Shown: in pieces, positions 1 through 64,000 of the stretch
Position numbering within the stretch: the stretch's first letter is position 1
Layout of the letters: the number at the start of each line of letters is the position of its first letter
DNA from: Candidatus Hydrogenedentota bacterium
Lineage (GTDB): Bacteria > Hydrogenedentota > Hydrogenedentia > Hydrogenedentales > JAEUWI01
Direction: 5' to 3'
NCBI GenBank assembly: GCA_016791475.1
Contig: JAEUWI010000010.1
Location: 20,352 to 84,351, forward strand
Length of the DNA stretch: 64,000 bases
The notes under the pieces: model-generated
What the model saw: the letters and a program-made list of their open reading frames with translations, nothing else
Databases searched by the model: none
What the model was told of the DNA's origin: nothing
Position numbers and translations under genes: made by a program

Positions 1-1
1 G

Positions 2-1282
2 GTCACCGAAGCCGAAAAGGCCGTTGCACGCCAGATCCTCGAGGACCAGCGCCTGGACCAGGTCTTGGAAAAGGCCCGGGCCCTGCTGAAGACCGGCCTC
101 ACGGCGGGCGAGGGCTACGGCGAAGTGTGGATCCGCGATCTGAACACTTTCATCGAACTCGCCACGGAAGTGGTGCCCCACACCGAGCTGCGCGACGCCC
201 TCCTGCGTTTCTTCCACTTCCAGGGCGAAGACGGCAATATCATCGATGGCTACATCGCCGCGCAGAAAGCCAGCGTGGGCTACGACTTTATTAAGTCGCC
301 CAGCCAGCCCGACTACCTCGGCCACAAAAATACCGTAGAGACCGATCAGGAGTCCTCGCTGATCCTGGCAGTCTGTCGTTATGTCCGCCTAACCGGCGAC
401 CGGAGCCTGCTGGCGGAAGTGGTCAATGGCCAGACCGTGACGGAGCGCCTCCTGCGCGCCGTCGATTTTCTCCACACGAAGCGATTCGCGCCGGACTACG
501 GCCTGCTCTGGGGCGGCACCACCGCCGACTGGGGCGACGTGCAACCGGAGCACGAATGGGGCGTCGTGCTCGATGAAAACAGCCATCCCGCCCTCGATAT
601 TTACGACAACGCCCTGCTCATTTCCGCGTTGAACGACCTGCTGACCACCGCCGAACTCGACGGTGCCACGAAGCAGAAATACAGCGCCTTCCGCGATGAA
701 CTGAAGGCGAACACCATGAAACACCTGTGGGACGGCGACCGCAAGCAGTTCCGTCCCCATGTGTATCTGAAGGGATCGCCCTTCCCGGCGGACTTCGACG
801 AGGCCGCGATTTATTACCACGGCGGCACGTCCGTCGCCATTGAGGCGGGCCTGCTCACCCGCGCGCAAGTCGGTGAGGCCCTGGCGCGCATGCGGGCCAA
901 TGTGAAAGCGGCGGGCGCGGCGAGCATCGGCCTCACGCTCTACCCATCCTATCCCGAGGGCTTCTTCAAGAATCCCGTCATGGCCAAGACCTACTCCTAC
1001 CAGAACGGTGGCGACTGGACCTGGTTCGGCGGCCGCACACTCTCCGGCCTGATCGCCAACGGCTATCCAGTCGAAGCCTACGAAGAAATGCTCCCCATGG
1101 TCGAGCGAGTCCTGGCCAACAATGACTTTCACGAGTGGTACACCCTCGACAACAAAGCCGCGGGCTCGGGAACTTACCGGGGTGCGGCGGGCGCGCTGGG
1201 GAAAGCGATCCTCGAGCTGCGCGCCTGGGCGGCGGGGGCGGAAACCATGGCGGCGTCCACAGGGACTGACGCGCCCCAGTAA
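2..1282 (+). CDS. six-hairpin (alpha/alpha)6 glycoside hydrolase-like protein, 5' partial
   Basis: ORF track 65..1282 (TTG); same frame stays open back to nt 2, so gene likely starts upstream of window; motifs GEVWIRDLNTFIE and YQNGGDWTWFGG resemble toroid glycosidases (GH63/GH15/debranching-like); family not resolved. Confidence 0.5.
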   Translation, partial: VTEAEKAVARQILEDQRLDQVLEKARALLKTGLTAGEGYGEVWIRDLNTFIELATEVVPHTELRDALLRFFHFQGEDGNIIDGYIAAQKASVGYDFIKSPSQPDYLGHKNTVETDQESSLILAVCRYVRLTGDRSLLAEVVNGQTVTERLLRAVDFLHTKRFAPDYGLLWGGTTADWGDVQPEHEWGVVLDENSHPALDIYDNALLISALNDLLTTAELDGATKQKYSAFRDELKANTMKHLWDGDRKQFRPHVYLKGSPFPADFDEAAIYYHGGTSVAIEAGLLTRAQVGEALARMRANVKAAGAASIGLTLYPSYPEGFFKNPVMAKTYSYQNGGDWTWFGGRTLSGLIANGYPVEAYEEMLPMVERVLANNDFHEWYTLDNKAAGSGTYRGAAGALGKAILELRAWAAGAETMAASTGTDAPQ

Positions 1283-1359
1283 ACCACGATGTGTCAGTTC
1301 ACGCTGTGTTCTCAAGTATCTTGTTGCCGAACAGTAATCCAGGAGGGGCGTGGCTGTCC

Positions 1360-1406
1360 CGTCGTAAGGGAGGTGAATTGTGCTTGCAAACGCTGACGTA
1401 TTCCGC
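1360..1406. repeat. 47-nt direct repeat copy A (CGTCGT[A/C]AGGGAGGTG...ACGTATTCCGC) with SD-like GGGAGGTG core
   Basis: near-identical copy at 2560..2606; both copies bracket the low-GC TA islet. Confidence 0.55.
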
Positions 1407-1542
1407 AAGGTGACCGAGGTGGGCGACTCGCAGAAAAGAGTTCGACAAGAGATCTATTCTTCACGTAGAGTGTGGTGGTAAGTTGACTCCAGCAGCGTGG
1501 GGTGCGGTCCGAACACCTGTTTCGTGAAGATAGTGAGAAGCT

Positions 1543-1920
1543 ATGGTAGCGGCGCGTAGAGTCTTATTGGAAACGGAGTTCACCGCAAGTGAAATCCGTC
1601 GGCAAGACGCTGACTGGGCCTACGGTGGAATCGTAGTTGAAACGATGCCGCCGGGTTGGTTTGTCGGCTTGTCACCGGCGGTGAAGAAAGTAGATTTGAG
1701 TCATTTTGTGTCCTCGCTTACTCTGCTGTGTTTTCGGGATAAATCCGAGCCCGAACGCCATGACTTCGACCTCCTGCGTCAGAAAGAGAATGGGCATCTC
1801 GAACTATTCTTTGAAGAAAAGAACTTCTGGAATCTGAAGTTGGGCGATTCAGTGCGATTCGCAGCGGCTCAAGCGAACCAGCCAAGTGCCAACGACATGG
1901 AAGTGATTGATGAGATTTGA
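1543..1920 (+). CDS. hypothetical protein, candidate toxin partner (RelE/HigB or COG4737 position) of downstream XRE antitoxin
   Basis: ORF track; 14-nt overlap with downstream HTH gene; low GC3 unlike backbone; no motif recognised. Confidence 0.35.
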   Translation: MVAARRVLLETEFTASEIRRQDADWAYGGIVVETMPPGWFVGLSPAVKKVDLSHFVSSLTLLCFRDKSEPERHDFDLLRQKENGHLELFFEEKNFWNLKLGDSVRFAAAQANQPSANDMEVIDEI

Positions 1921-2254
1921 GCGCGCCAAAGACAGCGAGAAATGGGTAAAAAGCAGCGGCAATGTGTTCGCGGACCTCGGGGTTCCGAATCCAGAACTGG
2001 CGCTGCTCAAGGCCGATATCTCCATTGCCATCGAGCAGGCCATTGAGCGGAAGGGTATCTCCCAGCGCGAAGCTGGGGCGCTGATGGGGATTCCCGCCGT
2101 GAAGGTCAGCAACATCGTATGTGGTCGTCTGAAGGGCTACACGCTGGACCGACTTTTTACTTACCTGAATCGGCTGGATGTGGACGTGCAAGTGAAGATG
2201 AAGGCCAAACCCAAAGGGAGGGCGGTCGCCGAGATAACCGGTGTGCGTGCGTGA
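1907..2254 (+). CDS. XRE-family HTH protein, HigA/COG5606-type putative antitoxin
   Basis: GNVFADLG...GISQREAGALMGIPAVKVSNIVCGRLKGYTLDRLFTYLNRL matches HTH_37-type antitoxins as I recall them. Confidence 0.6.
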   Translation: MMRFERAKDSEKWVKSSGNVFADLGVPNPELALLKADISIAIEQAIERKGISQREAGALMGIPAVKVSNIVCGRLKGYTLDRLFTYLNRLDVDVQVKMKAKPKGRAVAEITGVRA

Positions 2255-2262
2255 GGGTGAAT

Positions 2263-2479
2263 CATGGAAAGTGGCGAAGGTCTCATACGGTTGCGGCTGG
2301 GCGACAATGAAAGATGAGGCGACACCTTGCTTCGTTTCGCAATAGAGCACGACGAGCACGGATACTTCGCTCATTGTCCCGATCTGCCGGGCTGCCACAC
2401 CCAGGGGGATACGTATGCGGAGGCGTTGGAGCACATCCACGAGGCGGCCGAGTTGTACCTTGAATCGCTGGAGGATTAA
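2263..2479 (+). pseudogene. hicAB-like remnant: 17-codon HicA-like N-terminus (MESGEGLIRL...) plus short HicB-like antitoxin (FAIEHDEHGYFAHCPDLPGCHTQGDTYAEALEHIHEAAELYLESLED) with start/frame ambiguity
   Basis: ATG at 2308 hits a stop after 12 codons; HicB-like frame opens after a stop at ~2315 with only a TTG (~2327) as start; HicB motif PDLPGC..GDT.EEAL present. Confidence 0.4.
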
Positions 2480-2542
2480 CCACAGAGAACGCAAAGGGCA
2501 CAAAGGGGAAACTTCTCTTTGTGCCCTTTGTGTTCTTTGTGG
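2480..2542. terminator. 63-nt near-perfect palindrome (26-bp arms, 2 G:U-compatible mismatches) directly after the hicB-like stop, TTAA on both flanks
   Basis: CCACAGAGAACGCAAAGGGCACAAAG-N11-CTTTGTGCCCTTTGTGTTCTTTGTGG; no strong T-run, so may be a REP/MITE-like hairpin rather than a terminator. Confidence 0.4.
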
Positions 2543-2559
2543 TTAAACATTTCTGATCA

Positions 2560-2606
2560 CGTCGTCAGGGAGGTGCATTTGGCTTGCCGACGTCAACGTA
2601 TTCCGC
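2560..2606. repeat. 47-nt direct repeat copy B
   Basis: aligns to 1360..1406 with ~80% identity including GGGAGGTG and ACGTATTCCGC. Confidence 0.55.
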
Positions 2607-2766
2607 GACGCGTTCCCCGGAAGCGGGCCCGTGTAGATTTCAGTTCATCCCACGAACGACGGGACAGCCACGGACGCCACAGAAACCTTGCTCGTTGTGA
2701 ATCGCTGTGAATAATCAGAGAAAATCTCCCGAACGTCATCGCGGGTCCGCGTCAGTCCCTGCGGGA

Positions 2767-3165
2767 CTATCCCACCTGGATCGTCGTGGTGTCGTAGCGG
2801 TTGCGGAAGGTGATTGTCTTGCCGTTGGTGAAGGCGAGGGAGACTGCGGACCCCGGTTGGATGGCGTCGCCATTGCACCCGGTCAGCGATTGCCCCGCCA
2901 GAGCGTGCTTTTCGCCGAGATCGTTCAAGGGAAAGGCCTGGCCGTCCGCGCCATTGGGCGAAGGGCCTTCCTTGGCCGTGCGCCAGAAGATGATATCGTC
3001 GTCGAAGTAGAGTTTGTGCCAGGCACCATCGACGCAAAGCCACACCACATTGGCCTCGTCGTCCAGCTCCCCCGCGAACCAGGCCTCCTGCGCGATGAGG
3101 CGCTCCAAGGTCTTGCCCGCGAAATCGGGCCATGCCCCGTCAATGTACAACTCTGCAGATACCAT
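2767..3165 (-). CDS. hypothetical acidic protein (132 aa)
   Basis: ORF track; high GC3 and coding-like composition; no family recognised. Confidence 0.55.
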   Translation of the reverse strand: MVSAELYIDGAWPDFAGKTLERLIAQEAWFAGELDDEANVVWLCVDGAWHKLYFDDDIIFWRTAKEGPSPNGADGQAFPLNDLGEKHALAGQSLTGCNGDAIQPGSAVSLAFTNGKTITFRNRYDTTTIQVG

Positions 3166-3261
3166 GGGATGCGCTCTCTAGTGGGTTAAACACCGTAACC
3201 CTAGCACACGGGGGTAGTGTGGGGCGAATTCAAGGAGCGCTGCGGTCGCTGATTCAGCCTG

Positions 3262-4791
3262 TCAGTGGTCCCGCGCTTTCCCCGCGTTGCCCACGGTGAA
3301 GCGGAAGGCGTAGAGGCTGGCCTGGTCCATTTCGATCCGCAGCCGCGTGGGCTTTCCCGCTCGCGCGGTCACATCGCCGCCATCCTTCCACAGCACCAGC
3401 GCGTCGATCTGGTCGCCCGCAATCGCCTCGCAATCCGCCGTGGTGCGTCCGGGTATCGCCTCGTCCTTCTCGTCGAGAAGGCCCACACGGAGGTACCCGC
3501 CCTCGCGGACGTGGACGTTCAGCTTCAGCAGGTTGCCCTGAAAGAGCAGGGGAGGCGTGGTGAAGGCGCCACCGCCCGTCTCCGCCTCAACGGAGACGAA
3601 GCCGTCCAGTCGTGTGGTGACGCGGCTCATGACGCGGCTGTTGCCGGGCAACACGAGGGCTTCCAGTTCGCCCTCTTCATGGTTCAGGGGGGAGCCGCCA
3701 TAGTACTGGTAGAGGGTATCTCCAACGCGAAGGAGTCCCTGCCCCATATAGAGTGAGCCGGCGTCGAAGCTGCCTTCCGGCCCCAGCGGAATATAGGACT
3801 TCGACTGTTCCGGCCAGGTCCAGGCGATGCCATCCCGGCTCGTGGCCATGCGGATGTCGAGGGTCTGCGTCTGGTGGTTGAAGAGACTGGGGAACATGAA
3901 CCAGGCCCGGGCCGCATGGGGATATTTAAGTGTCGCCGGATTGTAGAGGTCGCTTTCCGGCGGATCCTTCTCGTCGGTCTGAAGCACCAGTTGGAGCGGT
4001 TCAAAGAAAGACAGATCCTTGCTGGTGGATCGTCCCAGGGCCCGTCCCCGCCCGCTGACGCGGCCAAAGAGCACATACTCGGTTGCTCCCTCATCCCACA
4101 CGGCGGAATACTGGCTGTCGCCGAAGATATCGCAAATGGGATCGGGGTAACGGGTCCATGTGAACCCATCGGCCGAATACATGGCGGCCACGCGATAGGG
4201 CGGGGTGCCCAGCACCTCGAAGATACCTTGCGACACCGCCTTGTAGCGCTGTTCCGGTGGTGCGGCGGGGTCTTTGAAAACGTGGCTGCCGTGGACGCGC
4301 GACCGGGCGCCCTCGGGGCCGATCTGGCGAAAGAGGATGTTGTTCTTCGTACTGCCCTGATAGCTGAAGAGGTCCAGCGCCGGCTTGGTCCAGTGAATGC
4401 CATCCGTCGACTCGGCGTAGCAAAAGGAAGTATCGTCCAGATTGGGCCAGCCTTCGATGTCATAGGCCTCATACCACATGCGATAACGCGCCCGGGGCTG
4501 GTCCGGAGTCGAGAGTGTGCCGCCCCGGTCTTCCATCACGGAGAACCAGTTCAACGTGGCGCTCTCCCAGGGCTGATCGCGCACCACATTCTGCTCCCCA
4601 GTCTTCGTGGCGGGGTTCACCTGAAGGCGGACGCCCGAGGCGCTCTCGAAGAAAAGTGTGTCTATAAAAAGCTGCTTCTCGCTGCCGACGTGAATGGGCG
4701 AAGGACCGGTCTCCTCGGCGATAACCGGGAAAGACAGCATCAAAGCTGACACCACGGCCAGCGGGATCAGTGTGGATCTTGGGTACATGCG
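3262..4791 (-). CDS. secreted BNR/Asp-box repeat beta-propeller glycoside hydrolase (sialidase-like)
   Basis: signal peptide MYPRSTLIPLAVVSALMLSFPVIA from internal ATG (ORF track 3262..4872); Asp-box repeats STDGIHWT, SADGFTWT, SRDGIAWT. Confidence 0.6.
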   Translation of the reverse strand, partial: RMYPRSTLIPLAVVSALMLSFPVIAEETGPSPIHVGSEKQLFIDTLFFESASGVRLQVNPATKTGEQNVVRDQPWESATLNWFSVMEDRGGTLSTPDQPRARYRMWYEAYDIEGWPNLDDTSFCYAESTDGIHWTKPALDLFSYQGSTKNNILFRQIGPEGARSRVHGSHVFKDPAAPPEQRYKAVSQGIFEVLGTPPYRVAAMYSADGFTWTRYPDPICDIFGDSQYSAVWDEGATEYVLFGRVSGRGRALGRSTSKDLSFFEPLQLVLQTDEKDPPESDLYNPATLKYPHAARAWFMFPSLFNHQTQTLDIRMATSRDGIAWTWPEQSKSYIPLGPEGSFDAGSLYMGQGLLRVGDTLYQYYGGSPLNHEEGELEALVLPGNSRVMSRVTTRLDGFVSVEAETGGGAFTTPPLLFQGNLLKLNVHVREGGYLRVGLLDEKDEAIPGRTTADCEAIAGDQIDALVLWKDGGDVTARAGKPTRLRIEMDQASLYAFRFTVGNAGKARDH

Positions 4792-4915
4792 ATTCTCCTT
4801 GCCACGGAGTATAGCGCCGCGTCGCGCGGGATGGGAAGGCCGACCCCGCCGCGCGGACGTTGCATCCCCCATGTGCCCCTGATAGACTCCCGGGAAGAGA
4901 GAAGGAGACGTCGTT

Positions 4916-5365
4916 TTGCGAGCAGTGGTTCAGCGTGTGCGCCATGCGTCGGTGCGTGTGGATGAAGAAATTGTCGGCGCCATTGGCCATGGCCTGCTGG
5001 TGCTGCTGGGGGTGGACGTGAGCGACGGGAACAGCGACGCCGACTACCTCGCCGACAAGATTTTCGGTCTGCGTATCTTCAACGACGACGACGGCAAGTT
5101 CAATCGATCCCTGGAGGATGTGGGCGGCGCCGTGCTCCTCGTGTCCCAGTTCACGCTCCACGGCGACTGTCGTAAGGGGCGCCGGCCCTCCTTCATCGCG
5201 GCGGCCCGACCCGAGCAGGCCATTCCGCTCTACGAGCGCGTCGGAAGCCTGCTGCGAGAAAAAGGCGTGGAGGTGGCCAACGGCATCTTTGGCGCCCACA
5301 TGGCGGTGGAGTTGCTCAACGACGGCCCGGTGACCCTGCTCCTCGATTCGGGAAAGGCTTTCTGA
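4916..5365 (+). CDS. dtd: D-aminoacyl-tRNA deacylase
   Basis: MRAVVQRV...GLLVLLGV...SQFTL...NDGPVT canonical Dtd motifs, 149 aa. Confidence 0.9.
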
Positions 5366-6330
5366 TGCGTATCGCTATCGTCGGCAGCGGAAGCTTGAGT
5401 GTGAAGATGCTCCTGCCCCTGCTCGATTCGAAGCACGAGGTGGTCGCGGTTATTCTTGATGGTCGCCACACCAAGGGAATCAAGCGCTGGCTGGAGCCCC
5501 GGCTTGCCCGCTGGTTTCGCGGCGAATACAGCCTCGGCGGTCAGGCCATCAAGTATGATCTTCCCATCTACTACATCGACAAGATGACCGAGGAAGAAGT
5601 CGCGCCGCTCAAAGCGCTCAAGTTGGACCTCATCCTCGTGGGCGGATTCAGCATCATCCTCAAGAAGCCCCTTCTGGATGTGCCCCGGCTCGGATGTGTA
5701 AATACCCACTCCTCTCTGCTGCCCCGGCACCGTGGACCGAATCCCTTCTCCGCCGCCATTCTCGCGGGTGACGCGGAAACGGGCGTAACTTTTCACTGGA
5801 TGGACGAAGACATCGACACGGGCGACATCATTGCCCAGCACAAGATCGCCTTAAACGAGGAATCGACCATGCTGGGTCTCTATCGCGATGCCTGTGAGCT
5901 TGCTGGAAAGAAAGTGGAAGGACTCGTCAACAGCCTCGAAGTGGGGGATGGCCTGCGCCGTCCCCAGTCCACCGAAGCGGCTACTTACGAGAAACGCGCT
6001 CAAGTCGCCGATTCCTGGATTGACTGGTCCGACACGGCCGAAAACATCGAGCGACTCGTGCGCGGCATGTCCCCCCAGCCTTATGTGCGCTTCCGGTGGC
6101 GAAAACACGTCATCCTGGTGCACAAAGTGACCTTCGATCCGCGGCCGGTGAATGCCGCGCCCGGCACGGTGCTGGTCAACCATCCTCTGGTCAAGATCGC
6201 CACGGGGAGCGGTGTCATTATCCTGCGGGTGACCTTCCGCCAGAAGCCCATACCCTGGATCTGGCCCGCCTTCGGCAGCCGGCCCGACGTGGAAGAGATG
6301 CTACCCTCCGGCGCGCCGGGCGCGCCATAA
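5365..6330 (+). CDS. formyltransferase family protein (Fmt/ArnA-like paralog)
   Basis: NTHSSLLPRHRGPNPFSAAILAGDAETGVTFHWMDEDIDTGDII formyl-transferase core; TGATG overlap with dtd. Confidence 0.75.
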   Translation: MRIAIVGSGSLSVKMLLPLLDSKHEVVAVILDGRHTKGIKRWLEPRLARWFRGEYSLGGQAIKYDLPIYYIDKMTEEEVAPLKALKLDLILVGGFSIILKKPLLDVPRLGCVNTHSSLLPRHRGPNPFSAAILAGDAETGVTFHWMDEDIDTGDIIAQHKIALNEESTMLGLYRDACELAGKKVEGLVNSLEVGDGLRRPQSTEAATYEKRAQVADSWIDWSDTAENIERLVRGMSPQPYVRFRWRKHVILVHKVTFDPRPVNAAPGTVLVNHPLVKIATGSGVIILRVTFRQKPIPWIWPAFGSRPDVEEMLPSGAPGAP

Positions 6331-6352
6331 TGCGCGCAGGAACCGCCCCACC

Positions 6353-7411
6353 ATGATCTCCATCATCATTCCCGCGTTCAACCAGCTTGGCTACACACGC
6401 CAGTGCATCGCCAGTATTCTGGAAAATACCGAGGGAGAATATCGACTGATTCTGGTCGACAATGGCTCCACCGAAGCGGTCTACGAATTCTTCTGCGCGG
6501 TTCCCGGCGCCGTGCCCATTCGCTCCGAAACGAACCTCGGTTTCGCCGCCGGTGTCAACCTGGGCCTCCGCGTGGCCGAGGGCCATGTCCTACTGTTGAA
6601 CAACGACACCCTCGTCCCCAGGGGCTGGCTCACCGGCCTCTGCGCCGCGCTGGAGAGCGCCCCGGACATCGGCGTGGTCGGGCCCATGAGCAATTACGTC
6701 TCCGGGAGCCAACTGATTCCCGAGTTGCGCTTCGAAAGCCTTGACGACATCAACGCCTATGCCGAGGAGCGGCGCGCACAGCATGGGGGCCGTCTTCGCG
6801 ACGTGGCACGCCTCGTGGGATTCTGCATGCTCATCCGCGATCGGGTTGTGGCGGAAGTCGGGCTCATGGACGAAGCCTTCGGCCTGGGCAATTTCGAAGA
6901 CGATGACTACTGTGTCCGCGTCCTGCGCGCGGGCTACCGCCTCTGCGTGGACGAGGCCAGTTTCGTCTTTCACTATGGCAACCGGACTTTTCACGCCCTG
7001 GGCCTGGTCGAAGGACGATGGGATGCCCTGCTGGAAGAAAACGCCGCGCGCTTCGGCGCCAAATGGAACCTGAAGCCCGAAGACCGGCTCGATGAATACC
7101 GCGAAGCACTCCAGCTCAACCGCAAGGCGGGCGAGGCCCTGGCGCAGGGCGATCTGGTCGGGGCCATCCGGGGTTACCGCGACGCGCTCCTGCTCGCGCC
7201 CCAACTGGCCCGAAGCCACAACGATCTCGCCGTGGCCCTGTGGCAGGCCGGCGCGGGCGAAGATGCCTTCGAACGCCTCAAGGCGGCCCTGCGCCTCGAT
7301 CCGGAATTTTCCGAAGCGAGGGAAAATCTCCTGGACGTTGGCCGGGCCCTCGGCAGGGAAGAGGAGGCCCGCGATGTTCTCGGGTCGACGAAAGCGGAGG
7401 ATGATCCATGA
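6353..7411 (+). CDS. family 2 glycosyltransferase with C-terminal TPR repeats
   Basis: ISIIIPAFNQ...LILVDNGS...GFAAGVNLG GT2 motifs; C-terminal TPR-like repeats. Confidence 0.8.
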   Translation: MISIIIPAFNQLGYTRQCIASILENTEGEYRLILVDNGSTEAVYEFFCAVPGAVPIRSETNLGFAAGVNLGLRVAEGHVLLLNNDTLVPRGWLTGLCAALESAPDIGVVGPMSNYVSGSQLIPELRFESLDDINAYAEERRAQHGGRLRDVARLVGFCMLIRDRVVAEVGLMDEAFGLGNFEDDDYCVRVLRAGYRLCVDEASFVFHYGNRTFHALGLVEGRWDALLEENAARFGAKWNLKPEDRLDEYREALQLNRKAGEALAQGDLVGAIRGYRDALLLAPQLARSHNDLAVALWQAGAGEDAFERLKAALRLDPEFSEARENLLDVGRALGREEEARDVLGSTKAEDDP

Positions 7412-8013
7412 GTATTACGGTGCGGGAATACCTGCCGGAAGACGAAAGCGAATGGTTGAAGGTTCACGCCATCATCATGAGCATCTCCCACGCGTGGAAC
7501 TACTGCATTCAGGAGCGTCCGGATTACACGGGCTACGTGTCCACCCGCCTCGTTGCCGTGGACGGCGACCGCATCATTGGGTTGATCGATGTGCAGTACG
7601 AGAACGAGCCCGGCGAACTCTGCTTTCAGAAAGATTCGCGCGGCGGTTATGTGCTGGAGTTTGGACGTCTTCCCGAATACGGTGGCGCGGGACTCGGCAA
7701 GCAGTTGATGGACGCCGCCGCGGCGGACGCCAGGCGGCTCGGTTTCAATCGCCTGGAGTACTGGAGTCAGGATCGGCGCGCGCAACGCTACTACAGGCGG
7801 CTTGGACTGAAGGAAATCAGCAGGCACTATCGCTTCCGCTTCAAACCGCCCCAGGCGATTCAGGACGAGTTGATGAAAGACTGCGTCGGTGTGGAATATC
7901 TATACGGCGCCTGTGTGCCCGAAGAGTGGCCCCTTGTGCGGGAGAAGTACGACGTCATCACCAAGCCCCCCCTGGAGCCCCATCTCTGCGTGGGGTTCGA
8001 CGTGCGTTTCTGA
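7408..8013 (+). CDS. GNAT family N-acetyltransferase
   Basis: acetyl-CoA binding region RLPEYGGAGLGKQLMDAAAADARRLGF; ATGA overlap with GT2 gene. Confidence 0.7.
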   Translation: MSITVREYLPEDESEWLKVHAIIMSISHAWNYCIQERPDYTGYVSTRLVAVDGDRIIGLIDVQYENEPGELCFQKDSRGGYVLEFGRLPEYGGAGLGKQLMDAAAADARRLGFNRLEYWSQDRRAQRYYRRLGLKEISRHYRFRFKPPQAIQDELMKDCVGVEYLYGACVPEEWPLVREKYDVITKPPLEPHLCVGFDVRF

Positions 8014-8300
8014 GGCGCGACTGCGGCACGAATAGAAAACAATCTAACCCCGGAGTACGCAGAGGCGCGGAGTATGTACCAGCTACCTGAGCCTCGAAAA
8101 AAAAAGCATCCACCTCAGTTGCTCGTCCTCCGAAACACTTTCTTCTCCGTGCCTCCGTGAGCTCCGTGGTCAATCTTTCCTCGTATTCGTGCAGATTCGT
8201 GTCTATTCGTGGTTTAAATTCCTTGATTGCGAAGCACCCCATGTTCACCCACATCTACGCACGTCGCTATCGCGCCACACGAAAAAAGTTCGTCCCTAAG

Positions 8301-8330
8301 TTGACATCGCCCCCGTCCATTTGCTATTTT
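8301..8330 (+). promoter_or_regulatory. sigma70-like promoter for tRNA cluster (TTGACA-18-TATTTT)
   Basis: hexamer match ~15 nt upstream of tRNA-Gly. Confidence 0.3.
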
Positions 8331-8346
8331 ATTGTCACCACTTCGG

Positions 8347-8422
<76 letters not shown>

Positions 8423-8434
8423 TTTTTATTTTTC

Positions 8435-8510
8435 GGGCCGTTAGCTCAGTTGGTAGAGCAGGTGACTCTTAATCACAAGGTCGGGGGTTCGATCCCCTCA
8501 CGGCCCACCA
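8435..8510 (+). tRNA. tRNA-Lys (anticodon CTT)
   Basis: acceptor GGGCCGT/ACGGCCC, anticodon loop CTCTTAA, GTTCGATCC T-loop, CCA encoded; resembles E. coli tRNA-Lys. Confidence 0.85.
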
Positions 8511-8604
8511 TTTTAACGAATCTTTAGTACACACATCTGAGCCGGCAAATAAAACATGTTTTGCCAGCTTTTTTTTTGGTACTATGGTAGCCCTGCCCCC
8601 GGAC

Positions 8605-8689
8605 GGGCGAGTGGCGGAATTGGCAGACGCGCCAGATTTAGGTTCTGGTACCTCGCGGTGTGCGGGTTCAAGTCCCGCCTCGCCCACCA
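8605..8689 (+). tRNA. tRNA-Leu (anticodon TAG), long variable arm
   Basis: acceptor GGGCGAG/CTCGCCC, anticodon loop TTTAGGT, 13-nt variable arm, CCA encoded. Confidence 0.85.
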
Positions 8690-8718
8690 ACCACTCCAAT
8701 GCATGGTAGATAATCACG

Positions 8719-10122
8719 ATGAGCGAAAAAGAATACGAAGATTCAGCAGTGGCCACTCAGGAACCCGGCGAATTTGAATTCGTTGAGGATCCCACCTTTG
8801 ACATCGCCTACAAGGGCGATTGCGCCTACGAAGTCAAAGTGGTCATTCCCGCGGCCAACACCCTCAAGCAGTCTCAGGAAATGTTTGAAGAGCTCCAGGG
8901 CGAAGCGGAGCTGCCCGGTTTCCGGCGCGGCAAAGCCCCCCGCAAGCTGCTTGAGCGCAAGTACGGCAAGGCCGTCCGCGGCGAAGCCACGGAAAAGCTT
9001 GTCAGCGCCGCTTTCCGCAAGCTGATCAAGGGCGAAGAGCTCCGTCCCATCGATTATCCCGATGTGGAAGGTCTCGAAAACCTGGCCGAGCTTGCCGCCG
9101 ACGCCCCCCTCGACTTCACCCTGAAGTTTGAGGTAGCGCCGCGCGTCACGCTGGGCAACTACAAGGGTATCGCCGTTGAACGTCCCGTACTCGCCATCGG
9201 CGACGCGGAAGTGGACGAGGCCATCACGAGCATGCGCCAGCGCTACGCCGCCTATGAGACCATCGCCGACGGCGTTGCCGCCGATGAAGATCAGGTCATT
9301 ATCGATTTCACCGGCACCATCAACGGCGAAGCCTTCGCCGGTGGTTCCGCCGAGAATTATCCCTACATCCTCGGCTCCGGTCGCTTCTTCAAGGAATTCG
9401 AAGAGGCCATCCGCGGCGCCAAGAGCGACTCGGAAGTTTCCTGCGACGTGGCCTTCCCCGACACCTACCATGGCGCCGATGTGGCGGGCAAGACGGCCCA
9501 GTTCACCATCAAGATCAACGAGATCAAGCGCCGCACGATGCCCGAGCTCGACGAGAAGTTCGCCGAGACCGCCGGCTTTGATTCCGTTGACGCCATGCGC
9601 GAAGCCGTGAAGAAAGACCTTCAGGCCGGCGCGGACAATCAAGGCCGCGAGATTGCCGAGCAGCGCGCCATCCAGGCCGTGGTCGAGTCCAGCACCTTCG
9701 AAATCCCCAAGTCGCTCGTCGATTCCACGGCGGATGTCTACTACAAGCAGGAGGTCCGTCGCCTCATCTCCCTTCGCGTCCCCACGACCGAACTGGATGA
9801 AAAGGACGCCGAACTCCGCAAGCAGGCTGAAGAGCATGCCCTGCGCGAGATCAAAGGTTACGTCGTAGTCGGCGAAATCGGCCGCGCGGAAAGCATCACC
9901 GTGTTGGACGAAGACTTCGAGAAAGAAGCCGAAGCCATCGTGAGCCGCACCGGCATGGAGCTCGACATCGCCAAGCGCTTCCTGGACCAGGAAGACAAGC
10001 GCAGCGACTATGAAGAGCGCATCTACCGCAAGAAAGCCGTCGCCGTCGTCATGGACAGTGCGAAGGTGACCGAGAAGAAGGTCACCCGGGAAGAACTGGA
10101 GAAGGATAGCGCCGATGCCTGA
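8719..10122 (+). CDS. tig: trigger factor
   Basis: 467 aa; [14 protein letters not shown] ribosome-binding motif, PPIase middle domain; synteny tig-clpP-clpX-lon. Confidence 0.9.
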
Positions 10123-10744
10123 TCCGATGCAGGTCCTCGCCGGTCTCGGTGGTATGAACCCGGTAAATCCCCAAAACGTCACGATTTATCAGCAGACGAG
10201 CCGGGGGGAGCGCGCCTATGATATCTATTCGCGCCTGCTGGAGGATCGCATCATTTTCCTGGGCTACCCGATTGACGATCACGTCGCCAATTACGTCATC
10301 GCCCAGCTCCTTTTTCTGGAATCGGAAGATCCGGACAAGGACATCAGCATCTATGTGAATTCCCCCGGTGGCAGTGTCACCGCCGGTCTCGCGATCTACG
10401 ACACCATGCAATTCGTGAAGCCCGACATCAGCACCATTTGTCTCGGGCAAGCCTCCAGCATGGCGGCCGTGCTTATGGCGGCGGGCACCAAGGGCAAACG
10501 CTTTGCGCTGCCCTATTCCCGCTTCCTACTGCATCAGGTCATGGGCGGCGTACAGGGACAGGCTTCGGACATCGAAATCCAAGCCAAGGAAATCGTGCGG
10601 CTCTGCGAAATGCTCGATGAGATTTTGGTCAAGCATACAGGGCAGTCTTCAGATCGAATCCACGAGGACAGCGACCGCGATTTCTTCATGGGCGCGGAAG
10701 AGGCCAAGGCCTACGGCCTGATCGACGAGATCCTGGCGCGCTAG
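10115..10744 (+). CDS. clpP: ATP-dependent Clp protease proteolytic subunit
   Basis: GQASSMAA (Ser), LHQ (His) catalytic motifs; 209 aa. Confidence 0.92.
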
Positions 10745-10948
10745 GGCGAAGCCCCACCAAAATTTAATCAACACTGAACTATCACGCCCCCTGATCGCCT
10801 CGCGAGACGATTAGGGGGCCTTTTCTTCCCGAGGTCCGGGGCGCGCTCTGACAAAATGACAAAAATCAGACTTGACCTCTGCCCCCGGCAATTGGCACAA
10901 TACCTTTGAGTCTGTGTATGACTTCGGGTGATACCCGCCAGTAATCTC

Positions 10949-10977
10949 TTGACAGACACAAAACAAAATGATAATTT
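10949..10977 (+). promoter_or_regulatory. sigma70-like promoter upstream of clpX (TTGACA-17-TAATTT)
   Basis: hexamers ~35 nt upstream of clpX start, after clpP hairpin. Confidence 0.3.
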
Positions 10978-11012
10978 TACCCCTGTGGAAGTAATGATGG
11001 CAGGAGAGTCGA

Positions 11013-12296
11013 ATGGCACCGCAACGTACACGAAGTGATGTCCCCACTTGCTCCTTCTGTGGCAAACGCCATGACGAGGTCAACAAGCTCATCGCAGGAC
11101 CCGATGTAAACATCTGCGACGAGTGCGTGAACCTCTGTGGCGAGATTGTCGCCGAAGAGCGGGCGCGCAAAGGGACTTCGCGCAGCATGAAAGTGCCGGC
11201 GCCAAAGGAAATCAAGTCCTTCCTCGACCAGTATGTCATCGGCCAGGACCACGCGAAGCGCGTGCTCTCCGTAGCCGTGCACAACCACTATAAACGCATC
11301 TCTTCCGGCGGCGAAATAGACGGTGTAGAGATCCAGAAATCGAACGTCCTGCTCATCGGCCCTTCCGGTTGCGGCAAGACCCTCCTCGCAGAGTCCCTCG
11401 CGCGTCTCCTTGATGTGCCTTTTGCCGTCGTGGACGCCACGACCCTCACCGAAGCGGGCTACGTGGGCGACGACGTCGAGAATGTCATCCTCAAGCTGCT
11501 CCAGGCGGCCGATTTCGATGCGGCGCGGGCCGAGACCGGTATCGTTTACATCGACGAAATAGACAAGGTGGCGCGCAAGGGGGACAGCCCCTCCATCACC
11601 CGCGATGTGTCCGGGGAAGGCGTGCAGCAGGCCCTCCTGAAGCTTCTGGAAGGCACCGTGGCCAACGTGCCGCCTCAGGGTGGACGCAAGCATCCCCAGC
11701 AGGAGTGCATCCAGGTTCATACGAAAAACATTCTTTTCCTCTGTGGCGGCGCCTTTAACGGTCTCGAAACGATCATCCAGAAGCGCATCGGCCAGAAAGT
11801 CATCGGTTTCAATGCCGAGGTCCGCTCCAAGAAGGAGTTGGGCCTGGGGGCCCTGTTGGCCCAGGTGAAGCCGGAAGATCTCATCAAGTACGGCATGATC
11901 CCCGAGTTCAGCGGGCGCCTGCCCATCACGGCCTCCCTCAACGAGCTGACCCGTGAGGATTTGGTGCGCATTCTGACAGAGCCCAACAATGCCCTGGTCC
12001 GCCAGTACCAGAAGCTCTTCGAAATGGAGAATGTGGCCCTCCGCTTTCCGGACGAGACCATCGACACCATCGCCGCCTCCGCCATCAAGCGGGACACGGG
12101 CGCGCGCGGGCTGCGCAGCATCCTCGAAGAGGCCATGCTCAACGTTATGTTCGAGCTTCCCTCCCGGGAAGACGTGCGCGAGTGTGTGATAACGCCCGGC
12201 GTCATCACCAAGGCCGAAGAGCCTCTCCTGGTGTATAAGCACGAGAAGCCCGTCGTAAAGGATAAAGACACCGATACCAATTCCGCGTCGGCCTGA
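11013..12296 (+). CDS. clpX: ATP-dependent Clp protease ATP-binding subunit ClpX
   Basis: N-terminal C4 zinc finger CSFCGK...CDEC, Walker A GPSGCGKT, 427 aa. Confidence 0.92.
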
Positions 12297-12326
12297 GGCC
12301 GTCGCTCCCCAAGGACTTCGATCAGG

Positions 12327-12359
12327 GGCCGGATGCCCGCCCGGGCATCCGGCCTTTTT
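12327..12359 (+). terminator. Rho-independent terminator of clpX
   Basis: perfect 13-bp GC stem GGCCGGATGCCCG/CGGGCATCCGGCC followed by TTTTT. Confidence 0.8.
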
Positions 12360-12497
12360 GCCTGTGCGGCGGGTGCCGCGCTATACTGTCCCCAAATCAC
12401 CGGAACCAGGCGCAGCACCTTTCTTGCCCGCCGGGGGCGTGCCGTTGCCGGCCCCGCCCGTACACGATTTCCCATCTCCCGCAGGAGTACCTCATAG

Positions 12498-14837
12498 ATG
12501 CCACCCCGTAAACAAACCGCCCGACACGAGACCATGCGATTGCCCCTCCTGCCCCTGAAGGATGTGGTCATCTTCCCGCGCATGGTCGTGCCCCTCCTGG
12601 TGGGCCGTCCCGCCTCGCTGGCGGCCGTGGAAGGCAGCCTTTCGAGAAATCAGCCCCTCTTTCTTTGCACCCAGCAAGACCCGAGCGAGGAGAATCCCCG
12701 CGCGGAAAGTCTGTATTCCATCGGCGTTGCCGCCACGGTCCTCCAGTCCCTGCGCATGCCCGACGGGACGATGAAAGTGGTCGTTGAGGGCCTGGGGCGC
12801 GGCAAGGTAAGTACCTTCTACTTTTGTAAAGACGAAGCCGCCGAGGTGGACGTTCATAGCTTCGAATCCCGTAGTGAGCGCTCCGACAAAGTCGACGCCC
12901 TCGTGCGTACCGTCGTGGGCCAGTTCGAAGACTACGTCCAGCTCTCCCAGCGCATCGCCCCGGAAGTCTTCATGTCGATCCAGGGCATGGACGACCCCGA
13001 GCTCACCGCCGACACCATTTGCGCCTATCTCCCCGTGCGGGTAGAGGAGCGCCAGGGCCTCCTCGAACTCGTCGATCTGGAGGCGCGCCTCGAAAAAATG
13101 ACGTCACTCCTCATGCGGGAGAATGAAATGATCCGCATGGAGCACAGCGTCCGCGAGCGCGTCCGCGACCAGATGGAGCGCGGCCAGCGCGAGCACTACC
13201 TCCACGAGCAGCTCAAGCTCATCCATCAGGAGCTGGGCAATCGCGAAGACGGCGGCGACGACTTCACCGAGATTCGCGGCATGATCGCCAAGGCGAAAAT
13301 GCCCAAGGACGTGAAGGCGAAGGCCGAACGCGAGTTCGCACGCTACGAGCGCATGCCCATGATGAGTCCCGAAGGCGCCGTGATCCGAAGCTACCTCGAA
13401 TGGCTCTGCGACATGCCCTGGGCGAAGCGATCCCGCGATTCGCTGAACCTCGCGCGCGCCCAGGAGGTGCTCGACGAAGATCACTACGGCCTGGAGAAGG
13501 TGAAAGACCTTATCCTCGAATACCTCGCCGTGCGCAAACTCAGCAACTCCACCAAAGGCCCAATCCTCTGCCTCGTGGGGCCTCCCGGCGTGGGTAAGAC
13601 CTCCCTCGGCGCATCCATCGCCCGCGCCATGAAGCGCAAATTTGTCCGCGCTTCCCTGGGCGGCATTCGCGACGAGGCCGAAATCCGGGGCCACCGCCGC
13701 ACCTACATCGGCGCCATGCCCGGCCGCATTATCCAGAGCGTCAAGAAGGCCGGCGTGAAGAACCCGCTGTTCCTGCTGGACGAGATTGACAAGCTCAACA
13801 CGGATTTTCGCGGCGACCCCGCGTCCGCCCTTCTCGAGGTCCTCGATCCCGTGCAGAACAAGGACTTCAGCGACCACTATCTGGAGGTGAGCTTTGACCT
13901 GTCCGAGGTATTTTTTATTGCCACGGCCAACAGCGAGTTCGATATTCCCCACGCCCTCCACGACCGCATGGAAATCGTGAACCTCTCGGGCTACACCCTC
14001 CGGGAAAAGGAGGAGATCGCGCGACTTTTTCTCGTCCCGCGGATGATGACCGACTGCGGACTGAACCCGAAAAAGGTGCGTTTCGACGAGAGCGGCATCA
14101 CCACCGTAATCCAGCGTTACACCCGCGAGGCCGGCGTACGCGAACTGGAGCGGCAGATCGCCCGCGCCCTCCGCAAAGTCGCACGCCGCGTGGTGGACAA
14201 GTCCGCCAAGGGTGATTTTCTGCTCAACGCGGAGACGGTGATGGAGTTGCTTGGCCCGCCCGTCTACAGCGGTCTGCGCGCCGTGGAAGAGCCCGCGGCG
14301 GGCATTGCCATCGGCATGGCCTGGACCCAGGTGGGGGGCGACATCCTTTACATCGAAACCAGCACCATGGAAGGCAAGGGCAAACTGACCCTTACCGGTC
14401 AACTGGGCAGTGTAATGAAGGAATCCGCCGAAGCGGCCTACACCTACATCCGCGCCCACGCCAAGGCCCTGAAAGTGCCCGCCGACTTCTACAAGAAACT
14501 GGACCTCCACGTGCATGTGGCCGAAGGCGCCGTGCCCAAAGACGGCCCCTCCGCCGGTACCGCCCTCATCGTGTCCATGGTTTCCGCCCTCACCGGGCAG
14601 AAGCCCAAAGCGGCCCTATCCATGACGGGTGAGATCACGCTGCTCGGCCGTGTGCTGCCCGTGGGCGGCATCAAGGAGAAAGTGCTCGCCGCGCATCGTT
14701 CGGGTGTTCGTACGATTATCCTGCCCCGCGAAAACGAGAAGGATCTTCCCGATGTGCCCAAAGAGGTGCGGGACGAGATCAAGTTTGTCATGGTGGAGTC
14801 GGTGGACGAAGTGATCGCCACGGTGTTTGGAGACTGA
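12498..14837 (+). CDS. lon: Lon protease
   Basis: 779 aa; Lon N domain, Walker A GPPGVGKTS, catalytic DGPSAGTAL...K dyad. Confidence 0.92.
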   Translation: MPPRKQTARHETMRLPLLPLKDVVIFPRMVVPLLVGRPASLAAVEGSLSRNQPLFLCTQQDPSEENPRAESLYSIGVAATVLQSLRMPDGTMKVVVEGLGRGKVSTFYFCKDEAAEVDVHSFESRSERSDKVDALVRTVVGQFEDYVQLSQRIAPEVFMSIQGMDDPELTADTICAYLPVRVEERQGLLELVDLEARLEKMTSLLMRENEMIRMEHSVRERVRDQMERGQREHYLHEQLKLIHQELGNREDGGDDFTEIRGMIAKAKMPKDVKAKAEREFARYERMPMMSPEGAVIRSYLEWLCDMPWAKRSRDSLNLARAQEVLDEDHYGLEKVKDLILEYLAVRKLSNSTKGPILCLVGPPGVGKTSLGASIARAMKRKFVRASLGGIRDEAEIRGHRRTYIGAMPGRIIQSVKKAGVKNPLFLLDEIDKLNTDFRGDPASALLEVLDPVQNKDFSDHYLEVSFDLSEVFFIATANSEFDIPHALHDRMEIVNLSGYTLREKEEIARLFLVPRMMTDCGLNPKKVRFDESGITTVIQRYTREAGVRELERQIARALRKVARRVVDKSAKGDFLLNAETVMELLGPPVYSGLRAVEEPAAGIAIGMAWTQVGGDILYIETSTMEGKGKLTLTGQLGSVMKESAEAAYTYIRAHAKALKVPADFYKKLDLHVHVAEGAVPKDGPSAGTALIVSMVSALTGQKPKAALSMTGEITLLGRVLPVGGIKEKVLAAHRSGVRTIILPRENEKDLPDVPKEVRDEIKFVMVESVDEVIATVFGD

Positions 14838-14896
14838 CGCGGATCCGCGATGGTACCAACCTAATTAGAACGGACTTAGGTTATCGAGGACCACGC

Positions 14897-15112
14897 CGGG
14901 TGCCACCTCAATCGAGCAACGCTCGTTTGGGCGTCATGTGGGAGGGAAAACTACTTGTGGACAAGTGAACTTAGATCCGGCTCGCGATCTAAGGGCGTTT
15001 TTTCATGGGGTTCACCGACGTAAACCAGCCCCCCGCCAGTTAAATTTAAAGCACCAGGGGTACCGCCGCACAAGGCACCCAAACGAGCGTTGCTCGATTG
15101 AGGTGGCACCCG
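14897..15112. repeat. 35-bp perfect inverted repeat pair (14897..14931 and 15078..15112) flanking a 146-bp core; MITE-like or large RNA hairpin
   Basis: CGGGTGCCACCTCAATCGAGCAACGCTCGTTTGGG and its exact reverse complement. Confidence 0.6.
14971..15003 (+). terminator. putative lon terminator hairpin plus T6 run inside the IR element
   Basis: TTAGATCCGGCTCGCGATCTAA hairpin then GGGCGTTTTTT. Confidence 0.45.
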
Positions 15113-15198
15113 AGGTTCCCTTACGGTACCGTTGCTTCGCATTTAACCCGGATTCTATCATTCAATCGCGGCGCCCCGCGTAACAAAGGTATGTCCAA

Positions 15199-15816
15199 GT
15201 GCAGGTAAATTCATCACGATTCGTGCTCAGCGCTCTCGACCCCGCCCACTACCCCAAAGACCGTCTTCCCGAGATCGCTTTCGTGGGACGTTCCAACGTC
15301 GGTAAGTCGAGCCTGCTCAATACCCTGCTCAACCGCAAGGGCCTGGCCAAGACCAGCGGTACCCCCGGCAAGACCCAGACCCTGAACTTCTTCAACATCA
15401 ACGAAAAGTTCTACTTCGTCGATCTGCCCGGCTATGGCTTCGCCAAAGTACCCAAGTCCATGAAGGATACCTGGAACAAAGTCATGGTGGAGTATCTCCA
15501 GACCCGCTCCAATCTCCGCATGGTGATTTCCCTCGTGGACGCGCGCCATGAGCCGAGCCCCCTGGACATCCAGATGCTCAACATCCTTGACGAGGCTTCG
15601 GTGCCCACCCTGGTCGTGGCCACCAAAGTGGACAAGCTCAAGCGCTCCCAGCGCAACAAGTCCCTGAACCTCATCCGGGAAACCCTGGGCCTGCCGGAGG
15701 ACTACCACGTGCTCCCTTTCAGTTCCGTAGATCGCGAAGGGGTAAAGGATCTCTGGGAGGTCATCGAAGATCAGCTTCAGACCCCGGAACGCGTCATCGA
15801 AAATGAAGAGGCGTAG
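15199..15816 (+). CDS. engB: ribosome biogenesis GTP-binding protein EngB/YihA/YsxC
   Basis: GRSNVGKSSLLN G1 motif, DLPGYG G3; follows lon as in B. subtilis lonA-ysxC. Confidence 0.88.
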   Translation: MQVNSSRFVLSALDPAHYPKDRLPEIAFVGRSNVGKSSLLNTLLNRKGLAKTSGTPGKTQTLNFFNINEKFYFVDLPGYGFAKVPKSMKDTWNKVMVEYLQTRSNLRMVISLVDARHEPSPLDIQMLNILDEASVPTLVVATKVDKLKRSQRNKSLNLIRETLGLPEDYHVLPFSSVDREGVKDLWEVIEDQLQTPERVIENEEA

Positions 15817-15896
15817 TGGGGCAGGGGGCGTGGACGGCGCACGGTCGATCCGACCCAACGGCGCCACGGCCCCGGGTCCAGTCGGTCACATCCCTG

Positions 15897-16568
15897 TCAC
15901 GCCACGACCCCGGGCATCGGCGCCAGACGCGACAATTCCTCCCGCTTCTTCCGGGCGATCAACTCCTCTTCATAGGCCAGCGTCGTCAACAGATAGCTGA
16001 AAGGAATGGTCGCCAGCAGGCCTATCCCGAAGCACAGGGCTCCCGCCATGTTCACCGCGATGATGACCAGGCCCAGCACAACCCAACGCTTGAAATTGGC
16101 CCAAACCAGGAGGCGGCTCTTTTCCATCGCCCCCCAGAAGCCGAGATTCTCGTCCAGGATAAAGAGATAGGTCACGGAATAGGTCATAAAGATGAGCAGC
16201 GGTGGAATAACCAGGGGAACTACGATCAGCGCCATGAGATTGATCAGAATATTGGCGAGGAAGGCGGGCAGAAAGTGCTCGAATCCCGAAAGGATGTCCG
16301 CCAGTTCCGTATTTTCGTTGCGCACGATCCGCTGGGATATCTTGAAGGCGCCAAGGATGAAGGGCCCGAGGAGGACGTTGCCGCTGATCGTCAGCAGGTA
16401 GTTGCCGGCAATCATGATCAACAGCAGAATGATGTGGGCACTCACCAACAGCAGGGCGTGGTCCCAGAGCAGCCCGAAGGCCCGGCGGACCAGTGGGCGG
16501 ATGCACAGATCGCTCATGCCGCAATGCTCGACCTCATTCGCGTGTTGGGAAGGCGCTTCGATGCGCAT
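15897..16568 (-). CDS. hypothetical polytopic membrane protein (DUF975/DUF4013-like)
   Basis: ORF track 15897..16724; start chosen at internal ATG (MRIEAPS...) with GGAAAGG RBS; multiple TM helices. Confidence 0.5.
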   Translation of the reverse strand: MRIEAPSQHANEVEHCGMSDLCIRPLVRRAFGLLWDHALLLVSAHIILLLIMIAGNYLLTISGNVLLGPFILGAFKISQRIVRNENTELADILSGFEHFLPAFLANILINLMALIVVPLVIPPLLIFMTYSVTYLFILDENLGFWGAMEKSRLLVWANFKRWVVLGLVIIAVNMAGALCFGIGLLATIPFSYLLTTLAYEEELIARKKREELSRLAPMPGVVA

Positions 16569-16717
16569 ACGTTGACCTTTCCAGCGTGCGCACATCGCAC
16601 GACACCCCATTATACCGCGCCTGTGCCCGGTCGCGCCTCCCCAGGGGGAGGGTTGGTCAAAAAGTGATTGATCGGGGCAAACCATGCTACCGTAAGCGGC
16701 AACGCAGGAGTATACAC

Positions 16718-17137
16718 ATGGCACGAGGGGATCACATCAAGGTGCGTCGTTACGGCGGGCTTTACAGCCACCACGGAATCGACATGGGCGACGGCACCGT
16801 CATCCATTTCTCCGGCGAACCCTGTCGGCGGGGCGACGCCCGGGTCTGCCGTGCGGATCTTGAATCCTTCCTGGCGGGCGGGCGGCTCACGGTGGTGCGC
16901 CATCGCGGGCCGGTGCGCCCCCCGGATGACGTGGCCGCCGCCGCCGAAGACGGCCTCCATCGGCAGGACTATTCCCTCCTGCACAATAATTGCGAACACT
17001 TCGCCACCTGGTGCAAGACGGGCCGCCGACACAGCGGGCAGGTGCGCCGCGCACTGCGGCTCGCAGGGGCCACCGCCGGCGCCTCGCTTGCGCTCCTGTG
17101 GCCCGTGCTCGCCGCGCGCAGGGCGACCTCGCGATAA
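16718..17137 (+). CDS. LRAT/H-rev107-type NlpC/P60 papain-like protein (139 aa)
   Basis: GDHIKVRRYGGLYSHHGIDMGDGTVIHF (His box) and NNCEHFATWC (catalytic Cys in NCEHF); GCAGGAG RBS; hydrophobic C-terminus. Confidence 0.7.
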   Translation: MARGDHIKVRRYGGLYSHHGIDMGDGTVIHFSGEPCRRGDARVCRADLESFLAGGRLTVVRHRGPVRPPDDVAAAAEDGLHRQDYSLLHNNCEHFATWCKTGRRHSGQVRRALRLAGATAGASLALLWPVLAARRATSR

Positions 17138-17191
17138 TTTCCTGGACGCGCCCACGCCACTGGACACCGACCGACTGACCCAAGGGAGATA

Positions 17192-17614
17192 TTGAACTCT
17201 ATGATCGAACTACTGAACACCGACGAGCAACGCGTGATGCTGGAACTGCTCCTTCACATTGCAAAGTCGGACGGCACCGTGAAGGATGTCGAACAGGAGA
17301 TTCTGGAGAACTATGCCACCCTGGTCGACCTTGATTTCTCCACCATCAACAGCAACCTCACGCCCGCCGAGCTCATCCCCCAGATTCCGAGCCCCGTCAG
17401 CCGGGCCATCGTCCTTCAGGAATTGCTTCGCATGTCCCATCTGGACGGCATCATCAGCCAGGGCGAGCACGCCGCCATCCTCGCCATCGCCGGCCAGATG
17501 GGCTTCCCCGATTCGGTCGTGCACCGCCTTGATGCCTGGGTGGTGGAGGGACTTCGCTGGGTATGGGAGGGCGAAGACATTCTCGACGAAATAGAGGCTG
17601 AATTCGGGGCGTAG
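17192..17614 (+). CDS. TerB-like (tellurite-resistance/DjlA N-terminal-like) domain protein
   Basis: 140 aa all-helical; LLLHIAKSDGTVKDVEQEILENYA...IVLQELLRMSHLDGIISQGEHAAILAIAGQMG pattern typical of TerB-like domains; assignment by recollection. Confidence 0.5.
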   Translation: MNSMIELLNTDEQRVMLELLLHIAKSDGTVKDVEQEILENYATLVDLDFSTINSNLTPAELIPQIPSPVSRAIVLQELLRMSHLDGIISQGEHAAILAIAGQMGFPDSVVHRLDAWVVEGLRWVWEGEDILDEIEAEFGA

Positions 17615-17961
17615 GGGGGGGCGCGCACCGCCGCACGGCCCCCTCAAAATGGGGGGGCAAGAAACACGTTTGTCTCGGATGCCCGCTCCGGCAAAGCCGG
17701 CGCCAATACGGCGGCATGTTCCGAGCGTCTTGTAAAGCTCTGCAATTCCCCAAGGCAGTTCTGAGGTACCCCCGCTTCATTTCAGGCTGTCACCCCGCCC
17801 TGAAGCGCCGTTGCGCCCTGGGCCCAAACCCTCATTAAGTCCTTTAAAATCAACTCCTTCGCACGTGAATCTCCAATTTGGCACGGACTATGCAATGCGC
17901 AAGGCAAACCGCCCTGTGGCGGATGCTGATGAGAGCAACTGTGTTGTAGATAAGGAGCACT

Positions 17962-19443
17962 GTGATGAATAAAATTAAATTTACCAAATCAACCCTCGGC
18001 CTCGCCGGCGCCGCCGTGGCCACCGCCGGTCTGTTTTCACTCTACGATGCCCCCGTGGCCCTGGGAAACGATGCGACCCCCGGTATCGCCGCGCTGCAAA
18101 ACCTCAGCGACACCTACGTGCAGGTCGCGGAGCAAACCTCCAATGGCGTCGTGTTCATCGAGATCAGCAAGACGATGGCGTCGCCCGCCGCGTTCGGCGA
18201 GGGCTTCGACGGCCCTGGCAGTCCCTTCCGCCACTTCTTCGGCCCCGGCGGTATCCCTGGATTTCGCCAGGGGCCCCAGGGCGACCAAATGCCCATGCCC
18301 GTGGGCACCGGATCGGGTTTCATAATTACCTCGGATGGTTACATCGTCACGAACAATCACGTGGCTGCGGAAGCGGATGGACTGAAAGTCACCCTGCAGG
18401 ACGGTCGTGTCTTTGACGCCACCGTCGTGGGCACCGATCCCCAGACTGAAGTGGCCCTTCTGAAAGTGGACGCCACCGGTCTTCCGACCGTTACCCTCGG
18501 CGACTCCGACAAGGTGCGCGTGGGCGAGTGGGTGCTGGCCGTGGGCAGCCCCTTCGGCCTCGACCACACCGTGACCTCTGGTATCGTCAGCGCCCAGGGC
18601 CGGAGTGAAGTCGGCATCGTGGACTATGCGAACTTTATCCAGACGGACGCCGCCATCAACCCCGGCAACTCCGGCGGCCCGCTGATTAACCTTCATGGCG
18701 AAGTCATCGGCATGAACACCGCCATCCTCAGCAGCAGCGGCGGCAGCAACGGTATCGGATTTGCCATTCCGGTGAATATGGTCAAGAGCGTCGTGGACGA
18801 TCTGAAAGACGACGGCAAGGTCCAGCGCGGTTACCTGGGCGTGCACATTCAGAATATCTCGCCCGAAATGTCCAAGTGGTTTGATATCGAAGCGGGCCAG
18901 GGCGCCCTCGTAGCCGAAGTCGCCGAGGGGTCACCCGCGGAACAGGCCGGCCTGCAGAAGGACGACGTCGTCGTCAGTATCGACGGCCAGGTCGTGAAGG
19001 ATGCCGGTGCGCTTCGCAGCCGCGTGGCCACCTCCGCCCCGAACAAGGAACTGAAACTGGAAGTTCTTCGAAATGGCGAACGGATGGAGAAGAGCGTGAC
19101 GCTCGGACAACTGGATTCTGATGGCGTGGCCAGCAGCGGAAATGCCCCGGCGGGCAGCCCGTCCCGCCTTGGCATACAACTCCAGAACCTGGACGAGAAC
19201 ATTGCGAACCAACTGGGCTTCACCGGTGACGGCGGTGTGGTGATTTCCGCCGTCGAGCCGGGTTCTCAGGCCGCCCGCGAAGGCCTCGCCCGAGGCATGG
19301 TCATCACGGAGGTAAATCGAATCCCCGTAAAAAACGTCCAAGAGTTCAAGGAAGCCCTGGAGAAGGGAAAGAAGGACGGATCGGTACTGCTCAACATCCA
19401 GCAGGAAGGCCATTCCCGCTACGTTGCGATGAAGCTCTCGTAA
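17962..19443 (+). CDS. htrA: Do-family periplasmic serine endopeptidase (HtrA/DegP/DegQ) with two PDZ domains
   Basis: catalytic triad regions TNNHV, D, GNSGGPL; two PDZ segments; signal peptide. Confidence 0.9.
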   Translation: MMNKIKFTKSTLGLAGAAVATAGLFSLYDAPVALGNDATPGIAALQNLSDTYVQVAEQTSNGVVFIEISKTMASPAAFGEGFDGPGSPFRHFFGPGGIPGFRQGPQGDQMPMPVGTGSGFIITSDGYIVTNNHVAAEADGLKVTLQDGRVFDATVVGTDPQTEVALLKVDATGLPTVTLGDSDKVRVGEWVLAVGSPFGLDHTVTSGIVSAQGRSEVGIVDYANFIQTDAAINPGNSGGPLINLHGEVIGMNTAILSSSGGSNGIGFAIPVNMVKSVVDDLKDDGKVQRGYLGVHIQNISPEMSKWFDIEAGQGALVAEVAEGSPAEQAGLQKDDVVVSIDGQVVKDAGALRSRVATSAPNKELKLEVLRNGERMEKSVTLGQLDSDGVASSGNAPAGSPSRLGIQLQNLDENIANQLGFTGDGGVVISAVEPGSQAAREGLARGMVITEVNRIPVKNVQEFKEALEKGKKDGSVLLNIQQEGHSRYVAMKLS

Positions 19444-19476
19444 GTAGCGCGCAAGATTGCAGGCTTCAGGTAAGGA

Positions 19477-19515
19477 AACCGGCCCGATCCTCAGGGATCG
19501 GGCCGGTTTATCGTC
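19477..19515 (+). terminator. Rho-independent terminator of htrA
   Basis: perfect 14-bp stem AACCGGCCCGATCC/GGATCGGGCCGGTT, loop TCAG, T-rich tail. Confidence 0.8.
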
Positions 19516-19585
19516 TGTAGTTTCGAGTGAAAAGGTATGGGTGCAGATCTGCTATTACCGATAATAATGATAGATAAATACAGTT

Positions 19586-20491
19586 GTGGGCTCCAGGTTG
19601 GAATTGGCTATACTTAATTTGCACAAAAAGTTAGCGCAACCCAACGAGGAACCCACAATGCTTGTAGAGAAGATGTTAGTAGCTGCCATGGCCGAATACA
19701 AGAAATTTTTGCTCGAATATTGCTCGGGTGCCGCGGAGCTGGAATTGTCACCGGCTTCGTCCGCTTTGATTGTATCGGGGCTTCACCAGGCTGCCAATGC
19801 GGCTTCAAAGGCGGCACTCCGCCTTTTCCTCGAGGCCAAGGACGAGACCGACGATCTGATTCGGGTCGGCCAGGATTCGTACCGTTTCAAGTTTTTGAGC
19901 GAGCGCGAGGCGCTGTCTCCCTGGGGTAAGATGCGGTTCGCGCGCAGGCTTTATCAGAATGCCAAGGACCAGTCCCACGTCCCATTGGATTCGGCTTGGG
20001 GCATGTCTGGCGAATTCATGATGGCTGAAGTACGCGAGGCGGTGGCTTTTGCCAGCGCCCACGTCACGCCCCAGGAGGTGGCCGAGCTGATGGAGAAGAG
20101 TGCTCAGTTCCACCCGCACCGCACCCAGATCCTGGAGGCGTTGGAGCGTATTGACGCACGGGTGTCGGATATGCGCGATTCCGTCGACGAACGCATACGC
20201 GAACAAGAGTCGGCGCCTGAGAATGTGCGCGTGCTCGTGGCCAGCATGGACGGCGCGAACGTGTTGCTCAACGAGCCTGGCAAAAAGCGAGGTCGCCCCG
20301 CAGAGCGCCCCAAAGGCGGTTCGGAGGAAGAGTCCAAGACCTCGTACAAGAACGCCATGGCCGGCTGCGTAATCCGACGCAAAGCGGCCACCGATTCCGA
20401 GCGAAAGCGGCCACTCGTTCCGACGCAAAGCGGCCATCCATTCCGAGCGAAGGCGGCCAGCGATTCCGACGGAAGGCGGCCACTTTTCTAA
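19586..20491 (+). CDS. hypothetical protein interrupted by IS21-family insertion (native part 19586..20374; reading frame resumes at 22822..22977)
   Basis: coding-like composition; last ~35 codons translate the IS terminal repeats; removing 20375..22821 restores an in-frame ORF ending at 22977. Confidence 0.55.
   Translation: MGSRLELAILNLHKKLAQPNEEPTMLVEKMLVAAMAEYKKFLLEYCSGAAELELSPASSALIVSGLHQAANAASKAALRLFLEAKDETDDLIRVGQDSYRFKFLSEREALSPWGKMRFARRLYQNAKDQSHVPLDSAWGMSGEFMMAEVREAVAFASAHVTPQEVAELMEKSAQFHPHRTQILEALERIDARVSDMRDSVDERIREQESAPENVRVLVASMDGANVLLNEPGKKRGRPAERPKGGSEEESKTSYKNAMAGCVIRRKAATDSERKRPLVPTQSGHPFRAKAASDSDGRRPLF
20375..20487. repeat. IS21 left-end multi-repeat (5 tandem ~22-23 nt units, AAAGCGGCCAC-N5-TTCCGA[GC]CG)
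   Basis: seen directly; inverted copies at 22775..22814. Confidence 0.7.
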
Positions 20492-20572
20492 GGGGGAGCG
20501 CAGGCGGCGCGGGATAACGTTGATCGGGCACAATCGTGCTCCTTTTCGGCTTTTTAGAGCGAGGAGGTTGCG

Positions 20573-22099
20573 ATGCCCGCGGAGCGGATATCCATGCGCA
20601 AGATTCGAGAAGTGTTGCGGTTGAGTTTGGGCGGGCGGCTGAGCGCCCGCGCGGTAGCGGTTAGTTGCGGGATGGGCCGGACGGCCGTGCTGGAGTATGT
20701 GCGGCGGGCGGCCCGCGCCGGGCTGTCGTGGCCGCTGCCGGAGGGGTTGGCGGACGATACGCTGGAGGCCTTGCTGTTTCCGCCCGCCGCACCGGCCGAG
20801 GGCGACCGCCCGCTGCCGGTGTGGCAGGAGGTGTATGACTCGCTCACGGGCAAGGGGGTGAGGCTGTACCTGTTGTGGGAGGGGTACCGGGCGCTGCATC
20901 CGGCGGGCTACGGGTACAGCCGCTTCTGCGAACTATACCGGGACTGGGCGGGCAAGCTGCCGGTGTGGATGCGGCAGGAGCACAAGGCGGGGGAAAAGCT
21001 GTTCGTGGATTATGCGGGCATGACGATGCCGGTCACGGACCGCGAGACGGGCGAGGTCCGTCAGGCCCAGATCTTCGTGGCGGCGCTGGAGGTCAGCGGC
21101 TACACTTTCGCGGAGGCGACCTGGACCCAGACCCTGCCCGACTTCATCGCCTCCCACGTCCGCGCCCTTGAATTCTTCGGCGGCTGCCCGGCGCTGGTGG
21201 TGCCGGACAACCTGCGCAGCGCCGTGTCGCGCCCGTACCGCTACGGCCCCGAGATCACCCCGGTCTACACGGAACTGGCGGTCCACTACGGCGTGGCGAT
21301 CCTGCCTGCGCTGGTGCGCAAGCCTCGGGACAAGGCCAAGGCGGAGTCGAGCGTCCTAGGCGTGGAGCGACGCGTCCTGGCCGCGCTGCGGGAGCGGACC
21401 TTCATCAGCCTGGCGGAACTCAACGCGGCTATCGCCCCGTTACTGTTGGTGTATAACATCCGCGCGTTCCAGCAGCGGGAGGATTCGCGCCGGAGCCAGT
21501 TCGAGGCCTTCGACGCGCCCGCGCTAGAGCCCCTTCCCCGGACCCGCCACGAGTACGCGGAGTGGCTCAAGGCCCGCGTCAGCCTCGACTACCACATCCG
21601 CGCCGACGGCCACTGTTACAGTGTGCCGTACTGGCTCGTGAAGGGGGAGGTTCAGGTGCGTATGACCGCCACCCATGTGGAGATATTCCTCAACAATACC
21701 AGGGTCGCCAGCCACCTCCGCTCCCACCAGAAGGATCGCCACAGCACATGCCGCGAGCACATGCCCAAGGGCCACCAGGCCCACGCCGAATGGCCCCCCG
21801 AACGCATCAAACACTGGGTCGGGCAGGCTGGCCCCGCCACCGCCGAGGTGGCCCAGGCCATCATGGACGCGCGCCCCCATCCCGAGCAGGGATTCCGCGC
21901 CAGCATGGGCCTCAAGCGCCTGGGCGACACACTGGGCGCGGAGCCCCTCGAAGCCGCGTGCGCCCGCGCCCCGGCCCTGCAATCACCGTCCTACCAGAGC
22001 GTCAAGCCCATCCCTGCGAAGGGACTCGACCGCGAGCCCCCGCCCCAACTCGAGCCACCCATGCCGCTCATCGAGCACGAGGCGGCTTATTACCAATAA
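20573..22099 (+). CDS. istA: IS21-family transposase IstA
   Basis: N-terminal HTH (MRKIREVLRLSLGGRLSARAVA...), DDE catalytic region DYAGMTMPV...EATWTQTLPDF...VVPDNLRSAV; 508 aa. Confidence 0.88.
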   Translation: MPAERISMRKIREVLRLSLGGRLSARAVAVSCGMGRTAVLEYVRRAARAGLSWPLPEGLADDTLEALLFPPAAPAEGDRPLPVWQEVYDSLTGKGVRLYLLWEGYRALHPAGYGYSRFCELYRDWAGKLPVWMRQEHKAGEKLFVDYAGMTMPVTDRETGEVRQAQIFVAALEVSGYTFAEATWTQTLPDFIASHVRALEFFGGCPALVVPDNLRSAVSRPYRYGPEITPVYTELAVHYGVAILPALVRKPRDKAKAESSVLGVERRVLAALRERTFISLAELNAAIAPLLLVYNIRAFQQREDSRRSQFEAFDAPALEPLPRTRHEYAEWLKARVSLDYHIRADGHCYSVPYWLVKGEVQVRMTATHVEIFLNNTRVASHLRSHQKDRHSTCREHMPKGHQAHAEWPPERIKHWVGQAGPATAEVAQAIMDARPHPEQGFRASMGLKRLGDTLGAEPLEAACARAPALQSPSYQSVKPIPAKGLDREPPPQLEPPMPLIEHEAAYYQ

Positions 22100-22136
22100 C
22101 ACAACACCCATGCACCAAGAAAGGAAACACACACCC

Positions 22137-22751
22137 ATGCTCCTTCACCCGACCCTGGACAAGCTCGCCGCCAAACTGCGCCAGAGCGCAACCATCGAGG
22201 ACATCGACCTGCGCACGCCGCGCGGCATCGACAAAGTCGCCCTGCTCGCCCTCGCCGGCTGCGCTTGGCTGCGCAAGCATCACAACCTCATCATTACCGG
22301 GCCCACCGGAACCGGCAAAAGCTACATCGCCTGCGCTCTGGGAGACCGCGCCTGCCGCGAGGGCTACCGCGTCCTCTACTACCGCGCCCCCCGGGCTCTT
22401 CCAGGAGCTCGCCATAGCCCGGGGCGACGGCTGCTACGACCGCCTCCTGCGCGCCCTCGCCCGCACCGACCTCCTCATTCTCGACGACTGGGGCACCGCC
22501 CCCTGACCGACGAACAGCGAAAAGACCTCTTCGAAGTCGTCGAAGACCCCTACGACCGCAAGAGTACCCTCATCGCAGCACAACTACCCACCCAGCACTG
22601 GCACCAGCTCATCGGAGACCCAACACTCGCCGACTCCCTGCTTGACAGACTCATCCACAACGCCTACGCCATCACTCTAAAGGGGGAGTCCATGCGAAAG
22701 AAAAGAGCCCAAAACTTGATTCCCGAAGCGCCATCGGGTACGAACTCATAG
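22137..22751 (+). pseudogene. istB: IS21-family helper ATPase IstB disrupted by two compensating frameshifts in homopolymer runs
   Basis: Walker A ITGPTGTGKSYIA in frame A to ~22385; LFQELAIARGDGCYDRLLRALARTDLLILDDWGTAP in frame B to 22506; LTDEQRKDLFEVVEDPYDRKSTLIAAQ back in frame A; extra G in CCCCCGGG run, missing C in C6 run. Confidence 0.7.
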
Positions 22752-23074
22752 ACAATTGAAACGCCCGCGTCGCTGCGCTCCGAAGCCTGGCCGCCTTCGC
22801 TCGGAATCGGTGGCCGTAATCGTCGGTATATGCAGAGGGGAAGCGCGTTCGACGCGACTTCCCCTCGCTCCAGTACGACGCCCGCGCCACGCCGAAATCA
22901 GCGGCCGCGATCCGCCGTTTCCGATGGACTACTCGTGCCGAAATATGTATGGCACTGCTAAAATTCCGGGTTTTTAGGCAATCGCTTCGCCTTCAACCGG
23001 GTAAACGCGCGCGCCTGATGGATAGGGGGATTTTCTCCCGTGGCTCCATATACGCTCAGGTCGCCGGGCCTTCC

Positions 23075-24532
23075 TCATTCGGCACCGTGGAGTTTGAGTG
23101 ATATGACTTCCACGTAGTAATACCCCGGCCGTGAAGATATTGTGCCCTCCACATCAACGATCCTGCCCGCCACGGTTTCATCGATTTCGAGGGTAGAGCC
23201 CGCCGGACCTGCGAGAAGTATTATACGCCCTTCCATGTTTGAGCCGGTGAGGACACCGAGAGGAACACCACCCTTTAGGCTGGCGATGGCGCAGCGACGA
23301 CGCGATTGTCCCGAAGATGACCAGTGTGCACCGAGATAGCACTTCGTTGACAGAAGCTCTCCACTGAAGTTGACCGTCCCTCCAATCGCCTGCGGGGCGG
23401 TCACGGCGACGGTGGTTGTGTCCCCGATAGGAAGTGGCGGGGTACTTACCTCCATCTCAAGCATCGCAGTCGTACCACGATATCTAATCCTACCTTCAAC
23501 GCTGACATGAAGGTCGTCAAACTGCCGCCAATTCGACGGAACCCCCTGATGCCCGGTGCCACAGAGTAATACGTACTGGCCCAGACTAGGGTTTTCGTTC
23601 CAATCGGGGGATAGGTATATGGAAGGAAAAGGCCGAGAAGTGTAGATTCCGCGAAGCACCGTCCGGGAGTATACATCCGAAAAAGCCGTTTTAACCATTG
23701 GCGGCGCACTTGCCAGCGCGCCCGTGATTGCAACGAATACGATCATGGTCGCTGCGGTTCCCGCCGGTACAGCGGGCAGGCCATCTCTTCGTATCGACGC
23801 CCAACACGAATTTCTATTGTTGAGAGCGCTCGGTATTGCACTCGTTGGTGGCACGCTGTCTGCCTTTTGGGAAAATGCTTGTGCAACGATAAGCGTGATT
23901 GCGAACGATACCGGGCCAGCAATCAACAGAGTTTCGTAGACAGGATTTGAGTCGTACTGATAAGCACCCAGTGCGAACCAGATCCAGGCGGAGGCATAAG
24001 CAGGGTAGACGAGCGCCTGCACGCCCCGCCAAACTCCGGATGTCCTTTGTATGCGCCAATAGCGGTATCCCGTACTCGCGATCAACCCTGAAGTAAATAG
24101 TGCCAATAGGCCAAAAGCCTCAGAGGGTAATTCGCTGACACTAGTTCGTTGTTCGGATAGTTCTACAACAAATCTTGTGTAATCCGCCAGTAGACCGGTG
24201 AGATCAACCCCACGCTCACCAGTGTCTACAATCGCCAGATGAAGCATGCCCATCATGAAAGCAGCAAGAACTATAGCCGGACGGTGCTTGTAAAGCGGGT
24301 AGAATGAATTGTGTAATCGCGAAAGGGCCGCTGAACTCGCCGCCATTTGAAAGTAAAGCAGTGTGAGCAAACTCGTCACACGGCCAAGTTCCGCCATGAC
24401 AGGGATTGTATGTTGCAGTATTTCGGACACAGTAAAGTACGCGACGGCGCTCGCCATAGTACAAATAAGCAACAGCAGTGCAAAAATAAGGGCTTGGGCC
24501 TTGTCCTCGGGCGTCTCGTCGTATGGCATCAC
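23075..24532 (-). CDS. hypothetical integral membrane protein (about 8 TM) with ~220-aa C-terminal beta-rich extracytoplasmic domain
   Basis: ORF track; GC about 52%, lower than backbone; ATGA-coupled to upstream 205-aa gene; no family recognised. Confidence 0.55.
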   Translation of the reverse strand: MMPYDETPEDKAQALIFALLLLICTMASAVAYFTVSEILQHTIPVMAELGRVTSLLTLLYFQMAASSAALSRLHNSFYPLYKHRPAIVLAAFMMGMLHLAIVDTGERGVDLTGLLADYTRFVVELSEQRTSVSELPSEAFGLLALFTSGLIASTGYRYWRIQRTSGVWRGVQALVYPAYASAWIWFALGAYQYDSNPVYETLLIAGPVSFAITLIVAQAFSQKADSVPPTSAIPSALNNRNSCWASIRRDGLPAVPAGTAATMIVFVAITGALASAPPMVKTAFSDVYSRTVLRGIYTSRPFPSIYLSPDWNENPSLGQYVLLCGTGHQGVPSNWRQFDDLHVSVEGRIRYRGTTAMLEMEVSTPPLPIGDTTTVAVTAPQAIGGTVNFSGELLSTKCYLGAHWSSSGQSRRRCAIASLKGGVPLGVLTGSNMEGRIILLAGPAGSTLEIDETVAGRIVDVEGTISSRPGYYYVEVISLKLHGAE

Positions 24533-25146
24533 TTGAAGTTCGCCTCTGGACTCTTGCTCAACGAGTAGGTTTCCGTGCGATTCTCAAGACTGAGGTATAG
24601 CGTCAAATGGCCCCGCGAACGCATATGAGACTCAGGCAGAGGAATCCAGATACTACCCGTGCCCCCGAGTAATCCCAACACAACCGCTTCTTCCGGTGGA
24701 TTGCCGTCAGCATCTAAGTGTCCAGACCAGATCAAGACAGCGGGGGGGCACACGTGACCCTCAAGTGGGTCAAATCGGAGACCGTAGTGACCTAGTGCCT
24801 TGATCAGAGCAACCTCCATGGGATATGACGGAAACGACTGTCCAAAGTGTGCTCTCGCTCGCGCCCAAGGGGCTTCATTTACCAACCCGCTGGGAACCGG
24901 AAACTGCCTGCGTGATGAGCTCGAAAACGGATCAACTATCAGTGTTAAGACTAGGAGCAAGAGAGCGGTAGTTACTCCGACTGCTACATTCCACGTATGG
25001 AATCCAATTCGGCGGGAGAGCGTTCGATCTTCGATGGGCTTCTCACAGTGACTGTTGTGGTGCCGCCGCACAGACCAGCCCATGAGAGCGAATATTTTCA
25101 AGGCTTGGGTGGAGCGCGGAGGAAGATTCGATATATCGTTCGACAT
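24529..25146 (-). CDS. hypothetical single-pass membrane protein (205 aa)
   Basis: ORF track; one TM (VAVGVTTALLLLVLTLIV); low GC; first gene of two-gene operon. Confidence 0.5.
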   Translation of the reverse strand: MSNDISNLPPRSTQALKIFALMGWSVRRHHNSHCEKPIEDRTLSRRIGFHTWNVAVGVTTALLLLVLTLIVDPFSSSSRRQFPVPSGLVNEAPWARARAHFGQSFPSYPMEVALIKALGHYGLRFDPLEGHVCPPAVLIWSGHLDADGNPPEEAVVLGLLGGTGSIWIPLPESHMRSRGHLTLYLSLENRTETYSLSKSPEANFK

Positions 25147-25499
25147 TGTCTATCACTCCATAGTTCCTGTGAAGATGTATTCCACCCAAAGCTTAATCTT
25201 GGTAAACACTCACTGGATACACCGGTGCTAAGAAGATCAGACTTAGCAGGTGACGACTTCACTCGTGGCGATTCGACCGGAACGAGGTGAATCTGATTCA
25301 CCAGCCCCTCCGGACCCGGCGAACCAATGGCCAGTTAGCATACAGGTCGATAGGTTCACATTTCCGCTTCCACGGGACGAAACCACGCCCTTGATAAAAA
25401 AAGGCCGAGGGCTGGAAAGTTAAGCCCTCGGCCTCGTGGTATCCCTCATTCTGCTCCGCGAGATGACTCTCATCACCAGCGGTCAGAAGGTCTTACCGA

Positions 25500-26522
25500 T
25501 CAATAATACGTGCAGACCAATTGCGACAGCATGTAGTCGGAACGGGACTTGGGGTCAGCGCCGTACTTGATGAAGCGCACACTGCCATCCATGAAGAGCA
25601 CGTTGGAGCCACCGGGAACGTGGTTGAACTCGATATCGCCAGGTTCTTCCATCAACTGCATGTCGTACCAGACGGGAACCATGGACTGAGCTTTGGCGCT
25701 GCCTGCGGCATTGTTGATATCGGTGATCAGGAAACGTTCAATGCCTTCCCGTACGCGATACATAGAGATGTTGGTATTGATGGAGTTCGGCGGATATTCG
25801 CCAGCGACGCCAGCACCCAGCGCGGTCAGGGTATCAAACATCGTGTTGACCTTGTGGGTATAATCCGCAGTGCCCATGATGTTGCCCCAGTCGTGAACCG
25901 TCCAATTGTAAGGATCAGCCTGGTTCACAAAGTGACTGTTGTCGAAGGTCCAAGGCCAGTATCCATAGCTGGACTCAGTGCGGATGTAGCAACCGGGAAC
26001 GGAGAAACCGCCCTTGGTGCCAGCAAACGCGTTGCGCGCACGGCACGCGTCTTCGGAAGGATTCGGGGTCACAGCCGCACCACCGCGAATGGCGGCAGGC
26101 ACCCAGCTCGGACCACCAGTAGCCCACGCATCATTGATTACGCGGAAGTTGTTGGCATCCGAGCCAGTACCGCCATCCTTAGCCGACGGGCAAATAAGTA
26201 CCTGCAAGTCGGTCAAGTATTCGGGGTAGATGGCATAGGTGTCAATCGTGTCGGACCACGTGCCGCTCGTTACCGTGTCGGAGCTGCTGTAGTTGGTGTA
26301 GTTCTGGGGGAACACACCACCTGCCGACTCATTGGAAAACATTTTGAAGACAAGGCCCATCTGCTTCAGGTTGTTCTGGCAGCTGGCGCGACGCGCGGCT
26401 TCACGGGCGCGGGCCAGAGCGGGGAGCAGGATGGCGGCAAGAATACCGATGATGGCAATAACTACCAGCAATTCAATGAGGGTGAAGCCACGCTTCGATT
26501 TCGGACGTCTAAGGGTTGTCAT
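25500..26522 (-). CDS. prepilin-type N-terminal cleavage/methylation protein with DUF1559 (H-X9-DG) domain, pseudopilin-like
   Basis: [46 protein letters not shown]-terminus; C-terminal [12 protein letters not shown] motif typical of DUF1559 proteins abundant in Planctomycetes. Confidence 0.85.
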
Positions 26523-27071
26523 AACTCTCTTTCCTTTAAAGATTAGATGAATTGAAGACCAGTGCAGGTATGACTCAAATAGCTACTGTGAGAGCGAAAT
26601 ACCTCCTTTCAAAGGTTATGAGTAATGTTCTTCAACTGAGTGTATTACAGGGCCACACCCCACGCACTGATTCGACCTTGCGCGTGGTACGACCATATAA
26701 TCGACTGGACGGAAGACGGTAGCTCCCCAGTTGTCACTGCGGTCTGGCGGTACCCAACCGGCCAGAGGAAACCACACATGTCATTCCGTGTTTCTCTTGC
26801 GGAGAATGGCTTAGTATAGCATCTTTTTTTCAAAAGTAAAGCAAAATATTAGTTGCCCCGTCATACCACCCCAAGTGCTTGTGCGACAAGGCTCTGGACG
26901 CGTTCATACCTCCGAAAAAAGCCTGATCGGCAACGCAATTCAGCGCGTGGGGAACCCGCTGTGAAAAAAATATGCAATACTCCGCATAGGCAACGTCAAT
27001 GGTGAATTGAACGGCGGGATCGCGCGGATCAGACCCCTTTATTTGTGGTCGCACTTCTGATATGATAGGCC

Positions 27072-28538
27072 GTGATACTACATATGGTGTATTGGAAGGC
27101 GAGCATGACCGGTCAGAAGAGAAGTGTGCACTTTGTCGGGGTAGGCGGGATCGGTATGAGCGGACTCGCCGAGATTCTCCTGAACCTCGGCTATGAGGTT
27201 TCTGGCTCCGATCTCGCCCCTTCACCCATCACCACACGACTCGAATCGCTCGGACTCGTCTTCCATCAGGGCCACAGCGCCCAGCACATCGGAAATGCCG
27301 GAATTCTTGTCGTATCCGCCGCCGTTGCCGCGGACAACGCCGAAATCTGCGCCGCGCGTTCGCGCAATATCCCCGTCATGCACCGTAGCGACCTGCTGGC
27401 CGATCTCATGCGGCTCAAACCCAATGCGGTTGCCGTCGGCGGCACCCATGGCAAAACCACCACCACCTCCATGATCAGCGCGATTCTGGACGTGGCCAAC
27501 ATCGGGGCCACCAGCATTGTCGGCGGTATTCTTCACCGAAGCGGCACGAACGCGCGCTGGGGTACCGGCGCCTATCTCGTGGCCGAGGCCGATGAGCACG
27601 ATGGTTCCTTCCTGCGGCTCCACCCGACGATCGCCGTGGTGACCAATATTGACGCGGAACATCTGGAATATTATGGCACCCTCGATCAGATCAAACGCGC
27701 CTTCACCGAATTCTGCAATGGCGTGCCCTTCTATGGCTACGCCATCCTCTGCGGGGACGATCCGGCCTGCGCCTCGATCGTCAAGGACCTGGACAGTATC
27801 ACGCTGACCTACGGCCTCGGCGAGGGCCACTCTCTCCAGGCGGCCAACGTGCGCCTGGCCGATCCCGATCCCGAAGCCTCCATCGCGGATCGCCTGAAGA
27901 GCGCGGCCACCGTTTTCGATGTGATCAGCTATGACGAGCGCTTGCCCGAGACCGGCCGCCTCGGCACGATCACCGTGCACGCGCTGGGCGAAAACAATGT
28001 GCGCAACGCCCTCGCCGCCTGCGCCGTCGGGCTCTGTCTCGGCATGCGCTTTCCCGCCATCGCCGCCGGCATTCGACACTTCGATGGCGTGGGGCGCCGC
28101 CTCCAGTATTGCGGTGAAGTGCGTGGCGTAACCGTGGTTGAAGACTACGCCCACCATCCCACCGAAATCGCAAGCACGCTCGAAGCCGTGCGCTGGCTTA
28201 AGCCCCGCCGCGTGCTCGCCGTTTTTCAGCCCCACCTCTACAGCCGGACCAAGTATTTCTGCGATGATTTCGCGCGGGTACTTTCCGCGCTGGATCGCGC
28301 CATCGTCACCGAGATCTATCCGTCCCGCGAAGCCCCACTTCCGGGCGTCGACGCCGGTATGATCGTGGATGCGGCCCACCGCCTCGGCGCACCCCACGTG
28401 GAACTTATAAAGGACATGAACACCGTGCCGGGCGCGCTCGCGCCCGCCCTGGAAACAGGGGATCTCGTGCTCATCCTGGGCGCGGGCGACATTAACCGAA
28501 TTGCAAAGCCGCTCCTCGCGGCCCTGGGAGATCGATGA
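27072..28538 (+). CDS. murC: UDP-N-acetylmuramate--L-alanine ligase
   Basis: VHFVGVGGIGMSGLAEIL, GTHGKTTTTSM Mur ligase motifs; GTG start per ORF track, alternative ATG at 27105. Confidence 0.9.
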   Translation: MILHMVYWKASMTGQKRSVHFVGVGGIGMSGLAEILLNLGYEVSGSDLAPSPITTRLESLGLVFHQGHSAQHIGNAGILVVSAAVAADNAEICAARSRNIPVMHRSDLLADLMRLKPNAVAVGGTHGKTTTTSMISAILDVANIGATSIVGGILHRSGTNARWGTGAYLVAEADEHDGSFLRLHPTIAVVTNIDAEHLEYYGTLDQIKRAFTEFCNGVPFYGYAILCGDDPACASIVKDLDSITLTYGLGEGHSLQAANVRLADPDPEASIADRLKSAATVFDVISYDERLPETGRLGTITVHALGENNVRNALAACAVGLCLGMRFPAIAAGIRHFDGVGRRLQYCGEVRGVTVVEDYAHHPTEIASTLEAVRWLKPRRVLAVFQPHLYSRTKYFCDDFARVLSALDRAIVTEIYPSREAPLPGVDAGMIVDAAHRLGAPHVELIKDMNTVPGALAPALETGDLVLILGAGDINRIAKPLLAALGDR

Positions 28539-29329
28539 TGCCATTGGTCGCCGCCCACATGACGGGAAGGCGCCGCTCCGGCGGGTTTCGCCGGCGATTG
28601 CGCCAGTCCGTATTCTTTGTCGAGGCCGGGTTCTGCGTCTTCGCCGTCGCCCTCTTCGTCTACGCCTTCTATCACTTCGCCATCAACTCGCCCCGTTACC
28701 GCGTCCAGGACATCATTGTTTTCGGCAACACCGCCGTCAGCTCGGAGGAGGTCGTGGCCGCCACCCAGATCACCACGGCGGACAGCCTCCTTTTTCTGGA
28801 CAAGGCCGCCGTGGCCAAGCGCGTGGCCTCCATCCCTTATGTGGCGTCGGCCGAAGTGCAGCGGGAACTGCCCAGCACCCTCATTATCCACCTCACCGAG
28901 CGCCAGGCCGCGGCCACGCTCCTGGCGGGCCGCCGCGCCTTCCTGATTGATCGCGACGGCGTCGTGCTCAAGGAAAGCGATCCGGGCGCGCCGGTGCTCG
29001 AGCCCCTCATCACCAACGCGCCCGGACTCGGCGTCATCAGCGCCGGTATCCGCCTCGAAGAGCCCGCGGTCCAGGAGGCGCTCAAGCTCTGGGAGGCCTA
29101 TTCGCAGGCGCCCATCGCCTCCGAGGTCAACCTCTCGGAAATTTCCGCCGAAGGCCCCATGAACCTCACCATGATTTGGGACGAAGCCCCCTACGAAGTG
29201 CGCTGGGGCCGCAGCGACTATAAGAAGCAGGCCGAACGCCTCAGTATTCTCTGGAAGGAAAAGGGCGGCCTGTTGCCCTGCCAGGAGTACCTCGATTTGC
29301 GTTTCGATCAGGACTTGGTATGCCGATGA
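28535..29329 (+). CDS. ftsQ: cell division protein FtsQ/DivIB (POTRA domain)
   Basis: N-terminal TM then POTRA (RYRVQDIIVFGNTAVSSEEV); position between murC and ftsZ. Confidence 0.75.
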   Translation: MMPLVAAHMTGRRRSGGFRRRLRQSVFFVEAGFCVFAVALFVYAFYHFAINSPRYRVQDIIVFGNTAVSSEEVVAATQITTADSLLFLDKAAVAKRVASIPYVASAEVQRELPSTLIIHLTERQAAATLLAGRRAFLIDRDGVVLKESDPGAPVLEPLITNAPGLGVISAGIRLEEPAVQEALKLWEAYSQAPIASEVNLSEISAEGPMNLTMIWDEAPYEVRWGRSDYKKQAERLSILWKEKGGLLPCQEYLDLRFDQDLVCR

Positions 29330-29405
29330 TTGCCCGCATGGGCCTAGTTGAGCCGGACTTTAACGGGGTGCTACCATGGCGCCCTGAGCACGGGGAGTTC
29401 TCTAC

Positions 29406-30656
29406 ATGACCGTATCCATATCGGATGAATTTCAATCCTTCGACCAGCGCGCCGTCATCAAGGTGTGCGGCATCGGCGGCGGCGGCGGCAATGCCGTCAC
29501 CCGCATGATCGAGGCCGGCCTGTCGGACGTCGATTTCATCGCCATCAACACCGACGCCCAGGCCCTCAAGAATTCGCCCGCCGGTACCCGCCTCCAGGTG
29601 GGCGTGGAACTCACCGGTGGTCTCGGATCCGGCGCCCAGCCCGGCGTGGGCGCACGCGCCGCGGAAGAAGACCGCGAGCGCATCAAAGAAGTCCTCGGCG
29701 GCGCCGATATGGTCTTCTTGACCGCCGGTCTCGGCGGCGGCACCGGCACCGGCGCCTCGCCCATCGTCGCCCAGGAGGCCACCTCGAACGGAGCGCTCAC
29801 CGTCGCCATCGTGACCCTGCCCTTCAGCTTCGAAGGCAAAGAGCGCATGAATCTGGCCCTCCGCGGCCTGGCCGAGCTGGAGAAACACGTGGATACGCTC
29901 ATTGTCGTGCCCAATGATCGCGTCGCCACCCTCTGCCAGAACAATATGTCCCTCTTGAACGCCTTCAAGAACGCGGACGAAGTGCTCCACAACGGCGTCC
30001 GCGCCATCTCCGAACTGATCACCATCCCCGGCCTGATCAACCTCGACTTTGCCGACGTTCGCACGATCATGCAGGCCCGGGGACGCGCCCTCATGGGCAT
30101 CGGCACCGCGGAGGGCGAAGATCGCGCCATTCGCGCCGCCCAGGAAGCGATCGTCTGCCCCCTCCTCGAACAGTCCAACATCAATGGGGCCATGGGCGTT
30201 ATCGTGAACATAAAAGGCGGCTGCGACATCGGCATGCGCGAAGTCCAGGAGGCCGTTACCGCCGTGAAGGATTCCGCGCACCCCGACGCCAACATCATCT
30301 TTGGCGCCGTAGTCGACGAGCAGGAGCGCCCCGAACTGCAGGTGACCGTCATCGCCGCCGGATTCCCCAAAGGCGTCTCCGAGGAGTTTCTCTCCTCCGA
30401 TGGCAAGAAGACCTACCTGGCCTCGGTGCCGCCGCCCCTCCCCGACCGGGAGCGCCGCAAGACCGTTCGCAAGGAGGAAAAGCCCGCCGCCGCACTGGCC
30501 GCGGAGGAAAAGTCCGCCCCCATGCCCGCGCCGCCGGAGGAGCAATTCCTGTTTCCCGACGAATCGACCCGAAGCAAGCCAGCCGCGCCTGAACCCGACG
30601 AGGATCTTGGCATTCCCGCGTTTCTTCGGAACCGCATGAAGAAGAAAAACAAATGA
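29406..30656 (+). CDS. ftsZ: cell division GTPase FtsZ
   Basis: tubulin signature GIGGGGGNAV, T7 loop NLDFADV; Pro/Ala-rich C-terminal linker. Confidence 0.92.
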   Translation: MTVSISDEFQSFDQRAVIKVCGIGGGGGNAVTRMIEAGLSDVDFIAINTDAQALKNSPAGTRLQVGVELTGGLGSGAQPGVGARAAEEDRERIKEVLGGADMVFLTAGLGGGTGTGASPIVAQEATSNGALTVAIVTLPFSFEGKERMNLALRGLAELEKHVDTLIVVPNDRVATLCQNNMSLLNAFKNADEVLHNGVRAISELITIPGLINLDFADVRTIMQARGRALMGIGTAEGEDRAIRAAQEAIVCPLLEQSNINGAMGVIVNIKGGCDIGMREVQEAVTAVKDSAHPDANIIFGAVVDEQERPELQVTVIAAGFPKGVSEEFLSSDGKKTYLASVPPPLPDRERRKTVRKEEKPAAALAAEEKSAPMPAPPEEQFLFPDESTRSKPAAPEPDEDLGIPAFLRNRMKKKNK

Positions 30657-31756
30657 TGGATCGTGCCACCTTCGTGAAGTTGCTGCAGCGCGCCGTGCAG
30701 AAAGACGCTTCGGATATCCATCTCAAGTCCGGAAGCCCCGTCTATTTCCGCGTCGACGGCCTCATGGGCGCCCAGGAGGGCGACACCCTGCAGAACGAGG
30801 ACATTGACAGCATCCTCAATGTGCTGCTCAGTCCCGAGCAAAAAGATTACTTCATGAAGCGTGGCGACCTGGACATGGCCTTCACCGAGAAGGGTGTGGG
30901 GCGTTTCCGTGTCAACATCTTCCGTCAGCGCGGCACGATTTCGCTGGTCATGCGCCGCATCAAGAACCGCATCCTCACCTTCGAGCAATTGAACCTGCCC
31001 CCGTCGGTCATGCGCTTCGCCACCATGCAGCGCGGCCTCGTCCTCATCACCGGCACCACCGGCAGCGGCAAGTCCACCGCACTGGCCGCGATTATCGACC
31101 ATATCAATTCCAATCGACGCTGCCACGTCGTCACCATCGAAGACCCCATCGAATACGTGCACAGCGATCGCGTCGCCGTGATCAACCAACGCGAAGTCAC
31201 CATCGACACCAAGGATTTCTCCTCCGCGCTGAAGGCCGTGATGCGCCAGGACCCCGATGTGATTCTCGTGGGCGAAATGCGCGACCTCGAAACTTTCCAG
31301 GCCGCCATCAGCGCCTCGGAAACCGGTCACCTCGTCTTCAGCACGCTCCACACCACCAACGTGATGCAGACCATCGACCGCATCATCGATCTATTCCCCT
31401 CCAACCAGCACGATCAGGTCCGGGCCCAGCTCGCCATGAACCTGCGCGCCATCATGTGCCTGCGCCTTCTCCCCAGGGCGAGCGGCGGCGGTCGCGTGCC
31501 CAATTGCGAGATCATGTTCACCAACCCCGGCATCAAGGCCCTCATCAAGGAAAACCGTATCACGCAGATGGACACCGCCATCAGCAACGGCCGCGATTCC
31601 GGCATGATCAGCTTCAATGAGAGTCTCCACGAGCTTATCAAGAAAGACCTCATCACCATCGACACCGCCGTCGAGATATCCGACAACCCCGAAGAGCTCA
31701 AGATGATCGTTCAGGGGATCCGCCTCAGTTCGGGACGCGGTGGCTTGTTGAAGTAG
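30653..31756 (+). CDS. pilT: PilT/PilU-family type IV pilus retraction ATPase
   Basis: Walker A GTTGSGKST, Asp box, His box (FSTLHTTN); 367 aa; ATGA overlap with ftsZ stop. Confidence 0.85.
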   Translation: MMDRATFVKLLQRAVQKDASDIHLKSGSPVYFRVDGLMGAQEGDTLQNEDIDSILNVLLSPEQKDYFMKRGDLDMAFTEKGVGRFRVNIFRQRGTISLVMRRIKNRILTFEQLNLPPSVMRFATMQRGLVLITGTTGSGKSTALAAIIDHINSNRRCHVVTIEDPIEYVHSDRVAVINQREVTIDTKDFSSALKAVMRQDPDVILVGEMRDLETFQAAISASETGHLVFSTLHTTNVMQTIDRIIDLFPSNQHDQVRAQLAMNLRAIMCLRLLPRASGGGRVPNCEIMFTNPGIKALIKENRITQMDTAISNGRDSGMISFNESLHELIKKDLITIDTAVEISDNPEELKMIVQGIRLSSGRGGLLK

Positions 31757-32131
31757 GTATTGGACGCAACAGCATCTTCCACCACGAAGGCCGCGAAGAG
31801 CACGAAGAAAAAAGAGGGAAGAACGCGTTCTTCAACGTTGATTACCCCTGCAGTCCAAGCAAGATCAAATTGAGTTCACTTATCAATTGTCTTTGCGCCC
31901 TCGCGCCTTTGCGTGCAATTTATCAGGAAGAAATTTCGCCAACAGTGACTGAAAGACCTCCGAATCCCCGCAAAGCCGTTGCCTCTGTTCTCTTCGTGTG
32001 CTTCGTGCCTTCGTGGAGAAGATCTTTTTTCAGCCATTCGAGCGATACAAAGACTATACTCTCCTTGCGCTCTCTGCGATATTTTGTGGCTGACTCTCTT
32101 TCAAGAATCACGGGTATCCATGCCTGAACGC

Positions 32132-33124
32132 CTATGGCGCGGCCGGCGCCGCCGGATCGTCTTCCGGCTTTTTCATCATGTCCGAAAACATCCGGATACT
32201 CGCCTGCTGTTGCTCGATGAAGCGTCGCACCCGCGCCGCGTCTTCCGGGGCCAGCGCCTCGTCCAGTTGCACCAGCGCATTCTCAAAGCCCTCCTCCATG
32301 CGGTTCATGCCCTCCGCACTTCCCGGCATCCCATTGTCGCCATCGGGCGGCAGAAGATTCTCCACCAGAATGTCCACCGTCACCGCACGCGCCTCCTCTG
32401 AGAGGCCACCCGCAAACATGCCCACCTGCATTTCCATCTGCTGGCGCAGCATCTTTTCCGGCAGCGCCTCCTGATAGGCGTTGAACTTTTCAAGTTCATC
32501 CGCATCCAGCACCTCCGCAACGCTCGCCATCAGATCTTCTTCGGAGGGCATCGTCAAATCCTCCGCCTTCTGCTCGCCCCGCATCATCGCCATGCCCCCC
32601 TCCATGGCCGCACGCTGGTGATTCGAAATGACCTCCCGCAGGGCCGCCTCCTTCTCGGGGTCAAGACCCAGCTCGGTGAAGAGCTGCCCATACTGCATGT
32701 CCACCGCCATGTTGAGACTTGCGTCCATCATGGCCTGGCCCCGCTCGCCCTCGTACATCGCCGCGAAGGGATTGGCCGACTTGTCGCCTTCCGCCGGCGC
32801 CGCGCCATCGCCTGCCGAGGCGTCTTTACCCGCATTGAAGAGTCCCTTGAGCAAGGCGGTCGGATCGATCTCCGGGCTCGCGCTCTCCGGCTCGACACTT
32901 CCGGCAAGCGTGCCTTTCTCCAATGTCGCAATCTTCTCCTGCAGCGTCGTCTGCTGTTGCTCCAGTGCGGCTACCTTCGCGGATGACTCCGCCAGTGAAG
33001 CCGTTAGCCGATCATTTTCGGCTACTTGGCTAACCAGCGACGACAGCTTTTGCTGCTGCAATACGAGCAGCGCCACCAGCACCATCGCCACAATCCAACC
33101 GCCAGCCATTATCAAGTTCTTCAT
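32132..33124 (-). CDS. hypothetical N-terminally anchored periplasmic coiled-coil, Met/Glu-rich protein
   Basis: ORF track; TM at N-terminus, coiled-coil QQQKLSSLVSQVAE..., Met-rich segments; high GC3. Confidence 0.55.
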   Translation of the reverse strand: MKNLIMAGGWIVAMVLVALLVLQQQKLSSLVSQVAENDRLTASLAESSAKVAALEQQQTTLQEKIATLEKGTLAGSVEPESASPEIDPTALLKGLFNAGKDASAGDGAAPAEGDKSANPFAAMYEGERGQAMMDASLNMAVDMQYGQLFTELGLDPEKEAALREVISNHQRAAMEGGMAMMRGEQKAEDLTMPSEEDLMASVAEVLDADELEKFNAYQEALPEKMLRQQMEMQVGMFAGGLSEEARAVTVDILVENLLPPDGDNGMPGSAEGMNRMEEGFENALVQLDEALAPEDAARVRRFIEQQQASIRMFSDMMKKPEDDPAAPAAP

Positions 33125-33294
33125 GAGTTACGCCCTCCTGCGGCGAAGCGCCGCGTTCATACCCCAGCCAGCCCCTTACCGGTCCGATGTCCGCAAGTGG
33201 CATAATGGCGTCAAATTTCTTCCGTGTCTATAGTACTCCCTCGCCGCAAACATATTCATCGTGGAACCGGAGCCTTCGGAGAACGAATCCCAGC

Positions 33295-35112
33295 ATGCTG
33301 AACGCGACCCTCCTCGGTCTACTCCAACTCTTCGGGGCCGTCACCGATATTGACGCGGCCCTTCGCGGCACGCTCAAGGGGGAGGGACCCTCCGTCGCCG
33401 CCGCCCAGGCGGCCTGGGCGGACACCCTCGGCCTGCGCGCCACCACGACTTCGGGACTAATCGGCTCCGGGAAAGGCATCGCGCTCGCCAATATCGATCC
33501 CGCCTCTCTCCAAGGTGAGATTCCAGAGGGAGCGCGTATTGCGCACTATGTTGAAGTCTCCGGACAGGGCCCCGATCCCCTCCACCTCTTTGTTCCACTG
33601 CCCCAGGATGGCAACGAGGTCGTCGTCTACCGCCGCGTGGAAAAGGGCCTCTTCGTTGAGCCCGCCGAGGCCTCCCAGCGCGTGGGGGACTACTTGAAGG
33701 TTGCCGTCCGCGCACCCGGTCGCTTCGTCGTCCACCAGCCCGCAGCGCCCGGCGAAGGCAAACTTCTTTTTCCCGAGACGCCCGAGCCCGTGGACGATCC
33801 CGCCCTGAAATGGTACTGGCGCGTCGTCCGCGAAGCCCCCGCCGAGGCCAACGGCCCCATTCCTCTCCTCCTGATTCACGGCACCGGCATCGACCGCTGG
33901 CACGAGTTCATCCACTGGGTACGCTTCAGCCCGGAAGCGGCCGATTTTCGAAGCCACTACCAGGTCTGGAACTACATCCAGCACACCGACGGTATCGACG
34001 CGCCCATCGGCTTTGATCCCGCCTGTCCCCGCTTCGAGGAAAGTATCATCGCCTACCTCTATCGCCTCCTCGAAAAGGCCGCCGTGGATGGTGTCGAAAC
34101 CGAAGGCCAGCGCTACTGGTTTCCGGCAGAGGGTCCCATCGCCCTTATGTCCCACAGCCACGGTGCCCTCAAAGCCCGGGCCTTCATGGTGAACTATCCC
34201 GAATACGGCGACCGCGTCCTGGCGGCCATCCTCATCGGCGGCCCCAACATGGGCACCCCCTGGGCCACGCCCGAATGGATGCGCCACACGGCCTCACGCA
34301 TCGGTTTGGTGAATCCCGGCATCGACGAGCGCCTCGTTGAAAACATCATGTCCACCACCTTCTTCTCCAGCGGGTCCCAGTGCGATCTCGATATGGGCTG
34401 GGGCAACTACGACGCCGGTGGCGCGGGCGGCCTCCCCTATGCGCGATTCACCACCTGGACCCGCGACAGCGGCCGAAGCCAGCGCGTTCTTTCCGCCCGC
34501 GACGCCAACGTCACCGGGGCGCGGAACCTGCCGGGCATTGAAGATACCACCTTCGAGCCCCAGAAACCCCTGGGCACCTGGTGCGGCGGCCTGGAGCATA
34601 TCACTCCGCGCGCCCGGGGCGACCGCTATGCGGACAAGTGCTTCCTCTACGGCAGTTACCTCGACAGAAACCGGGGCTGGTTCGATATGCTTCGGCGCGC
34701 CGACGACGGCGTCACACCTACCGGGGAGAGCCTCATCAACAACACGGGCCTCCGCATCGCAAACGTGCTCATGGGAATTGTGGCGTCTGAAGGGGGCGAC
34801 TGGCCCCTCAGCCCCTACCGCGTGGGCGACGGCTTCATTCCCCTTCAGAGCCAGCTCATGCTCGACGGCCGTGAGGACCGCTTCATCTATCAGACCCGCG
34901 AAGTCGCCGGGTGGACCCTGCCCCGCGCGCCGATCCAGCTCGATCACGACCTCATCAACGCCCACACCCTCGCCGACCCCGCGAAAATTCGCGTCTGGCC
35001 CGGCTGGAGTCATTTCGACACCGTCACCGGCCGCTACAACCAGGCAACCGGTCATAGCGAATTCTTTGCAAGCATCGGCAGAGACCTCATGGGTGTACTG
35101 CCCGAATCCTGA
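33295..35112 (+). CDS. alpha/beta-hydrolase fold protein (lipase/PGAP1-like)
   Basis: LLLIHGTG oxyanion region and MSHSHGA nucleophile elbow; ORF track 33187..35112, start chosen at MLNATLL with upstream GGAG. Confidence 0.55.
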   Translation: MLNATLLGLLQLFGAVTDIDAALRGTLKGEGPSVAAAQAAWADTLGLRATTTSGLIGSGKGIALANIDPASLQGEIPEGARIAHYVEVSGQGPDPLHLFVPLPQDGNEVVVYRRVEKGLFVEPAEASQRVGDYLKVAVRAPGRFVVHQPAAPGEGKLLFPETPEPVDDPALKWYWRVVREAPAEANGPIPLLLIHGTGIDRWHEFIHWVRFSPEAADFRSHYQVWNYIQHTDGIDAPIGFDPACPRFEESIIAYLYRLLEKAAVDGVETEGQRYWFPAEGPIALMSHSHGALKARAFMVNYPEYGDRVLAAILIGGPNMGTPWATPEWMRHTASRIGLVNPGIDERLVENIMSTTFFSSGSQCDLDMGWGNYDAGGAGGLPYARFTTWTRDSGRSQRVLSARDANVTGARNLPGIEDTTFEPQKPLGTWCGGLEHITPRARGDRYADKCFLYGSYLDRNRGWFDMLRRADDGVTPTGESLINNTGLRIANVLMGIVASEGGDWPLSPYRVGDGFIPLQSQLMLDGREDRFIYQTREVAGWTLPRAPIQLDHDLINAHTLADPAKIRVWPGWSHFDTVTGRYNQATGHSEFFASIGRDLMGVLPES

Positions 35113-35192
35113 TCGCGCCCCCGCTGGTCATTGTATTGGGGCGTGCCAATATGTCACGTTATGCCCGGTGCAATCCGATGAAAGGCCCTGTC

Positions 35193-36242
35193 ATGTCCGA
35201 AAAACCGTCTGCCAGCCCGAACCGCATCACCGCTGTTGACCAACTCCGCGGCTACGCCATCTTCGGCATGCTTGTCGTCAACGCCAGCGGCTACTTCAAC
35301 TTCAAGACCGAGCAGATCAGCCACCACCGCGACTGGTTCTCCTACGCCGACACCATCGCGCCCCTCTTCCTCTTCGTCGTCGGCATGGGCATGCGCCTTT
35401 CCTGGCTGAATCGCGCCGAAAAAGTCGGTAGTTCCGAAGCGCGCTGGGCCATGGCCAAGCGATTCACCGTCCTCGTTCTCATCGGCTTCACCATCTACGG
35501 CGGATGGCTCTGGGACGCCCTCACCGATATTGGCCTCTGCGGACTGCTGGCCCTTTTTCTCATCGACAAAGCTCCCGCCATCCGCATCGGCGCCGCCTTC
35601 GTCTACCTTGGCATCTATCAGGCCATGTTCTCCTGGACTATCTACGGCGACTGGGTCACTCGCGCCATCAGCTTCACCGGCGACAACGCCGCGCCCGTGC
35701 CCCTGTTGATCCGGGCCATTCCCCAGTGGGAAGAACTCTTCGAGGTCTCCCTCAATGGCGGTCCGCTTGGACCTCTGAGCTGGGTGATGATGCTTCTCTT
35801 CGGCTCCCTCGCCTATGATCTCCTCGCCGCGCGCGATGAAAAGAAATTCATCAGCGGCTGCCTGGCGTGGGGGATTGGCCTGTGCGTGGCGGGCTACCTC
35901 ATCCACATCCCCTGGGGCGAGGCCAAACCCGAATGGCCCACCACGGCCTACCTCATGACCGCACCCTTCCCCCTATGGTCCACCGGCCTCTGCTTCCTCA
36001 CCCTGCTGATCTTCTATCTGATCTGCGATAAAGTCGGCTTCGAAATCCCCACCTTCACCGCCCTCGGCATGAACCCCCTCTTCATCTACATCCTCCAGTC
36101 CCTCGTGCTCAATACCCTCGAAGATTTCGAAATCGAAGGCCTCACCCGCGCCACCGGCATCCCCCTCTTCATCGCCTTCTACGGAGCCATCGCCGGACTC
36201 GCCTGGTGGATGAAACAACGCAAGATCTTCGTGAAGATATAA
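35193..36242 (+). CDS. DUF1624/HGSNAT-like acyltransferase-family membrane protein
   Basis: AVDQLRGYAIFGMLVVN N-terminal signature; ~10 TM. Confidence 0.6.
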   Translation: MSEKPSASPNRITAVDQLRGYAIFGMLVVNASGYFNFKTEQISHHRDWFSYADTIAPLFLFVVGMGMRLSWLNRAEKVGSSEARWAMAKRFTVLVLIGFTIYGGWLWDALTDIGLCGLLALFLIDKAPAIRIGAAFVYLGIYQAMFSWTIYGDWVTRAISFTGDNAAPVPLLIRAIPQWEELFEVSLNGGPLGPLSWVMMLLFGSLAYDLLAARDEKKFISGCLAWGIGLCVAGYLIHIPWGEAKPEWPTTAYLMTAPFPLWSTGLCFLTLLIFYLICDKVGFEIPTFTALGMNPLFIYILQSLVLNTLEDFEIEGLTRATGIPLFIAFYGAIAGLAWWMKQRKIFVKI

Positions 36243-36410
36243 ACCCCATAGGGACAGGGTCGCCCCACGACGCCGAATCGGCAAAGCCAACTTCGCGTCA
36301 CACTAGGCGCAAAAATACGAGTCATGCACCCTAACCGGCGGGCCTGCTCTGGAAATAAACAGGCAGGCCGCGAAGAGAGATGCGATGACTACCGTCAACA
36401 CTGGAACGTA

Positions 36411-36499
36411 CCCCCCGTACCACCCCGCAAGCGGGGGGACCAGGAGGTTCGTTCTTGTGAGTAAGGTCTCCCTGCTCGCGGGGGGGGGGGGAGGGGGGT
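36411..36499. repeat. G/C-hairpin repeat element (CCCCGCAAGCGGGGGG-ACCAGGAGGTTCG...) ending in a G12-A-G6 homopolymer tract; family copy at 54001..54137
   Basis: shared CCCCGCAAGCGGG-GGACCA-GGTTC architecture with the 54-kb tandem repeat. Confidence 0.55.
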
Positions 36500-36524
36500 A
36501 AAGCTCGGACCTGATTTTCTTGAT

Positions 36525-37160
36525 CTATGGGTGACCCGAAGCGTCATGGGTGACGGTCTTCTCTAAACTTCGGGGTACAAAAGTCGCCAGGAGATAGCGC
36601 TTGCCGCCTTCCAGCGTTTTTCTTGCCAAAGCGGGATCGCTGATCGTGCGTGCCATGGTCAAGGTGCCGACGAGGGCCGAATATAAGTTAATGGCCTTCG
36701 CCAGGTTTTCCTCCGGTGGATCATCGGGGAACTGATCCTTAAGCGCGGCGGCGAACATCCCATAGATCCGGATCATGTGCTGCTCATACAGCGCGCGATG
36801 TCCCGCCTTACACCGCTGCATGTCCGTGCTCAGGGACGTAAATGCACAACTCGACCCAACATCGGTCAGACTGCGTTCGGAAAGATGATCTTCTATCATC
36901 CCTTTGAGTGCGACGGAGCCCTCCACTTCAAATCGCATTGCCAGGTTCGCTTCCAGGCGGGCCAGATCGTGGCAAACCGCCTGGGCAAAAAGATCGTCCT
37001 TGGATTTGAAGTGGCTGTAAAGCGCGCCGCGCGATAGACCCGCGTATTTCATGATTTGATCCGTGCCCGCCTCGCCGCGACCGTGCTTCTTCAGATAGGC
37101 GATGGCCCGGTCCAGAATCACCGTCTTCAGTTTCTCTTTCTCGCCCTTGCGGGTCTTCAT
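36525..37160 (-). CDS. TetR/AcrR family transcriptional regulator
   Basis: HTH LKTVILDRAIAYLKKHGRGEAGTDQIMKYAGLSRGALYSHFKSKDDLF. Confidence 0.85.
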   Translation of the reverse strand: MKTRKGEKEKLKTVILDRAIAYLKKHGRGEAGTDQIMKYAGLSRGALYSHFKSKDDLFAQAVCHDLARLEANLAMRFEVEGSVALKGMIEDHLSERSLTDVGSSCAFTSLSTDMQRCKAGHRALYEQHMIRIYGMFAAALKDQFPDDPPEENLAKAINLYSALVGTLTMARTISDPALARKTLEGGKRYLLATFVPRSLEKTVTHDASGHP

Positions 37161-37343
37161 GCGCGCCTCCAATCGAAATTCTGCGGGCAAAACTCGATGA
37201 TTACGATGCAGAACGACATCGTAATGCGAGTCCTTAGTGAAATTATAGCAGGAACTTACGTGGTGCGTAAAGTTATTATTGCATTTTAAAACAGTTCTGT
37301 ATTAAAATTAAGTCGCACTGGAAGCGCTACCGGAGAAAGAGCC

Positions 37344-38135
37344 ATGAAACAGACCAGGGTTATTGAAGATGAATTCCAGGGGCAGCGCGTGCTGGTAACC
37401 GGGGGAACCAAGGGCACGGGGCGGGCTATCGCGGACCGCTTTCTCCGGGGGGGCGCGACATTCGTTGTCACCGCCCGTCAGGAACCCGATTCCGCGTCGG
37501 GGGCCCACTTTATCCAGGCGGATCTTTCCTCGCTCGAGGGCTGCAATGCCGTCGTCGATCAGGTCATGGAACAGCTTCAGGGCATCGACATCATCATTCA
37601 CAACGTAGGTGGATCCTCGGCACCGAGCGGGGGCTTCGCCACCGTTAGCGACGAGATCTGGCAGCAGAACCTGAATGAGAATCTCTTTCCCGCCGTGCGT
37701 CTGGACCGCGCGTTGCTGCCCGCCATGATCGCCCGGGGAAGAGGCGCCATCATTCACATTTCATCCATACAGCGGACCTTGCCTTTGTTCGATTCGACCC
37801 TGGCCTATGCCGCCGCCAAGGCTGCCCTGAGCAACTACAGCAAGGGCCTGTCGAAGGAGGTGAGCCCAAAAGGCATCCGCGTCAATTCCGTCGCACCGGG
37901 CTTCATCGAGACCGATGCGGCACAACGCATGATTCAACGCATGGCGGAGCACAATAATAGCGACGCGGCCACCGCGCGCGAATCGATTATGGAAATGCTC
38001 GGAGGAATACCCCTGGGCCGCCCCAATCGCCCGGACGAAGTCGCCGAGCTCGTCGCGTTTCTCGCGTCGGATCGAGCGTCATCCATTACAGGTTGTGAAT
38101 ATGTCATCGACGGTGGAACCATCCCCACAATCTAG
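37344..38135 (+). CDS. SDR family oxidoreductase
   Basis: VLVTGGTKGTGRAIA cofactor motif, S...YxxxK catalytic (YAAAKAA). Confidence 0.85.
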   Translation: MKQTRVIEDEFQGQRVLVTGGTKGTGRAIADRFLRGGATFVVTARQEPDSASGAHFIQADLSSLEGCNAVVDQVMEQLQGIDIIIHNVGGSSAPSGGFATVSDEIWQQNLNENLFPAVRLDRALLPAMIARGRGAIIHISSIQRTLPLFDSTLAYAAAKAALSNYSKGLSKEVSPKGIRVNSVAPGFIETDAAQRMIQRMAEHNNSDAATARESIMEMLGGIPLGRPNRPDEVAELVAFLASDRASSITGCEYVIDGGTIPTI

Positions 38136-38145
38136 GAGAAAAACC

Positions 38146-38481
38146 ATGACCATCGAACTCACCGGTGCAATCAAGCAGTACGTCGAGGCCTGCAACCGCC
38201 ACGATGTGCAATCGGCCCTGGCCAGTTTTTCCGAGGAGGCCGTAGTACACGATGAGGGGGCAACCCATCGCGGCGCGAAGGCGATAGAATCCTGGCTCGC
38301 CGATACGATGGATCAGTTCCGGTTTCAACTCAAACCTGTCCGAAGCCTGGTCGATGGTGAACATGAGGTGGTGAGTATGGAAGTCTCCGGCAACTTCGAC
38401 GGTAGCCCGGTGATCCTGGATTCTCGATTTCAGATTGAGGACGGAGAAATCGCATCACTGGAGATAGGCTACGCATCATAG
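38146..38481 (+). CDS. SnoaL/NTF2-like (ketosteroid isomerase-like) small protein
   Basis: 111 aa from MTIELTG; divergent from TetR with SDR, typical cassette. Confidence 0.6.
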   Translation: MTIELTGAIKQYVEACNRHDVQSALASFSEEAVVHDEGATHRGAKAIESWLADTMDQFRFQLKPVRSLVDGEHEVVSMEVSGNFDGSPVILDSRFQIEDGEIASLEIGYAS

Positions 38482-38909
38482 GCCGCCATTCCGAGCGCTC
38501 CGCATCACCCATGCGAGAGAAGAAATGACTAGATTCCCCCGCCCCTCACTCAAGTGGGTGGTCCACGAGATTCACTTTGCCATTAAAGTTTCCCCCGATG
38601 GCGGGGGGCGGGGGGGCAGGTGATGGGAGTAGCAATGACAGTCGTGCCGCTCCTGCCATTTTTCGGATCCATTGTCGCAGCAATGGCCTCGGTCCCATTG
38701 TCTACGGGATTATACGCTACTCGTGAACGCAAATTGCATATCGTCAGCCCAGCGTTTCTGTGCAACCAATTCTTCGCTATGGCAACCTCTACGAAGCTGC
38801 GAATCATTGCACTCCTGAAGCCGAAATCCTGTGCCATCGCTCGCTTTTCAATTGAGGTCCAGAAGTGTACGGCATCTGTCTGAGACGGGTCCCGCCTGTG
38901 ATTTTGGCG

Positions 38910-39635
38910 TCACTCGCTCAAAATGTCCCCGGGCGTCGAGCAATCTTCCCCCAGTCGATTCAGCGATTGCTGAATCGCTTCACGCGCCTGCGCCAACCCC
39001 GACTTGTCCGGAAGCTGGTCGGTTGTGAGGCAGCGCTCCAGATCGCCCAGAAACACCAGGTATTCCCGCAATTGATTCGCCGGTATTGGAACGGAATCCC
39101 AGGACTTCAAAAATAATTCATGCCCATGCCGGGAACCATCCAGAAGCGAGTACCTAATTTTGACTACCGATTCGCGCCTCATGGGAAATCGCCAGAGATG
39201 GGTTGCGTGCGATATTGTCGCAGAAGCGATCTCCTCCTGCATGAATCGAAAGGTCGATTCGGAAAGTCCTCGCAAGCCCAATTTCATGGAATCCATCCTG
39301 AGCTTAAACGTAGTCGGTGCAAAAATGTAGTAGCTGGTTCGAACGCGAGGGATGGAGCACGTCAATGCCAACAATCCTGTCAACATGATTGGGCCGCCTG
39401 TAACCTGAAGGCTCCCGCCATGCCACGAGCGGAGTTTTACCGTCACGATAAATCCCGCAACCAGCATCAGCAGCCCCACGGCGCCTGCGACAAAGTTGTA
39501 CCAGCGCGCGACTCTGAGCCACCCAGGGCTGGACCTGAAATCCTGAAAGTAATACTCGGTTGGGGGTTCATCGCCTTCCCAGAACATAGCCGCACGCCTC
39601 CAATCTTTGCTGCCCACAATACACTTCAGCATCAC
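38910..39635 (-). CDS. hypothetical membrane-anchored protein (2 TM), low-GC islet
   Basis: ORF track; GC about 50%; no family recognised. Confidence 0.45.
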   Translation of the reverse strand: MMLKCIVGSKDWRRAAMFWEGDEPPTEYYFQDFRSSPGWLRVARWYNFVAGAVGLLMLVAGFIVTVKLRSWHGGSLQVTGGPIMLTGLLALTCSIPRVRTSYYIFAPTTFKLRMDSMKLGLRGLSESTFRFMQEEIASATISHATHLWRFPMRRESVVKIRYSLLDGSRHGHELFLKSWDSVPIPANQLREYLVFLGDLERCLTTDQLPDKSGLAQAREAIQQSLNRLGEDCSTPGDILSE

Positions 39636-39777
39636 GCGGATCTGAAAAGTATTCTGGATGATCGCCGTGATGCAATTCCAATGGCAACATTGCGTCCCCT
39701 TCCTCCACCTTGCTACCCTGATCCCATGGCGAGCATCCGCTGGTCATGCAGGACTCAGGCCCCCGTGGAGACGCCCA

Positions 39778-41097
39778 ATGCGGATTGTCACTTTGCTGCT
39801 CTTGCCGCTCCTCGCCATCGTCGGCACTTCCGCCCAGGAAAACTCCGAGCCCCCGGGCGCCTGGCGCAAGATTCCCCAGCCCTCGCCCGACTCCGCTTCC
39901 GCACTCAGCGGGGCCGACCTCGAAGCCTTGGAGGCCATCGGCTATCTCGGCGGATCGAGCGCGGCACCAGAACAGATCGGCGTCACGGCCTATGACGCCG
40001 CCAAAGCCATGGACGGTTATAACCTCTACATCTCCGGCCACGCACCCGAAGCCTGTCTCGTCGACATGAATGGCGCCATTCTTCACACCTGGCGCTATGA
40101 TGCCGTAGCTCACTATCCGATCAAAGCCAGCCGCAACTACTGGCGGCGCGTGCACCTTGCGGAGAACGGGGATCTCTATGCCGTCTGCGATCCCCACGGC
40201 ATCCTCAAACTCGACAAAGACTCTAGGCTCCTGTGGGCCAGCGACGGCACCGACAACGCTCATCACGATCTTTTTGTCGCGCCTGAGGGCCTGGTCTACA
40301 CCCTCGGCAAGGACATTCGCATCCAGCCCGAGTTTCACCCCACCATCACGCTTATCGACGACACCATTGTGACACTCGATCCCGCCGGCAACACGCAAGC
40401 ACGCTTTTCGATGCTCGGGGCCTTCGCCGCAAGCGCCTGGGGCGAGGCGATCCACGAAAAGGTCCGGAGTCGTCTCGTCGCCAGGACCGACACCCACGCC
40501 GAGAGCTTTCACACCAACACCATCGAAGTTTTTGACGGAGCCCTTGCGGCAATCTCGCCCCTCCTGAAGAAAGGCAACATCCTCTGCTGTTCGCCCCTTC
40601 AGAGCACCGTATGGATCGTCGACGGCGAAACCGGCGCCGTCGTCTGGTCGTGGAGCCACCCCTGGCGCCAGATCCACCAGCCCACCTTTCTTCCGAGTGG
40701 AAACTGGCTCCTCTTTCACAACAGCGCCCGAAAAACGGAAGCGGGGGAGTGGCGCTCCGCCGTGCTGGAGTATGATTTCCCCGCCTGCAACCTCGTCTGG
40801 TCCTACGGCGGCCGGGAGGGCAAACCGGAAACCGAATTCTACTCGGGTACGTCCAGCCTCGCTGATCGCCTGCCCAACGGCAACACACTCATTACCGTGA
40901 GTGAACCCGGCCGCGCCATCGAAGTCACCCGCGACAAGGAAGTCGTCTGGGAGTTCCACAACCCCAGGCGCGCGGGCGAAAACAACGAGTTCATCGCCAC
41001 GCTTTTCCAGTTGGAGCGAATACCCAAAGACTATTGCGCCACCTGGCTGGCGCCCCCGGGCCCTGTCGAGGCCGCACCGCCTTCAGCGACCCCATAA
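39778..41097 (+). CDS. secreted arylsulfotransferase (ASST)-like beta-propeller protein
   Basis: signal peptide MRIVTLLLLPLLAIVGTSAQ; motifs YNLYISGH, HHDLFVAPEGLVY, FHTNTIEVFDG, CCSPLQSTVWIVDGETG resemble Arylsulfotran_2 family (by recollection). Confidence 0.5.
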   Translation: MRIVTLLLLPLLAIVGTSAQENSEPPGAWRKIPQPSPDSASALSGADLEALEAIGYLGGSSAAPEQIGVTAYDAAKAMDGYNLYISGHAPEACLVDMNGAILHTWRYDAVAHYPIKASRNYWRRVHLAENGDLYAVCDPHGILKLDKDSRLLWASDGTDNAHHDLFVAPEGLVYTLGKDIRIQPEFHPTITLIDDTIVTLDPAGNTQARFSMLGAFAASAWGEAIHEKVRSRLVARTDTHAESFHTNTIEVFDGALAAISPLLKKGNILCCSPLQSTVWIVDGETGAVVWSWSHPWRQIHQPTFLPSGNWLLFHNSARKTEAGEWRSAVLEYDFPACNLVWSYGGREGKPETEFYSGTSSLADRLPNGNTLITVSEPGRAIEVTRDKEVVWEFHNPRRAGENNEFIATLFQLERIPKDYCATWLAPPGPVEAAPPSATP

Positions 41098-41286
41098 TCG
41101 CCCCGCACACGTGCGACCCACAAAGTCGGGAGCGCTGACGCGCTTCAGAGGCCGTGAACTTTTCCACAGAAGACGTCGCCAACCGGGAGCGCGGGTTTTA
41201 CTGGCCGCGTATCGTGCGGCGGAGTGGCACGAAGATCACGGAACGGTAGGTGCACATTCCGGATCACCAAGACATTCACCGGCGTC

Positions 41287-42234
41287 TCAGTCGAACAGGC
41301 CAATCTGCTCGGGCGGCCTCGCTTTCTCCAGTTGGGCGGCCTTGAGCAGCGCGGATTTCCGGAGCCCGCCTCGGGCATCGGTCAGGCGAAGGGCGCCCTG
41401 GCGGCCACGGAGCGCGCCATCCCGGCAGGCGCCCCCCCAGTAGAAGACGGGCTTCCCGCCGATCAGGGCCTGTTCCGCCGTGAACATGCTTCCGCCCTTC
41501 TCCCGGGGCTCGATCACGCACACGAGGGCGGAGCACGCGGCGATGGTCCGATTGCGGGTCATGGCGCGATGGGTCTGCCAGCCATCGGTGGGTAGAAATT
41601 CACTGACCAGGAGCACCTGTCCATGCGCCACGCCAGCACGCAATACGGATGGGGGATCGTAGATCTGGAGGCCCTCGGGAAGAATGACGATGGTTGAACC
41701 ATCGGATTTCAATGCGGCTTCGTGGGCCGCGAGATCGACTCCCGCCGCGCCGCCACTCACCACCGGTATGCCTTCGCCCGCGAAAAGATCGGCGGACGCG
41801 GCGGCCAGGCGACCCGCCTCGCGTGTGGGCTTTCGCGTGCCCACGATGCCCGCACCGGGCGATTCGAGCAACGCCTCATTTCCCCGGTAGAAGAGGAGGA
41901 GGGGCGCCTGATCGCCCAGGGCCACCGTGAGAAACGCGGGATACCCCGGCGAGCCTGCCCTTACGAATTCAACGCCGCCGTCTCGGGCGCATTTCAGGAG
42001 CCACTTCGCCTGCGCTGTTTCCCGCTCGCCGCATCGGGTCAGTGCCTCCACCGCGTTTTCTTCTCCGGGCGCGGCGTCGCGGAGCAGTTCCCGGAGGGGG
42101 GCGCCGAACAGGGCGCTCAGCGGACGGCGGAGCCGTGCGGCCAGTCGCAGGGCGCTGTACACGGTCTTTCTGCCCGCGCCGGCGACCAGAGAGAGCGCGA
42201 CCATGTCTTCGGGGGCTGTGGCGTTGTCATGCAT
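41287..42234 (-). CDS. dprA: DNA-processing protein DprA/Smf
   Basis: GIVGTRKPT, VVSGGAAGVDLAAHEAAL, TRNRTIAA Rossmann-like DprA motifs. Confidence 0.85.
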   Translation of the reverse strand: MHDNATAPEDMVALSLVAGAGRKTVYSALRLAARLRRPLSALFGAPLRELLRDAAPGEENAVEALTRCGERETAQAKWLLKCARDGGVEFVRAGSPGYPAFLTVALGDQAPLLLFYRGNEALLESPGAGIVGTRKPTREAGRLAAASADLFAGEGIPVVSGGAAGVDLAAHEAALKSDGSTIVILPEGLQIYDPPSVLRAGVAHGQVLLVSEFLPTDGWQTHRAMTRNRTIAACSALVCVIEPREKGGSMFTAEQALIGGKPVFYWGGACRDGALRGRQGALRLTDARGGLRKSALLKAAQLEKARPPEQIGLFD

Positions 42235-42624
42235 GGGAGGTTGATCCGGGAATACCGCTGGAAGAGTATACGTTGAAAGCGACCGGATCTCGCAATCGCG
42301 GGAACCATCCGGGTGAATTTCTTGGGATTGCGGTTTCGGTTTGCACTACGCCGCACGGCGTAATTGCCTTATTGACGAGCGCAGTTAATGGAATAGCACA
42401 CCTTTTCTGCCCCGGCCGATTCCTGCGTACACTCTCTTCGGCTCCGGTCTTTTCCTGAAGGAAATGGCCCGACGCCGGGCATGAAATGGTCGCGTGCCGT
42501 GTTGTACTCAATGGGAATGGATAATGTCCGGTTTGAAGGCTATACTGCACGGACAATATCTGATGTGGGCCATCAGGCGGCTAGAACGGGATCCAGGGGA
42601 TCCGCAGTGAAAGAGAGGTAGTAC

Positions 42625-44265
42625 ATGAAATCACGTTTACAAATCCATCGTCAGTGTTCCGGGCACTCATCCGCCCGCTTATCGTCCGGCCTGGCGCGGG
42701 GTTGCGCCCTGTTGGCCCTCGGTGCGGCGGCGCTTGCGGCGCACGGCGCGGACGTGTCCTGGACGGGGCCGGAGTTCGGGCAGTGGCACGTGGGGGACAA
42801 CTGGAGTGGGGGCACGGTTCCGGCGCAGGGCGACAATGTCGTTATCAGCAGTGCAAATGTTACGGTGACCGACGTGCGTCAGATCGACGGGAGCTTCACC
42901 CTGAGTGGTGGCGCGCTGTTTACCGTGACCGGGGAAGGGGCCAGCTTTACGGCCACGGGGGCGACGAACATCGACAACGGCCGCCTGAGCGTGGGGGGCG
43001 GCGCCCTCCTCGACTTGTCCCAGGCGACATCCTATGCCTGGGCGGAGTGCGAAGCGGGCCAAATCATTTTCGTGAGCGGTGCGAATTCCGTGCTGGATCT
43101 CTCGGGCGTCGTGTCGTTGTCCGTGGACGTGCCATCCTGTGAAGATGTGGCCGAATCCATATTTGTAAGCACGGGGGGATTGGTGGATTTCGCCTCCCTG
43201 GAGACCATTTCCGCGCCGGGCGAACAGAAGTTTTTCTTCAACCTCGTGCTCGGCGGTGCCCTGTCGGCCCCCAATCTCAAGTCGATCGCGGGAGGTGACG
43301 ATGGCTCTCTGCTGGCGACCTCATTTATCATCGGGGAAGATGTCGATCTGCAATTGCCCGCTCTGGAAAGCCTGTCCAATACGACCATCACGATTGCGGG
43401 CGGTCTCTTTACCGCCGATGCCGTGACGGAGGCCAATTTTTGTCTATTATCCCCCTCGGGTGACAACTCGCTGTCCCTCGACAGCCTGGAAGTCATGAGC
43501 GGCGGCGGACTCACCGTCCCCACGACGGGCCGCCTGACCTTGCCGGAGTTGAATCTCCTGCGCGATACCTTCGTATTGCTGGCCGCAGACTCCGCACTGA
43601 CCGTCCCCAAGCTGGCGGTGGTCGAGGGGACGACCGAGCCCACGTCCTTCGCGGGGGCGGGCGTTATTTCGCTGGACGCGCCCCTGCTGACTTCGGCGCG
43701 CAATGTGGCCTTCGTCGTGACCAGCGTGGCCGGTGAGGCGTCGGTGCTGGATCTTTCCGCACTCCGCACCTACACCTGGGACATTTGCGAAGGGGGCGTT
43801 CCCTTTACCGCGGGCGGTTCCGGTGCGCTTCTCGATGTCTCCGGATTGCAGACCTATTCCGTGACCAACGCCGGATGTCTCGGGCTGGGGTATGTGACGG
43901 GTGCGACGGGCGGGTCGGAAATTGACCTGTCGGGGCTCACAACCATTACAGCGCCGCTCGGCCAGTTCGTGAGTTTTCTCGCCGGCGGTACCGGGACGGT
44001 TATCGACCTTTCGTCGCTGGTGAACTTCAATCCCGCCACGGTGACCTTTCTGGAGAATGACAATGGCCGGATCATCCGCAACACCGGCGGCGAGGGCGAA
44101 GGTGAGGGCGAGGGTGAAGGAAAAGCGCCGGGATGCGGAGTGGCGAGTGGTGACGGCGACTTTGGAGCCTGGGGGGCCGGGGACACTCTGCTGGTGCTCG
44201 GCCTGCTGGGCGCTATCGGTCTGGGTGGACGCCGCCGCTCCGCACAGGTGAACCGTGACCGGTAA
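42625..44265 (+). CDS. secreted repetitive beta-rich protein with (GE)6 linker and PEP-CTERM-like C-terminal TM + RRR anchor
   Basis: signal peptide; degenerate internal repeats; C-terminus GGEGEGEGEGEGKAPGCG...TLLVLGLLGAIGLGGRRRS. Confidence 0.6.
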   Translation: MKSRLQIHRQCSGHSSARLSSGLARGCALLALGAAALAAHGADVSWTGPEFGQWHVGDNWSGGTVPAQGDNVVISSANVTVTDVRQIDGSFTLSGGALFTVTGEGASFTATGATNIDNGRLSVGGGALLDLSQATSYAWAECEAGQIIFVSGANSVLDLSGVVSLSVDVPSCEDVAESIFVSTGGLVDFASLETISAPGEQKFFFNLVLGGALSAPNLKSIAGGDDGSLLATSFIIGEDVDLQLPALESLSNTTITIAGGLFTADAVTEANFCLLSPSGDNSLSLDSLEVMSGGGLTVPTTGRLTLPELNLLRDTFVLLAADSALTVPKLAVVEGTTEPTSFAGAGVISLDAPLLTSARNVAFVVTSVAGEASVLDLSALRTYTWDICEGGVPFTAGGSGALLDVSGLQTYSVTNAGCLGLGYVTGATGGSEIDLSGLTTITAPLGQFVSFLAGGTGTVIDLSSLVNFNPATVTFLENDNGRIIRNTGGEGEGEGEGEGKAPGCGVASGDGDFGAWGAGDTLLVLGLLGAIGLGGRRRSAQVNRDR

Positions 44266-44298
44266 TCTGGGACGGCGGTAGCCCCGGGGTATTAAGAA

Positions 44299-44338
44299 GG
44301 CCCCCGCGCGGAACGTGCATCCGCGCGGGGGCTTATTT
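44299..44338 (+). terminator. Rho-independent terminator
   Basis: GGCCCCCGCGCGGA-loop-TCCGCGCGGGGGC then TTATTTG. Confidence 0.7.
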
Positions 44339-44382
44339 GCGTCTGGGGTAATGGGTCGTATGGGGCCCGTCTGCTGACTCGG

Positions 44383-44407
44383 GCCTGAAGCCTGAAGCCT
44401 GAAGCCT
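44383..44407. repeat. (GCCTGAA)3.6 heptanucleotide microsatellite
   Basis: seen directly, between convergent genes. Confidence 0.6.
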
Positions 44408-45822
44408 CACCACGGCGCGCCGATCAAATACTCCAGGATGGCCGCGGCCTGATGCTTGTCTTTCGCGGCGCGCAGGTGTTCGAGTTTGAATTCCATAACA
44501 TTGCGCATGCTTTCCAGCATCTCCAGTATGGAAACCATCTCGCTGCCGGAAGCATATTCGGCCTGCAAGCCTTCCAGGATGGTCTCTTCGCGCTTGAGCA
44601 GATCTTCGCCATAGAGCGCCATGCGCCGGGTGGCGTCATTCCACTGAAATGAATTCTCCCTTGCCTCGGTGGCGAGCATGCGCTGTTCATCCTCCTGGTG
44701 CCAGCGGGTGGCGTTGGCCATGTGTTCCTTCTCGGCAACGCCCGCCCTGATCTTCTTCTTCCATATCGGCAGGTTGATGCCTATCGAGACGGTCAGCTCG
44801 TCGGTCACGCCCCGTTCAGTTTCCTTGAACTTGAAGGTCTCATACAGGTCGATTGCGGTCCCGCCCGTGAACTCTTCGTGACCGGCGGCAATCATGCCGA
44901 GGTCCCGGTAAGTCTGAAGTCGGCCGGGCTCGAAGGGGTCGGTTCGGGCCGCACGCATGTTGCGATCGAGCGCGTAGTCGACGCCGATCGTGATGTCGGG
45001 GTACTTCATCCGCCGCGCCAACTCCACGTCCTTTTCCTCCGCATCGAGGGTATGATCGAACATGCGCAGGGATGGGTTGTTGCTCTTGATGGCGGCTTCG
45101 AGAGATTCCTGGGTGGGCGGCTCCGGGGGGAACTCGGCGGCCTGGGGCGCGGCGATGGGCGCGTCCTGGGGACGGTTCAACGCCGCATTCAGCGCGGCAC
45201 GGCTCGCGGGCTCCATCTGTTCCAGCTCGCTTCGCATATTGTTCATCTTCGCCAACTCCTGCTCCATCCGGAGCACTTCGGCCTCGGATGACCAGCCGGA
45301 CTCATACTGCGCGCGGGCCACCTCGACGGACTCCGCCATGATGCCCGCCTGATGACCCACCAACTTAAGCTCTTCCATCAGGAAGGCGTAGTCAAAGTAG
45401 GCCATCTTCACTTCGCGAAACACCGCGTTGCGCTGTTCGTGCAGGTGGGCCAGCCAATACTCGGCTTCGGCGGCGGCCTTTTCCTTCCGCACCGCTCGGG
45501 TGCCGAACCAGGGAAATTTCTGCTCCAGATCCACCATGAAATAGCTCTCGTCGGTGACGATGAACTGAGTGTAGGTGAACATGGGATCTTCCAGCGCGCC
45601 CGCCTGGGGGATTCGCTCCAGCGCCGCGCGCCAGTCTTCGTAGTGCGCCTTGAGGAGCGGGTGGTTCTCCGCTGCTTCCAGCAGATAACCCCGGAGTTCC
45701 TCATTGCCGGCGAAAAACGCGGGCGCTTCCTCCGGTGATGCTTCGTCGGCGCGGGGAGCATCTGACCAGCCCGCCGCCAATACGGCGATCATCAACAGAG
45801 AGACGAGTTTTAGGTTGCTCAT
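44407..45822 (-). CDS. TolC-family outer membrane efflux protein (CusC/CzcC-like)
   Basis: signal peptide, two-repeat OEP architecture, ATGA-coupled to RND gene. Confidence 0.75.
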   Translation of the reverse strand: MSNLKLVSLLMIAVLAAGWSDAPRADEASPEEAPAFFAGNEELRGYLLEAAENHPLLKAHYEDWRAALERIPQAGALEDPMFTYTQFIVTDESYFMVDLEQKFPWFGTRAVRKEKAAAEAEYWLAHLHEQRNAVFREVKMAYFDYAFLMEELKLVGHQAGIMAESVEVARAQYESGWSSEAEVLRMEQELAKMNNMRSELEQMEPASRAALNAALNRPQDAPIAAPQAAEFPPEPPTQESLEAAIKSNNPSLRMFDHTLDAEEKDVELARRMKYPDITIGVDYALDRNMRAARTDPFEPGRLQTYRDLGMIAAGHEEFTGGTAIDLYETFKFKETERGVTDELTVSIGINLPIWKKKIRAGVAEKEHMANATRWHQEDEQRMLATEARENSFQWNDATRRMALYGEDLLKREETILEGLQAEYASGSEMVSILEMLESMRNVMEFKLEHLRAAKDKHQAAAILEYLIGAPW

Positions 45823-48800
45823 GGGGCCTCCGTCCTTTCTTCGTTCCAGTGATGACGCTGGCTGATGGACATGTAGATGTAGTAGATGACGGGGTAGAAG
45901 ACGAGTTCGATCAGGAAGCCCACAAGAAGGCCGCCAATCATGGGCGCGGCAATGCGGCGCATCACATCGGCGCCGGTGCCTTCGGCCCAGAGCAGCGGAA
46001 CCAGACCGATAAAGGCCGACGCGACGGTCATGGCTTTGGGCCGTATGCGCATGACCGCGCCGTCATAGACCGCGGCCCAGAGATCTTCGCTGTTGCGCAT
46101 GCGCCCTTCCTGCTTGAAACGTTCGAAACTGGTGTCCAGGTAGAGGAGCATGACCATGCCTGTTTCCGCGTCGAGACCGGCGAGGGCGATGATCCCAATG
46201 ACCACGGCGAGGGACAGGTTGTAATCCAGCGCATAGAGGAACCAGAAGACGCCGATCATGCTGAAGGGACATGCCAGGACGATAACAGCCACACGGAACC
46301 AGCTTCGTGAACTTACATACAGCAGCAGTGTGATGATGACGAAGGTGGCCACGGTGGCGGCAAGCAGCCGGGGTATGGCCTTCTCCCAGAACTCAAACTG
46401 GCCGGAGAATACAAGGGTGTAACCCGGAGGCAGTTTCATCTCGCGGGCGACCACCTCGCGCGCTTCGGCAATGTAGCCGCCCAGATCGCGCCCCGCCACG
46501 TCCACATAGATCCAGGCGGTGCGCTGGGCGTTCTCGCTCCGGATCATGGGGGCTCCGGGGTTAATCTGCATTTTCGCCAGTTGGCCCAGGGGGATCTGGG
46601 CGCCCGTGGGCGCGGGCACAAGCAGCCGCTCGAGGGCGGGCAGGTCATCGCGTAATTCGCGGGCGTAACGCAGGTTGAGGGGGTAACGCTCCAGACCCTC
46701 CACCGTCGTGGTAATGTTCATGCCGCCGATGGCCGTCTGGATCACGTCCTGCACATCGCCCACGGTCAAGCCGTGGCGCGCCACCACTTCCCGATCGATA
46801 TCGAAATCGAGATAGTAGCCGCCGAGCGTGCGCTCCGCGTAGGCGCTGGTGGTTCCGGGTATATTGCGAACGGCGTTGGCGGCCTGCTCCGCGAGGTCGC
46901 CGAGGACCTGCAAATCGGGCCCCATGATCTTGATACCCACGGGCGTCTTGATGCCGGTGGCCAGCATGTTTATCCGGTTCTCGATGGGGTAGGGCCACGC
47001 ATTGGCCACACCGGGCAACGAAGTGGCGGCGTTCAGTCCGGCGTGTTGCGTACCGTCCGCGTCGATCCATCCGTACTTCAACTCCTCCATCGTGATGGGG
47101 CGTTCGCTGGGCCAGAATCGATAAAATGGCTTGCGGAGGATCTCGGGCCAGCCGTCATGAAACTGGTTCAGGGTGCGCTTGCGCCAGGCTTCGCGATCGG
47201 GGTTGAGCTGCACCACGGTTTCGATCATGGAAAGGGGCGCGGGGTCCGTGGCCGAGTCCGCGCGGCCGATCTTCCCGTGGACGGAGACAACTTCGGGAAA
47301 GGTCATGATCATCTTGTCGGTCTGCTGCAGCAGTTCCCGGCTTTTCATGACGCTGATGCTCGGGTCGGTGGTGGGCATGTAGAGCAGATCACCCTCGTCC
47401 AGAGACGGCATGAATTCGGACCCGATTCGGGTCATGGGATACCACGTGGAGGCCAGGGCGATGAAGGCGATGATCACCACGCTCCACCGATAGCGAACCG
47501 AGAAGTGGAACAGGGGACTGTACATGCGCTGGAGTATGTTGCTGATGGGGCTGTGCTGCTCGTGGATGATGCGCTGGGGGACCAGAAGCATGCCGGCAAG
47601 CACGGCCCAGCCTATGGCGATGTGGAGCCGCCACGGCGCGAATTCTTCGGAGTAGCCCGCTGCGAGCCACAACATGCCGCCCGGCACGAACATGGCCGAG
47701 AGGGTGATGGCCAGATTGCGGCGCCAGCCCCATTCTTTGGGCAGGACACGCGCGGAAATGAAGTAGTACATGAGCACGGGGATGATCGTGATGCTCAGGA
47801 TCGAAGCGGCGGCCATGGCGGCTGTCTTGGTGAAAGCCAGGGGATGGAAGAGTCTTCCCGCTTCTCCGCCGAGGGCAAAGACGGGGATAAAGCTCACGGT
47901 GATGATGAGGAGCGAAAAGAAGAGCTGGGGGCCCACTTCCTGGGCCGCTTCGAGAATGATGTCGAATCCCGGCCTCGGGGCTTCGCCGCGCTTGACCGCG
48001 TCTTCATCCCGATCCAGATGCTTGTGGCCATTCTCCACCATGACCACGGCGGAGTCCACGACCACGCCGATGGCGATGGCGATGCCGCCAAGGGACATGA
48101 TGTTGGCGTTGATGCCGCAAAGGTGCATGATAAGGAGTGCAACCAGAACGCTGGAGGGCACGACGAATACGGCCACCAGTTCACTGCGGGCGTGGAGCAG
48201 GAAAAGGATGCACACCAGCCCCACCACAATGATTTCTTCGATCAGCGTGCGTTGGAGCGTCTGAATGGAGCGGTTGATCAGCGCGGAGCGATCATAGGTG
48301 GGGATCACTTTGACGCCGGGCGGCAGACCGTCTTCCAATTCAAAGAGACGATGTTTTACGTCCTTGATCACCTGGTACGCATTCTCACCGAAGCGCGCGA
48401 CGATCACCGCGCCGGCGGCCTCGCCGATGCCGTTGAACTCGCCCACGCCGCGCCGGGCTTCACCACCCACCTGAAGCGTGGCCACGTCGCCCAGGAGCAC
48501 AGGAACACCGCCCTCGCCGAGGCCTACGGGCACTTTGGCGAGATCGTCGAGGCCCTTGAGGTAGCCGCGGCTGCGCACCATATACTCGTTTTCACTCAGC
48601 TCGACCACGGAACCGCCCACATCGTTGTTGGACATTTCAATGGCTTCGCTGATTTCGCCGAGGGGGATGTTATAGGCCTGGAGCTTCTGCGGATCGAGCA
48701 CGACCTGGTATTGGCGCACATAGCCGCCAATGGGCGCGACTTCGGACACGCCATCCACCGCCGTCAGGGGGTAGCGGAGATACCAGTCCTGAAGGCTCCG

Positions 48801-49430
48801 GAGCTGCGCGAGATCCTGATTGGCGGGAAGCAGTTCCTTGCCCGTGATCGGGCACGTTCCGGGCTCTTCGAAGGCGCGGACGCGTTCCAGGAGTTTCTTT
48901 CGGTCCGCCGGTGCCTTCTCCGGGTCGGCGTACCACGTGTTTTGTTCCTTATCGTGCCAGAGACCGGCGGGATGGTCCGGGGAGTAGTAGCCTGGATAGA
49001 GCACATACTGGTAAACCCAGCCCACGCCCGTCGCATCAGGCCCCAGCTTGGGCTCCACGCCTTCCGGCAGGCGATCCCGCGCGAAGTTCAGGTATTCCAG
49101 CACGCGGCTTCGGGCCCAGTAGATGTCGGTGCCGTCTTCAAAGAGCACATAGACGAAGGACTGCTCGAACATGCTGAAGCCGCGCACGGCGGTGGATCCG
49201 GGCACGGACAGCATGGCGCTGGCCAGTGGATAGGTGACCTGATCGTCCACCACTTGGGGATTTTGTCCGGGGAATTCCGTCGTGACGATGACCTGCACGT
49301 CGGATAGATCGGGGATCGCGTCCAGACTCAGGTTGAAGACACTCCAAATGCTCATGGCCACCAGCGCCGCGGTCAGCATGGCGACAAGGAGGCGATTCTC
49401 CATGGAAAGTCGGATGATATGGGCGATCAT
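45819..49430 (-). CDS. CusA/CzcA-family heavy-metal efflux RND transporter
   Basis: MIAHIIRLSMENRLLV...LDAIPDLSDVQVIVTTEFPGQ HME-RND N-terminus; ~1200 aa, 12 TM; start at internal ATG giving ATGA overlap with MFP gene. Confidence 0.88.
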   Translation of the reverse strand: MIAHIIRLSMENRLLVAMLTAALVAMSIWSVFNLSLDAIPDLSDVQVIVTTEFPGQNPQVVDDQVTYPLASAMLSVPGSTAVRGFSMFEQSFVYVLFEDGTDIYWARSRVLEYLNFARDRLPEGVEPKLGPDATGVGWVYQYVLYPGYYSPDHPAGLWHDKEQNTWYADPEKAPADRKKLLERVRAFEEPGTCPITGKELLPANQDLAQLRSLQDWYLRYPLTAVDGVSEVAPIGGYVRQYQVVLDPQKLQAYNIPLGEISEAIEMSNNDVGGSVVELSENEYMVRSRGYLKGLDDLAKVPVGLGEGGVPVLLGDVATLQVGGEARRGVGEFNGIGEAAGAVIVARFGENAYQVIKDVKHRLFELEDGLPPGVKVIPTYDRSALINRSIQTLQRTLIEEIIVVGLVCILFLLHARSELVAVFVVPSSVLVALLIMHLCGINANIMSLGGIAIAIGVVVDSAVVMVENGHKHLDRDEDAVKRGEAPRPGFDIILEAAQEVGPQLFFSLLIITVSFIPVFALGGEAGRLFHPLAFTKTAAMAAASILSITIIPVLMYYFISARVLPKEWGWRRNLAITLSAMFVPGGMLWLAAGYSEEFAPWRLHIAIGWAVLAGMLLVPQRIIHEQHSPISNILQRMYSPLFHFSVRYRWSVVIIAFIALASTWYPMTRIGSEFMPSLDEGDLLYMPTTDPSISVMKSRELLQQTDKMIMTFPEVVSVHGKIGRADSATDPAPLSMIETVVQLNPDREAWRKRTLNQFHDGWPEILRKPFYRFWPSERPITMEELKYGWIDADGTQHAGLNAATSLPGVANAWPYPIENRINMLATGIKTPVGIKIMGPDLQVLGDLAEQAANAVRNIPGTTSAYAERTLGGYYLDFDIDREVVARHGLTVGDVQDVIQTAIGGMNITTTVEGLERYPLNLRYARELRDDLPALERLLVPAPTGAQIPLGQLAKMQINPGAPMIRSENAQRTAWIYVDVAGRDLGGYIAEAREVVAREMKLPPGYTLVFSGQFEFWEKAIPRLLAATVATFVIITLLLYVSSRSWFRVAVIVLACPFSMIGVFWFLYALDYNLSLAVVIGIIALAGLDAETGMVMLLYLDTSFERFKQEGRMRNSEDLWAAVYDGAVMRIRPKAMTVASAFIGLVPLLWAEGTGADVMRRIAAPMIGGLLVGFLIELVFYPVIYYIYMSISQRHHWNEERTEAP

Positions 49431-51229
49431 GGCGCGGCCTCCGCCATGGCCGGGACGGCGCGCTCCACGGTGCCGCATTGTTTCATTTCATCGCGATAAT
49501 AAGGGTTGGCCACTTCTTCGCCGGGCTGAATCCACGAGCCTGGGGCCATGGGGCAGTGGATGATGAAGAGATTGGGCGTGACCGCGCCCGAGGGTGCAAA
49601 CTGACCCGCGATGGCGATCATGGCGTCGCTCAGGGGACCGAATTTTTCGCGCTGCACCTCCAGGGGTTGATCGTCCATGGCCTGCGCGGCGCCAAGCAAT
49701 GTTGCCGTGGCGTCCCTCGCGGGGTGGGCTTCATTTGCGATCAGGGTTTCCGCCGCCGCGATGAGGGGCTTAAGATCGAGGGGCTTGTCTTCGCCCGGCG
49801 CGCCGCCAAGGATTGCGCTGAGCTTGAGATACTCCACATAGAGCGCATCGGTTTCGGGCGATGTCTCCGTGGTCTCGGAAGTGACCTCTTCCATGGGCGG
49901 CGCGGCGCTATCATCGAGCATGGGCGTGGCGCTATCGTTTGTCAGGAATTTCTGAACCGCTTCGCGCAGGCGGCTTTCCGTGTCCAACAGGAACTGGCCG
50001 CTCGTGACCACGGCGTCGCCCTCATTCAGGCCCGCGAGGATCTGCACATACCCATCGCTCCCCTGATGTCCCAGTTGCAGTTCCTTGAGCTGAAAGTGGC
50101 CTTTGCCCCCGTCGACAAAAGCGATCTGACGCGCGCCCGTGTTGATGATCGCTTCGCGTGGCGCCAGCAGCGTGTCGTCTCCGAGGATGACGTCCAGGCG
50201 GGCTGTGGCGTACATGCCGGGGCGCAGGCGCATGCCGGGATTGTGAATGGCGAGGCGAGCGGACGTCGTGCGCGTCTCCATGTTCACATGGGGATAGATA
50301 AAATCGATCACACCGGTGACGGGCTCGCCGGGCGCGGCATCGGCCGAGGCGGTCACCGGCTGCCCCAGCGCGATGAAGGGCAGGTCCATCTCGAATAGGG
50401 CGATGTCCATCCATAGGAGATCGTGATCGACGATCTTGAAGAGGGTCGCGCCCGCTTCCACGCCCGCGCCTTCCGACACCATCTTTTCGAGCACATGGCC
50501 CTCCGCCGTGCTCAGAATCGTGACCGTGCGCGGGGCCTCATTGCGCTCGGCGTAGTCCGCTATTTGCTTCGGCGTCAGGCCCCACAACTCCAGTCGTTTT
50601 GCGCTGGTGTTGGCCAGCGCCTGGCCGTGGCCCTCGCGGTTTTTCAACGAGATCAGCTCGCTGATGGCCTGGTGAATTTCCGGGCTGTACAACTCAAAGA
50701 GCGGGTCGCCCGGCGCGATGTACATGCCCTCGGTGTCCGCGTGAAGTTTTTCGATCCACCCGGAAACGCGCAGATTGACCTCGTGGACATTCGGCTCGGC
50801 CTCTTTGAGGAAGCCCGCCGCGCGGATCTCGCGAAAGAGCGGACCCATCCGCACTTTCGCGGTGCGCACGCCCATGTTCTGCACCACGGCGGGGTCGATC
50901 TGAACCGCGCCGCTGGTGTGGGTCGCGCCCGGACCCTGCTTAAGGGGCTCCAGGGCCATGTGGCATATGGGGCAGACGCCGGGCTCTTTCTGGATTACCT
51001 GGGGGTGCATGCTGCAGGTCCAGAGTTGCGCGGTCGATTCTCCACCGGGCTCAGCGGCGGCCTCTGGCGCACCCTCCCGATGCAGGCCCAGGTGATGGGC
51101 GATGGGTTGTCCCCAGCGCGTGCCAAGGGCGATGCCAGCCAGCAAGGCGATGGCCAGTAGAATAAGGGTAATACCGCCGGAACGGTGACCAGCGGGGGGA
51201 AGACCGCTGCGGCTCTTGATTGGATTCAT
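49427..51229 (-). CDS. CusB/CzcB-family periplasmic adaptor (MFP) with N-terminal CxMHP...PGxCPxCxMxL metal-binding domain
   Basis: CSMHPQVIQKEPGVCPICHMALEP; beta-barrel/lipoyl/MPD regions. Confidence 0.85.
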   Translation of the reverse strand: MNPIKSRSGLPPAGHRSGGITLILLAIALLAGIALGTRWGQPIAHHLGLHREGAPEAAAEPGGESTAQLWTCSMHPQVIQKEPGVCPICHMALEPLKQGPGATHTSGAVQIDPAVVQNMGVRTAKVRMGPLFREIRAAGFLKEAEPNVHEVNLRVSGWIEKLHADTEGMYIAPGDPLFELYSPEIHQAISELISLKNREGHGQALANTSAKRLELWGLTPKQIADYAERNEAPRTVTILSTAEGHVLEKMVSEGAGVEAGATLFKIVDHDLLWMDIALFEMDLPFIALGQPVTASADAAPGEPVTGVIDFIYPHVNMETRTTSARLAIHNPGMRLRPGMYATARLDVILGDDTLLAPREAIINTGARQIAFVDGGKGHFQLKELQLGHQGSDGYVQILAGLNEGDAVVTSGQFLLDTESRLREAVQKFLTNDSATPMLDDSAAPPMEEVTSETTETSPETDALYVEYLKLSAILGGAPGEDKPLDLKPLIAAAETLIANEAHPARDATATLLGAAQAMDDQPLEVQREKFGPLSDAMIAIAGQFAPSGAVTPNLFIIHCPMAPGSWIQPGEEVANPYYRDEMKQCGTVERAVPAMAEAAP

Positions 51230-51377
51230 GGTCGAGGCTCCAGATCGAAGGGGGTGATCGGGAGAGGAGCCCTGATGCGGGTGTCAGACGCGAGCGGAAT
51301 CCTCTCGGGAACAGGTTTCGACCGCATTCAACCCGTACAGGTATAGTACACCTGATGGGGCATGCGGGGAGCGAGGA

Positions 51378-51764
51378 TCAGCAGCGGAAAGACTGGGTGC
51401 GCAGGATCAACGGCGGGGGAGATGTCGAATCCTGCTGAGCAATGGCGATGGCAAAGCCTTCGGGCATCTTGGGCAGCAATAGAGCCGCAACGGAAACGGA
51501 TGCCGTCCAAGCGGGGTGGTGATTGTCTTCCGGTCCGGGGTTCGCAGGCCGGGAGGCAGCGGGATTGGCCGCAGCCTGAGTCACCGTCACATCGCAGCAG
51601 GCACGGGAGGCATCCATGACATCGCACGCGGGTTGGGATTCCGCGGCGCAACAACACACGCTGGATACTTCGCCCGACATGCGGCAGGCAAAGGAAACCG
51701 CGCCGGCAGCCCAACCGTGGGCAGCCAGGGCAAGAATCAGAGCGATGTGTATAATTTGTTTCAT
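51378..51764 (-). CDS. small secreted Cys-rich protein (128 aa; CCC, CC and single Cys clusters), candidate periplasmic metal-binding accessory
   Basis: signal peptide MKQIIHIALILALAAHGWAAGA; ...FACRMSGEVSSVCCCAAESQPACDVMDASRACCDVTV; immediately upstream of MFP gene on same strand; coding-like GC3. Confidence 0.5.
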   Translation of the reverse strand: MKQIIHIALILALAAHGWAAGAVSFACRMSGEVSSVCCCAAESQPACDVMDASRACCDVTVTQAAANPAASRPANPGPEDNHHPAWTASVSVAALLLPKMPEGFAIAIAQQDSTSPPPLILRTQSFRC

Positions 51765-52079
51765 GACGCTATTGTAGCAGAGGGTTGGGCCGGACGCAAT
51801 GGACAGTCGAATATACATTCTCTCAACCGTGCGGAACTATGTAATCGGTGTAGAAAAAGAGCTCTGGACCACGGGTTGGACGGATGGGCACGAATGAGAT
51901 GGTCGATTCTGGCGTCACACAAGTCGGCCTCGTCAGGTCCAGACTTCTTTCGGCGTGGGTGTTGCGAAAGCGAGAAGACACGCTTGTTCTTCCGTCAGCT
52001 ATACGACTTCGACGGCCCGAGCGGAAAATTCTTCCCACAGACCGGTGAGGGGCTGTGGGAGGATCATCTGCTACGCCCA

Positions 52080-52478
52080 TCAGTCGCTTCCCGCATGGCC
52101 GTCGCCGCCACTTTCGGGCATATCTTCCTGTTGAACGCGCAGATCGGGTCGGTAACGGTGTCTTTTGTCTGAGTCCTCGGCACACAACGAGGCAAAACTT
52201 CGGTGATAGCGCTTTCCGGGTTGGCGCTTTTCGCGCAAAGCCCATCGAACGAGGAGGAACGCCGCGACCAGGAAAATAACTATCGATACGCTACCTTCCG
52301 TCGAGATCTGGGACTCAAATTGGACGTCGGGCGGAGCCTCGGAGGAATCCGTCACGGCCTGTGCTACGACGAAAGGAAACAGGACACCGCCGTGTTCAGA
52401 TGCAATAATCGCCATCCCCAACAGCGCGGTGGCCATAGGGAAGAGCATTGAGCTACACCGAAGGAGTCGTTCTCTCAT
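52080..52478 (-). CDS. hypothetical small membrane protein (2 TM)
   Basis: ORF track 52080..52766 trimmed to internal start; low-GC region; weak support. Confidence 0.3.
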   Translation of the reverse strand: MRERLLRCSSMLFPMATALLGMAIIASEHGGVLFPFVVAQAVTDSSEAPPDVQFESQISTEGSVSIVIFLVAAFLLVRWALREKRQPGKRYHRSFASLCAEDSDKRHRYRPDLRVQQEDMPESGGDGHAGSD

Positions 52479-52587
52479 CGTAGTCGATATGATACGCAGC
52501 ATGACATTCAATCTCCGCCGGTCACAATCCACTGACGATCCGTTGGGACTTGAATTCGGAATAGGGTTAGATCGTATCGCCCTACCC

Positions 52588-52950
52588 TCACCACCAGCTA
52601 TTATCATCGTTGCGGGGGTTATTCCATTCATCCCGCGTGCGTTGCTCCTCCTCCGAGGCGAAGATGTTGCCGTGAAAGCGATGCGCGACAACGAGCAGTA
52701 TGGCGATGGACAGTAGTACCACAGAATAGACGACGAGAGCCCTTCCCAGTAGCTCCCATCCGGCACTCAGTTCACGAGGTGGAGGGTGGTCATTATCTCT
52801 CGACTGTGCAAATGCCTGTCCGAGACTTTCGGGAACCATGGGCGCTTCTGTTGTTGCGACCAATACCGCCGAAATACATATGACTACACGATAGGCAAGG
52901 GACTTCTTGTCCCGTGCAGGGGATTTGTCGCCGGAGGAAGTTCTCATTTT
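52588..52950 (-). CDS. hypothetical small membrane protein (2 TM)
   Basis: ORF track 52588..52959; directly downstream of GRDP-like gene on same strand. Confidence 0.35.
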   Translation of the reverse strand, partial: KMRTSSGDKSPARDKKSLAYRVVICISAVLVATTEAPMVPESLGQAFAQSRDNDHPPPRELSAGWELLGRALVVYSVVLLSIAILLVVAHRFHGNIFASEEEQRTRDEWNNPRNDDNSWW

Positions 52951-52962
52951 GTGCCGCACGAA

Positions 52963-53850
52963 TCAACTGCCGCACCCGCCGCCACATCCACCACCGCCGC
53001 AACCACTTCCGCACCCGCTATCGCCTCCACAACCCGATCCTCCATCGCCGCTGCTTCCGCAACCGAACCAGGAACTGCACCCGCCACCGCCACCGCCACC
53101 ATCTTTGCCCTCGCGCTTTCCTCGTGCGGCTCCCGCTACGGAAACCAGCGCGCCAGTAAGCACAATTCCCCCACACACCGTTATCAGGGCAACCTGGGGT
53201 GTCGTTAACGTGTCCTGTTCCTTTGTTGAGTCCTTGTCAACGGCTTCGGTGCGCTGCGCGTGGGTATCCAGAAAGAGAGGAGGGTGGCCGGTGGAAATCG
53301 CGAGGCCCAGCACGGACAGCATCCCCGCGACCAATGTGCCTGCGACGACACGTCTCGCGCGAACCCGGGGTATTACCCAGAATCGGGCAGGCTGGAGCCA
53401 CACGCCCTGATTGCGTCGCGCAAAGCGCTCCTTCGCATCGGGCCAGATGTCGCGCGGGGCCACCTCGCCGAAGGTCTGTTCGTAGAGCGCCAGGGTGTAT
53501 TCATACTGGCCTTCGAAGCGCTCGCCTTCGGCCTTGCCGCCTTTGGTGGGGCCGTGGTGGAGGTAGCGCCCGAACAGGGCGTCGCACCATTCATGGTAGG
53601 ACTCGGTGTAGACGATGTGGAGGTGCCAGGCCTGGTCCACGGCTTCGCTGGGCGTCACGTGGCGGTCGGAAATTGCCGCCAGGATGAGGAAGCGGGTGTA
53701 TTCCCGCACGACGCGCTCGGTGAAGGGCCGGGTCCAGCCGTATTGTTCGCGCTGGAGGCGGGCGGTAAAGTTGAGCGCGGCGTCGGGGTCGTTGAGTTGC
53801 AGGGCGTCCGCTTTTGCGATAAGTTCCGGCAGGGTCGGGGGTTGGATCAT
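52963..53850 (-). CDS. GRDP-like (DUF1399-type) domain membrane protein with two TM helices and a C-terminal Cys/Gly-rich metallothionein-like tail
   Basis: AWHLHIVYTESYHEWCDALFGRYLHHGP; TM1 VVAGTLVAGMLSVLGLAI, TM2 VALITVCGGIVLTGALVSVAGAA; tail GGGGGGGCSSWFGCGSSGDGGSGCGGDSGCGSGCGGGGCGGGCGS; GGGAG RBS before ATG at 53850. Confidence 0.6.
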   Translation of the reverse strand: MIQPPTLPELIAKADALQLNDPDAALNFTARLQREQYGWTRPFTERVVREYTRFLILAAISDRHVTPSEAVDQAWHLHIVYTESYHEWCDALFGRYLHHGPTKGGKAEGERFEGQYEYTLALYEQTFGEVAPRDIWPDAKERFARRNQGVWLQPARFWVIPRVRARRVVAGTLVAGMLSVLGLAISTGHPPLFLDTHAQRTEAVDKDSTKEQDTLTTPQVALITVCGGIVLTGALVSVAGAARGKREGKDGGGGGGGCSSWFGCGSSGDGGSGCGGDSGCGSGCGGGGCGGGCGS

Positions 53851-54000
53851 GAGGTTTCTCCCTCGTCGTTTGTTCCCATCGTTCGTTGTGGGAGTATACC
53901 CGAATTGGGGAGGAAATATTCGCAGGTTGCGAGGCTCGATTGCGGGGACGGCAGGGGCGAGCGGTGGCAATGGCTATGATGAAGCTTGCTGTGGGATTTA

Positions 54001-54137
54001 CCCCCCCTACCCCCCCGCAAGCGGGTGGACCAAGCGGTTCACTTTGACACGTGTGGTTCCCCCCGCAAGCGGGTGGACCAAGCGGTTCACTTTGACACGT
54101 GTGGTTCCCCCCGCTTGCGGGGGGCCACGGGGGTAGG
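54001..54137. repeat. tandem 48-nt repeat (2 copies plus partial) of CCCCCCGCAAGCGGG hairpin + TGGACCAAGCGGTTCACTTTGACACGTGTGGTT, bracketed by inverted CCCCCTACCCCC / GGGGGTAGG
   Basis: seen directly; homologous to element at 36411..36499. Confidence 0.7.
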
Positions 54138-54211
54138 TCCTCGAAGTAGTAGAGTCTAACACTCCGCTCTCGCCAGGCTGCAATGCCAGCCAGATACTGT
54201 CCCCGTGGGAC

Positions 54212-56032
54212 CTAAAACAACTTCTCGACGTAGACCCGGTCGCCGTCTTTGAGGTGGGCGGAGGCCATAAACTCGGGAGCCATGCGCGCGGTGGTTCCGT
54301 TGCCGGGATCCGCGGCCTTGAGGTGGATGCTGTGGAGTCCGCCGAGCCACCAGCGCTGATCGCAGACGTAGAGCAGATCGCCGTGTTCGGCGGCGAGGGT
54401 GTGGAGGTGTTCGCTGGAAAGCTGGACCACCTCTTGGCCTTCGAGGGCCGGGTCGGATTCGACGGTGAGGTAGACGAGCTTGCCTTCGCGACGGTTGATT
54501 TTTCCGCCTTTGAACTGCTCCATGGCGTGGAGCTGCGTGCCGTTGACGAGGCCCGCGATGGCCTCGATGGGCTGGGGGCGCGTCGCGAGGGCGACGACGA
54601 CGCCGAGGGCGCCGCTGGCGACCAGGCCGAAGAGGGCGCGGGTGAAACCGTAGCTGTCGGGGCCCATGCCGAAGGAGAAGGCGCTCAGCAGCCACCCGTC
54701 GAAGGGCGCCAGGGTGGAGAGGAACACGAGCAGACTACCGCCAATGAGGGTAGCCAACGCGGCGGGGGCGTTGTAGCGCCTCCAGAGGATGCCGAGCAGG
54801 ATCGCCATGACGATGGGCGGTGTGATGGCGGCGGTGAATTTCGCGTGGGCCTGATAGACCGTGTCGCCCTGGAAGACGGGGACAAGGGCAAGGCCGATGG
54901 CCGCCACGGTAAGGCTGGACAGGCGCGCGACCTTGAGGTAGTGCTGATCGTGCGCGCCCTTCTTGATATAGGGCTGGTAGATGTCGTTCACAAAGACCGC
55001 GCTCGCCGCGTTGATCAGGGTGTCCGCCGTGCTCATCAGGGCGGCCATAAGCGCGGCGAGGACGAAGCCGAATACGCCGGGTCCGCAGAGAAAGTGAGAG
55101 GCGAGGATGAAGGCCTCGTTGGCCTTTGCTTCGAGATCGCCATTCTCAACCAGCGCCCGGGCAGCCCAGCCGCCGCCGCTCACGGTGATGGCGGCGAGGG
55201 GCGACAGAATCAGAATCCAGCAGATGGCCATTTTCTGGCCGTCTTTGACGCTGCGCATGGCGAGGAAGCGCATGATGATACCCTGATTCATCAGCACGAA
55301 GGCGCCCGAATTTGCGAGTCCATCCTGGGCGTAGATGCCGATGAAGCTGAATTTGTCGGGCGCGTTGAACTCGGAGAAGATGTAGCGGTGGGACTGTGGG
55401 AGCAGGGCCCAGAAATCCACGAAGCCGCCGACGTGGGCGACGCCGGCGAGGAAGATGCCGACGCCCACGACGAGGAGCGTGATGCCCTGTACGAGGTCGG
55501 TCATGATGACGGAGGTCTGGCCTCCGGCGAAGACATAGAAGGTGACGGCGACACAGGCGAGGGCCGCTCCGGCGAAGATGTTCCAGCCGACCATGGTGTT
55601 GAGGGCAACGCCGAGGGTGAGGAGGTTGATACCCACGTAGCCCACGAGGTAGATGAGAATGATGGTCGTGGCCACGGCGCGGGGGATACGTCCGAATCGG
55701 CGCTCAAAGTATTCCGGCACGGAGTAGACGCGCTGGTAATAGATGATGGGCAGCCAGACGAGCAGGAGGATGGGCATCCAGAACCAGTCATTGAGGTAGG
55801 TCTGGCTGCTGCTGATACCGTAGCTGAAGCCGGCCTCGCTGTACTTTACGAAGCTGTAGCTGCCGACGGTGGTTGCCGTCGCGGAGAAAGCAATGACCCA
55901 CCAGGCAAAACGCTGGCCGCCGAGGTAAAAGTCTTTCGTGGTGGTGCTGTACTTGCCGAAGAAGACGCCGAAGCCCACCACGGCGACGAAGTAAATCAGC
56001 AGGACCGCGACGTCCAGGGGGGTTCCGATCAT
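54212..56032 (-). CDS. sodium:solute symporter (SSS) family transporter
   Basis: MIGTPLDVAVLLIYFVAVVGFGVFFGKYSTTTKDFYLGGQRF N-terminus; ~13 TM; ATGA overlap with upstream small membrane gene. Confidence 0.85.
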   Translation of the reverse strand: MIGTPLDVAVLLIYFVAVVGFGVFFGKYSTTTKDFYLGGQRFAWWVIAFSATATTVGSYSFVKYSEAGFSYGISSSQTYLNDWFWMPILLLVWLPIIYYQRVYSVPEYFERRFGRIPRAVATTIILIYLVGYVGINLLTLGVALNTMVGWNIFAGAALACVAVTFYVFAGGQTSVIMTDLVQGITLLVVGVGIFLAGVAHVGGFVDFWALLPQSHRYIFSEFNAPDKFSFIGIYAQDGLANSGAFVLMNQGIIMRFLAMRSVKDGQKMAICWILILSPLAAITVSGGGWAARALVENGDLEAKANEAFILASHFLCGPGVFGFVLAALMAALMSTADTLINAASAVFVNDIYQPYIKKGAHDQHYLKVARLSSLTVAAIGLALVPVFQGDTVYQAHAKFTAAITPPIVMAILLGILWRRYNAPAALATLIGGSLLVFLSTLAPFDGWLLSAFSFGMGPDSYGFTRALFGLVASGALGVVVALATRPQPIEAIAGLVNGTQLHAMEQFKGGKINRREGKLVYLTVESDPALEGQEVVQLSSEHLHTLAAEHGDLLYVCDQRWWLGGLHSIHLKAADPGNGTTARMAPEFMASAHLKDGDRVYVEKLF

Positions 56033-56256
56033 GGCGTGACCTCCCCGCCGACAAAGGGCAGCCAGAAGGTGAAGGCGCAGGAGAAGAAGAGGAGGAGGGC
56101 GTAGCCGCCCAGCAGGACCCCCAGAAGCTTGCGGTGGTCGCCCAGCTTCAGGTCCAGATAGCCGCTGGAAAGGCCAGCCCAGAGGCCGACGAGTCCCAAC
56201 AACCCGCCGATGCCAAACTGACACAAAATGGGCCAGACACGCGCCATGTCAACCAT
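56029..56256 (-). CDS. small membrane protein accessory to SSS symporter (DUF997/YhdT-like)
   Basis: 75 aa, 2 TM; GGAGAGG RBS; translationally coupled to symporter. Confidence 0.55.
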   Translation of the reverse strand: MVDMARVWPILCQFGIGGLLGLVGLWAGLSSGYLDLKLGDHRKLLGVLLGGYALLLFFSCAFTFWLPFVGGEVTP

Positions 56257-56420
56257 AAGGGGAATTCCTCTCCAGAATAGCCAAAGGGGGATTGTTGCGG
56301 GGGAAAGGCGGCTCTCTCCGGCCTTCCACAGCCCGGCTCCGGCGATGGTAGCAGACCGAGGCGCGGTTTCGTCAACCTTGAGATTGCTCCCCCGTCGGCC
56401 CTCGCCTATAATCCCCGACC

Positions 56421-58616
56421 ATGACCGATGCTGAAGCCAACCCACATCAGACCGAACGAAGTGCGGGCGAAGCCAGGCTTGCGCTGCTCGCGAGTGCCCT
56501 GGGGCTGTTGTTTGCCGCCGCGCTTTTCTACCCCCTTATGCGGGGAAACCTTTACCTCGGTAGCGACCTCGGGGCCTATCACCTGCCCGTCCGTGCCTTC
56601 TACAGCCACTGCCTGAAAGAGGGCCTGAGCTTCCTTTGGTGGCCCGACCAATTCTGCGGCTACTACATCCACGGCGAAGGTCAGGGCGGTATGCTCCATC
56701 CATTGCACTTGCTTCTCTACCGCGCCCTCCCGCTGGACTGGGCCTTCAATCTCGAATTTGTCAGCGGCTATCTCATCGCCTATGGCGGCATGGCGGCCTT
56801 GCTGCGCCGCTGGTCGCTCCCGTGGTACGCCGCCCTCTTTGGCGCGAACGGTTTCGCCTTCTCCGGCTTCACGCTCATTCATTTCATGCACATGCAGGCC
56901 ATCGCCATCATCGGGCACCTTCCCTGGATGCTGCTGGCTGCGGATGTACTCCTGAAGTCCGACGACGGTCGGGCGCTGCGCAAAGCCTGGGCCGCGCTTG
57001 CGCTCCTCGCCGCTTCCCAGTTGCTCCTGGGGTATCCCCAGTATGTGCTGTTCACGCTTCTCGCGCTCGGGCTGTACACGCTGGCGCACCTGCGCACGGC
57101 GGGCATCACGCGGCGAATCTTGATGCTGGCCCTTGCGCTGCTCGTGGGGCTTTTGGTCGCGGGTATCCAAATCGTACCGACCTTCGATGTGCTCCAGACC
57201 GCACTGCGCCAGGACAACGCCGAGGCGTGGCGCAGCGGATCACTGCATCCCCTGAATCTCCTGCAATGGATCGGACCCTACTGGTTTGAGAATCGAATGG
57301 GTTATGGCGTGCCCGCCCACGAATATGGACTTTATACCGGTACGGTGCCCGTGCTCCTGGGCCTCTGGCTTCTGATCCAGGCGCCCGGCGGATCGGGGCG
57401 GCAACGCGGCCTCGCTATTCTCCTGGGGGCGCAGGTGGTTCTCGCCCTCGTGCTGGGCCTGGGTGAATACGGGGGCTTGTACGCCCTCCTCGCGAAGTTG
57501 CCCGTGGTCGGCTCCTTTCGCTGTTCCGCCCGCCACATCGTGTTGATCCACTTTTCCCTTGCCGCAATGGCCGCGCTCGCCGCCACCCGATTGACGCAAG
57601 ACCGGGATACAGGGAAGCGGGGTGTCCTGTCAATCACTATCGCTGTCGCCGTGGGCTGGGCCGCACTCGCGCTGGTCCTCGTGTTGCGCGCCACAGGTCC
57701 TGCGGAGTTCAGCGAGGCATTCACCCGCGACATTCGCTGGCTGCTTGCAGGGCCCCTCTTGATGTCCCTTGTCGCCGCACTGCTGTACTACGCGACGCGC
57801 CGTCCGGCCTCGGGTCTCGTGGCACTCATGGTCGTGGCGATGCTGGATATCGGGTTCTACGGGCTCCCCTTTGTCAGCAACCACACCCCACGGTCCTCAT
57901 CTCTTTCCGCGCTGGAATTAGCTATTGGACCGGAACTTCCCGCCGATTTCAACCCAGCACAATCTCAGGAATTTCGCGCCCACGGCAACTGGCGCGTTGC
58001 CCGGCTCACCCAGTTGGGCCTTCCGAATTATCTCGGTTATGTTGGACTGCCCCCCGCATGGGAACTGGATCCGAACGCGGACGTCACCAGGCGGTTGGCG
58101 GGCGTCCGCTGGGAGAAGCGTCCCCTCCACGCGACGGCATGGACCGTGCACGCCGATGCCCTTCCCCGCGCGCGATTCGTGAGTGAGTCCAGGGTGGGCG
58201 AACCTGCGCAGGTGTTGAGCGGTCAGATCGATATTGCGAGCATCGCCATCACGGAGCACGCACTCGCCCTGGAGGCCGGTGAACCGGGTACGGTATCCTG
58301 GAGGCGTGACAATCCCGGTGACGTAGCCTTCGCGACACAAACGAACACCGCTCAACTCCTCATCTTTTCCGAGCGATACCACCCCGGCTGGCGCGCGGCG
58401 ATAGACGGGTCAAGCGTCCCCCTGGAGCGGGTCTACGGCGATTTCATGGGCTGCGTGGTGCCTCCGGGTCATCACGCCGTGACCTTCGAATTCGCACCAT
58501 TCAGCCTGCGGCTCGGGGGCGGCTTGAGTGCCGTGGGGCTGCTTTTACTGGCCGCAGGTTGCTTTGTTCTCGGTCGGATGGAACCCATAGGGTCACGTCG
58601 GTCCAATCGGTCGTGA
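56421..58616 (+). CDS. YfhO-family polytopic membrane protein (putative glycosyltransferase)
   Basis: 731 aa; many TM helices then C-terminal extracytoplasmic domain; FYPLMRGNLYLGSDLGAYHLP N-terminal pattern. Confidence 0.55.
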   Translation: MTDAEANPHQTERSAGEARLALLASALGLLFAAALFYPLMRGNLYLGSDLGAYHLPVRAFYSHCLKEGLSFLWWPDQFCGYYIHGEGQGGMLHPLHLLLYRALPLDWAFNLEFVSGYLIAYGGMAALLRRWSLPWYAALFGANGFAFSGFTLIHFMHMQAIAIIGHLPWMLLAADVLLKSDDGRALRKAWAALALLAASQLLLGYPQYVLFTLLALGLYTLAHLRTAGITRRILMLALALLVGLLVAGIQIVPTFDVLQTALRQDNAEAWRSGSLHPLNLLQWIGPYWFENRMGYGVPAHEYGLYTGTVPVLLGLWLLIQAPGGSGRQRGLAILLGAQVVLALVLGLGEYGGLYALLAKLPVVGSFRCSARHIVLIHFSLAAMAALAATRLTQDRDTGKRGVLSITIAVAVGWAALALVLVLRATGPAEFSEAFTRDIRWLLAGPLLMSLVAALLYYATRRPASGLVALMVVAMLDIGFYGLPFVSNHTPRSSSLSALELAIGPELPADFNPAQSQEFRAHGNWRVARLTQLGLPNYLGYVGLPPAWELDPNADVTRRLAGVRWEKRPLHATAWTVHADALPRARFVSESRVGEPAQVLSGQIDIASIAITEHALALEAGEPGTVSWRRDNPGDVAFATQTNTAQLLIFSERYHPGWRAAIDGSSVPLERVYGDFMGCVVPPGHHAVTFEFAPFSLRLGGGLSAVGLLLLAAGCFVLGRMEPIGSRRSNRS

Positions 58617-58729
58617 CTTCGGCATTCGGACGCCAATCCCCTCCATCACAAAGATGCATCCGACCTCCGGGCTGCACTACAATGGCCCTTTCCAGCATTT
58701 TTCCGAATTCTCCCCCGTAAAGGCACAAC

Positions 58730-61447
58730 ATGCGCGTTTTTTTCTGCTTTTTGCTCCTGGTTGCTCCGCTGGCCGTTCCCGCGGAAGTCATAGACGATGA
58801 AATCGAGATTAAGGGCCACCTGGTTGAACTGGGGATGAGCCCCGACGGCGGCGGCGCGCTTCACACCTTCGGGCTGGTCGCCACACCCACCAACCTGGCC
58901 GGGGGCGATGGATTGCTGCAGGAGGGCTTCGGCGTGGGCAGTTTCTATGTGCCCAATCGACGTCTGAACGAACGCATGGAGGCGCTGGACTCCGTGACTG
59001 ATCGGCCCGTTTTGCAGTACACCTATGATTGCGATGGCCCGAATATCCAGGGACTCCAGTCCATCCGCAAAATGGAGTTGATACCGGACGAGGCCTCGGT
59101 GCGCGTCACCTGGACGGTGAAGAACAACGGCAAGGAGCGCCAGTGGGTGGCGCCCTGGGTGCGCAATGACGTCACGCCGGGCGGCACGGTGAGCGAGCTG
59201 GATCGCTTCGACGTTCCCTCGCGCGGCGGCATCGTGCAGCCGAAGCACACGGCCTATCTGCCGGCCTCGCGCAATTGGTTTGCCATGACGGACCCCGTGG
59301 AGGACGAGACCCTCTATGTCGTCTTCAACGCCAACCATACCCACTCCTACCTTGTTCAACCCTATGTGAAGGACGAGGACGGCGAGTTTCCCAAGGCGAT
59401 GAGCGTGCAGACGGCTTTCGTGCCCTTCCTGCTCGGTCCGGGAGAGTCCTGGACCACCCAGTATCGCCTGAACATGGTGCGCGGACTGAAGCATGTGGAC
59501 TTCGCCACGGAGGAGTTCGCCATGCAAATCGACTACGTTAATGGGAAGCTGACCATGCTCGTGTCCGCAATCAAACCGATGCCGGGACTCCAGATCGACA
59601 CCCGCATCAAGGCGACCGACGGCGAAGTATGGACCCTGCCGCGCAAACAGTTCGATCTGGCCCCCAGCCAGCTCGCCCGCTGCAGCTACGAGTGGAAGGC
59701 TCCCGCCAATGGCGCCTACGAAGTGCTGGCCCAGGTTTTTCAGAATGGCAAGTCCCTGAAACTGGGCCAGGAGACCGGTTCCCCACACGGCGGCATCGAT
59801 ACGAGATTTGACGTCGGTAACGCCTCCGCCACGCCCTTCCGCGCCTGGACCGACGCGCCCCACGCGCTGGACCAGCAACCCCGCAGCATGGCCCGCACGT
59901 TGGCGGTGAAAGGTCCAGTGACGATCTGGGCCGAGCCGTCCCTGCGCAAGGTCCTTCCCCAGGACGTCGCAAAGCCCGATGGGCCCGTGGACCCCGTCGT
60001 GCGGGTGGCCCTCGCGCAGGGCGAGTCCGAGAGTTTCCAGCTTGCGATCCGGCCAAAAGACAAGACCAACGTAAACGACGTGCGTGTTGCCGTGCAGGAT
60101 CTCGTAGCCAGCGATTCCGACGCGCGCATTCCTTCAGATGCCGTTAAAATCTACACGCAACACTACCAGCACATCGCCGTGCCGAGCCACTTCGAAGGTC
60201 CCACGGGGTATTGGCCCGATGCCCTGGTGCCTTACAAGCCTTTCAACGCGCGTGGCGGCATCACGACGCCCCTGTGGTTCACCTTGAGCGTGTCGGAGGA
60301 CACGGCGCCCGGTACCTACACGGGATTGGTGGAGATCGAGGGCGACGGCCTCTCGCCCGTGGAGCTGTTCCTCGAAGTGGAGGTCTTCGGCTTCAAGCTC
60401 CCCTCACGCCCGATGCTCAAGACCGATTTCGCTTTCGACTCCGATCAGGCCTATGGCGACCATAAGAATTACGGCGGAAAACTGTCCCAGATTCAGTTGG
60501 AAGGGCTCTTCTTTGAGAATGCCGCCAGGCACCGCGTAACCCTTCGTTCGGCTATCCCCTTTCCTTCGGAGCAGCCCGACTACGGCAAGGCGCTGTCGGC
60601 CTACAAGGCCCGACTGGCCAAGGCCGATCCGGCGGGCGTTTCCACCATCAGCGTGCCCCAGACCCTGCTGAATCACGTCGATCAGCTCGCACTGGCGAAT
60701 GCGTTTGTCGTGGAAAATGGCCTGCAGGACCGGGCCTTCGTGCACCTGGCCAACGAGCCGCCCCGGCCCGCGTGGCCCCGCGTGATGGAGGGCATCCAGG
60801 CCTGGAAAGATGCCGCGCCGGATATCCCCGTTATGATCACCACGTACGGACTGGAACCTTTTCTTCCGGATGGCCTGGAGCGCTGGGCGGTCCATGCGCC
60901 CGTCTTTGATACGGTGAACAACGCCCGCGTGCTCGAGCGCATCGGCGCGGGCGGCGAAGTGTGGTGGTATGTAGACCAGACCCCGCCCCGGCCTTATGGC
61001 AATTTCTTTGTGGATTTCGATTCCATCGATCACCGAATCCTTTTCTGGCAGGCTTGGGCCCTCGGCGTACGGGGTATGCACTACCGCAGCATTAACGACC
61101 ATCGCGGCGGCGGCGACCCTTGGAAGGAGCTGGTGGACGTGACCCCCGTCAACGGCGACGGCTTCCTCGTCTACACCGACAGAAACGGCCCCATCAACTC
61201 CATTCGCTGGGAAAATATCCGCGACGGGATCGATGACTACGACTATCTCGCGGTGTTCAACGACCGTCGTCGCAAGCTCCTCGCACAGCCGGGGCATGAA
61301 GCCCTGCTCCAGCGCGCGGCCGAGGCGTACAATTTGAAGGATGTTATCCCCAGCCTCGTCAGTTTTACCCGCGACCCCGAGGTGCTCGAAAAGAAGCGAC
61401 GCGCCATCGCGGAGATGATCGTGGAGATGAACGCGGCCTTGCGCTAG
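58730..61447 (+). CDS. secreted DUF4091-domain protein, putative GH123-like glycoside hydrolase
   Basis: signal peptide MRVFFCFLLLVAPLAVPA; C-terminal DFDSIDHRILFWQAWALGVRGMHYRSIN...DGFLVYTD region as in DUF4091 (by recollection). Confidence 0.5.
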   Translation: MRVFFCFLLLVAPLAVPAEVIDDEIEIKGHLVELGMSPDGGGALHTFGLVATPTNLAGGDGLLQEGFGVGSFYVPNRRLNERMEALDSVTDRPVLQYTYDCDGPNIQGLQSIRKMELIPDEASVRVTWTVKNNGKERQWVAPWVRNDVTPGGTVSELDRFDVPSRGGIVQPKHTAYLPASRNWFAMTDPVEDETLYVVFNANHTHSYLVQPYVKDEDGEFPKAMSVQTAFVPFLLGPGESWTTQYRLNMVRGLKHVDFATEEFAMQIDYVNGKLTMLVSAIKPMPGLQIDTRIKATDGEVWTLPRKQFDLAPSQLARCSYEWKAPANGAYEVLAQVFQNGKSLKLGQETGSPHGGIDTRFDVGNASATPFRAWTDAPHALDQQPRSMARTLAVKGPVTIWAEPSLRKVLPQDVAKPDGPVDPVVRVALAQGESESFQLAIRPKDKTNVNDVRVAVQDLVASDSDARIPSDAVKIYTQHYQHIAVPSHFEGPTGYWPDALVPYKPFNARGGITTPLWFTLSVSEDTAPGTYTGLVEIEGDGLSPVELFLEVEVFGFKLPSRPMLKTDFAFDSDQAYGDHKNYGGKLSQIQLEGLFFENAARHRVTLRSAIPFPSEQPDYGKALSAYKARLAKADPAGVSTISVPQTLLNHVDQLALANAFVVENGLQDRAFVHLANEPPRPAWPRVMEGIQAWKDAAPDIPVMITTYGLEPFLPDGLERWAVHAPVFDTVNNARVLERIGAGGEVWWYVDQTPPRPYGNFFVDFDSIDHRILFWQAWALGVRGMHYRSINDHRGGGDPWKELVDVTPVNGDGFLVYTDRNGPINSIRWENIRDGIDDYDYLAVFNDRRRKLLAQPGHEALLQRAAEAYNLKDVIPSLVSFTRDPEVLEKKRRAIAEMIVEMNAALR

Positions 61448-61585
61448 GTTGTCGCGCAATATACATCTTGCATTTGCTCTCTGGTTTTCTTAGTCTATGG
61501 ACTCGCGCTGCGAAAACTGAGGAAGTTGTTCGCTTGCCGAAGGGTCGGGAACCGCACCACGTAACCGCACAGGGAGCTCTTATTC

Positions 61586-64000
61586 ATGCCCACATTGGAC
61601 GAAGATCGTTTTGACAGGTTTACCCGCGAGCAGCGATTCGACAAGGCTCGGGCGCTGGGGCTGGGACCCATCGATTTTCAACACCTGCTCTGGGTCGATG
61701 CCATGGACCGGGAGAAGAGTTCGCTTCGCAAGCTCTTTGACGGGGATGACGGCAAGGAGCGGCGCACCTTCGGCGAGTTCCGGGTTGCGTTGAACCATCA
61801 GTTTATCAGCAATCTACCCAAGCAAAAAGTGGCCAAGGGTCAGTATTCTGAGGAACTGAACCAACTCTGTACCTTGCTGGTGAACCGGCCGGCGAAACCG
61901 GGCCACGGCTTGGAACGCGTCATCGAGGGCTTGAACGCCAAGATGAAGACCCGGGACCAGATCGAGTGGGAGGACCTCCTCGCGGGTATCATCGACTACC
62001 GCACCCACGCCATTGACTCCTTCATCGCGACGGATTTCGGTCTCACCAGTTCCATTCTCGATGGCGAGCGGCAGGTGCCGGCCGGTGCGGTGAGTCGCGA
62101 GACGGCGGCGGCGGCCTCTATCGAAGCCCTCAAGACCTATGGCTATGATTTGACCGCCAAGGCGGCCGCCGGCGGGATCGAAGAGGTCATCGGGCGGGCC
62201 GACGAAGTGCGCCGTCTTTCCAGTATTCTCCTGAAGAAGGAGGCGAATAACCCTATCCTGCTCGGCGAGCCGGGCGTGGGCAAAACCAAGATCGTCGAAG
62301 GACTCGCGCTGGATATCGTCAAGGATCGGGTGCCCGAGCGCCTGAAAGGCAAGAAGATTATCAGCTTGGACCTGGGCCTTATCATGGCCGGCTCCAAGTA
62401 TCGCGGCGAATTCGAACAGCGACTTACGGCCGTGTTGCGCGAACTGCAAAACGCCAAGGGCTCCGTCATCCTCTTCATCGACGAGATTCATCAGTTGGTG
62501 GGCCTCGGCGAGACGGGCGAGAGCGGCGGCATGGACGCGGCCAACCTCATGAAACCGGCCCTGGCGCGGGGCGAACTGTGGTGCATCGGCGCAACGACCT
62601 TCTCCGAGTTCCGCGCAATCGAGAAAGACGGCGCCCTGCGGCGTCGCTTCAGCCCCGTCATCGTTCCGGAGCAGAGCCCGGCGGACGTGGCCGAGATCCT
62701 GCGTCGCGTAAAGCCCGTCTATGGCAAACACCACACCGTGGAGTACACGGAAGAGGCCCTGAACCGGGTAAACACGCTCGCCCGGCGCTATATCGGTGAA
62801 GTCCGCTCGCCCGCTCGCGAACTGGGCATCCTCGACGAAGCCGGCGCGATGGTGATCCTCAATCACGTGACGGCCGACCACGAGCCCGGCTACCATCCCC
62901 CGGTGACGGGCGTGCATGTGGCCCAGGCCGTTTCCGAGCGCACCAATATCCCCGTGGAGAACATGTCGGAAGATCAGCGCCAGAAGCTGCTGAAGCTCAA
63001 CGAGAATCTTTCCCGTCGCGTCTTTGGGCAGCCCGAGCCGATCAAAGCGGTGGTGAAGACCATGAAGCGCGCCTTCGTCGGCCTGACGCCGCCGAAGCAG
63101 CCCCAGGCTGTTTTTCTCTTTGCCGGGCCCTCGGGCGTGGGCAAAACCGAGCTGGCCAAGGCCATCGCGGCCGAGTGGTACGGCAGTGAAGACGCCCTTA
63201 TTCGCATCGACCTGTCCGAGTACGGCACCGAGACGGCGCGCAACCGCCTGATTGGTTCCGATCGGGGTTACCAGGGCGCGGAAGAGGGCGGCATGCTCAC
63301 GGAAGCCGTACGGCGCAAGCCCTATTCGCTGGTGCTGCTGGATGAGTTCGAAAAGGCCCACCCGAACATCTGGCGAATCTTCCTTCAGTTGTTTGACGAA
63401 GCGCGATTGACCGACTCCATGGGACGCAACATCGACTTCCAGAATACGGTAATCATTATCACCACCAACGTGGGTGCGGCCATTCTCGCCCAACTCGGCG
63501 AACTGCGCCACCGCATCAAGGGATGGCTTGCGGCCAACCCCGAAGCCACGGCGGAAGTTCAAAATCAGGTGGTGAAAATCATCCTCCAGGAAATCGCGTC
63601 CACCACGCCCAACCTGACGCCTCAGACCCTGGCCATTCTTCAGGGCGAGGCCAACCGCCTCCTCGACGAGGCGGAAGGCGATGCGGACGAGGCGCCCTCG
63701 GCGGAGGACATCGTGAAGCAGGCCATGCTGGCCGTTCCCGGACTTCCGCCCGAGCTTTTCGGACGCATGGGCCGACCGCTCGTTTTCGGTCCGCTGGGCA
63801 TGGCGGAACAGTCCAACATCCTTAACAAGCTCATGCGCGATTTGTGCGAGCGGGTCGCTCTGGCGCGCAAGGTTATCCTGCCGCCCGAGCGGAGCGAGTG
63901 CAACAAGTGGTTTGAAGTAAAGGTGGGCGACGATGGCGTTCGCACGGTGACCTGCAAAGATCCCGAAAGCGCGGAGGCGGTGGTTTCCATTACGCTGGCA
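61586..64000 (+). CDS. Clp/Hsp100-family double-AAA+ ATPase (ClpA/ClpV-like, no M-domain), 3' partial
   Basis: not in ORF track because it lacks a stop in window; by-eye translation is continuous: Clp_N-like N-terminus, AAA1 [15 protein letters not shown]...[11 protein letters not shown]2 [17 protein letters not shown]...[28 protein letters not shown]; the minus-strand 582-aa ORF is its shadow. Confidence 0.75.

Follow-up and report, generated by a model that had tools for sequence, protein, structure and literature searches.

The DNA between htrA and murC in a Candidatus Hydrogenedentes metagenome-assembled genome is best explained, at a probability that we put at roughly 55%, as a scar of insertion sequences (IS), an old and dispensable envelope cassette, and a core spacer, the membrane protein pair in the cassette being a non-redox offshoot of the ferric-reductase-fold (FRD) proteins. 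As a genomic island the segment is ordinary, a variable site full of IS sequences with a core gene on either side; the pair led to a large uncurated family with a distinctive FRD-Rieske-TM-OB architecture plus a dedicated partner.

Results

The window, by which we mean the whole 64-kb stretch of DNA analyzed, was compared with other contigs, labeled L001, L002, L003, L008, and L015 to L020. Coordinates of the features are collected in Table 1.

Table 1. Features of the htrA-murC segment and its flanks (window coordinates)
Feature	Position	Strand	Basis
htrA, DegP-type serine protease with two PDZ domains; core left flank	17962..19443	+	Pfam
htrA terminator hairpin, 15-bp perfect stem, 4-nt loop	19476..19509	+	Inverted repeat
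ISKra4-like transposase gene, N-terminal fragment, ~260 codons	19586..20365	+	NCBIfam NF033572
IS21-family element	20366..22834	+	Repeats, GC content, IstA/IstB
istA, IS21 transposase, 508 aa, intact ORF	20573..22099	+	NF033546, Pfam
istB, AAA+ helper, broken frame	22110..22751	+	PF01695 (E = 1e-42, two stretches)
Large protein gene, 485 aa (JNK74_07350)	23075..24532	-	ORF, AF2, Foldseek, profile homology
Small partner protein gene, ≤205 aa, start uncertain	24529..25146	-	ORF, AF2, homologs
Terminator-like hairpin and T-run after the DUF1559 gene, 9-nt loop	25393..25443	-	Inverted repeat
DUF1559 prepilin-type (pseudopilin-like) protein gene, 340 aa	25500..26522	-	Pfam, NCBIfam
AT-rich divergent intergenic spacer, DUF1559 gene/murC	26523..27071	.	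GC 0.47 to 0.49
murC, then ftsQ and ftsA; core right flank	27072..28538	+	Mur_ligase N, M, and C domains

On the left, the htrA product matches Pfam Trypsin_2 (E = 2e-36) and PDZ_2 (E = 1e-26) and is 92% identical to HtrA of L002, L003, and L008. The terminator hairpin of htrA is the last block shared with these close relatives, nucleotide homology to all three stopping at 19509 to 19516, and the AT-rich junction that an earlier, sequence-only reading of this DNA had described after it is indeed present (GC of 0.48 to 0.49 at 19400 to 19850). The same reading had placed the right edge of an island at the AT-rich spacer of about 500 bp before murC. The spacer exists, but it is not a boundary, since homology to L008 already restarts at 26329, within the DUF1559 gene, and extends with an 83.7% nucleotide match over 26329 to 29399; the spacer is therefore core, and a similar AT-rich dip is seen at the corresponding place in L008. 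The murC genes of the window and L008 are 95% identical.

From 19586 to 22834, the left part of the segment is made up of nested IS remnants, in which an IS21-family element splits a fragment of an ISKra4-like transposase gene. A gene (ORF 19586 to 20491) has indeed been interrupted by IS21, as had been suggested, but the host gene is itself a transposase fragment. Its score against NF033572 (E = 5e-11, 42 bits, profile positions 25 to 213 of 422) is far below the cut-off of 205 bits for this ISKra4 model, as for a truncated distant relative, and its 3′ part, the host sequence expected beside the IS21 element, is missing, with no plausible continuation of the frame past it. The assignment of the element to the IS21 family was borne out: IstA scores 243 bits against NF033546 (cut-off, 160) and matches Mu-transpos_C_2 (E = 9e-20), the IstB AAA+ helper is encoded downstream, and multiple terminal repeats are found, comprising four 23-nt direct repeats at 20373 to 20487 with an inverted match of 90 to 97% to the right-end arm at 22787 to 22816. 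The ends, placed by eye, read TGCGTAATCCGACG... and ...CGTCGGTATATGCA. The element differs from other family members in that no target-site duplication was found and istB is broken at two C-runs, where frame mapping puts the shifts that leave the Walker-B segment (22396 to 22503) in a different frame. These frameshifts may reflect either real decay or assembly error, and the element is probably defective.

The expectation of low GC across the whole segment was met only in part. Among its longer parts, low GC (about 0.53) is confined to about 23000 to 27000, the stretch of the pair and the DUF1559 gene, whereas IS21 (0.65 to 0.70) lies above the genome mean of 0.61; further lower-GC patches are present elsewhere in the window. 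The pair itself is compositionally atypical, as proposed: in the GC and codon-position scan its GC3 is 0.54 to 0.56, compared with about 0.75 to 0.84 in most window genes, the lowest among the confident genes of the window. The GC3 in L001 is higher, at 0.65 compared with 0.54 in the window. Homologs of the pair that lie in unrelated contigs are likewise GC3 low, below their neighbors, so that low GC3 seems to reflect the family itself or relaxed constraint rather than foreign origin.

Both ORFs of the pair were confirmed at 205 and 485 aa, the stop of the small gene overlapping the start of the large gene by 4 nt (ATGA). The pair is absent from L008, where the order is htrA, an IS200-family gene, DUF1559, spacer, and murC, and from L003, where the same IS200-like gene follows htrA and is split by IS1634. 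To this extent the segment is accessory. However, the pair is present beside htrA in L001, which by HtrA identity is the outgroup to the window, L002, L003, and L008; there it is convergent to htrA, with no IS in between. Between the window and L001 both pair ORFs are intact (53 to 57% identity), and the dS of the large gene (1.34) is close to that of htrA (1.35), with dS near saturation and the vertical-descent synteny read from the single 3.4-kb contig L001. The dN/dS is 0.26 for the large gene (0.22 to 0.26 in both the TM domain and the OB domain) and 0.075 for htrA. On these sequence comparisons we read the pair as old and dispensable rather than recently imported.

The AlphaFold2 (AF2) model of the 485-aa protein (pLDDT, 88; pTM, 0.87) comprises a ferric-reductase-fold 6-TM domain (residues 1 to 220), a cytoplasmic linker, TM7 (257 to 273), and a periplasmic tandem OB-like domain (about 290 to 481). 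Foldseek matched it to STEAP2/4/1 (E = 2e-3 to 8e-3, probability 1.0) and the TM domain of NOX5 (probability 0.98 to 1.0), and weakly to two-OB SSBs and RPA; the protein thus has the FRD-type bundle of six transmembrane helices. The small protein is modeled with one TM helix (about 47 to 70) and a periplasmic β-sandwich domain (about 97 to 195), this C-terminal domain having a pLDDT of about 90. In agreement with what had been proposed, the models predict an envelope location and extracytoplasmic domains for both proteins.

No recognizable family had been seen for the pair. This holds for the curated libraries, as neither protein has a match in Pfam or NCBIfam (for the 485-aa protein none in Pfam at E≤0.1, PF01794 and Rieske included), but not beyond them, as a profile search finds a large FRD- and Rieske-linked family, with 401 cluster representatives (clusters at 50% identity) at E≤1e-10 and, at the looser limit of E≤1e-3, 1452. 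The window protein is tied to proteins carrying PF01794 only via intermediates (P0003, E = 1.7e-14, profile search). By size, members of about 600 aa include the Rieske domain, those of about 250 aa are stand-alone, and a further class is at about 490 aa; relatives carry PF01794 (Ferric_reduct) and PF00355 (Rieske). Canonical relatives have His pairs in TM3 and TM5, 12 to 13 residues apart; beside these four heme histidines they possess a Rieske domain and a Cys3His motif. Four conserved heme-coordinating histidines are the hallmark of the FRD domain (PMC3591440). The OB domain had no sequence match in Pfam, NCBIfam, or PDB, and in the libraries searched neither it nor the partner is represented by a model, a name, or a solved structure.

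The window protein has lost most of these features. Heme position 86, a His in 28 of 30 family members, is Ala in the window and Leu in the ortholog P0002; position 98 (His in all 30) is His and Ser, position 172 (His in 27 of 30) is Gln in both, and position 185 (His in all 30) is Trp and Ala, respectively. One of four heme histidines is therefore kept in the window and none in P0002. The Cys3His motif (C398, H411, C414, and C418) is about 99% conserved in the family; with R411 and S418, two of its four residues are left in the window, while P0002 has all four, and this site may thus still matter in the clade. In the alignment, a Rieske block of about 110 residues is deleted in the window protein, P0002, P0006, P0007, P0010, and P0099. 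Unique changes relative to the family consensus number 28 in the window copy and 6 in the ortholog (χ² = 14.2), the window copy evolving about twofold faster.

In sequence, the 205-aa protein is the translationally coupled partner of this family, shortened to one TM helix; canonical partners carry two more at the N terminus. In seven other contigs (L001 and L015 to L020; 32 to 57% identity), too, the gene directly upstream of the large one encodes a partner, and it overlaps or abuts the large gene by 1 to 4 nt in L001, L015, L017, L018, L019, and L020; in L016 the adjacency is read across a scaffold gap.

The DUF1559 pseudopilin named in the sequence-only reading was confirmed as well and is the one prepilin-type gene in the 64-kb window. 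DUF1559 is a huge family of unknown function. The protein matches SBP_bac_10, N_methyl, and TIGR04294 HX9DG and shares with the DUF1559/HX9DG prepilin-type proteins of the PVC group and allied phyla the N-terminal methylation motif, SBP_bac_10, and the C-terminal HX9DG motif. It is itself ordinary, but its mosaic structure when set against L008 and the recurrent adjacency of the pair are not. The protein is 71% identical to that of L016 and 42% to that of L008, the 5′ end of the gene being core and the remainder L016-like, with the breakpoint at 26329. The L016 allele likewise precedes a small and large pair, and a DUF1559-like fragment adjoins the pair in L015, so that the adjacency is known from three contigs (window, L016, and L015). 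In the window, the hairpin at 25393 to 25443 lies between the DUF1559 transcript and the pair.

Discussion

We propose that the region between htrA and murC carries a three-gene envelope cassette encoding the DUF1559 protein, a small β-sandwich protein, and a 7-TM tandem-OB protein, placed next to an IS scar that, just past the htrA terminator, would mark a site repeatedly struck by IS elements in this lineage. The third component, unrelated to the other two as these are to each other, would be the conserved spacer with the promoters of murC and the DUF1559 gene. The small and large proteins are translationally coupled and belong, as divergent members, to a two-gene module that is widespread. 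The canonical large subunit resembles a transmembrane electron wire, with a cytoplasmic Rieske [2Fe-2S] center, a di-heme FRD, and a periplasmic OB domain with the Cys3His motif. In the window lineage, the Rieske domain is gone and only one of the four heme histidines and half of the Cys/His site are left; electron transfer would have been lost, and from these losses we infer that the 485-aa protein no longer has a redox function. Most likely, the pair represents a complex under relaxed constraint that is anchored in the membrane and serves for binding or as a scaffold in the periplasm, without a redox role, and this putative complex may be linked to the adjacent pseudopilin-like DUF1559 protein.

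The interpretation of the pair as retained under relaxed constraint has to be weighed against a less favorable one, in which both genes are decaying relics, incipient pseudogenes whose ORFs are still open but whose function has been lost. It is conceivable that the window copy no longer functions: it has R411, S418, and Y156 at near-invariant positions where the ortholog keeps the family residues, it evolves twofold faster or more, its GC3 has drifted toward the intergenic level, IS insertions lie directly downstream of the pair, and the small protein is without the two N-terminal helices. Nevertheless, we consider decay of the pair unlikely overall, as the ORFs are intact over 2.1 kb with the 4-nt coupling overlap kept, the AF2 model is confident, and the dN/dS relative to L001 stays at 0.22 to 0.26 in both the TM and OB domains. 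Furthermore, L001 has the same shortened small protein and the same loss of heme ligands, which indicates that these changes are old and have been tolerated under selection.

The view of the whole stretch as a horizontally acquired island with a novel envelope, receptor, or immunity module as cargo fares somewhat worse still. It draws on the absence of the pair from the closer relatives L008 and L003, on a pair GC3 below that of typical genes (about 0.77), on the IS elements that abut the pair, and on the DUF1559 protein, which beyond residue 65 or so is closer to L016 than to L008, suggesting cassette exchange. Against this, the pair occupies the same place and orientation by htrA in the outgroup L001, its dS resembles that of htrA, and its low GC3 is common to homologs elsewhere, while IS21, with its different and higher GC, is a separate later insertion. 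Mobile elements are present, as the sequence-only reading had stated, but those identified are IS transposases only; there is no integrase, no tRNA within 10 kb, and no flanking direct repeat. These data do not support recent horizontal acquisition, although a foreign origin of the pair before the split between the window and L001 is conceivable. Likewise, nothing was found to support a receptor or immunity role: PADLOC matched neither protein of the pair, nor the DUF1559 protein, nor the interrupted ORF, a phage collection gave no match, and plasmid matches were limited to distant Rhizobium homologs.

Some FRD proteins, such as STEAP and MsrQ, run on a single heme, and it might be argued from this, from the FRD fold that is kept with high model confidence, and from H98 with the extra histidines H74 and H83 nearby that the large protein is still redox active, with one heme or a quinone/flavin held by non-canonical ligands (e.g., H83, H98, or H74) and a donor acting in trans, but this is quite improbable, given that the Rieske domain is absent, no redox partner gene lies nearby, and P0002 has none of the canonical histidines and a serine at position 98, so that no ligand is conserved within the clade.

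A wider scenario can be sketched, which we regard as speculative. In this scenario, the canonical module, a small 3-TM partner together with the protein that joins the di-heme FRD, Rieske, TM7, and the tandem OB domain with its Cys3His site, would be an undescribed transmembrane electron-transfer system, leading from the cytoplasm to a metal or cluster site in the periplasm, and the Hydrogenedentes branch (window, L001, L015, and L016) would carry a cofactor-less pseudo-reductase that has been reused as a periplasmic binding platform together with DUF1559. Were this correct, the very large DUF1559 family would gain a first partner of functional significance; the recurrent adjacency of the pair is one of the few contextual clues to this family. 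The window copy, as a natural loss-of-cofactor variant, offers a useful contrast for studying the FRD-Rieske-OB family.

With the FRD superfamily (YedZ/MsrQ, bacterial FRE, STEAP, and NOX; PF01794) the window protein shares the 6-TM bundle and sequence descent. It differs in lacking a PF01794 match and three of the four heme histidines, and it adds a TM helix, the periplasmic tandem OB-like domain, and the dedicated small partner. In contrast to the FRD-Rieske fusions, an architecture described as model M4 by Zhang et al. in 2013 (PMC3591440), no Rieske domain follows its FRD. A homologous system on a plasmid of Rhizobium leguminosarum WSM1689 (RLEG3_RS31990/RS31995; 86% of the query, 27% identity) shares the FRD and the C-terminal OB domain, but there the protein is divided over two genes (FRD-Rieske, then TM plus OB), Rieske is kept, and both the 245-aa partner and the DUF1559 neighbor are absent. 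These two genes are annotated as "Rieske 2Fe-2S domain-containing protein" and, adjacent to it, "hypothetical protein," and are uncharacterized.

Layout and composition of the htrA-murC interval

The sequence-only reading had described 19515-27070 as a low-GC island whose membrane pair could be a horizontally acquired envelope, receptor, or immunity module. The elements that it listed are all present, and its anatomy of the interval is correct (see the table below). Its compositional claim was half right. Against a genome mean GC of 0.61, positions 23000-27000 lie at about 0.53, but the IS21 element, at 0.65 to 0.70, is above the mean. GC3 is 0.54 to 0.56 in the pair of membrane protein genes, compared with 0.75 to 0.84 in most window genes and 0.88 in istA. 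Reduced GC (0.55 to 0.57) and GC3 (0.55 to 0.67) are also found at 1718-2503, 36000-40000, and 51516-52766, so such dips are not unique to the flagged segment. Three clustered tRNA genes (Gly-GCC, Lys-CTT, and Leu-TAG) occupy 8347-8689, in a kilobase with a GC of 0.54; neither tRNA genes nor Rfam families were detected in the segment or adjoining it.

Features of the interval between htrA and murC, in window coordinates
Feature	Position	Strand
htrA	17962-19443	+
Terminator hairpin, perfect, 15 bp	19476-19509	+
ORF weakly similar to N-terminal half of ISKra4-family transposases	19586-20491	+
IS21 element	about 20366-22834	+
485-aa ORF, identical to JNK74_07350	23075-24532	-
205-aa ORF, 4-nt overlap with 485-aa ORF	24529-25146	-
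Terminator-like hairpin	25393-25443	-
DUF1559 prepilin-type gene	25500-26522	-
AT-rich spacer	26523-27071	none
murC, then ftsQ and ftsA	from 27072	+

The insertion sequence (IS) part of the segment is routine debris. The interrupted ORF, which scores 42 bits against NF033572 (cutoff, 205 bits), is itself an IS remnant, and its reading frame, searched past IS21, showed no convincing continuation. IstA is a genuine transposase of the IS21 family. In istB, mutually compensating frame shifts at C6 and C5 homopolymers (22387-22392 and 22494-22498) place the Walker-B segment, between these two C runs, in another frame, reflecting either decay or a homopolymer assembly or polishing error of the metagenome-assembled genome (MAG). 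No target-site duplication of IS21 was found; a candidate GTAATC direct repeat is better accounted for by the inverted repeats, of which it would form part. The 240 bp between the right end of IS21 and the stop codon of the 485-aa gene (22835-23074) have no match in the relatives, including the intergenic DNA of contig L001, and may be leftover ISKra4-like DNA or a native 3' region.

A scan for HtrA in species-representative genomes yielded five useful relatives. Nucleotide homology to three htrA-bearing contigs (L002, L003, and L008) ends at 19509-19516, that is, at the end of the terminator. Homology to L008 restarts at 26329, within the DUF1559 gene and past its conserved N-terminal ~65 residues, and from there continues at 84% identity across the AT-rich spacer, murC, ftsQ, and ftsA. 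Since the spacer is conserved in L008, with a similar AT-rich dip before murC, it is a core divergent promoter region and marks no island edge. In L008, the stretch from htrA to DUF1559 is repeat-rich and includes a transposase gene of the IS200/IS605 family. L003 shares this IS200-like gene, there split by IS1634, and is rearranged beyond it, with synteny to murC lost. The occurrence of four different IS families at one junction in one lineage marks it as an insertion hot spot. In these relatives, the DNA that follows the htrA terminator (636-1560 in L008 and 11798-14131 in L003) contains, besides the IS200/IS605-family gene, tandem repeat-like sequence in which the peptide MHTLS(T/I)SRHWAKF recurs in one frame. 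Downstream of its rearranged htrA locus, L003 encodes a 925-aa secreted protein (14860-17637) with very long (GE)n tracts, where the opposite strand reads (SP)n and similar.

Family and fold of the large protein

The pair is part of a large uncharacterized family whose ancestry lies in electron carriers of the ferric-reductase type. The interest of the locus lies mainly in this family and less in the island. Pfam and NCBIfam gave no hits with either protein. A word-indexed protein search with the 485-aa query returned only the query itself, one ortholog, and two distant proteins combining a ferric reductase domain (FRD) with a Rieske domain, and no hit came from scanning metagenome contigs with two alignments (A1 and A7). 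By BLASTP, both ends of the window protein align with P0003, a 613-aa relative (Ferric_reduct plus Rieske): residues 70-198 resemble its ferric-reductase membrane domain and residues 294-449 its C-terminal region. An exhaustive profile search recovered 1452 cluster representatives at E ≤1e-3 (401 at E ≤1e-10). Family members of ~600 aa comprise the FRD, Rieske domain, a transmembrane (TM) helix, and a C-terminal domain; those of ~480 to 515 aa, the window type, have the same order without Rieske; and those of ~250 aa consist of the TM helix and C-terminal domain alone and were encoded directly 3' of an FRD-Rieske gene in both cases examined.

Pfam, NCBIfam, and PDB sequence searches with the C-terminal domain were without match, and PDB profile searches gave no match beyond STEAP, weakly, and the Rieske ferredoxin domain, a part absent from the window protein. 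A confident AlphaFold2 model built from 105 family sequences (pLDDT, 88.4; pTM, 0.87) has six TM helices, a disordered linker, TM7 (residues 257-273), and a β-rich domain. In Foldseek, the membrane part resembled STEAP1/2/4 and the TM domain of NOX5 (probability, 0.98 to 1.0), and the β-rich part had weak matches among two-OB-fold SSBs, RPA, RMI, and PriB. From FRD topology and the basic residues preceding TM7, we infer that the linker (and the canonical Rieske domain) is cytoplasmic, with the OB-like domain periplasmic. Tat export of the periplasmic domain with an Fe-S cluster was considered, but by eye the sequences inspected contained no twin-arginine motif before TM7.

The small partner protein

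Two word-indexed searches with the small protein, in a collection of 5.8 billion proteins, returned one relative and then six, and neither returned the 205-aa ORF itself. Its first ~45 residues show no conservation with L001; the true start may lie elsewhere than annotated, or the MAG annotation may lack this gene. In seven other contigs, some with a Rieske-type large gene, a homolog immediately precedes the large gene. Overlap or abutment of the pair by 1 to 4 nt is seen in L001, L015, L017, L018, L019, and L020, and the same arrangement is read across a scaffold gap in L016. This tight overlap, together with the strict co-occurrence, suggests that the two proteins form a stoichiometric complex. 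Canonical partners (~245 aa) have two extra N-terminal hydrophobic segments that are absent in the window and L001 proteins and have left no trace upstream; in the window, no frameshifted N-terminal two-TM part was detected in any frame upstream of 25146. The AlphaFold2 model has a single TM helix and, at its C-terminal end, a β-sandwich of high confidence (pLDDT, ~90), for which Foldseek gave generic Ig-like matches only and a PDB profile search no match.

Present state and origin of the pair

Four heme-ligand histidines characterize the FRD superfamily (PMC3591440), and canonical members of the present family have these ligands as His pairs in TM3 and TM5 at a spacing of 12 to 13 residues. 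The clade of the window protein and its ortholog on L001 (P0002) has no conserved bis-His site, and its Rieske block is deleted.

Residues of the large protein at conserved histidine positions
Position	Window	P0002	Other members
86	A	L	H, 28/30
98	H	S	H, 30/30
156	Y	H	H, 30/30
172	Q	Q	H, 27/30
185	W	A	H, 30/30

The Cys3His residues of the periplasmic domain, C398, H411, C414, and C418, ~99% conserved in ~100 sequences, are all retained in P0002, and the window protein has R411 and S418. In Tajima relative-rate tests with seven outgroups, the window branch always had more unique changes (38 to 44 versus 15 to 25), and relative to the family consensus it has 28 unique changes versus 6 in P0002 (χ², 14.2). 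Residue losses and rate tests together identify the window copy as the most degenerate member seen. Its rate of evolution is about double that of its ortholog, and its GC3 is declining to the level of intergenic DNA.

Having lost its cofactor ligands here, the pair would most likely persist under relaxed constraint as a periplasmic complex with a binding or scaffold role and no redox function. We assign a probability of about 55% to our account as a whole, including this as the likeliest state. Decay of both genes to pseudogenes, a direction in which the acceleration and the drift of GC3 could be read, appears considerably less probable; dN/dS between window and L001 is 0.22 to 0.26 in the large gene, compared with 0.075 in htrA.

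P0002, at 53% identity, is the sole close homolog of the 485-aa protein. Its 3.4-kb contig, L001, carries the small-protein homolog (57% identity, 4-nt overlap), P0002, and then a convergent htrA ortholog, with no IS. By HtrA identity, L001 is an outgroup to the window, L002, L003, and L008, and a single ancestral presence with a single loss requires fewer assumptions than two separate insertions sharing both site and orientation. The dS values of the large gene (1.34) and htrA (1.35) are consistent with co-divergence but no proof of it, being near saturation. Low GC3, which might speak for true horizontal cargo, is in part or wholly characteristic of the family, as homologs in the unrelated contigs L001, L017, and L018 also have a GC3 below that of their neighbors. 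Integrase genes, flanking repeats, and nearby tRNA genes were all absent at the segment; the pair matched neither PADLOC defense models nor the phage collection, and the plasmid collection yielded distant Rhizobium homologs only. Hence, we consider such cargo unlikely and conclude that the pair is accessory and old, without recent acquisition. The proposal of a single, horizontally acquired low-GC island thus lacks support; the segment comprises IS debris, a core spacer, and a cassette (the DUF1559 gene and the pair) that is an old, dispensable envelope module. Residual redox activity of the large protein, with its STEAP- and NOX5-like membrane part and lost bis-His site, is the most doubtful alternative to a non-redox complex.

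Gene neighborhoods

The only prepilin-type gene in the 64-kb window adjoins the pair. In L016, a 71%-identical DUF1559 gene is followed by the small and large genes, L015 has a DUF1559-like C terminus downstream of the pair, and the gene at the murC-proximal position in L008 is only 42% identical beyond the common N terminus. On these grounds, the window allele appears recombinant and to move together with the pair, although the terminator-like hairpin between them counts against an operon. A literature search combining DUF1559 and Hydrogenedentes found nothing useful.

Rieske-type members have different neighbors. In L017 (1-5569) and L019 (1-9302), they belong to a conserved cluster in the order 3β-HSD/epimerase (SDR), small partner, FRD-Rieske-OB protein, DinB_2-like protein (weakly supported by Pfam in L017 and without a recorded hit in L019), TANGO2, and DedA/VTT, ending in L019 with an Acetyltransf_5 (PF13444) gene and then an acyltransferase gene; the cluster may represent a lipid- or thiol-related envelope pathway. 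The P0003 gene adjoins an RND efflux set (ACR_tran, OEP, and a CusB/CzcB-type adaptor with an HMBD domain), a hint that the periplasmic Cys3His domain may have to do with metals. On the Rhizobium leguminosarum WSM1689 plasmid NZ_CP007050.1 (locus L021, 7911-9778), the family is split into two genes, annotated "Rieske 2Fe-2S domain-containing protein" and then "hypothetical protein." An SDR gene lies upstream, and a TetR regulator, an ECF sigma factor with a DUF1109/NrsF anti-sigma factor, and a chlorite-dismutase-family gene follow. This cultured organism offers tractable genetics for the family.

Follow-up and report, generated by a model that had tools for sequence, protein, structure and literature searches.

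A decayed IS21-family element adjoining a truncated second insertion sequence in a Candidatus Hydrogenedentes genome

Insertion sequences of the IS21 family, with IS21 and IS5376 as prototypes, carry istA followed by istB between TG...CA termini and direct repeats spaced by 23 bp, a plan shared by the element described here, whose closest named relative is ISPpu23. The architecture of the family has been described as a terminal CA, multiple repeats 23 bp apart and 5-bp target duplications, and arrays of 23-nt end repeats are of the kind bound by IstA (PMC10122671). A second described system of relevance is the ISKra4 family, represented by the NCBIfam model NF033572, with which full-length homologues of the remnant reported below align from end to end. 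Both meet here in an arrangement known from nested and truncated clusters of insertion sequences, where one element ends at the tip of the other, the inner element lacks a target duplication and half of the outer element is missing; deletion adjacent to an element within such a cluster is a generic outcome for DDE-type insertion sequences.

In this work, we analysed a window of 64,000 nucleotides (64 kb) from a metagenome-assembled genome of Candidatus Hydrogenedentes, to which all positions refer. With high confidence, the locus consists of two insertion sequences within a spacer that separates two chromosomal genes in convergent orientation, htrA/degP on the left (17962-19443) and, on the right, a 485-aa gene of unknown function on the minus strand (23075-24532). 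The initial annotation had read it as a recent IS21-family insertion into a resident gene of about 314 aa with no recognised family, with CGTAATC as a 7-bp target duplication on either side, the gene being restorable in frame by precise excision. We find instead an ordinary decayed IS21-family element and, adjoining it, a second insertion sequence of which the left half remains.

Ends, repeats and decay of the IS21-family element

The family assignment stands. The product of istA (20573..22099, forward strand; 508 aa) matches NF033546 (E=5e-72, 242.9 bits against a cutoff of 160) and PF22483 (E=9e-20), and fragments of the helper ATPase gene istB (22138..22751, forward strand) match PF01695 (E=9e-20) and NF038214 (E=5.5e-23) in two frames. 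The element is a defective copy of 2469 bp on the forward strand (20366..22834), opening with TG at 20366, closing with CA at 22834 and carrying five left and two right repeat units with a period of 23. Its nearest uncultured relative, a 2633-bp element in contig L001, shares 89% nucleotide identity with it overall and 85% amino acid identity in IstA.

Its ends were placed by homology, using L001, L002, L003, L005 and 119 metagenomic ends among the matches listed. The left end of L001 reads flank|TGCGTAATCCGACGGAAAGCGGCCA... and its right end ...TGGCCGCAATCGTCGGAATACGCA|flank, the left starts of L002, L003 and L005 are TGCGTATTCCGA, and the left tip of the window copy, TGCGTAATCCGACG, is kept in L001 beside a different flank. 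On the right, the tip of L003, GGGCGGAATCGTCGGAATACGCA, is homologous to the right terminal unit of the window. Across the 119 metagenomic ends among the matches listed, conservation sets in precisely with the T of TG, the sequence before it (positions -20 to -1) being random. The right boundary is based on 11/13 identity together with an upstream repeat unit; at this tip, the final 8 bases, TATATGCA, differ at 2 positions from the group consensus, AATACGCA. The inverted repeat of the window copy reaches 20365/22835.

The left terminal inverted repeat region (20366..20482, forward) comprises five tandem 23-bp repeats with the consensus ..ATTCCGAsCGmAAGGCGGCCA, and the right one (22788..22834, reverse) two inverted repeats of 23/24 bp; compared with L001, the left array has one unit more and the right array one fewer. 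These counts agree with the initial annotation, which had given the period as about 22 nt; it is 23 nt. By family likeness, the units are putative IstA-binding sites.

The heptamer CGTAATC is indeed present at 20368-20374 and 22815-22821. Because the element starts at the TG (20366) and ends at the CA (22834), however, both copies lie inside its terminal repeats, the left one as positions 3-9 of the first unit of the left array, TGCGTAATCCGACGCAAAGCGGCCA, and the right one within the right terminal unit, TGGCCGTAATCGTCGGTATATGCA, at positions 14-20 inward from the right tip. The initial annotation had itself named such a placement as refuting its reading. The right heptamer reads CGCAATC in L001 and GGGAATC in L003, and is therefore inherited insertion-sequence sequence. 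The apparent target duplication is thus an artefact, as is the 'restored' gene, of element ends set too far inward, by 9 and 13 bases. When two 46-nt windows around the ends are shuffled, they share a 7-mer in 8% of cases, and the occurrences of CGTAATC in the 64-kb window (3 on the plus strand and 2 on the minus strand) are near expectation.

At the true termini, the flanks read ...GCCGGC | GAGGGG... and hold no direct repeat, although a short duplication of 4-8 bp is expected of an IS21-family insertion. Relatives of the element do carry target duplications of 5-7 bp: perfect duplications directly at TG/CA were found in three of nine two-ended relatives among the matches listed (CACGC, GCAAG and ATCTTCG), with lengths of 5, 5 and 7 bp in L110, L198 and L135, respectively, ATCTTCG being that of L135. 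L001 and L003 show no clean duplication themselves; both are contigs of about 3 kb and possibly assembly-chimeric. The lack of a duplication is specific to the window copy, reflecting rearrangement, and is not a property of the family.

Both genes of the element are damaged. In istA, a 12-bp deletion at 22083 drops the residues NVRG present in L001, and istB, compared with the intact IstB of L001, has a 153-bp in-frame deletion at 22169. Furthermore, an inserted G at 22393 (+1) and a missing C at 22499 (-1) put 35 codons of istB out of frame, including the Walker B motif (DLLILDDWG); both frameshifts lie within C/G homopolymer runs and are possibly sequencing errors. As read from the sequence, these are four predicted inactivating lesions, and the copy is probably immobile on its own. 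No second copy of this or of the adjoining element was found within the 64-kb window.

An ISKra4-like remnant at the left tip

What had been taken for a host gene encodes the N-terminal half of an ISKra4-like transposase. The insertion sequence to which it belongs is represented by its left 827 bp, which occupy 19539..20365 on the forward strand and end at the left tip of the IS21-family element; a complete relative, in L081, measures 1554 bp. The remnant begins with a left terminal inverted repeat, GGGTGCAGATCTGCTATTACCG (19539..19560, forward), which matches the left repeat of L081 at 21/22 bases, is unique in the window and was not matched in any of 100 shuffles. The first 236 codons of the transposase follow at 19658..20365 (forward), as recognised by tblastn, NF033572 and a family HMM; the gene starts at the ATG at 19658, with a GAGGAA ribosome-binding site, and not at the GTG at 19586. 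By tblastn, residues 1-237 of the homologue P0001 align to 19658-20365 with 50% identity (E=9e-71). NF033572 matches the fragment over profile positions 25-202 of 422 (E=7e-11, 41.8 bits), and the family HMM covers positions 4-221 of 451 and then stops, with the alignment reaching the IS21 tip.

The rest of the element is gone. The C-terminal half of the transposase (about 230 residues) is absent from the whole 64 kb by tblastn, the family HMM found no match in six frames downstream of the fragment, and the right inverted repeat is absent anywhere in the window. The complete element in L081 has imperfect GGGTG... inverted repeats and an 8-bp duplication, ATTTATAG; when it is excised, an open reading frame of 265 aa is restored. 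L081 and L082 are the same locus in two samples and did not delimit the element when compared, so its boundaries were set by the L081 duplication and the inverted repeats. The second duplication copy expected in the right spacer of the window, AAAGGTAT, is absent there, the best match being 6/8. A frame at 22823 or 22835 (SVYAEGKRVRRDFPSLQYDARATPK...) had been suspected by eye as a continuation of the transposase, for which homologues read SFYGEVPEGEKCPERL..RYV..MPEE, and was rejected: the family HMM, with filters off, gave only negative scores, and tblastn gave no match.

Against this background, the model of a simple recent insertion at 20375-22814 into a resident gene of about 314 aa, duplicating CGTAATC and leaving a gene that precise excision restores, is extremely unlikely. 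It accounts for a heptamer on both sides, 7 bp falls within the duplication range of relatives (ATCTTCG in L135), and the join from 20374 to 22822 does keep the frame of the open reading frame at 19586, adding 51 codons and a stop at 22977 to give a 314-aa product. However, TGCGTAATCC is kept as the element tip in L001 beside an unrelated flank, and the 13 nt after the right heptamer (GTCGGTATATGCA) match the right-tip consensus GTCGGAATACGCA; the counterparts of that heptamer in L001 and L003, given above, also argue against this model. Since all three forward frames 3' of the element stay open (for 45, 51 and 92 codons), any join would resemble an in-frame extension, and the preserved frame is uninformative. 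Intact homologues of the transposase measure 435-461 aa and diverge from the 51-codon tail immediately, and the added codons have no similarity to them. Nor was the expected uninterrupted allele, colinear with the restored frame, found in relatives, which have the 435-461-aa homologues or, at the syntenic locus, only a short spacer.

The empty site and the history of the locus

That spacer is seen in the relative L205, where orthologues of htrA (83% amino acid identity) and of the 485-aa gene (53%) are convergent direct neighbours separated by 249 bp without an insertion sequence, that is, by an empty site. In the window, the non-IS spacer between the right tip of the IS21-family element and the 3' end of the 485-aa gene (22835..23074) has no similarity to the ISKra4-like element in any frame (tblastn and family HMM) and no Pfam match. 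A strong hairpin (-25.6 kcal/mol) stands at the start of this spacer, at 22835-22866; a check for a repetitive, REP-like element showed that it occurs only once in the 64-kb window.

The empty site also bears on the integrity of the assembly. An assembler may have joined the flanks of two different IS21-family copies through the repeat, in which case neither the lack of a duplication nor the truncation of the ISKra4-like gene would be real; the window does come from a metagenome-assembled genome, copies of insertion sequences are classic points of breakage and misjoining, and many relatives lie on stand-alone contigs of about 3 kb. Yet the outer flanks, htrA and the 485-aa gene, are direct convergent neighbours in L205, which places both junctions at one locus, and a chimera would need to have swapped the inner ~830 bp only. 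We consider such an artefact very unlikely.

The best reading, which we hold with high confidence, is that one element inserted into the other within an intergenic spacer and that a deletion adjacent to the IS21-family element followed. The anatomy, the element ends, the lack of a duplication, the truncation and the lesions are seen directly; the order of events and the mechanism of the deletion are what we infer. The spacer would first have received the ISKra4-like element, whose transposase gene would then have received the IS21-family element. From the exact right tip of the latter, a deletion may next have taken at least ~730 bp, all that was left of the ISKra4-like element, along with one copy of the target duplication made by the IS21-family element. 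Such a deletion would have arisen through intramolecular transposition or through recombination with a second copy, and decay of the IS21-family copy would have come later. A recent and simple insertion does not agree with true ends that lack a duplication, an ISKra4-like element whose other half is gone and an IS21-family copy with four predicted inactivating lesions.

The same anatomy could also have arisen along another path without intramolecular transposition, the right half of the ISKra4-like element having been lost through homologous recombination between IS21-family copies in the same orientation, or the fragment having been truncated before the IS21-family element arrived. Either route would likewise leave an element without a duplication and with one foreign flank, and the mechanism is unobservable from a single copy. 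Truncation before arrival, however, demands a break at precisely the base where the IS21 tip lies, an unlikely event, and the family HMM alignment runs up to that very tip; recombination between copies is countered by the single IS21-family copy in the 64 kb. We regard this other history as rather unlikely and favour nested insertion followed by IS-adjacent deletion.

Comparison with described elements

The locus matters mainly as a correction, in that it is not a freshly interrupted cellular gene, and it should serve neither to exemplify precise target duplication nor to mark recent insertion-sequence activity. The lesson is that the internally repetitive ends of IS21-family elements readily yield false 'target duplications', so that these ends should be placed from the TG...CA tips and by alignment with further copies. 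Beyond this, it has a small catalogue value, adding one unnamed defective IS21-family copy and one divergent ISKra4-like remnant from a Hydrogenedentes genome.

It is an even call whether both elements belong to undescribed, mainly environmental lineages. The first, an IS21 clade, would be marked by the tip TGCGTAWTCCGACG and by left-end arrays that, at 4-6 IstA sites, are unusually long; our metagenome scan returned at least 120 matches for it. The second, an ISKra4-like clade without Pfam coverage, would have GGGTG ends and 8-bp duplications. If so, neither would be new in kind.

Compared with ISPpu23, the IstA of the window is only ~58% identical, against 85% to L001, and the element would therefore be an unnamed insertion sequence. 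It has five left repeats where the IS21 prototypes have two (L1/L2) and, in contrast to the family at large, this copy lacks a target duplication and has a damaged istA and istB. Set against the ISKra4 family, the full-length homologues of the remnant score 174-183 bits over their end-to-end alignments (E 1e-51 to 1e-54), short of the curated cutoff (205), and the transposase matches no Pfam family; these two features therefore point to a divergent ISKra4-like subgroup, of which the window copy retains the left 53% of an element. From nested and truncated clusters of insertion sequences with IS-adjacent deletions, the locus shows no difference in kind.

Ends of the IS21-family element

The assignment of the element to the IS21 family holds, with an NF033546 match for IstA (E = 5e-72) and PF01695/NF038214 matches for pieces of IstB, and the heptamer CGTAATC is indeed present twice, at 20368-20374 and 22815-22821. 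The initial annotation took this pair for a 7-bp target duplication, a reading we abandon: both copies are IS sequence within the terminal repeats, which the initial annotation had itself listed as grounds for rejection. The left one covers bases 3-9 in the first repeat unit and the right one, counted inward from the right tip, bases 14-20; in L001 and L003, two loci with related elements, the equivalents of the right copy are CGCAATC and GGGAATC.

In a self-comparison of the window, the inverted repeat extends beyond the boundaries proposed earlier, 20365-20413 pairing with 22835-22788. Relatives were retrieved via IstA, the closest being L001, on a Myxococcota MAG contig (85% amino acid identity for IstA, 89% nucleotide identity). 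Its left boundary falls between ...CCTGGCGTC and TGCGTAATCCGACGGAAAGCGGCCA, and its right boundary between ...GGTGGCCGCAATCGTCGGAATACGCA and GTCTGGG; in agreement, the more distant relatives L002, L003 and L005 start with TGCGTATTCCGA, and the L003 element ends in GGGCGGAATCGTCGGAATACGCA. With the pattern TGCGTAWTCCGACGN{4,5}CGGCCA, a metagenome scan yielded at least 120 ends, and in 119 ends among the matches listed the 20 positions outside TG are not conserved (maximum base frequency ~0.3). Nine elements among the matches listed carry both ends (2584-2672 bp), three of them with perfect direct repeats abutting TG and CA (L110 CACGC, L198 GCAAG, L135 ATCTTCG). The ends seen in relatives agree with the published IS21 architecture, in which a terminal CA is found and the terminal inverted repeats consist of several direct repeats at 23 bp spacing; IS5376 produces 5-bp duplications (PMC10122671). 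Because the relatives' tips, the unconserved outside positions and the duplications abutting TG and CA agree, sequence comparison places the window element at 20366 (TG) to 22834 (CA), 2469 bp. No duplication is present at these ends, which are flanked by GCCGGC on the left and GAGGGG on the right.

The tip motif TGCGTAWTCCGACG....CGGCCA is very frequent in environmental metagenomes (L085-L204; at least 120 matches). Among the matches listed, the sources are soil, sediment, freshwater and peat samples, and most resemble the window element no more closely than relatives from the genome collection do.

An ISKra4-like transposase remnant upstream

The 263-aa upstream translation matches the ISKra4-family transposase model over profile positions 25-202 of 422 (E = 7e-11). 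A database search yielded 24 homologues, the complete ones 435-461 aa long; three complete ones were scanned, matching the ISKra4 model end to end (E 1e-51 to 1e-54) at 174-183 bits, just below the curated cutoff of 205, with no Pfam match. Homologues align from the ATG at 19658 to 20365 and then run ~210-230 residues further (...NAMVGSVSFYGEVPEGEKCPERL...). For this continuation tblastn of all 24 against the whole window found no counterpart, only the N-terminal segment being matched, and a family HMM with filters off aligned positions 4-221 of 451 to the upstream ORF and gave only negative scores in the six frames of 22700-23600.

A complete relative, 1554 bp long, interrupts a gene at 349-1902 of locus L081. 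As it has imperfect inverted repeats (left, GGGTGCAGATCTGCCATTACCGCT; right end, reverse complement, GGGTGTAGCTCCGATTTTACCGCT), an 8-bp target duplication, ATTTATAG, and a 265-aa ORF restored exactly on excision, the ISKra4-like family is a genuine IS. L081 is thus a true case of what had been supposed for the window. In a further IS cluster with this rare family, L083, an ISKra4-like transposase gene (8-1237) and an ISL3-family one (PF01610; 1348-2703) lie back to back. In the window, a left inverted repeat matching that of the L081 element is found at 19539-19560 and the right one is absent, so that 19539-20365 is the left 53% of an ISKra4-like IS.

Deleting 20375-22821 does keep the frame of the ORF starting at 19586, adding 51 codons up to a stop at 22977 and giving a 314-aa product. 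The proposal that this restores a host gene is contradicted by the homologues' continuation past 20365 and by a spacer of only 249 bp in L205, a syntenic relative locus. In-frame restoration across the IS21 element carries no meaning, because all three downstream forward frames are open (for 45, 51 and 92 codons), the 51 added residues match no family in a Pfam/NCBIfam profile search, and 8% of shuffles yield a 7-mer common to both end regions.

Locus context and probable history

The neighbouring genes are housekeeping ones (Lon, small GTPase, HtrA/DegP, MurC), together with a gene for a DUF1559 / N-terminal methylation-motif protein (25503-26522, minus strand), a type typical of Planctomycetota-like genomes; the window genome is assigned to Candidatus Hydrogenedentes, and a protein from a MAG of that group shows 100% identity to the downstream 485-aa protein. 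In L205, orthologues of htrA (83% amino acid identity over 242 residues) and of the 485-aa gene (53%) are convergent neighbours 249 bp apart, without an IS. In the window, the spacer without the IS sequences comes to 95 bp plus 240 bp, and by this comparison a resident gene of 314 aa never had room here. An assembly chimera might also be invoked for the window arrangement, against which the synteny with L205 indicates that both outer junctions come from one locus.

A hairpin at 19476-19509, 33 nt past the htrA stop (perfect 15-bp stem, -31.5 kcal/mol, then TTTAT), probably serves as terminator for htrA; the left end of the ISKra4-like IS begins 30 nt beyond it. A second strong hairpin, 22835-22866 (GAGGGGAAGCGCG TTCGA CGCGACTTCCCCTC; -25.6 kcal/mol), abuts the IS21 right tip and has no other copy within the window; lacking a T-run on both strands, it does not qualify as a canonical terminator.

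The initial annotation's repeat arrays stand at five tandem units on the left and two inverted copies on the right, with a period of 23 nt, not 22; L001, which has an intact IstB, has four and three. Relative to it, istA has a 12-bp deletion at 22083 (NVRG lost near the C-terminus), and 153 bp are deleted in frame at 22169 from the N-terminal region of istB. An extra G at 22393 and a missing C at 22499 put 35 istB codons, including Walker B DLLILDDWG, out of frame. Both sites fall within C/G homopolymer stretches (CCCCCCGGG and CCCCC), and these compensating frameshifts might reflect errors of assembly or sequencing instead of real mutations, an explanation that does not extend to the deletions. 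Such decay is at odds with a recent pseudogene, and the copy did not arrive recently. PMC11208146 describes IstB as the dedicated ATPase on which IstA depends, and given the istB damage the copy is probably not autonomous.

In what we infer to be the most likely history, an ISKra4-like IS would have entered just beyond the htrA terminator hairpin, and the IS21 element would then have entered its transposase gene. A deletion from the IS21 right tip, by intramolecular transposition or recombination with another copy, would have taken what was left of the ISKra4-like element (at least ~730 bp) and one copy of the IS21 duplication, with decay of the IS21 copy following.

Relation to known elements

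Nested and truncated insertion sequences are common. The closest named element, ISPpu23 of the IS21 family, shares only ~58% IstA identity with the window element, which suggests an unnamed member of this well-known family, beside the remnant of a divergent ISKra4-like IS.

Follow-up and report, generated by a model that had tools for sequence, protein, structure and literature searches.

An exported cysteine-rich protein resembling CutF/CzcI-type leaders upstream of a heavy-metal efflux operon in Candidatus Hydrogenedentes

The heavy-metal efflux operon encoded in the 64,000-nt stretch of DNA analysed here (the window), which comes from a Candidatus Hydrogenedentes MAG, is preceded by a small gene, D, which looks like a divergent, uncurated branch of a known kind of leader gene, the metal sensors of the CutF/CzcI type. 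All the genes discussed are carried by the minus strand. The initial annotation had grouped D with a larger gene, A, and two small open reading frames, B and C, into a metal-handling module placed in front of the pump. The sequence features behind this proposal are real, but the four-gene module does not hold together. The reading that we favour, with moderate confidence, is that three unrelated things happen to lie side by side, i.e., a leader gene that belongs to the pump (D), an unrelated stand-alone gene (A) and a pair of orphan ORFs (B and C).

The presence of an MFP-RND-OMF heavy-metal operon directly downstream of the block and on the same strand was borne out by Pfam and TIGR matches. 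The MFP, a CusB/CzcB-type adaptor (49427–51229, minus strand), matches PF16576 (1.6e-58), PF19335 (4e-10) and TIGR01730 (109.8 bits for a cutoff of 94.9) and comprises an N-terminal HMBD, HlyD_D23 and, at the C-terminus, a DUF3347/LIC13259-like domain. Next come a heavy-metal RND permease of the CusA/CzcA family (45819–49478, minus strand, 1219 aa; TIGR00914, 1063.7 bits versus a cutoff of 701) and a TolC/CzcC-type OMF (44407–45822, minus strand; PF02321, 6.2e-31, score 108 versus 22). With MFP, RND and OMF genes overlapping or abutting on one strand, the operon encodes a HME-RND tripartite efflux system. At the opposite end of the block, a sodium:solute symporter (SSF) gene (54212–56032, minus strand; PF00474 is found on the orthologues in loci L001, L003 and L007) is conserved next to A within Hydrogenedentes. 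Just past its stop codon, the upstream tandem repeat that had been described is genuine (54011–54121; a 48-nt period repeated 2.3 times with 96% matches in a repeat search) and folds into a very stable hairpin, which is probably a terminator or insulator. When this repeat and the leader between D and the MFP gene were compared with Rfam, no family was recovered and the sole match was to a miRNA, by chance (E = 0.46). Likewise, Pfam and NCBIfam scans of A, B, C and D themselves yielded zero family matches; NCBI annotates A, D and a 122-aa version of C as hypothetical proteins and does not call B.

Gene D (51378–51764, minus strand; GenBank MBL7646009.1), recognised as an ORF with homologues, encodes a Cys-rich leader protein of 128 aa that carries the signal peptide and the CCC/CC clusters originally ascribed to it. 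Its N-terminus, MKQIIHIALILALAAHGWAAG, reads as a positive n-region, then a hydrophobic core, then a small-residue site. The signal peptide is followed by (Y/F)xCxMSGEV, CCC, CCD, a variable linker, SPPP (the prolines being P116–P118 of 128 residues) and LILRTQSFRC immediately before the stop codon. The possibility that D is a lipoprotein can be ruled out because the residues that precede C27 (S-F-A) misfit a lipobox. The relatives of D comprise 14 close homologues and 89 distant representatives, the latter with C27, G31, C39, C56 and C57 invariant; in a set of 42 family sequences, C27, C39, C56 and C57 never vary, and conservation reaches 90% or more at C37 and C38. The general layout is equally well kept: 77 of 87 members are shorter than 150 aa, 76 possess a hydrophobic N-terminal segment and 83 contain a CCC-type motif plus a second CC. 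A PP or PxP motif occurs within the final 22 residues in 75/87 members, while PP within the final 15 residues is limited to 48/87. Scans of D and the 42 members with Pfam and NCBIfam models leave the family undetected, bar one marginal match to HYC_CC_PP. A Phycisphaera protein in leader position (pPSMK1, 139 aa) was considered as a homologue of D and rejected (0.6% probability).

The genomic context of D ties it to metal efflux. A D-family gene is located immediately upstream of a HME-RND operon, on the same strand, in 14/14 loci examined, which include eight close loci (the window, L001, L003, L015 and L094–L097) and six distant ones (P0205, P0258, L011, L012, L098 and L099) where D is only 32–43% identical. 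D precedes the pump whichever gene comes next, OMF or MFP, with spacers of 13–184 nt (148 nt between D and the HMBD-MFP gene in the window), and the MFPs downstream of D all bear an HMBD. A lack of homologues next to metal efflux genes, which the initial annotation had named as grounds for its rejection, does not apply to D. The assertion that the block has no known counterpart in cus/czc loci, on the other hand, is wrong for D, since CutF-like and CzcI-type leader ORFs that precede RND efflux operons have been published (PMC9973294, PMC10127602). What survives of the integrated chaperone or sequestration front-end is D, as a conserved accessory of HME-RND operons; A, B and C drop out of it.

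The spacer between D and the MFP gene (51230–51377, minus strand, 148 nt) corresponds to a structured RNA that is conserved and shows compensatory changes. An alignment of 7 orthologous spacers reveals four conserved blocks: a stop-proximal GAUCCUC...CUCC, a hairpin, GAGAGGAU, and CUCCUCUCCCGAUC followed by GAUCUGGAG, which is the Shine-Dalgarno (SD) sequence of the MFP gene. In the consensus structure derived from this alignment by RNAalifold, 10 pairs are changed on both sides, a level reached by 0/500 shuffles, and 90.7% of the cells are paired versus 30–43% when slid. The pairings favoured by RNAalifold are those of block 2 with block 3 and of the stop region with the RBS; a hand-drawn local anti-SD hairpin (CUCCCGAUC with GAUCUGGAG) was discarded in favour of these other pairings. 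Helices that would mask the SD sequence are either invariant or broken in the alignment, never covarying. Modelling of ribosome occupancy gives mixed results for RBS accessibility among the loci, and in the window a ribosome placed at the D stop codon does not raise it (0.45 to 0.42). The duplex between the stop region and the RBS exceeds shuffles in only 4/10 loci, the window not being among them.

The features of D point to a sensor or regulator of the CutF/CzcI type, not a sequestration store. D would be the first gene of a D-MFP-RND-OMF heavy-metal efflux operon, its product a short protein exported by Sec, in which a Cys cluster lies close to the mature N-terminus and the C-terminus forms a conserved hydrophobic peptide rich in Pro. 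Such a protein is most likely a periplasmic metal sensor that could tune either the production of the pump in cis, in the course of its own translation and export, or the activity of the pump in trans. Two other readings can be envisaged, each of which we regard as rather unlikely. According to one, D may be a stable trans-acting periplasmic protein, either a CzcI-like quencher, which would damp the activity of the pump towards essential cations, or a metallochaperone like CusF that would deliver metal to the HMBD-MFP, and not a nascent-chain sensor acting in cis. CzcI, a periplasmic quencher of CzcCBA, provides a precedent, the seven conserved Cys of D fall into a small predicted beta-sheet module in the structure model, the HMBD on every downstream MFP offers a possible partner, and the indications for SD masking are weak. 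However, the same model (pLDDT 65) is only partly ordered and predicts a disordered C-terminal half, homology to CzcI was not detected, nor was any to CusF in the Pfam scan, and the position at the start of the operon is kept whether OMF or MFP follows. In addition, a cis-acting leader would better explain why the conserved Pro-rich peptide keeps a constant distance to the stop codon and why the structured spacer has been retained. The second reading, which we put forward tentatively, is that the D family and its structured leader RNA might constitute a distinct class of co-translational metal-sensing arrest peptides controlling HME-RND pumps, with stalling at or near termination and not at the prolines. 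An arrest peptide of this kind, with the D signature CCC...CCD...PP-x10-stop, would cover Hydrogenedentota, Myxococcota and other non-proteobacterial phyla.

Gene A (52963–53850, minus strand; ATG at 53850, stop at 52963; GenBank MBL7646011.1) is an ORF of 295 aa with homologues. The architecture initially attributed to it is largely correct: a soluble N-domain is followed by two TM helices (residues 162–187 and 217–242 in the AF2 model) and a disordered Cys/Gly/Ser tail, which ends SGCGGGGCGGGCGS and, by the positive-inside rule, is predicted to be cytoplasmic. Its assignment as GRDP-like, in contrast, essentially failed in the HMM search, A giving no match to PF07173 at E <= 0.1. Weak matches to this GRDP-like (DUF1399) model were obtained for 10/43 relatives of A (E <= 1, best 1.3e-4), which together with the lack of a match for A itself argues for a distant relationship and not for membership; PF07173 is the family of plant GRDP1/2, to which the domain of A is only distantly similar. 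The family of A is PF27765 (UCP032817-like), a precomputed tag carried by the representative of its 90%-identity cluster (P0001) and by all 120 homologues listed. It occurs as a stand-alone gene in at least 578 species and invariably combines this N-domain with a pair of TM helices and a GCGGGGCGGGCGS tail; the Cys-Gly-Ser tail is a property of the whole family and no specialisation of this locus, and its motif is invariant across phyla. The family also shares the motifs TPS..VDQxWHLH...Y...LHHGPTxGG, and the N-domain residues D72, H76, H78 and H98/H99 are invariant. Fold searches retrieved no solved structural relative.

In the window and in L001, L003 and L015, A and D lie next to each other and to the pump genes on one strand, and where the spacer is short, as in L003 (117 nt), A and D could be co-transcribed. 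This adjacency, and the Cys-rich sequences of A and D, which could plausibly bind thiophilic metals, are what would speak for a front-end in which A, with its metallothionein-like tail, B or C, and D act as chaperones or sequestering proteins feeding the pump. Such an arrangement is nevertheless extremely improbable. A HME-RND pump is found within 8 kb in just 1/80 species-level A loci, and that one is from the same clade, so that the co-occurrence with metal efflux expected of A homologues is essentially absent. Three close relatives (L094, L095 and L096) keep D and the pump and have no A, and lineages without a pump in the vicinity carry an unaltered A tail. Moreover, HME-RND pumps load mainly from the periplasm (PMC10127602) while the tail of A is predicted to be cytoplasmic, and the nearest relatives have neither B nor C. 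The distant Hydrogenedentes-type homologues of A in L007, L009 and L010 have no pump in their vicinity, and A has no recurrent neighbour at all, no neighbour family being present in more than 9/80 loci. A adjoins the pump only in this narrow lineage, where it lies in the variable stretch that separates the SSF gene from D; it is not part of the pump system and its adjacency is coincidental. The functional link with metal efflux that the locus suggests for the widespread Cys-Gly-tailed PF27765 family, tempting as it is, is wrong and can be dropped.

A role of A in metal handling that is independent of the pump has also been considered, in which A would be a TIGR04222-like protein whose tail is modified, for example by an MNIO, into a metal chelator. 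TIGR04222 membrane proteins possess a disordered Ser/Gly/Cys C-terminal tail like that of A; TIGR04222 proteins of this type have been proposed as substrates of MNIOs, and copper chelation is known from bufferins (PMC12452194). N-domains of the A type are found fused to TIGR04222 in proteins of ~480–510 aa, and the invariant D72 and His residues suggest a metal or active site. We nonetheless find this scenario quite improbable. A does not match TIGR04222 at E <= 0.1, only the longer fused relatives being so named, and differs from TIGR04222 proteins in lacking both this domain and a conserved partner gene nearby. MNIO genes are no exception to the absence of recurrent neighbours in the 80 A loci, and none of the called genes within 10 kb in L001, L003, L007 or L009 carries an MNIO (DUF692) Pfam tag. 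Furthermore, the published tails are periplasmic (PMC12452194), unlike the predicted location of the A tail, and the fold of A has no solved relative. Only a subset of the TIGR04222 tail proteins is linked to MNIO, one third of the genomes with TIGR04222 having no MNIO (PMC12452194).

Between A and D lies a strain-specific, lower-GC insertion of roughly 0.9 kb (52041–52950) that has no counterpart in L001, L003 and L015. B (52588–52959, minus strand) and C (52080–52502, minus strand) do exist as open reading frames, and they are orphan ORFs of this insertion. The low GC content of about 52% had been assigned to the entire block, for which about 55–59% was measured; the drop is restricted to about 51750–53000 and is mainly due to the B/C insertion, not to A or D. 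Whether one or both ORFs might encode true membrane proteins, small and bitopic, that arrived with a mobile insertion and are functionally linked to A or D, has to be weighed against this background, and we judge it improbable. In its favour, each ORF starts with a hydrophobic segment and continues with a second TM helix and a charged tail, their GC1 exceeds GC2 as in coding sequence, and C, which both NCBI and ENA call, has a copy with at least 90% identity on another contig. Against it, the ORFs are missing from the three related loci, their only homologues are near-identical copies, no Pfam or NCBIfam family is matched, B is not called by any source, and GC3 (0.57–0.60) is far below that of the neighbouring genes (0.72–0.86). 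B is absent from the protein collection and C has no relative in metagenomes. That the two ORFs are paralogues was rejected, as they show no mutual similarity.

Small leader ORFs that sense metal in the periplasm and adjust efflux pumps accordingly have been recognised only recently, CutF in 2023 and quenching by CzcI at about the same time, and outside Proteobacteria and Bacteroidota little of their diversity has been charted. The D branch comprises ~90 representative clusters and bears a distinctive CCC/CCD signature; current Pfam and NCBIfam models miss it, and at all the loci examined it goes with HMBD-type HME-RND operons. A D-family profile would improve the annotation of metal-resistance loci in metagenomes.

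How does D compare with the known small proteins of this kind? HYC_CC_PP (NF047658), a family of small proteins from Bacteroidota, has an aromatic-Cys motif, then CC, then PP and a hydrophobic C-terminus. This layout is the same as that of D, and many C-termini of the D family (...PP...NCS[FY]LI) are similar; D itself does not match the model, and among the 42 D-family members a single one does (E = 0.091).

The CutF-like leader proteins, which are DUF2946-like, include CutF of Rhodobacter capsulatus, CruR and CopL (PMC9973294), and CzcI too belongs to this group. They are defined as having fewer than 150 aa and an N-terminal Sec signal peptide, with a metal-homeostasis gene less than 1000 nt downstream on the same strand (PMC9973294). 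D falls within these rules with its 128 aa, signal peptide, Cys motifs, PPP and same-strand spacer of 148 nt. In the proposed mechanism, a stem-loop that masks the downstream SD sequence is opened by the ribosome translating the leader (PMC9973294). The commonest published neighbours of CutF-like genes are RND components (PMC9973294), and these neighbours and a structured spacer before the downstream gene are also found at D. Nevertheless, the Cys motif is CCC plus CCD/E in D and CxxxC in CutF-like proteins, and the C-terminal peptide of the D family (PP-L-[FY]-L-x-N-x-S-F-R-C) runs 10–11 residues past the prolines, unlike that of CutF-like proteins. The spacers of the D clade (148–184 nt) are longer than those of CutF-like genes, and D-family spacers of 86–184 nt exceed most CutF-like cases. 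Neither D nor the 42 family members nor the L098 and L099 proteins match DUF2946 (PF11162) at E <= 1, the positive control CzcI matching weakly (E = 0.026). Hydrogenedentota and the Myxococcota-type phyla in which D occurs are poorly represented in the published CutF-like lists.

Among leader proteins of RND pumps, CzcI alone has been characterised; it is a co-transcribed periplasmic modulator that quenches CzcCBA (PMC10127602). Homology between D and the pMOL30 CzcI was rejected, the hhalign alignment (21.7% probability over 28 columns) not extending beyond the signal peptide and the first Cys; CzcI is also His-rich and, unlike D, devoid of a PP motif. Nevertheless, CzcI and CzcI2 of Cupriavidus metallidurans (czcICBA), which are co-transcribed with their HME-RND operon, are like D small, exported and encoded directly upstream of it. 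Both CzcI and D present an aromatic-x-Cys soon after the cleavage site of the signal peptide (ARYCQH in CzcI, SFACRM in D), and both carry a second Cys motif.

Downstream of the block at 51378-54137 and on the same strand lies a canonical heavy-metal (HME-RND) efflux operon, as claimed in the initial annotation and borne out by family scores. Its adaptor gene (MFP, 49427-51229, minus strand) matches PF16576 (1.6e-58), its CusA/CzcA permease gene (RND, 45819-49478, minus) scores 1063.7 bits with TIGR00914 against a cutoff of 701, and the outer-membrane factor gene (OMF, 44407-45822, minus) is the third of the set. The MFP carries two putative metal sites, one on each side of the adaptor core: an N-terminal HMBD (PF19335, 4e-10; CSMHPQV...CPICHM) and a C-terminal DUF3347/LIC13259-like domain with an HCPM...C motif. 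Going upstream, the operon is followed by four minus-strand ORFs, D (51378-51764, 128 aa), C (about 52080-52502), B (52588-52959) and A (52963-53850, 295 aa), then by a tandem repeat and a sodium:solute symporter (SSF) gene. Exact-sequence look-up found A, a 122-aa form of C, and D deposited as hypothetical proteins of a Candidatus Hydrogenedentes MAG (MBL7646011, MBL7646010 and MBL7646009, respectively); B has no deposited gene call, and none of the four matches a model in the Pfam or NCBIfam libraries scanned. Elsewhere in the window, a tRNA trio, Gly(gcc), Lys(ctt) and Leu(tag), is found at 8347-8689 (plus strand). The four ORFs had been read as a chaperone or sequestration front-end feeding the pump. 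The observations behind this description were largely accurate, yet the supposed module combines three unrelated components: a probable leader gene (D), a member of a widespread family (A) and strain-specific orphans (B and C).

A has more than 2,000 homologues. Their precomputed family tag is PF27765 (UCP032817-like), and their database name is “glycine-rich domain-containing protein” or, in longer fused forms, “TIGR04222 domain-containing membrane protein”. A single architecture is common to the 43 aligned members, drawn from many phyla: an N-domain with invariant TPS, D72, W75-H76-L77-H78, Y85, H99, P101 and G105, two poorly conserved TM helices, and a tail terminating in a conserved ...SGC-GG-GGCGG-G-CGS motif. 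The suggested GRDP/DUF1399-like character of the N-domain is real but remote, since PF07173 does not match A itself but weakly matches 10 of the 43 members (best E 1.3e-4). The Cys-Gly-Ser tail is likewise present but not special to this locus; because its motif is conserved throughout the alignment, the “metallothionein-like tail” is a trait of the whole family. The family's tails weakly match PF12669 (FeoB-associated Cys-rich membrane protein) and PF25184 (YxzE-like), which suggests that several families of small membrane proteins, unrelated to one another, share GCGGC-type tails. In a 2025 survey, some of the TIGR04222 proteins that end in a tail of this kind are proposed to be MNIO substrates, and it is stressed that many of them have no MNIO partner (PMC12452194). 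No link between A and an MNIO gene was found in this analysis.

A relative of A is encoded in at least 578 genomes in a scan of species representatives, and its surroundings do not point to efflux. The pump, D or SSF lies within 8 kb of A in only one of the 80 loci kept, L015, which is closely related and has a 96 % identical RND protein. Clustering of all neighbouring ORFs gave no recurrent neighbour, the top family occurring in at most 9 of the 80 loci. A Hydrogenedentes homologue (45 % identity) is preceded by a 75-aa gene and then SSF, with ParDE and unrelated genes after it; a further homologue of A (51 %) adjoins dprA. Conversely, three loci of the narrow clade retain D and the pump without A (L094, L095 and L096), the gene order being YfhO, D, MFP in L094 and SSF, D, MFP in L095. 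A is thus not part of a pump front-end: it is an ordinary, stand-alone family member occupying a variable spacer. The presence of A between the SSF gene and D varies even in close relatives, and its TM/linker part has diverged far more quickly than the neighbouring genes (A of L015 is 57–67 % identical, the RND protein 96 %). Insertions and deletions seem to concentrate in the SSF-to-D spacer.

B and C fare no better as small proteins of a metal module. The segment 52041-52950 is missing in the closest relative (L001), which is 84 % identical at the nucleotide level across A, and likewise in L003, where the A-to-D spacer is 117 nt, and in L015. The related loci contain no homologue of either ORF, and the metagenome collection has no relative of C; B and C share no mutual similarity. 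Their GC3 is 0.57–0.60 versus 0.72–0.86 in neighbouring genes; the reported lower-GC block does exist as a dip, but only to 0.55–0.59 and confined to about 51750-53000. B and C are orphan ORFs inside a strain-specific insertion, and their coding status is doubtful. The A-to-D spacers of relatives (L001:3478-3912, L015:8903-9301) also hold ORF-like translations, e.g., HRFSQICTD and FFTTDYTDRHG, which look like dispersed non-coding repeat elements rather than genes. At the other end of the block, the 48-nt tandem repeat (54011-54121; 2.3 copies, 96 % matches) occurs at this one site within the window and is not present in L001. Folded with its flanks (53990-54215), it gives a very stable hairpin (-117 kcal/mol, z = -4.4) directly downstream of the stop codon of the SSF gene. 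This hairpin is probably a terminator or insulator. The repeat is genuine but is unlikely to bound a functional module.

D, described as a secreted protein with CCC/CC clusters, is the component that holds. It has only 14 close homologues, and an exhaustive profile search extends the family to 89 representative clusters, nearly all of 120–135 aa, which no Pfam or NCBIfam model matches. A signal peptide is followed by (Y/F)xCxMSGEV, a CCC cluster, CCD/E about 15 residues further on, a variable linker and a C-terminal R(A/G)PP...PP(L/I)(F/Y)LxNxS(F/L)(R/L)(C/I) just before the stop codon; C27, G31, C39, C56 and C57 are invariant. For every member with recoverable context, the gene directly precedes a same-strand HME-RND operon whose MFP is of the HMBD type, in eight close loci (the window, L001, L003, L015, L094, L095, L096 and L097) as well as in six distant ones at 32–43 % identity (P0205, P0258, L011, L012, L098 and L099), a Polyangia MAG included. 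Some loci continue with the OMF and others with the MFP, so the conserved feature is the position at the operon head.

The seven orthologous D-to-MFP spacers (148–184 nt) align with strongly conserved non-coding blocks, for which RNAalifold predicts a hairpin following the D stop codon, a GAGAGGA:UCCUCUC helix, and a long-range helix joining the stop-codon region to the MFP Shine-Dalgarno sequence and AUG. Ten pairs are changed on both sides, a number reached in none of 500 shuffles, and 90.7 % of cells are paired versus 30–43 % in slid controls. Covariation is confined to the first two elements; the helices masking the Shine-Dalgarno sequence never covary among the seven spacers. With a ribosome modelled at the D stop codon, accessibility of the ribosome binding site increases for most orthologues, though the window shows no such rise, and the duplex between stop region and binding site exceeds shuffles in 4 of 10 loci, the window not among them. 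No Rfam family matches. Taken together, the comparison supports a conserved structured leader RNA between D and MFP.

The published definition of CutF-like proteins calls for a Sec signal peptide, a length below 150 aa, a Cys/His motif, PP among the final 15 residues and a gene following on the same strand; RND efflux components are their commonest neighbours, and CzcI has been placed in the group (Öztürk et al., mBio 2023, PMC9973294). In CutF, copper on the nascent exported chain and a Pro-rich motif delay the ribosome, and this opens a stem-loop that otherwise hides the Shine-Dalgarno sequence of the next gene (PMC9973294). CzcI has instead been described as a protein of the periplasm that quenches the activity of CzcCBA (PMC10127602). 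D shows every one of the rule-based features that define CutF-like proteins. Homology to the group is not demonstrable, because DUF2946 matches no D-family member (and the control CzcI only weakly), the D profile aligns to CzcI with an hhalign probability of 21.7 %, and HYC_CC_PP matches 1 of 42 members (E = 0.09). Judged by its sequence and position, D probably represents an uncurated and divergent branch of a recognised type of metal-sensing leader gene. In a cultured planctomycete, Phycisphaera mikurensis (plasmid pPSMK1; L100, 137-1383), a TolC, MFP, RND, CopA, CopB cluster is preceded by two genes, one for a hypothetical protein of 139 aa rich in Cys and Pro, the other for a 211-aa protein with a pair of YHS-like repeats. 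The former is no homologue of D (hhalign 0.6 %) and therefore may represent a further leader type. In the Polyangia MAG (L011:7006-8456) the D-like gene directly follows a CDF transporter gene and has a FUR-family gene close by, and in L012 (2668-4290) the D-like gene has a PEMT/CzcN-like gene near it, arrangements that echo the czcN-czcI-czcCBA-czcD layout.

Follow-up and report, generated by a model that had tools for sequence, protein, structure and literature searches.

A candidate nascent-chain metal sensor encoded at the head of a Cus-type RND efflux operon in an uncultured Hydrogenedentota bacterium

In the stretch of DNA analysed here (64,000 nt, hereafter the window), a small gene that precedes a heavy-metal efflux operon encodes a Cys-rich protein with a signal peptide. 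From sequence comparisons we consider it probable that this gene, hereafter the leader, is an upstream ORF of the CutF/CruR/SilD type, which would sense metal during synthesis and export of its product and would then permit expression of the pump genes. Nascent-chain copper control of the CutF and CruR kind was first described in 2022-2025. In CutF-like proteins, copper is sensed by the nascent chain during export; translation stalls at a proline motif near the C-terminus, which unmasks the gene that follows (PMC9973294). The leader family is most likely an unannotated branch of this known CutF/SilD-type control.

The leader gene, its promoter and its operon

The leader ORF lies on the minus strand at positions 51378..51764 (128 aa; ATG at 51764, stop codon TGA at 51380..51378) and is confirmed as a genuine gene. 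A longer ORF of 146 aa starting at 51818 was discarded, because its extension is not conserved as protein and overlies the conserved promoter.

By inspection, the N-terminus of the product resembles a Sec signal, with MKQ followed by the hydrophobic stretch IIHIALILALAA and HGWA|AG, that is, a lysine at position 2, hydrophobic residues at 4-15 and small residues at -3/-1 (G-W-A|A). The putative signal peptide covers residues 1 to ~19-21 (MKQIIHIALILALAAHGWA|AG; 51702..51764, minus), is conserved family-wide and coincides with a helix in the AlphaFold2 (AF2) model. Lipoprotein processing at C27 would be an alternative, as has been predicted for CusD. Behind it lies a putative metal-sensing Cys cluster (residues 27-57; 51594..51686, minus; FAC-x9-CCC-x7-C-x8-CCD), in which C27, C37, C38, C39, C47, C56 and C57 place seven Cys within 31 residues; an eighth, C128, is the last residue of the protein. 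The earlier note had recognized this cluster, which holds up, but gave its spacing as C-x7-CCC-x6-C-x8-CC in 40 residues, where the actual pattern is C-x9-CCC-x7-C-x8-CC. We infer that the cluster binds metal. When the protein was compared with Pfam and NCBIfam, no family was matched at E<=1, CusF and CopC included, in agreement with the previous statement that it resembles neither.

Upstream of the leader, an extended -10 element (TGCTACAAT; 51771..51779, minus) ends 6 nt before the ATG and is invariant, at a constant distance from it, in 9/9 orthologues. A putative -35 element, TTGCGT (51794..51799, minus), lies 17 nt further upstream; its TTGC is kept in 9/9 orthologues, and a related AATGCGT is equally spaced in L013, L015 and L016 of Myxococcota. 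The call of the -35 element is at the level of the consensus, as a strict sigma-70 scan did not flag TTGCGT. No Shine-Dalgarno (SD) sequence was found between the -10 element and the leader ATG in the nine orthologues. Distant relatives are laid out alike, with TGTTATAAT-N7-ATG in L009 and with TATAAT or TATAGT followed by N6-GTG in L013, L015 and L016. The spacing between -10 and ATG puts the predicted transcription start at the A of the ATG; therefore, the leader mRNA is probably leaderless. It would be transcribed from a strong extended -10 promoter.

The leader is followed on the same strand by genes for a CusB-like membrane-fusion adaptor that carries an HMBD at its N-terminus and a DUF3347-like extension at its C-terminus (49427..51229, minus; Pfam HlyD_D23 1.6e-58, HMBD 4e-10; NCBIfam CusB 2.9e-39), a heavy-metal RND pump of the CusA/CzcA family (45819..49478, minus; TIGR00914, 1063.7 bits, above cut-off) and an outer-membrane efflux factor (44407..45822, minus; Pfam OEP 6.2e-31), which shares its first 4 nt with the end of the pump gene. 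Between leader and adaptor there is a gap of 148 nt (51230..51377, minus), so that both the position upstream of a metal-efflux adaptor and the gap of about 150 nt were described correctly before. Signal peptide (by inspection), conserved Cys and operon position likewise bear out the view of an exported, Cys-rich, metal-related protein tied to an efflux operon.

The position of the leader is also kept elsewhere. Wherever a locus was informative, in Hydrogenedentales as in Myxococcota, a Cus-type RND operon begins with it, and relatives at 21-36% identity also head such operons (the distant contexts come from exact-protein look-ups; L010 was too short to be informative). The genes that follow vary: cupredoxin and then OEP in L009, adaptor and then RND pump in L012, and OEP, HMBD/YtkA-CusB and then pump in the Myxococcota-like L013-L016. 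Thus the gene next to the leader is the adaptor in the window and the outer-membrane factor in Myxococcota, with the leader itself constantly in first place, and the upstream neighbours vary too, for example in L017 and L018. No metal regulator gene adjoined the operon at any locus viewed. A scan of species genomes placed the leader in three species, all Hydrogenedentales-like, and a metagenome search with a narrow family alignment gave two loci.

With a Cys-rich core behind its signal peptide and copper-related genes around it, the leader could also be read as a RiPP precursor, that of a bufferin-like Cys-rich peptide buffering copper. As neither an MNIO/DUF692 gene nor any other modifying-enzyme gene was found in the window or in ~12 loci, where the neighbours are efflux components only, we regard this explanation as extremely improbable.

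Conservation of the family and its relation to SilD and CutF-like proteins

A profile search retrieved ~90 clusters (89 representatives) of proteins of 125-135 aa with a common plan, and the length of this CCC/CC family is mostly 121-147 aa. The plan consists of a signal peptide, the motif [FY]xCxMxGxV..CCC and then CC[DE]V, an unconserved linker and a C-terminal motif, PP..P[LI][FY]LxNxS[FL][LR][ICR], which invariably ends at the stop codon. The window protein has the latter as PPP-LILRTQSFRC (residues 116-128, with the stop codon 51378..51419, minus), a putative ribosome-arrest segment; PPP occupies residues 116-118 of 128, and the last PP begins 12 residues before the end. The family form [FY]LxNQSF may resemble the arrest segment of VemP.

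Among the close homologues (n=14, 65-95% identity), C56 and C57 never vary, and at least 90% have C37-39 and C47; among the distant relatives (n=73, 20-37% identity), C27, C39, C56 and C57 are invariant and C37 and C38 are present in at least 90%. Such conservation at both distances means that the cluster exceeds chance. A sensor would strictly need fewer than seven or eight conserved Cys, which speaks against the leader reading. At the other end of the protein, PPP, I120, L121, Q124, S125, R127 and C128 do not vary among the close homologues, and the last PP lies 11-19 residues from the end in ~85% of 115 family proteins; ~10% of the family have single prolines in place of a PP doublet, again a point against a leader function. 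Conservation is confined to the Cys motifs and the final ~16 residues. The linker between them keeps its length and not its sequence, and 111/115 family proteins have 63-74 aa (median 69) between CC and the C-terminus.

A model of the leader was obtained with AF2 from a 73-sequence alignment (mean pLDDT 68, pTM 0.37). Residues 2-16 formed a helix (pLDDT ~90), and beyond the signal peptide only the Cys-cluster hairpin was modelled with comparable confidence (pLDDT ~87), residues 60-128 having no confident fold (pLDDT 51-69) and a single 5-residue helix at 92-96.

These data bear on whether the product acts as a stable protein, namely a periplasmic or lipid-anchored protein that sequesters Cu(I) or Ag(I), or a metallochaperone that feeds the CusB-like adaptor and the pump. 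Such a role, which is compatible with regulation and had been the favoured reading in the earlier note, would be in keeping with a signal peptide followed by a cluster of seven conserved Cys, with a Cys hairpin that is the only part modelled confidently, and with the constant linkage to Cus-type systems that have metal-binding adaptor domains (HMBD, YtkA). An invariant Cys preceded by Ala after the signal peptide could also be a lipidation site, and the Nies laboratory has interpreted CusD as a lipoprotein that sequesters Cu(I) in the periplasm and supplies CusF and CusCBA (PMC10304878). However, a chaperone leaves unexplained the C-terminus with PP(P) conserved up to the stop codon, the unconserved linker of fixed length and the constant first position in the operon. 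Residues 60-128 lack a predicted fold, the relative CutF is degraded after export and undetectable in cells (PMC9973294), and a conserved structured RNA lies 3' of the stop codon. Since first-gene position, C-terminal conservation, linker and AF2 model fit a leader better, the metallochaperone no longer stands as the leading reading; a chaperone role is possible and less likely than that of a nascent-chain sensor or leader peptide.

The relation of this candidate leader peptide to described families was assayed by profile comparisons; the earlier note had pointed to an HMM search with DUF2946 and similar families. The 73 family members gave nothing with Pfam DUF2946 (PF11162) at E<=0.1 and the window protein nothing at E<=1. 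With NCBIfam HYC_CC_PP (NF047658), one of 73 members gave a match, which at E=0.091 fell well short of every cut-off; the motif-style name of that model suggests an analogous family. In contrast to the missing DUF2946 match, the direction indicated was right by way of the DUF2946-like SilD: hhalign of the leader family against the SilD family gave a global probability of 92.6% at E=6e-8 (range 6e-8 to 3e-7), with 93% for the N-terminus alone and 93.7% for the C-terminus alone, collinear, the matched parts being signal peptide and short motifs. Homology between the two families is therefore suggestive and, with DUF2946 unmatched, the link to CutF-like proteins rests on these profile-profile scores of ~93%. 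Cupriavidus SilD itself misses PF11162 and some of its relatives carry it, so this Pfam model covers only part of the CutF-like group.

SilD, which heads silDCBA on pMOL30, has been grouped with CusD among the CutF-like proteins (PMC9973294). Like the leader, SilD and CusD of Cupriavidus metallidurans head Cu/Ag RND operons (silDCBA, cusDCBAF), are ~130 aa long, have [FY]AC directly after the signal peptide and keep a fixed 60-70 aa between the second Cys motif and the C-terminus. In the SilD family the distance from CxxHC to the C-terminus is fixed at 60-64 aa, with an N-terminal spacing of 31-52 aa, and the SilD C-terminus PPPPLAILHCCFRI, which aligns with the putative arrest segment of the leader, resembles PPPLILRTQSFRC of the leader family. 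The two differ in the central motif (LCxxHC in SilD vs. CCC-x17-27-CC in the leader family) and in their hosts, Burkholderiales for the SilD relatives vs. Hydrogenedentales and Myxococcota for the leader family. The function of SilD and CusD is itself disputed, as they are regarded either as CutF-like (PMC9973294) or, in the case of CusD, as a Cu(I)-sequestering lipoprotein (PMC10304878). In C. metallidurans without metal, cusD alone is expressed, and metal induces cusCBAF (PMC10304878), a pattern that favours the leader reading.

[quoted passage not shown] Their commonest downstream neighbours are OEP, ACR_tran and HlyD_D23 (PMC9973294).

RNA structure between the leader and adaptor genes

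Orthologous gaps between leader and adaptor span 148-184 nt, and most CutF-type gaps are shorter than 100 nt (PMC9973294); this greater length counts against the leader reading. Within the gap, the RNAalifold consensus has a hairpin, H1 (51322..51367, minus), with compensatory double changes in 7/12 pairs and with 85-90% of cells paired, vs. 31-48% with slid partners. The apex of H1 is a 17-bp palindrome (51338..51354; CAGGTGTACTATACCTG, in RNA form CAGGUGUACUAUACCUG) that holds a -10-like TACTAT. From this palindrome alone, the gap could be taken for an operator of MerR, ArsR or CsoR type that also gives the pump genes a promoter of their own, which would make the small ORF an independent gene, and MerR/ArsR-type palindromes had in fact been proposed for it. 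Yet the palindrome is kept in only 3/9 orthologues, and elsewhere other sequences preserve the pairing, as expected of covariation in RNA; inserts of up to 36 nt separate the conserved blocks, no regulator gene is adjacent, and neither a sigma-70-like promoter nor an intrinsic terminator was found on the minus strand of the gap. As the palindrome changes in sequence while its pairing persists, it behaves as an RNA helix rather than as a DNA operator. The gap thus contains a conserved, covarying RNA structure, and we consider the operator explanation very unlikely.

Downstream of H1, conserved blocks in an otherwise variable gap form a three-way junction in the consensus (51243..51312, minus). 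It is composed of GUUCC (51308..51312, minus), which is also an alternative partner of the SD sequence, a helix between GAGAGGA (51300..51306) and UCCUCUC (51262..51268, minus) that closes an insert of variable length, and a small hairpin, GAUC-N9-GAUC (51243..51259, minus). Between the arms of this helix, orthologues differ in insert length by as much as 36 nt, and a single compensatory change, in L001, was found in the junction. GUUCC lies ~70 nt 3' of the stop codon, beyond the reach of a ribosome at that codon, which is a further point against the leader reading. The five GATC near the junction were considered as a Dam-type signal and set aside, as the window mean of 5.5 GATC/kb makes this a small enrichment. 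An Rfam scan of 51000..52100 at a permissive E-value returned only chance-level NsiR4 and snoRNA matches, at E>2.

The segment that would couple the leader to the adaptor gene lies at the leader stop codon. The stop codon and the next 10 nt (UGAUCCUCGCUCC; 51368..51380, minus) are the predicted anti-SD/anti-start partner of the adaptor ribosome-binding site, which comprises the Shine-Dalgarno GGAG (51238..51241) and the start ATG (51229..51227; together 51227..51241, minus) and in which CTGGAGC is invariant. UGAUC at the leader stop is invariant in the nine orthologues, and in single-sequence MFE folds the stop segment pairs with GGAGC..GGAUCA(UG) in 8/9 of them, this helix having 87% of cells paired and zero covariation. 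The SD bases have an unpaired probability of at most 0.05 in 6/9 orthologues, with 0.06-0.16 at some bases in L011 and L019. Analogous stop/SD pairing is predicted in the distant L009, L012, L013 and L014, and in these and the clade of the window the SD partner lies 0-17 nt from the stop codon.

Dinucleotide shuffles set the weight of these predictions. In this GC-rich RNA, pairing of the SD sequence as such was no commoner than in the shuffles, which sequester it about equally, so that SD pairing alone was not used as evidence. The choice of the stop segment as partner was only modestly enriched (in most loci, 6-35 of 200 shuffles), without significance in L008, L009 and L015; like the missing covariation of this helix, this counts against the leader reading.

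The composition of the gap bears on how the output might be produced. It is rich in C and poor in G (C/G 1.07-1.70), and in the window the first 30 nt after the stop codon have C14 and G6. The same sensor could act through ribosome position on Rho-dependent termination in the C-rich gap, instead of or besides SD access, as in CruR or TnaC. The length of 148-184 nt resembles the 162-nt cruR gap in which Rho acts (PMC9426467), the gap has no intrinsic terminator, and the metal-free expression of cusD alone would fit transcription attenuation. On the other hand, the tight structure predicted for most of the gap is unfavourable to Rho loading, and copper turns the CruR operon off, the wrong sign for an efflux system, so that a TnaC-like inversion would be required. 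We hold this form of output to be rather unlikely.

Proposed mechanism and comparison with known systems

For the leader read as a nascent-chain sensor, the following sequence of steps can be proposed. The product would be exported through Sec during translation, and when the ribosome reached PPP-LILxTQSxRC the Cys cluster would be ~70 residues behind the peptidyl-transferase centre. As ~70 residues fill the ribosomal tunnel and cross SecYEG, the cluster would then just have emerged on the periplasmic side. Binding of Cu(I) or Ag(I) to the emerged cluster would delay release of the nascent chain, so that the ribosome would linger at or near the leader stop codon and cover 10-15 nt past it (UGAUCCUCGCUCC). 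Left uncovered, these bases would pair with the adaptor SD and start, and a large structured RNA would be closed by this helix; when they are covered, the cusB-cusA-cusC-like genes would be translated or, equivalently, the transcript would be shielded from Rho. Metal binding, arrest, stall site and direction of regulation are all inferred from the sequences.

If this mechanism is true, copper sensing by a stalled, half-exported nascent chain extends to RND pumps, and two further phyla gain it, the uncultured Hydrogenedentota and the Myxococcota. No model of the leader family was found in the libraries searched, Pfam and NCBIfam, and its thiol motif differs. A fixed distance between Cys and C-terminus across barely alignable sequences is a simple quantitative prediction of the transmembrane-stalling model. 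A tentative extension, which we regard as possible rather than probable, is that the CCC/CC family constitutes a distinct class of transmembrane nascent-chain metal sensors with leaderless mRNAs, in which the linker would serve as a ruler of 63-74 aa (60-64 in SilD) that sets the thiol cluster at the periplasmic mouth of SecYEG when the ribosome reaches the arrest segment; if true, this would amount to a general design rule of sensing across the membrane by stalling. In such a class, the site of three plus two Cys might respond to Ag(I) or Au(I), to another thiophilic metal or to the periplasmic redox state, and not to copper alone, and the combination of hairpin and three-way junction would be an output device more elaborate than the single stem-loop of CutF. 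For annotation, default names such as copper resistance protein or chaperone are better avoided for such genes, and operons without a regulator of the CusRS or CueR type may have leader-type control.

The closest functional comparison is CutF of Rhodobacter capsulatus (cutFOG; Ozturk et al. 2023, PMC9973294; bioRxiv 10.1101/2025.02.05.636593), which was compared by its published description. Like the leader, CutF is shorter than 150 aa, Sec-exported and first in a copper-detoxification operon, has a Cys near the signal peptide, a second Cys motif and a C-terminal PPP; a structured intergenic RNA covers the Shine-Dalgarno sequence of the gene after CutF, as is predicted for the gene after the leader. 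The differences concern the Cys motif (CxxxC vs. CCC...CC), its distance from the C-terminal motif (45 aa vs. ~55-70 aa), the target (a multicopper oxidase vs. an RND pump) and the gap, which is short with a single stem-loop in CutF, whereas the leader has 148-184 nt with a hairpin and a three-way junction.

CruR (Bp2923, Bordetella pertussis, DUF2946; Roy et al. 2022, PMC9426467) is likewise a Cys-containing uORF that heads a copper operon; its nascent chain senses copper, arrest takes place at a C-terminal RAPP, and its gap, of 162 nt, is as long as those of the leader (PMC9426467). In contrast to what is proposed for the leader, CruR is independent of a signal peptide and acts via Rho-dependent termination (PMC9426467), and it shuts off an uptake system under copper, whereas the leader heads an efflux system that would be expected to be switched on. 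SecM, VemP and MifM are also exported, and their C-terminal arrest near the end of the ORF unmasks a downstream Shine-Dalgarno sequence (PMC9973294), but they monitor export capacity and not metal, and are unrelated to the leader in sequence.

Two further proteins of metal-efflux systems share some of these features. CusF, the Cu/Ag chaperone of E. coli, is small, periplasmic (the leader being predicted as exported) and encoded in the cus operon. However, it folds into a beta-barrel with a Met/Trp site and its gene does not come first, whereas the leader has no match to PF11604 and no barrel in AF2. CzcI of C. metallidurans, which is thought to be a metal-sensing regulator, is small, exported and encoded directly upstream of czcCBA, but it is His-rich, has CxxC and no C-terminal proline motif, and gave a weak DUF2946 match (E=0.026) where the leader gave none.

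The proposed leader gene and its operon

The putative leader ORF (51378..51764, minus strand) encodes a 128-aa protein (MKQIIHIALILALAAHGWAAGAVSFACRMSGEVSSVCCCAAESQPACDVMDASRACCDVTVTQAAANPAASRPANPGPEDNHHPAWTASVSVAALLLPKMPEGFAIAIAQQDSTSPPPLILRTQSFRC) with an N-terminus that has the appearance of a Sec signal peptide and with the Cys pattern C27-x9-CCC-x7-C-x8-CC, C128 being additionally the final residue. The cluster of Cys residues described after the signal peptide in the earlier note is thus present, with the spacing corrected by one or two residues. At E≤1 the protein matched nothing in Pfam or NCBIfam, in agreement with the previous claim that it does not resemble CusF or CopC. In the AF2 model (73 sequences), confident predictions were confined to the signal-peptide helix and to a small hairpin uniting the Cys motifs, and residues 60-128 (pLDDT 51-69) were nearly devoid of secondary structure, with one 5-residue helix. 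That this small Cys-rich product could be a RiPP precursor was considered, but seems unlikely.

Downstream of the leader, all on the minus strand, lie the genes for a CusB-like adaptor that carries HMBD at its N-terminus (49427..51229), for a CusA/CzcA pump (45819..49478) and for an outer-membrane factor (44407..45822). The spacing of about 150 nt reported between leader and adaptor gene was confirmed as a gap of 148 nt (51230..51377). The HMBD domain is of the CxxC type, and residues ~440-600 of the adaptor form a C-terminal extension of ~160 aa with a CPM motif and weak likeness to DUF3347 and to the LIC13259 family; in the Myxococcota loci the adaptors have YtkA domains in its stead.

The order leader, adaptor, pump, outer-membrane factor is that of the Hydrogenedentales clade. 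In every distant relative with enough flanking DNA the leader is also the first gene, but the gene that follows differs: a cupredoxin, a small ORF, OEP and more genes in L009; ORFs of 498 and 1068 aa in L012, taken to be adaptor and RND pump from their size and order; and OEP, a YtkA/HMBD-CusB adaptor and the pump in L013-L016, in the vicinity of genes for copper oxidase, P-type ATPase or cupredoxin. Two of the distant loci carry the source names deltaproteobacterial MAG and Kofleriaceae. In L016, the called outer-membrane-factor start lies 23 nt past the leader stop, inside a hairpin (L016:7402-7426) homologous to the beginning of the L013 and L015 gaps (111-135 nt); the called 5' end of this gene probably extends too far.

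Upstream of the leader the neighbours vary. The window has a same-strand ORF of 335 aa immediately before the leader (52963..53970, minus), which ends in a Gly/Cys-rich tail (GGGGGGCSSWFGCGSSGDGGSGCGGDSGCGSGCGGGGCGGGCGS) and matched no Pfam or NCBIfam model, and an ORF of similar size (300 aa) holds the equivalent position in L001 and L002. Such ORFs of 300-335 aa are missing from L017 and L018, which have YfhO or another gene there, and the ORF therefore probably does not belong to the leader-pump unit. A 48-nt tandem repeat (54011..54121; 2.3 copies, 96% identity) occupies the intergenic region between this ORF and a sodium:solute symporter gene (54212..56224, minus).

A protein family with a fixed C-terminal distance

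Fourteen close homologues (65-95% identity), assigned to Candidatus Hydrogenedentales by a scan of species genomes, share the Cys residues, MPEG, an NxHPAW block and the terminal segment PPPLILxTQSxRC. A profile search among 1.8 billion cluster representatives extended the family to 89 clusters at E≤1e-3, nearly all of 121-147 aa, with a common plan: signal peptide, [FY]xCxMxGxV..CCC, 12-18 residues, CC[DE]V, a linker of unconserved and unalignable sequence, and a motif PP..P[LI][FY]LxNxS[FL][LR][ICR] abutting the stop codon. Scans of 73 members against Pfam and NCBIfam yielded no more than a lone match to NF047658 (HYC_CC_PP), at chance level.

In 111 of 115 family proteins the second Cys cluster lies 63-74 residues (median 69) from the C-terminus, the exceptions being three seemingly truncated proteins and a longer one, whereas the CCC-to-CC spacing (17 to 27 residues) showed greater relative variation. 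As proteins to which the profile matched in their N-terminal half alone showed the same distance, this ruler is not an artefact of retrieval.

The family was then compared by hhalign with an alignment of 33 SilD relatives, SilD and CzcI being taken from pMOL30. SilD, encoded by the first gene of silDCBA (L021:30024-30419, minus), has the layout signal peptide-AAYAC...LCQAHC...PPPRPLAILHCCFRI. Similarity was detected in the N-terminal part (probability 93.1%, E=3e-7), in the C-terminal 19 columns alone (93.7%, E=2e-7) and in a global collinear alignment (92.6%, E=6e-8). No Pfam model matches SilD itself, and PF11162 is present in some of its relatives and weakly matched in CzcI. The suggested link to DUF2946 thus fails as a direct domain match but survives as this collinear likeness to SilD. 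Like the window family, SilD proteins keep a fixed distance from their second Cys motif, CxxHC, to the C-terminus (60-64 aa), whereas the first Cys lies anywhere between 31 and 52 aa from CxxHC; the ruler is therefore measured back from the C-terminal end, which is what one would expect were the geometry with respect to the ribosome important. The window family is probably related, at a distance, to SilD and CusD, and either way it belongs to the same kind.

Such systems have been known since 2022-2023, with RND operons as the commonest reported context. In the characterised systems to which the DUF2946 lead points, CruR of B. pertussis (PMC9426467) and CutF of R. capsulatus (PMC9973294; bioRxiv 10.1101/2025.02.05.636593), small leader ORFs encode nascent products that sense copper through Cys residues and stall at a C-terminal proline motif (PMC9426467; PMC9973294). 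CutF requires co-translational Sec export, and copper binding on the periplasmic side lengthens its PPP stall, leading to the melting of an intergenic stem-loop that masks the next Shine-Dalgarno (PMC9973294; bioRxiv 10.1101/2025.02.05.636593). Ozturk et al. (PMC9973294) defined CutF-like proteins as those of <150 aa with a signal peptide, PP among the final 15 residues and a gene downstream on the same strand, most commonly OEP, ACR_tran or HlyD_D23, and labelled SilD, CusD, CopL and CruR in their network. In all these respects the window protein agrees with the definition, with 128 aa, a signal peptide, a near-terminal PP and same-strand RND genes downstream.

Our preferred reading, held with some reserve, is that the window protein is a leader peptide of the CutF/SilD type that senses metal and controls the pump genes. 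The nascent, half-exported chain would, on binding Cu(I) or Ag(I) in the periplasm, delay its own completion by arrest at a putative stall site; the delay would make the pump-gene ribosome-binding site accessible or keep Rho from terminating transcription, the presumed sign of regulation being positive. The main rival, that of a stable protein rich in thiols serving as Cu(I) chaperone or sponge, appears considerably less probable, and it may coexist with a leader role. In C. metallidurans, cusD alone is expressed without added metal and cusCBAF is metal-induced, yet the same authors read CusD as a lipoprotein that sequesters Cu(I) (PMC10304878). New here are a CCC/CC-motif branch lacking annotation, in Hydrogenedentota and Myxococcota, an explicit fixed-length ruler, the probable leaderless start of the leader and a gap RNA of greater elaboration.

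Probable leader start and predicted gap RNA

An extended -10 element (TGCTACAAT; within 51771..51799, minus) is invariant in 9/9 orthologues, exactly 6 nt before the ATG, and no Shine-Dalgarno lies between the two in any of them; therefore, the leader mRNA is probably leaderless. The -10-N6/7-start layout recurs in four of six distant loci (L009, L013, L015 and L016), members of another phylum included; L013, L015 and L016 have it even with GTG starts, together with a similar (A)ATGCGT -35 element.

When nine orthologous gaps (148-184 nt) were aligned, conserved blocks were found at the stop codon (UGAUCC), at GUUCCCGAGAGGA, UCCUCUCCCGAUC and GAUCUGGAGC and in the start region, separated by stretches of variable sequence differing by up to 36 nt in length. 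The RNAalifold consensus consists of a hairpin, H1, beginning ~15 nt past the stop, a helix GAGAGGA/UCCUCUC around a variable insert and a small GAUC/GAUC hairpin. H1 shows covariation, with double changes in 7 of its 12 pairs and 85-90% of its cells paired; for the whole structure the value is 88%, compared to 31-48% with partners slid. The MerR/ArsR-type operator proposed for the gap found no support: the candidate palindrome coincides with the H1 tip in three orthologues, other paired sequences taking its place elsewhere, and no promoter, nor an intrinsic terminator, was found on the minus strand of the gap. A DNA operator is thus unlikely, and the gap probably acts as RNA.

The adaptor Shine-Dalgarno, GGAGC, has alternative partners, GUUCC (the alifold choice) or GCUCC just past the stop; with the latter, UGAUCC also pairs with GGAUCA, overlapping the AUG. 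Single-sequence folds chose the stop-side pairing in 8/9 orthologues, and four distant loci follow the same logic with different sequences: CUCCUCUC at +10 with GAGAGGAG in L009, UAGUCCUCG with CGAGGAUCUA in L012, UGAUCC with GGAUCA in L013 and CGCUCC with GGAGCG in L014. These stop-side partners would lie under a ribosome that paused at the leader stop or close to it. The stop-region/SD helix shows no covariation among the nine orthologues and a modest excess over shuffles, its value being reached by 6-35 of 200 in most loci and not significant in three; total SD pairing is no higher than in shuffled sequences. As the gap is C-rich (C/G up to 1.7), Rho-dependent attenuation is possible. Finally, 3-6 copies of GATC occur around the leader stop, gap and adaptor start (51243..51409 and orthologous gaps), a modest enrichment over the window average of 5.5 per kb; all are inside predicted helices because GATC is self-complementary.
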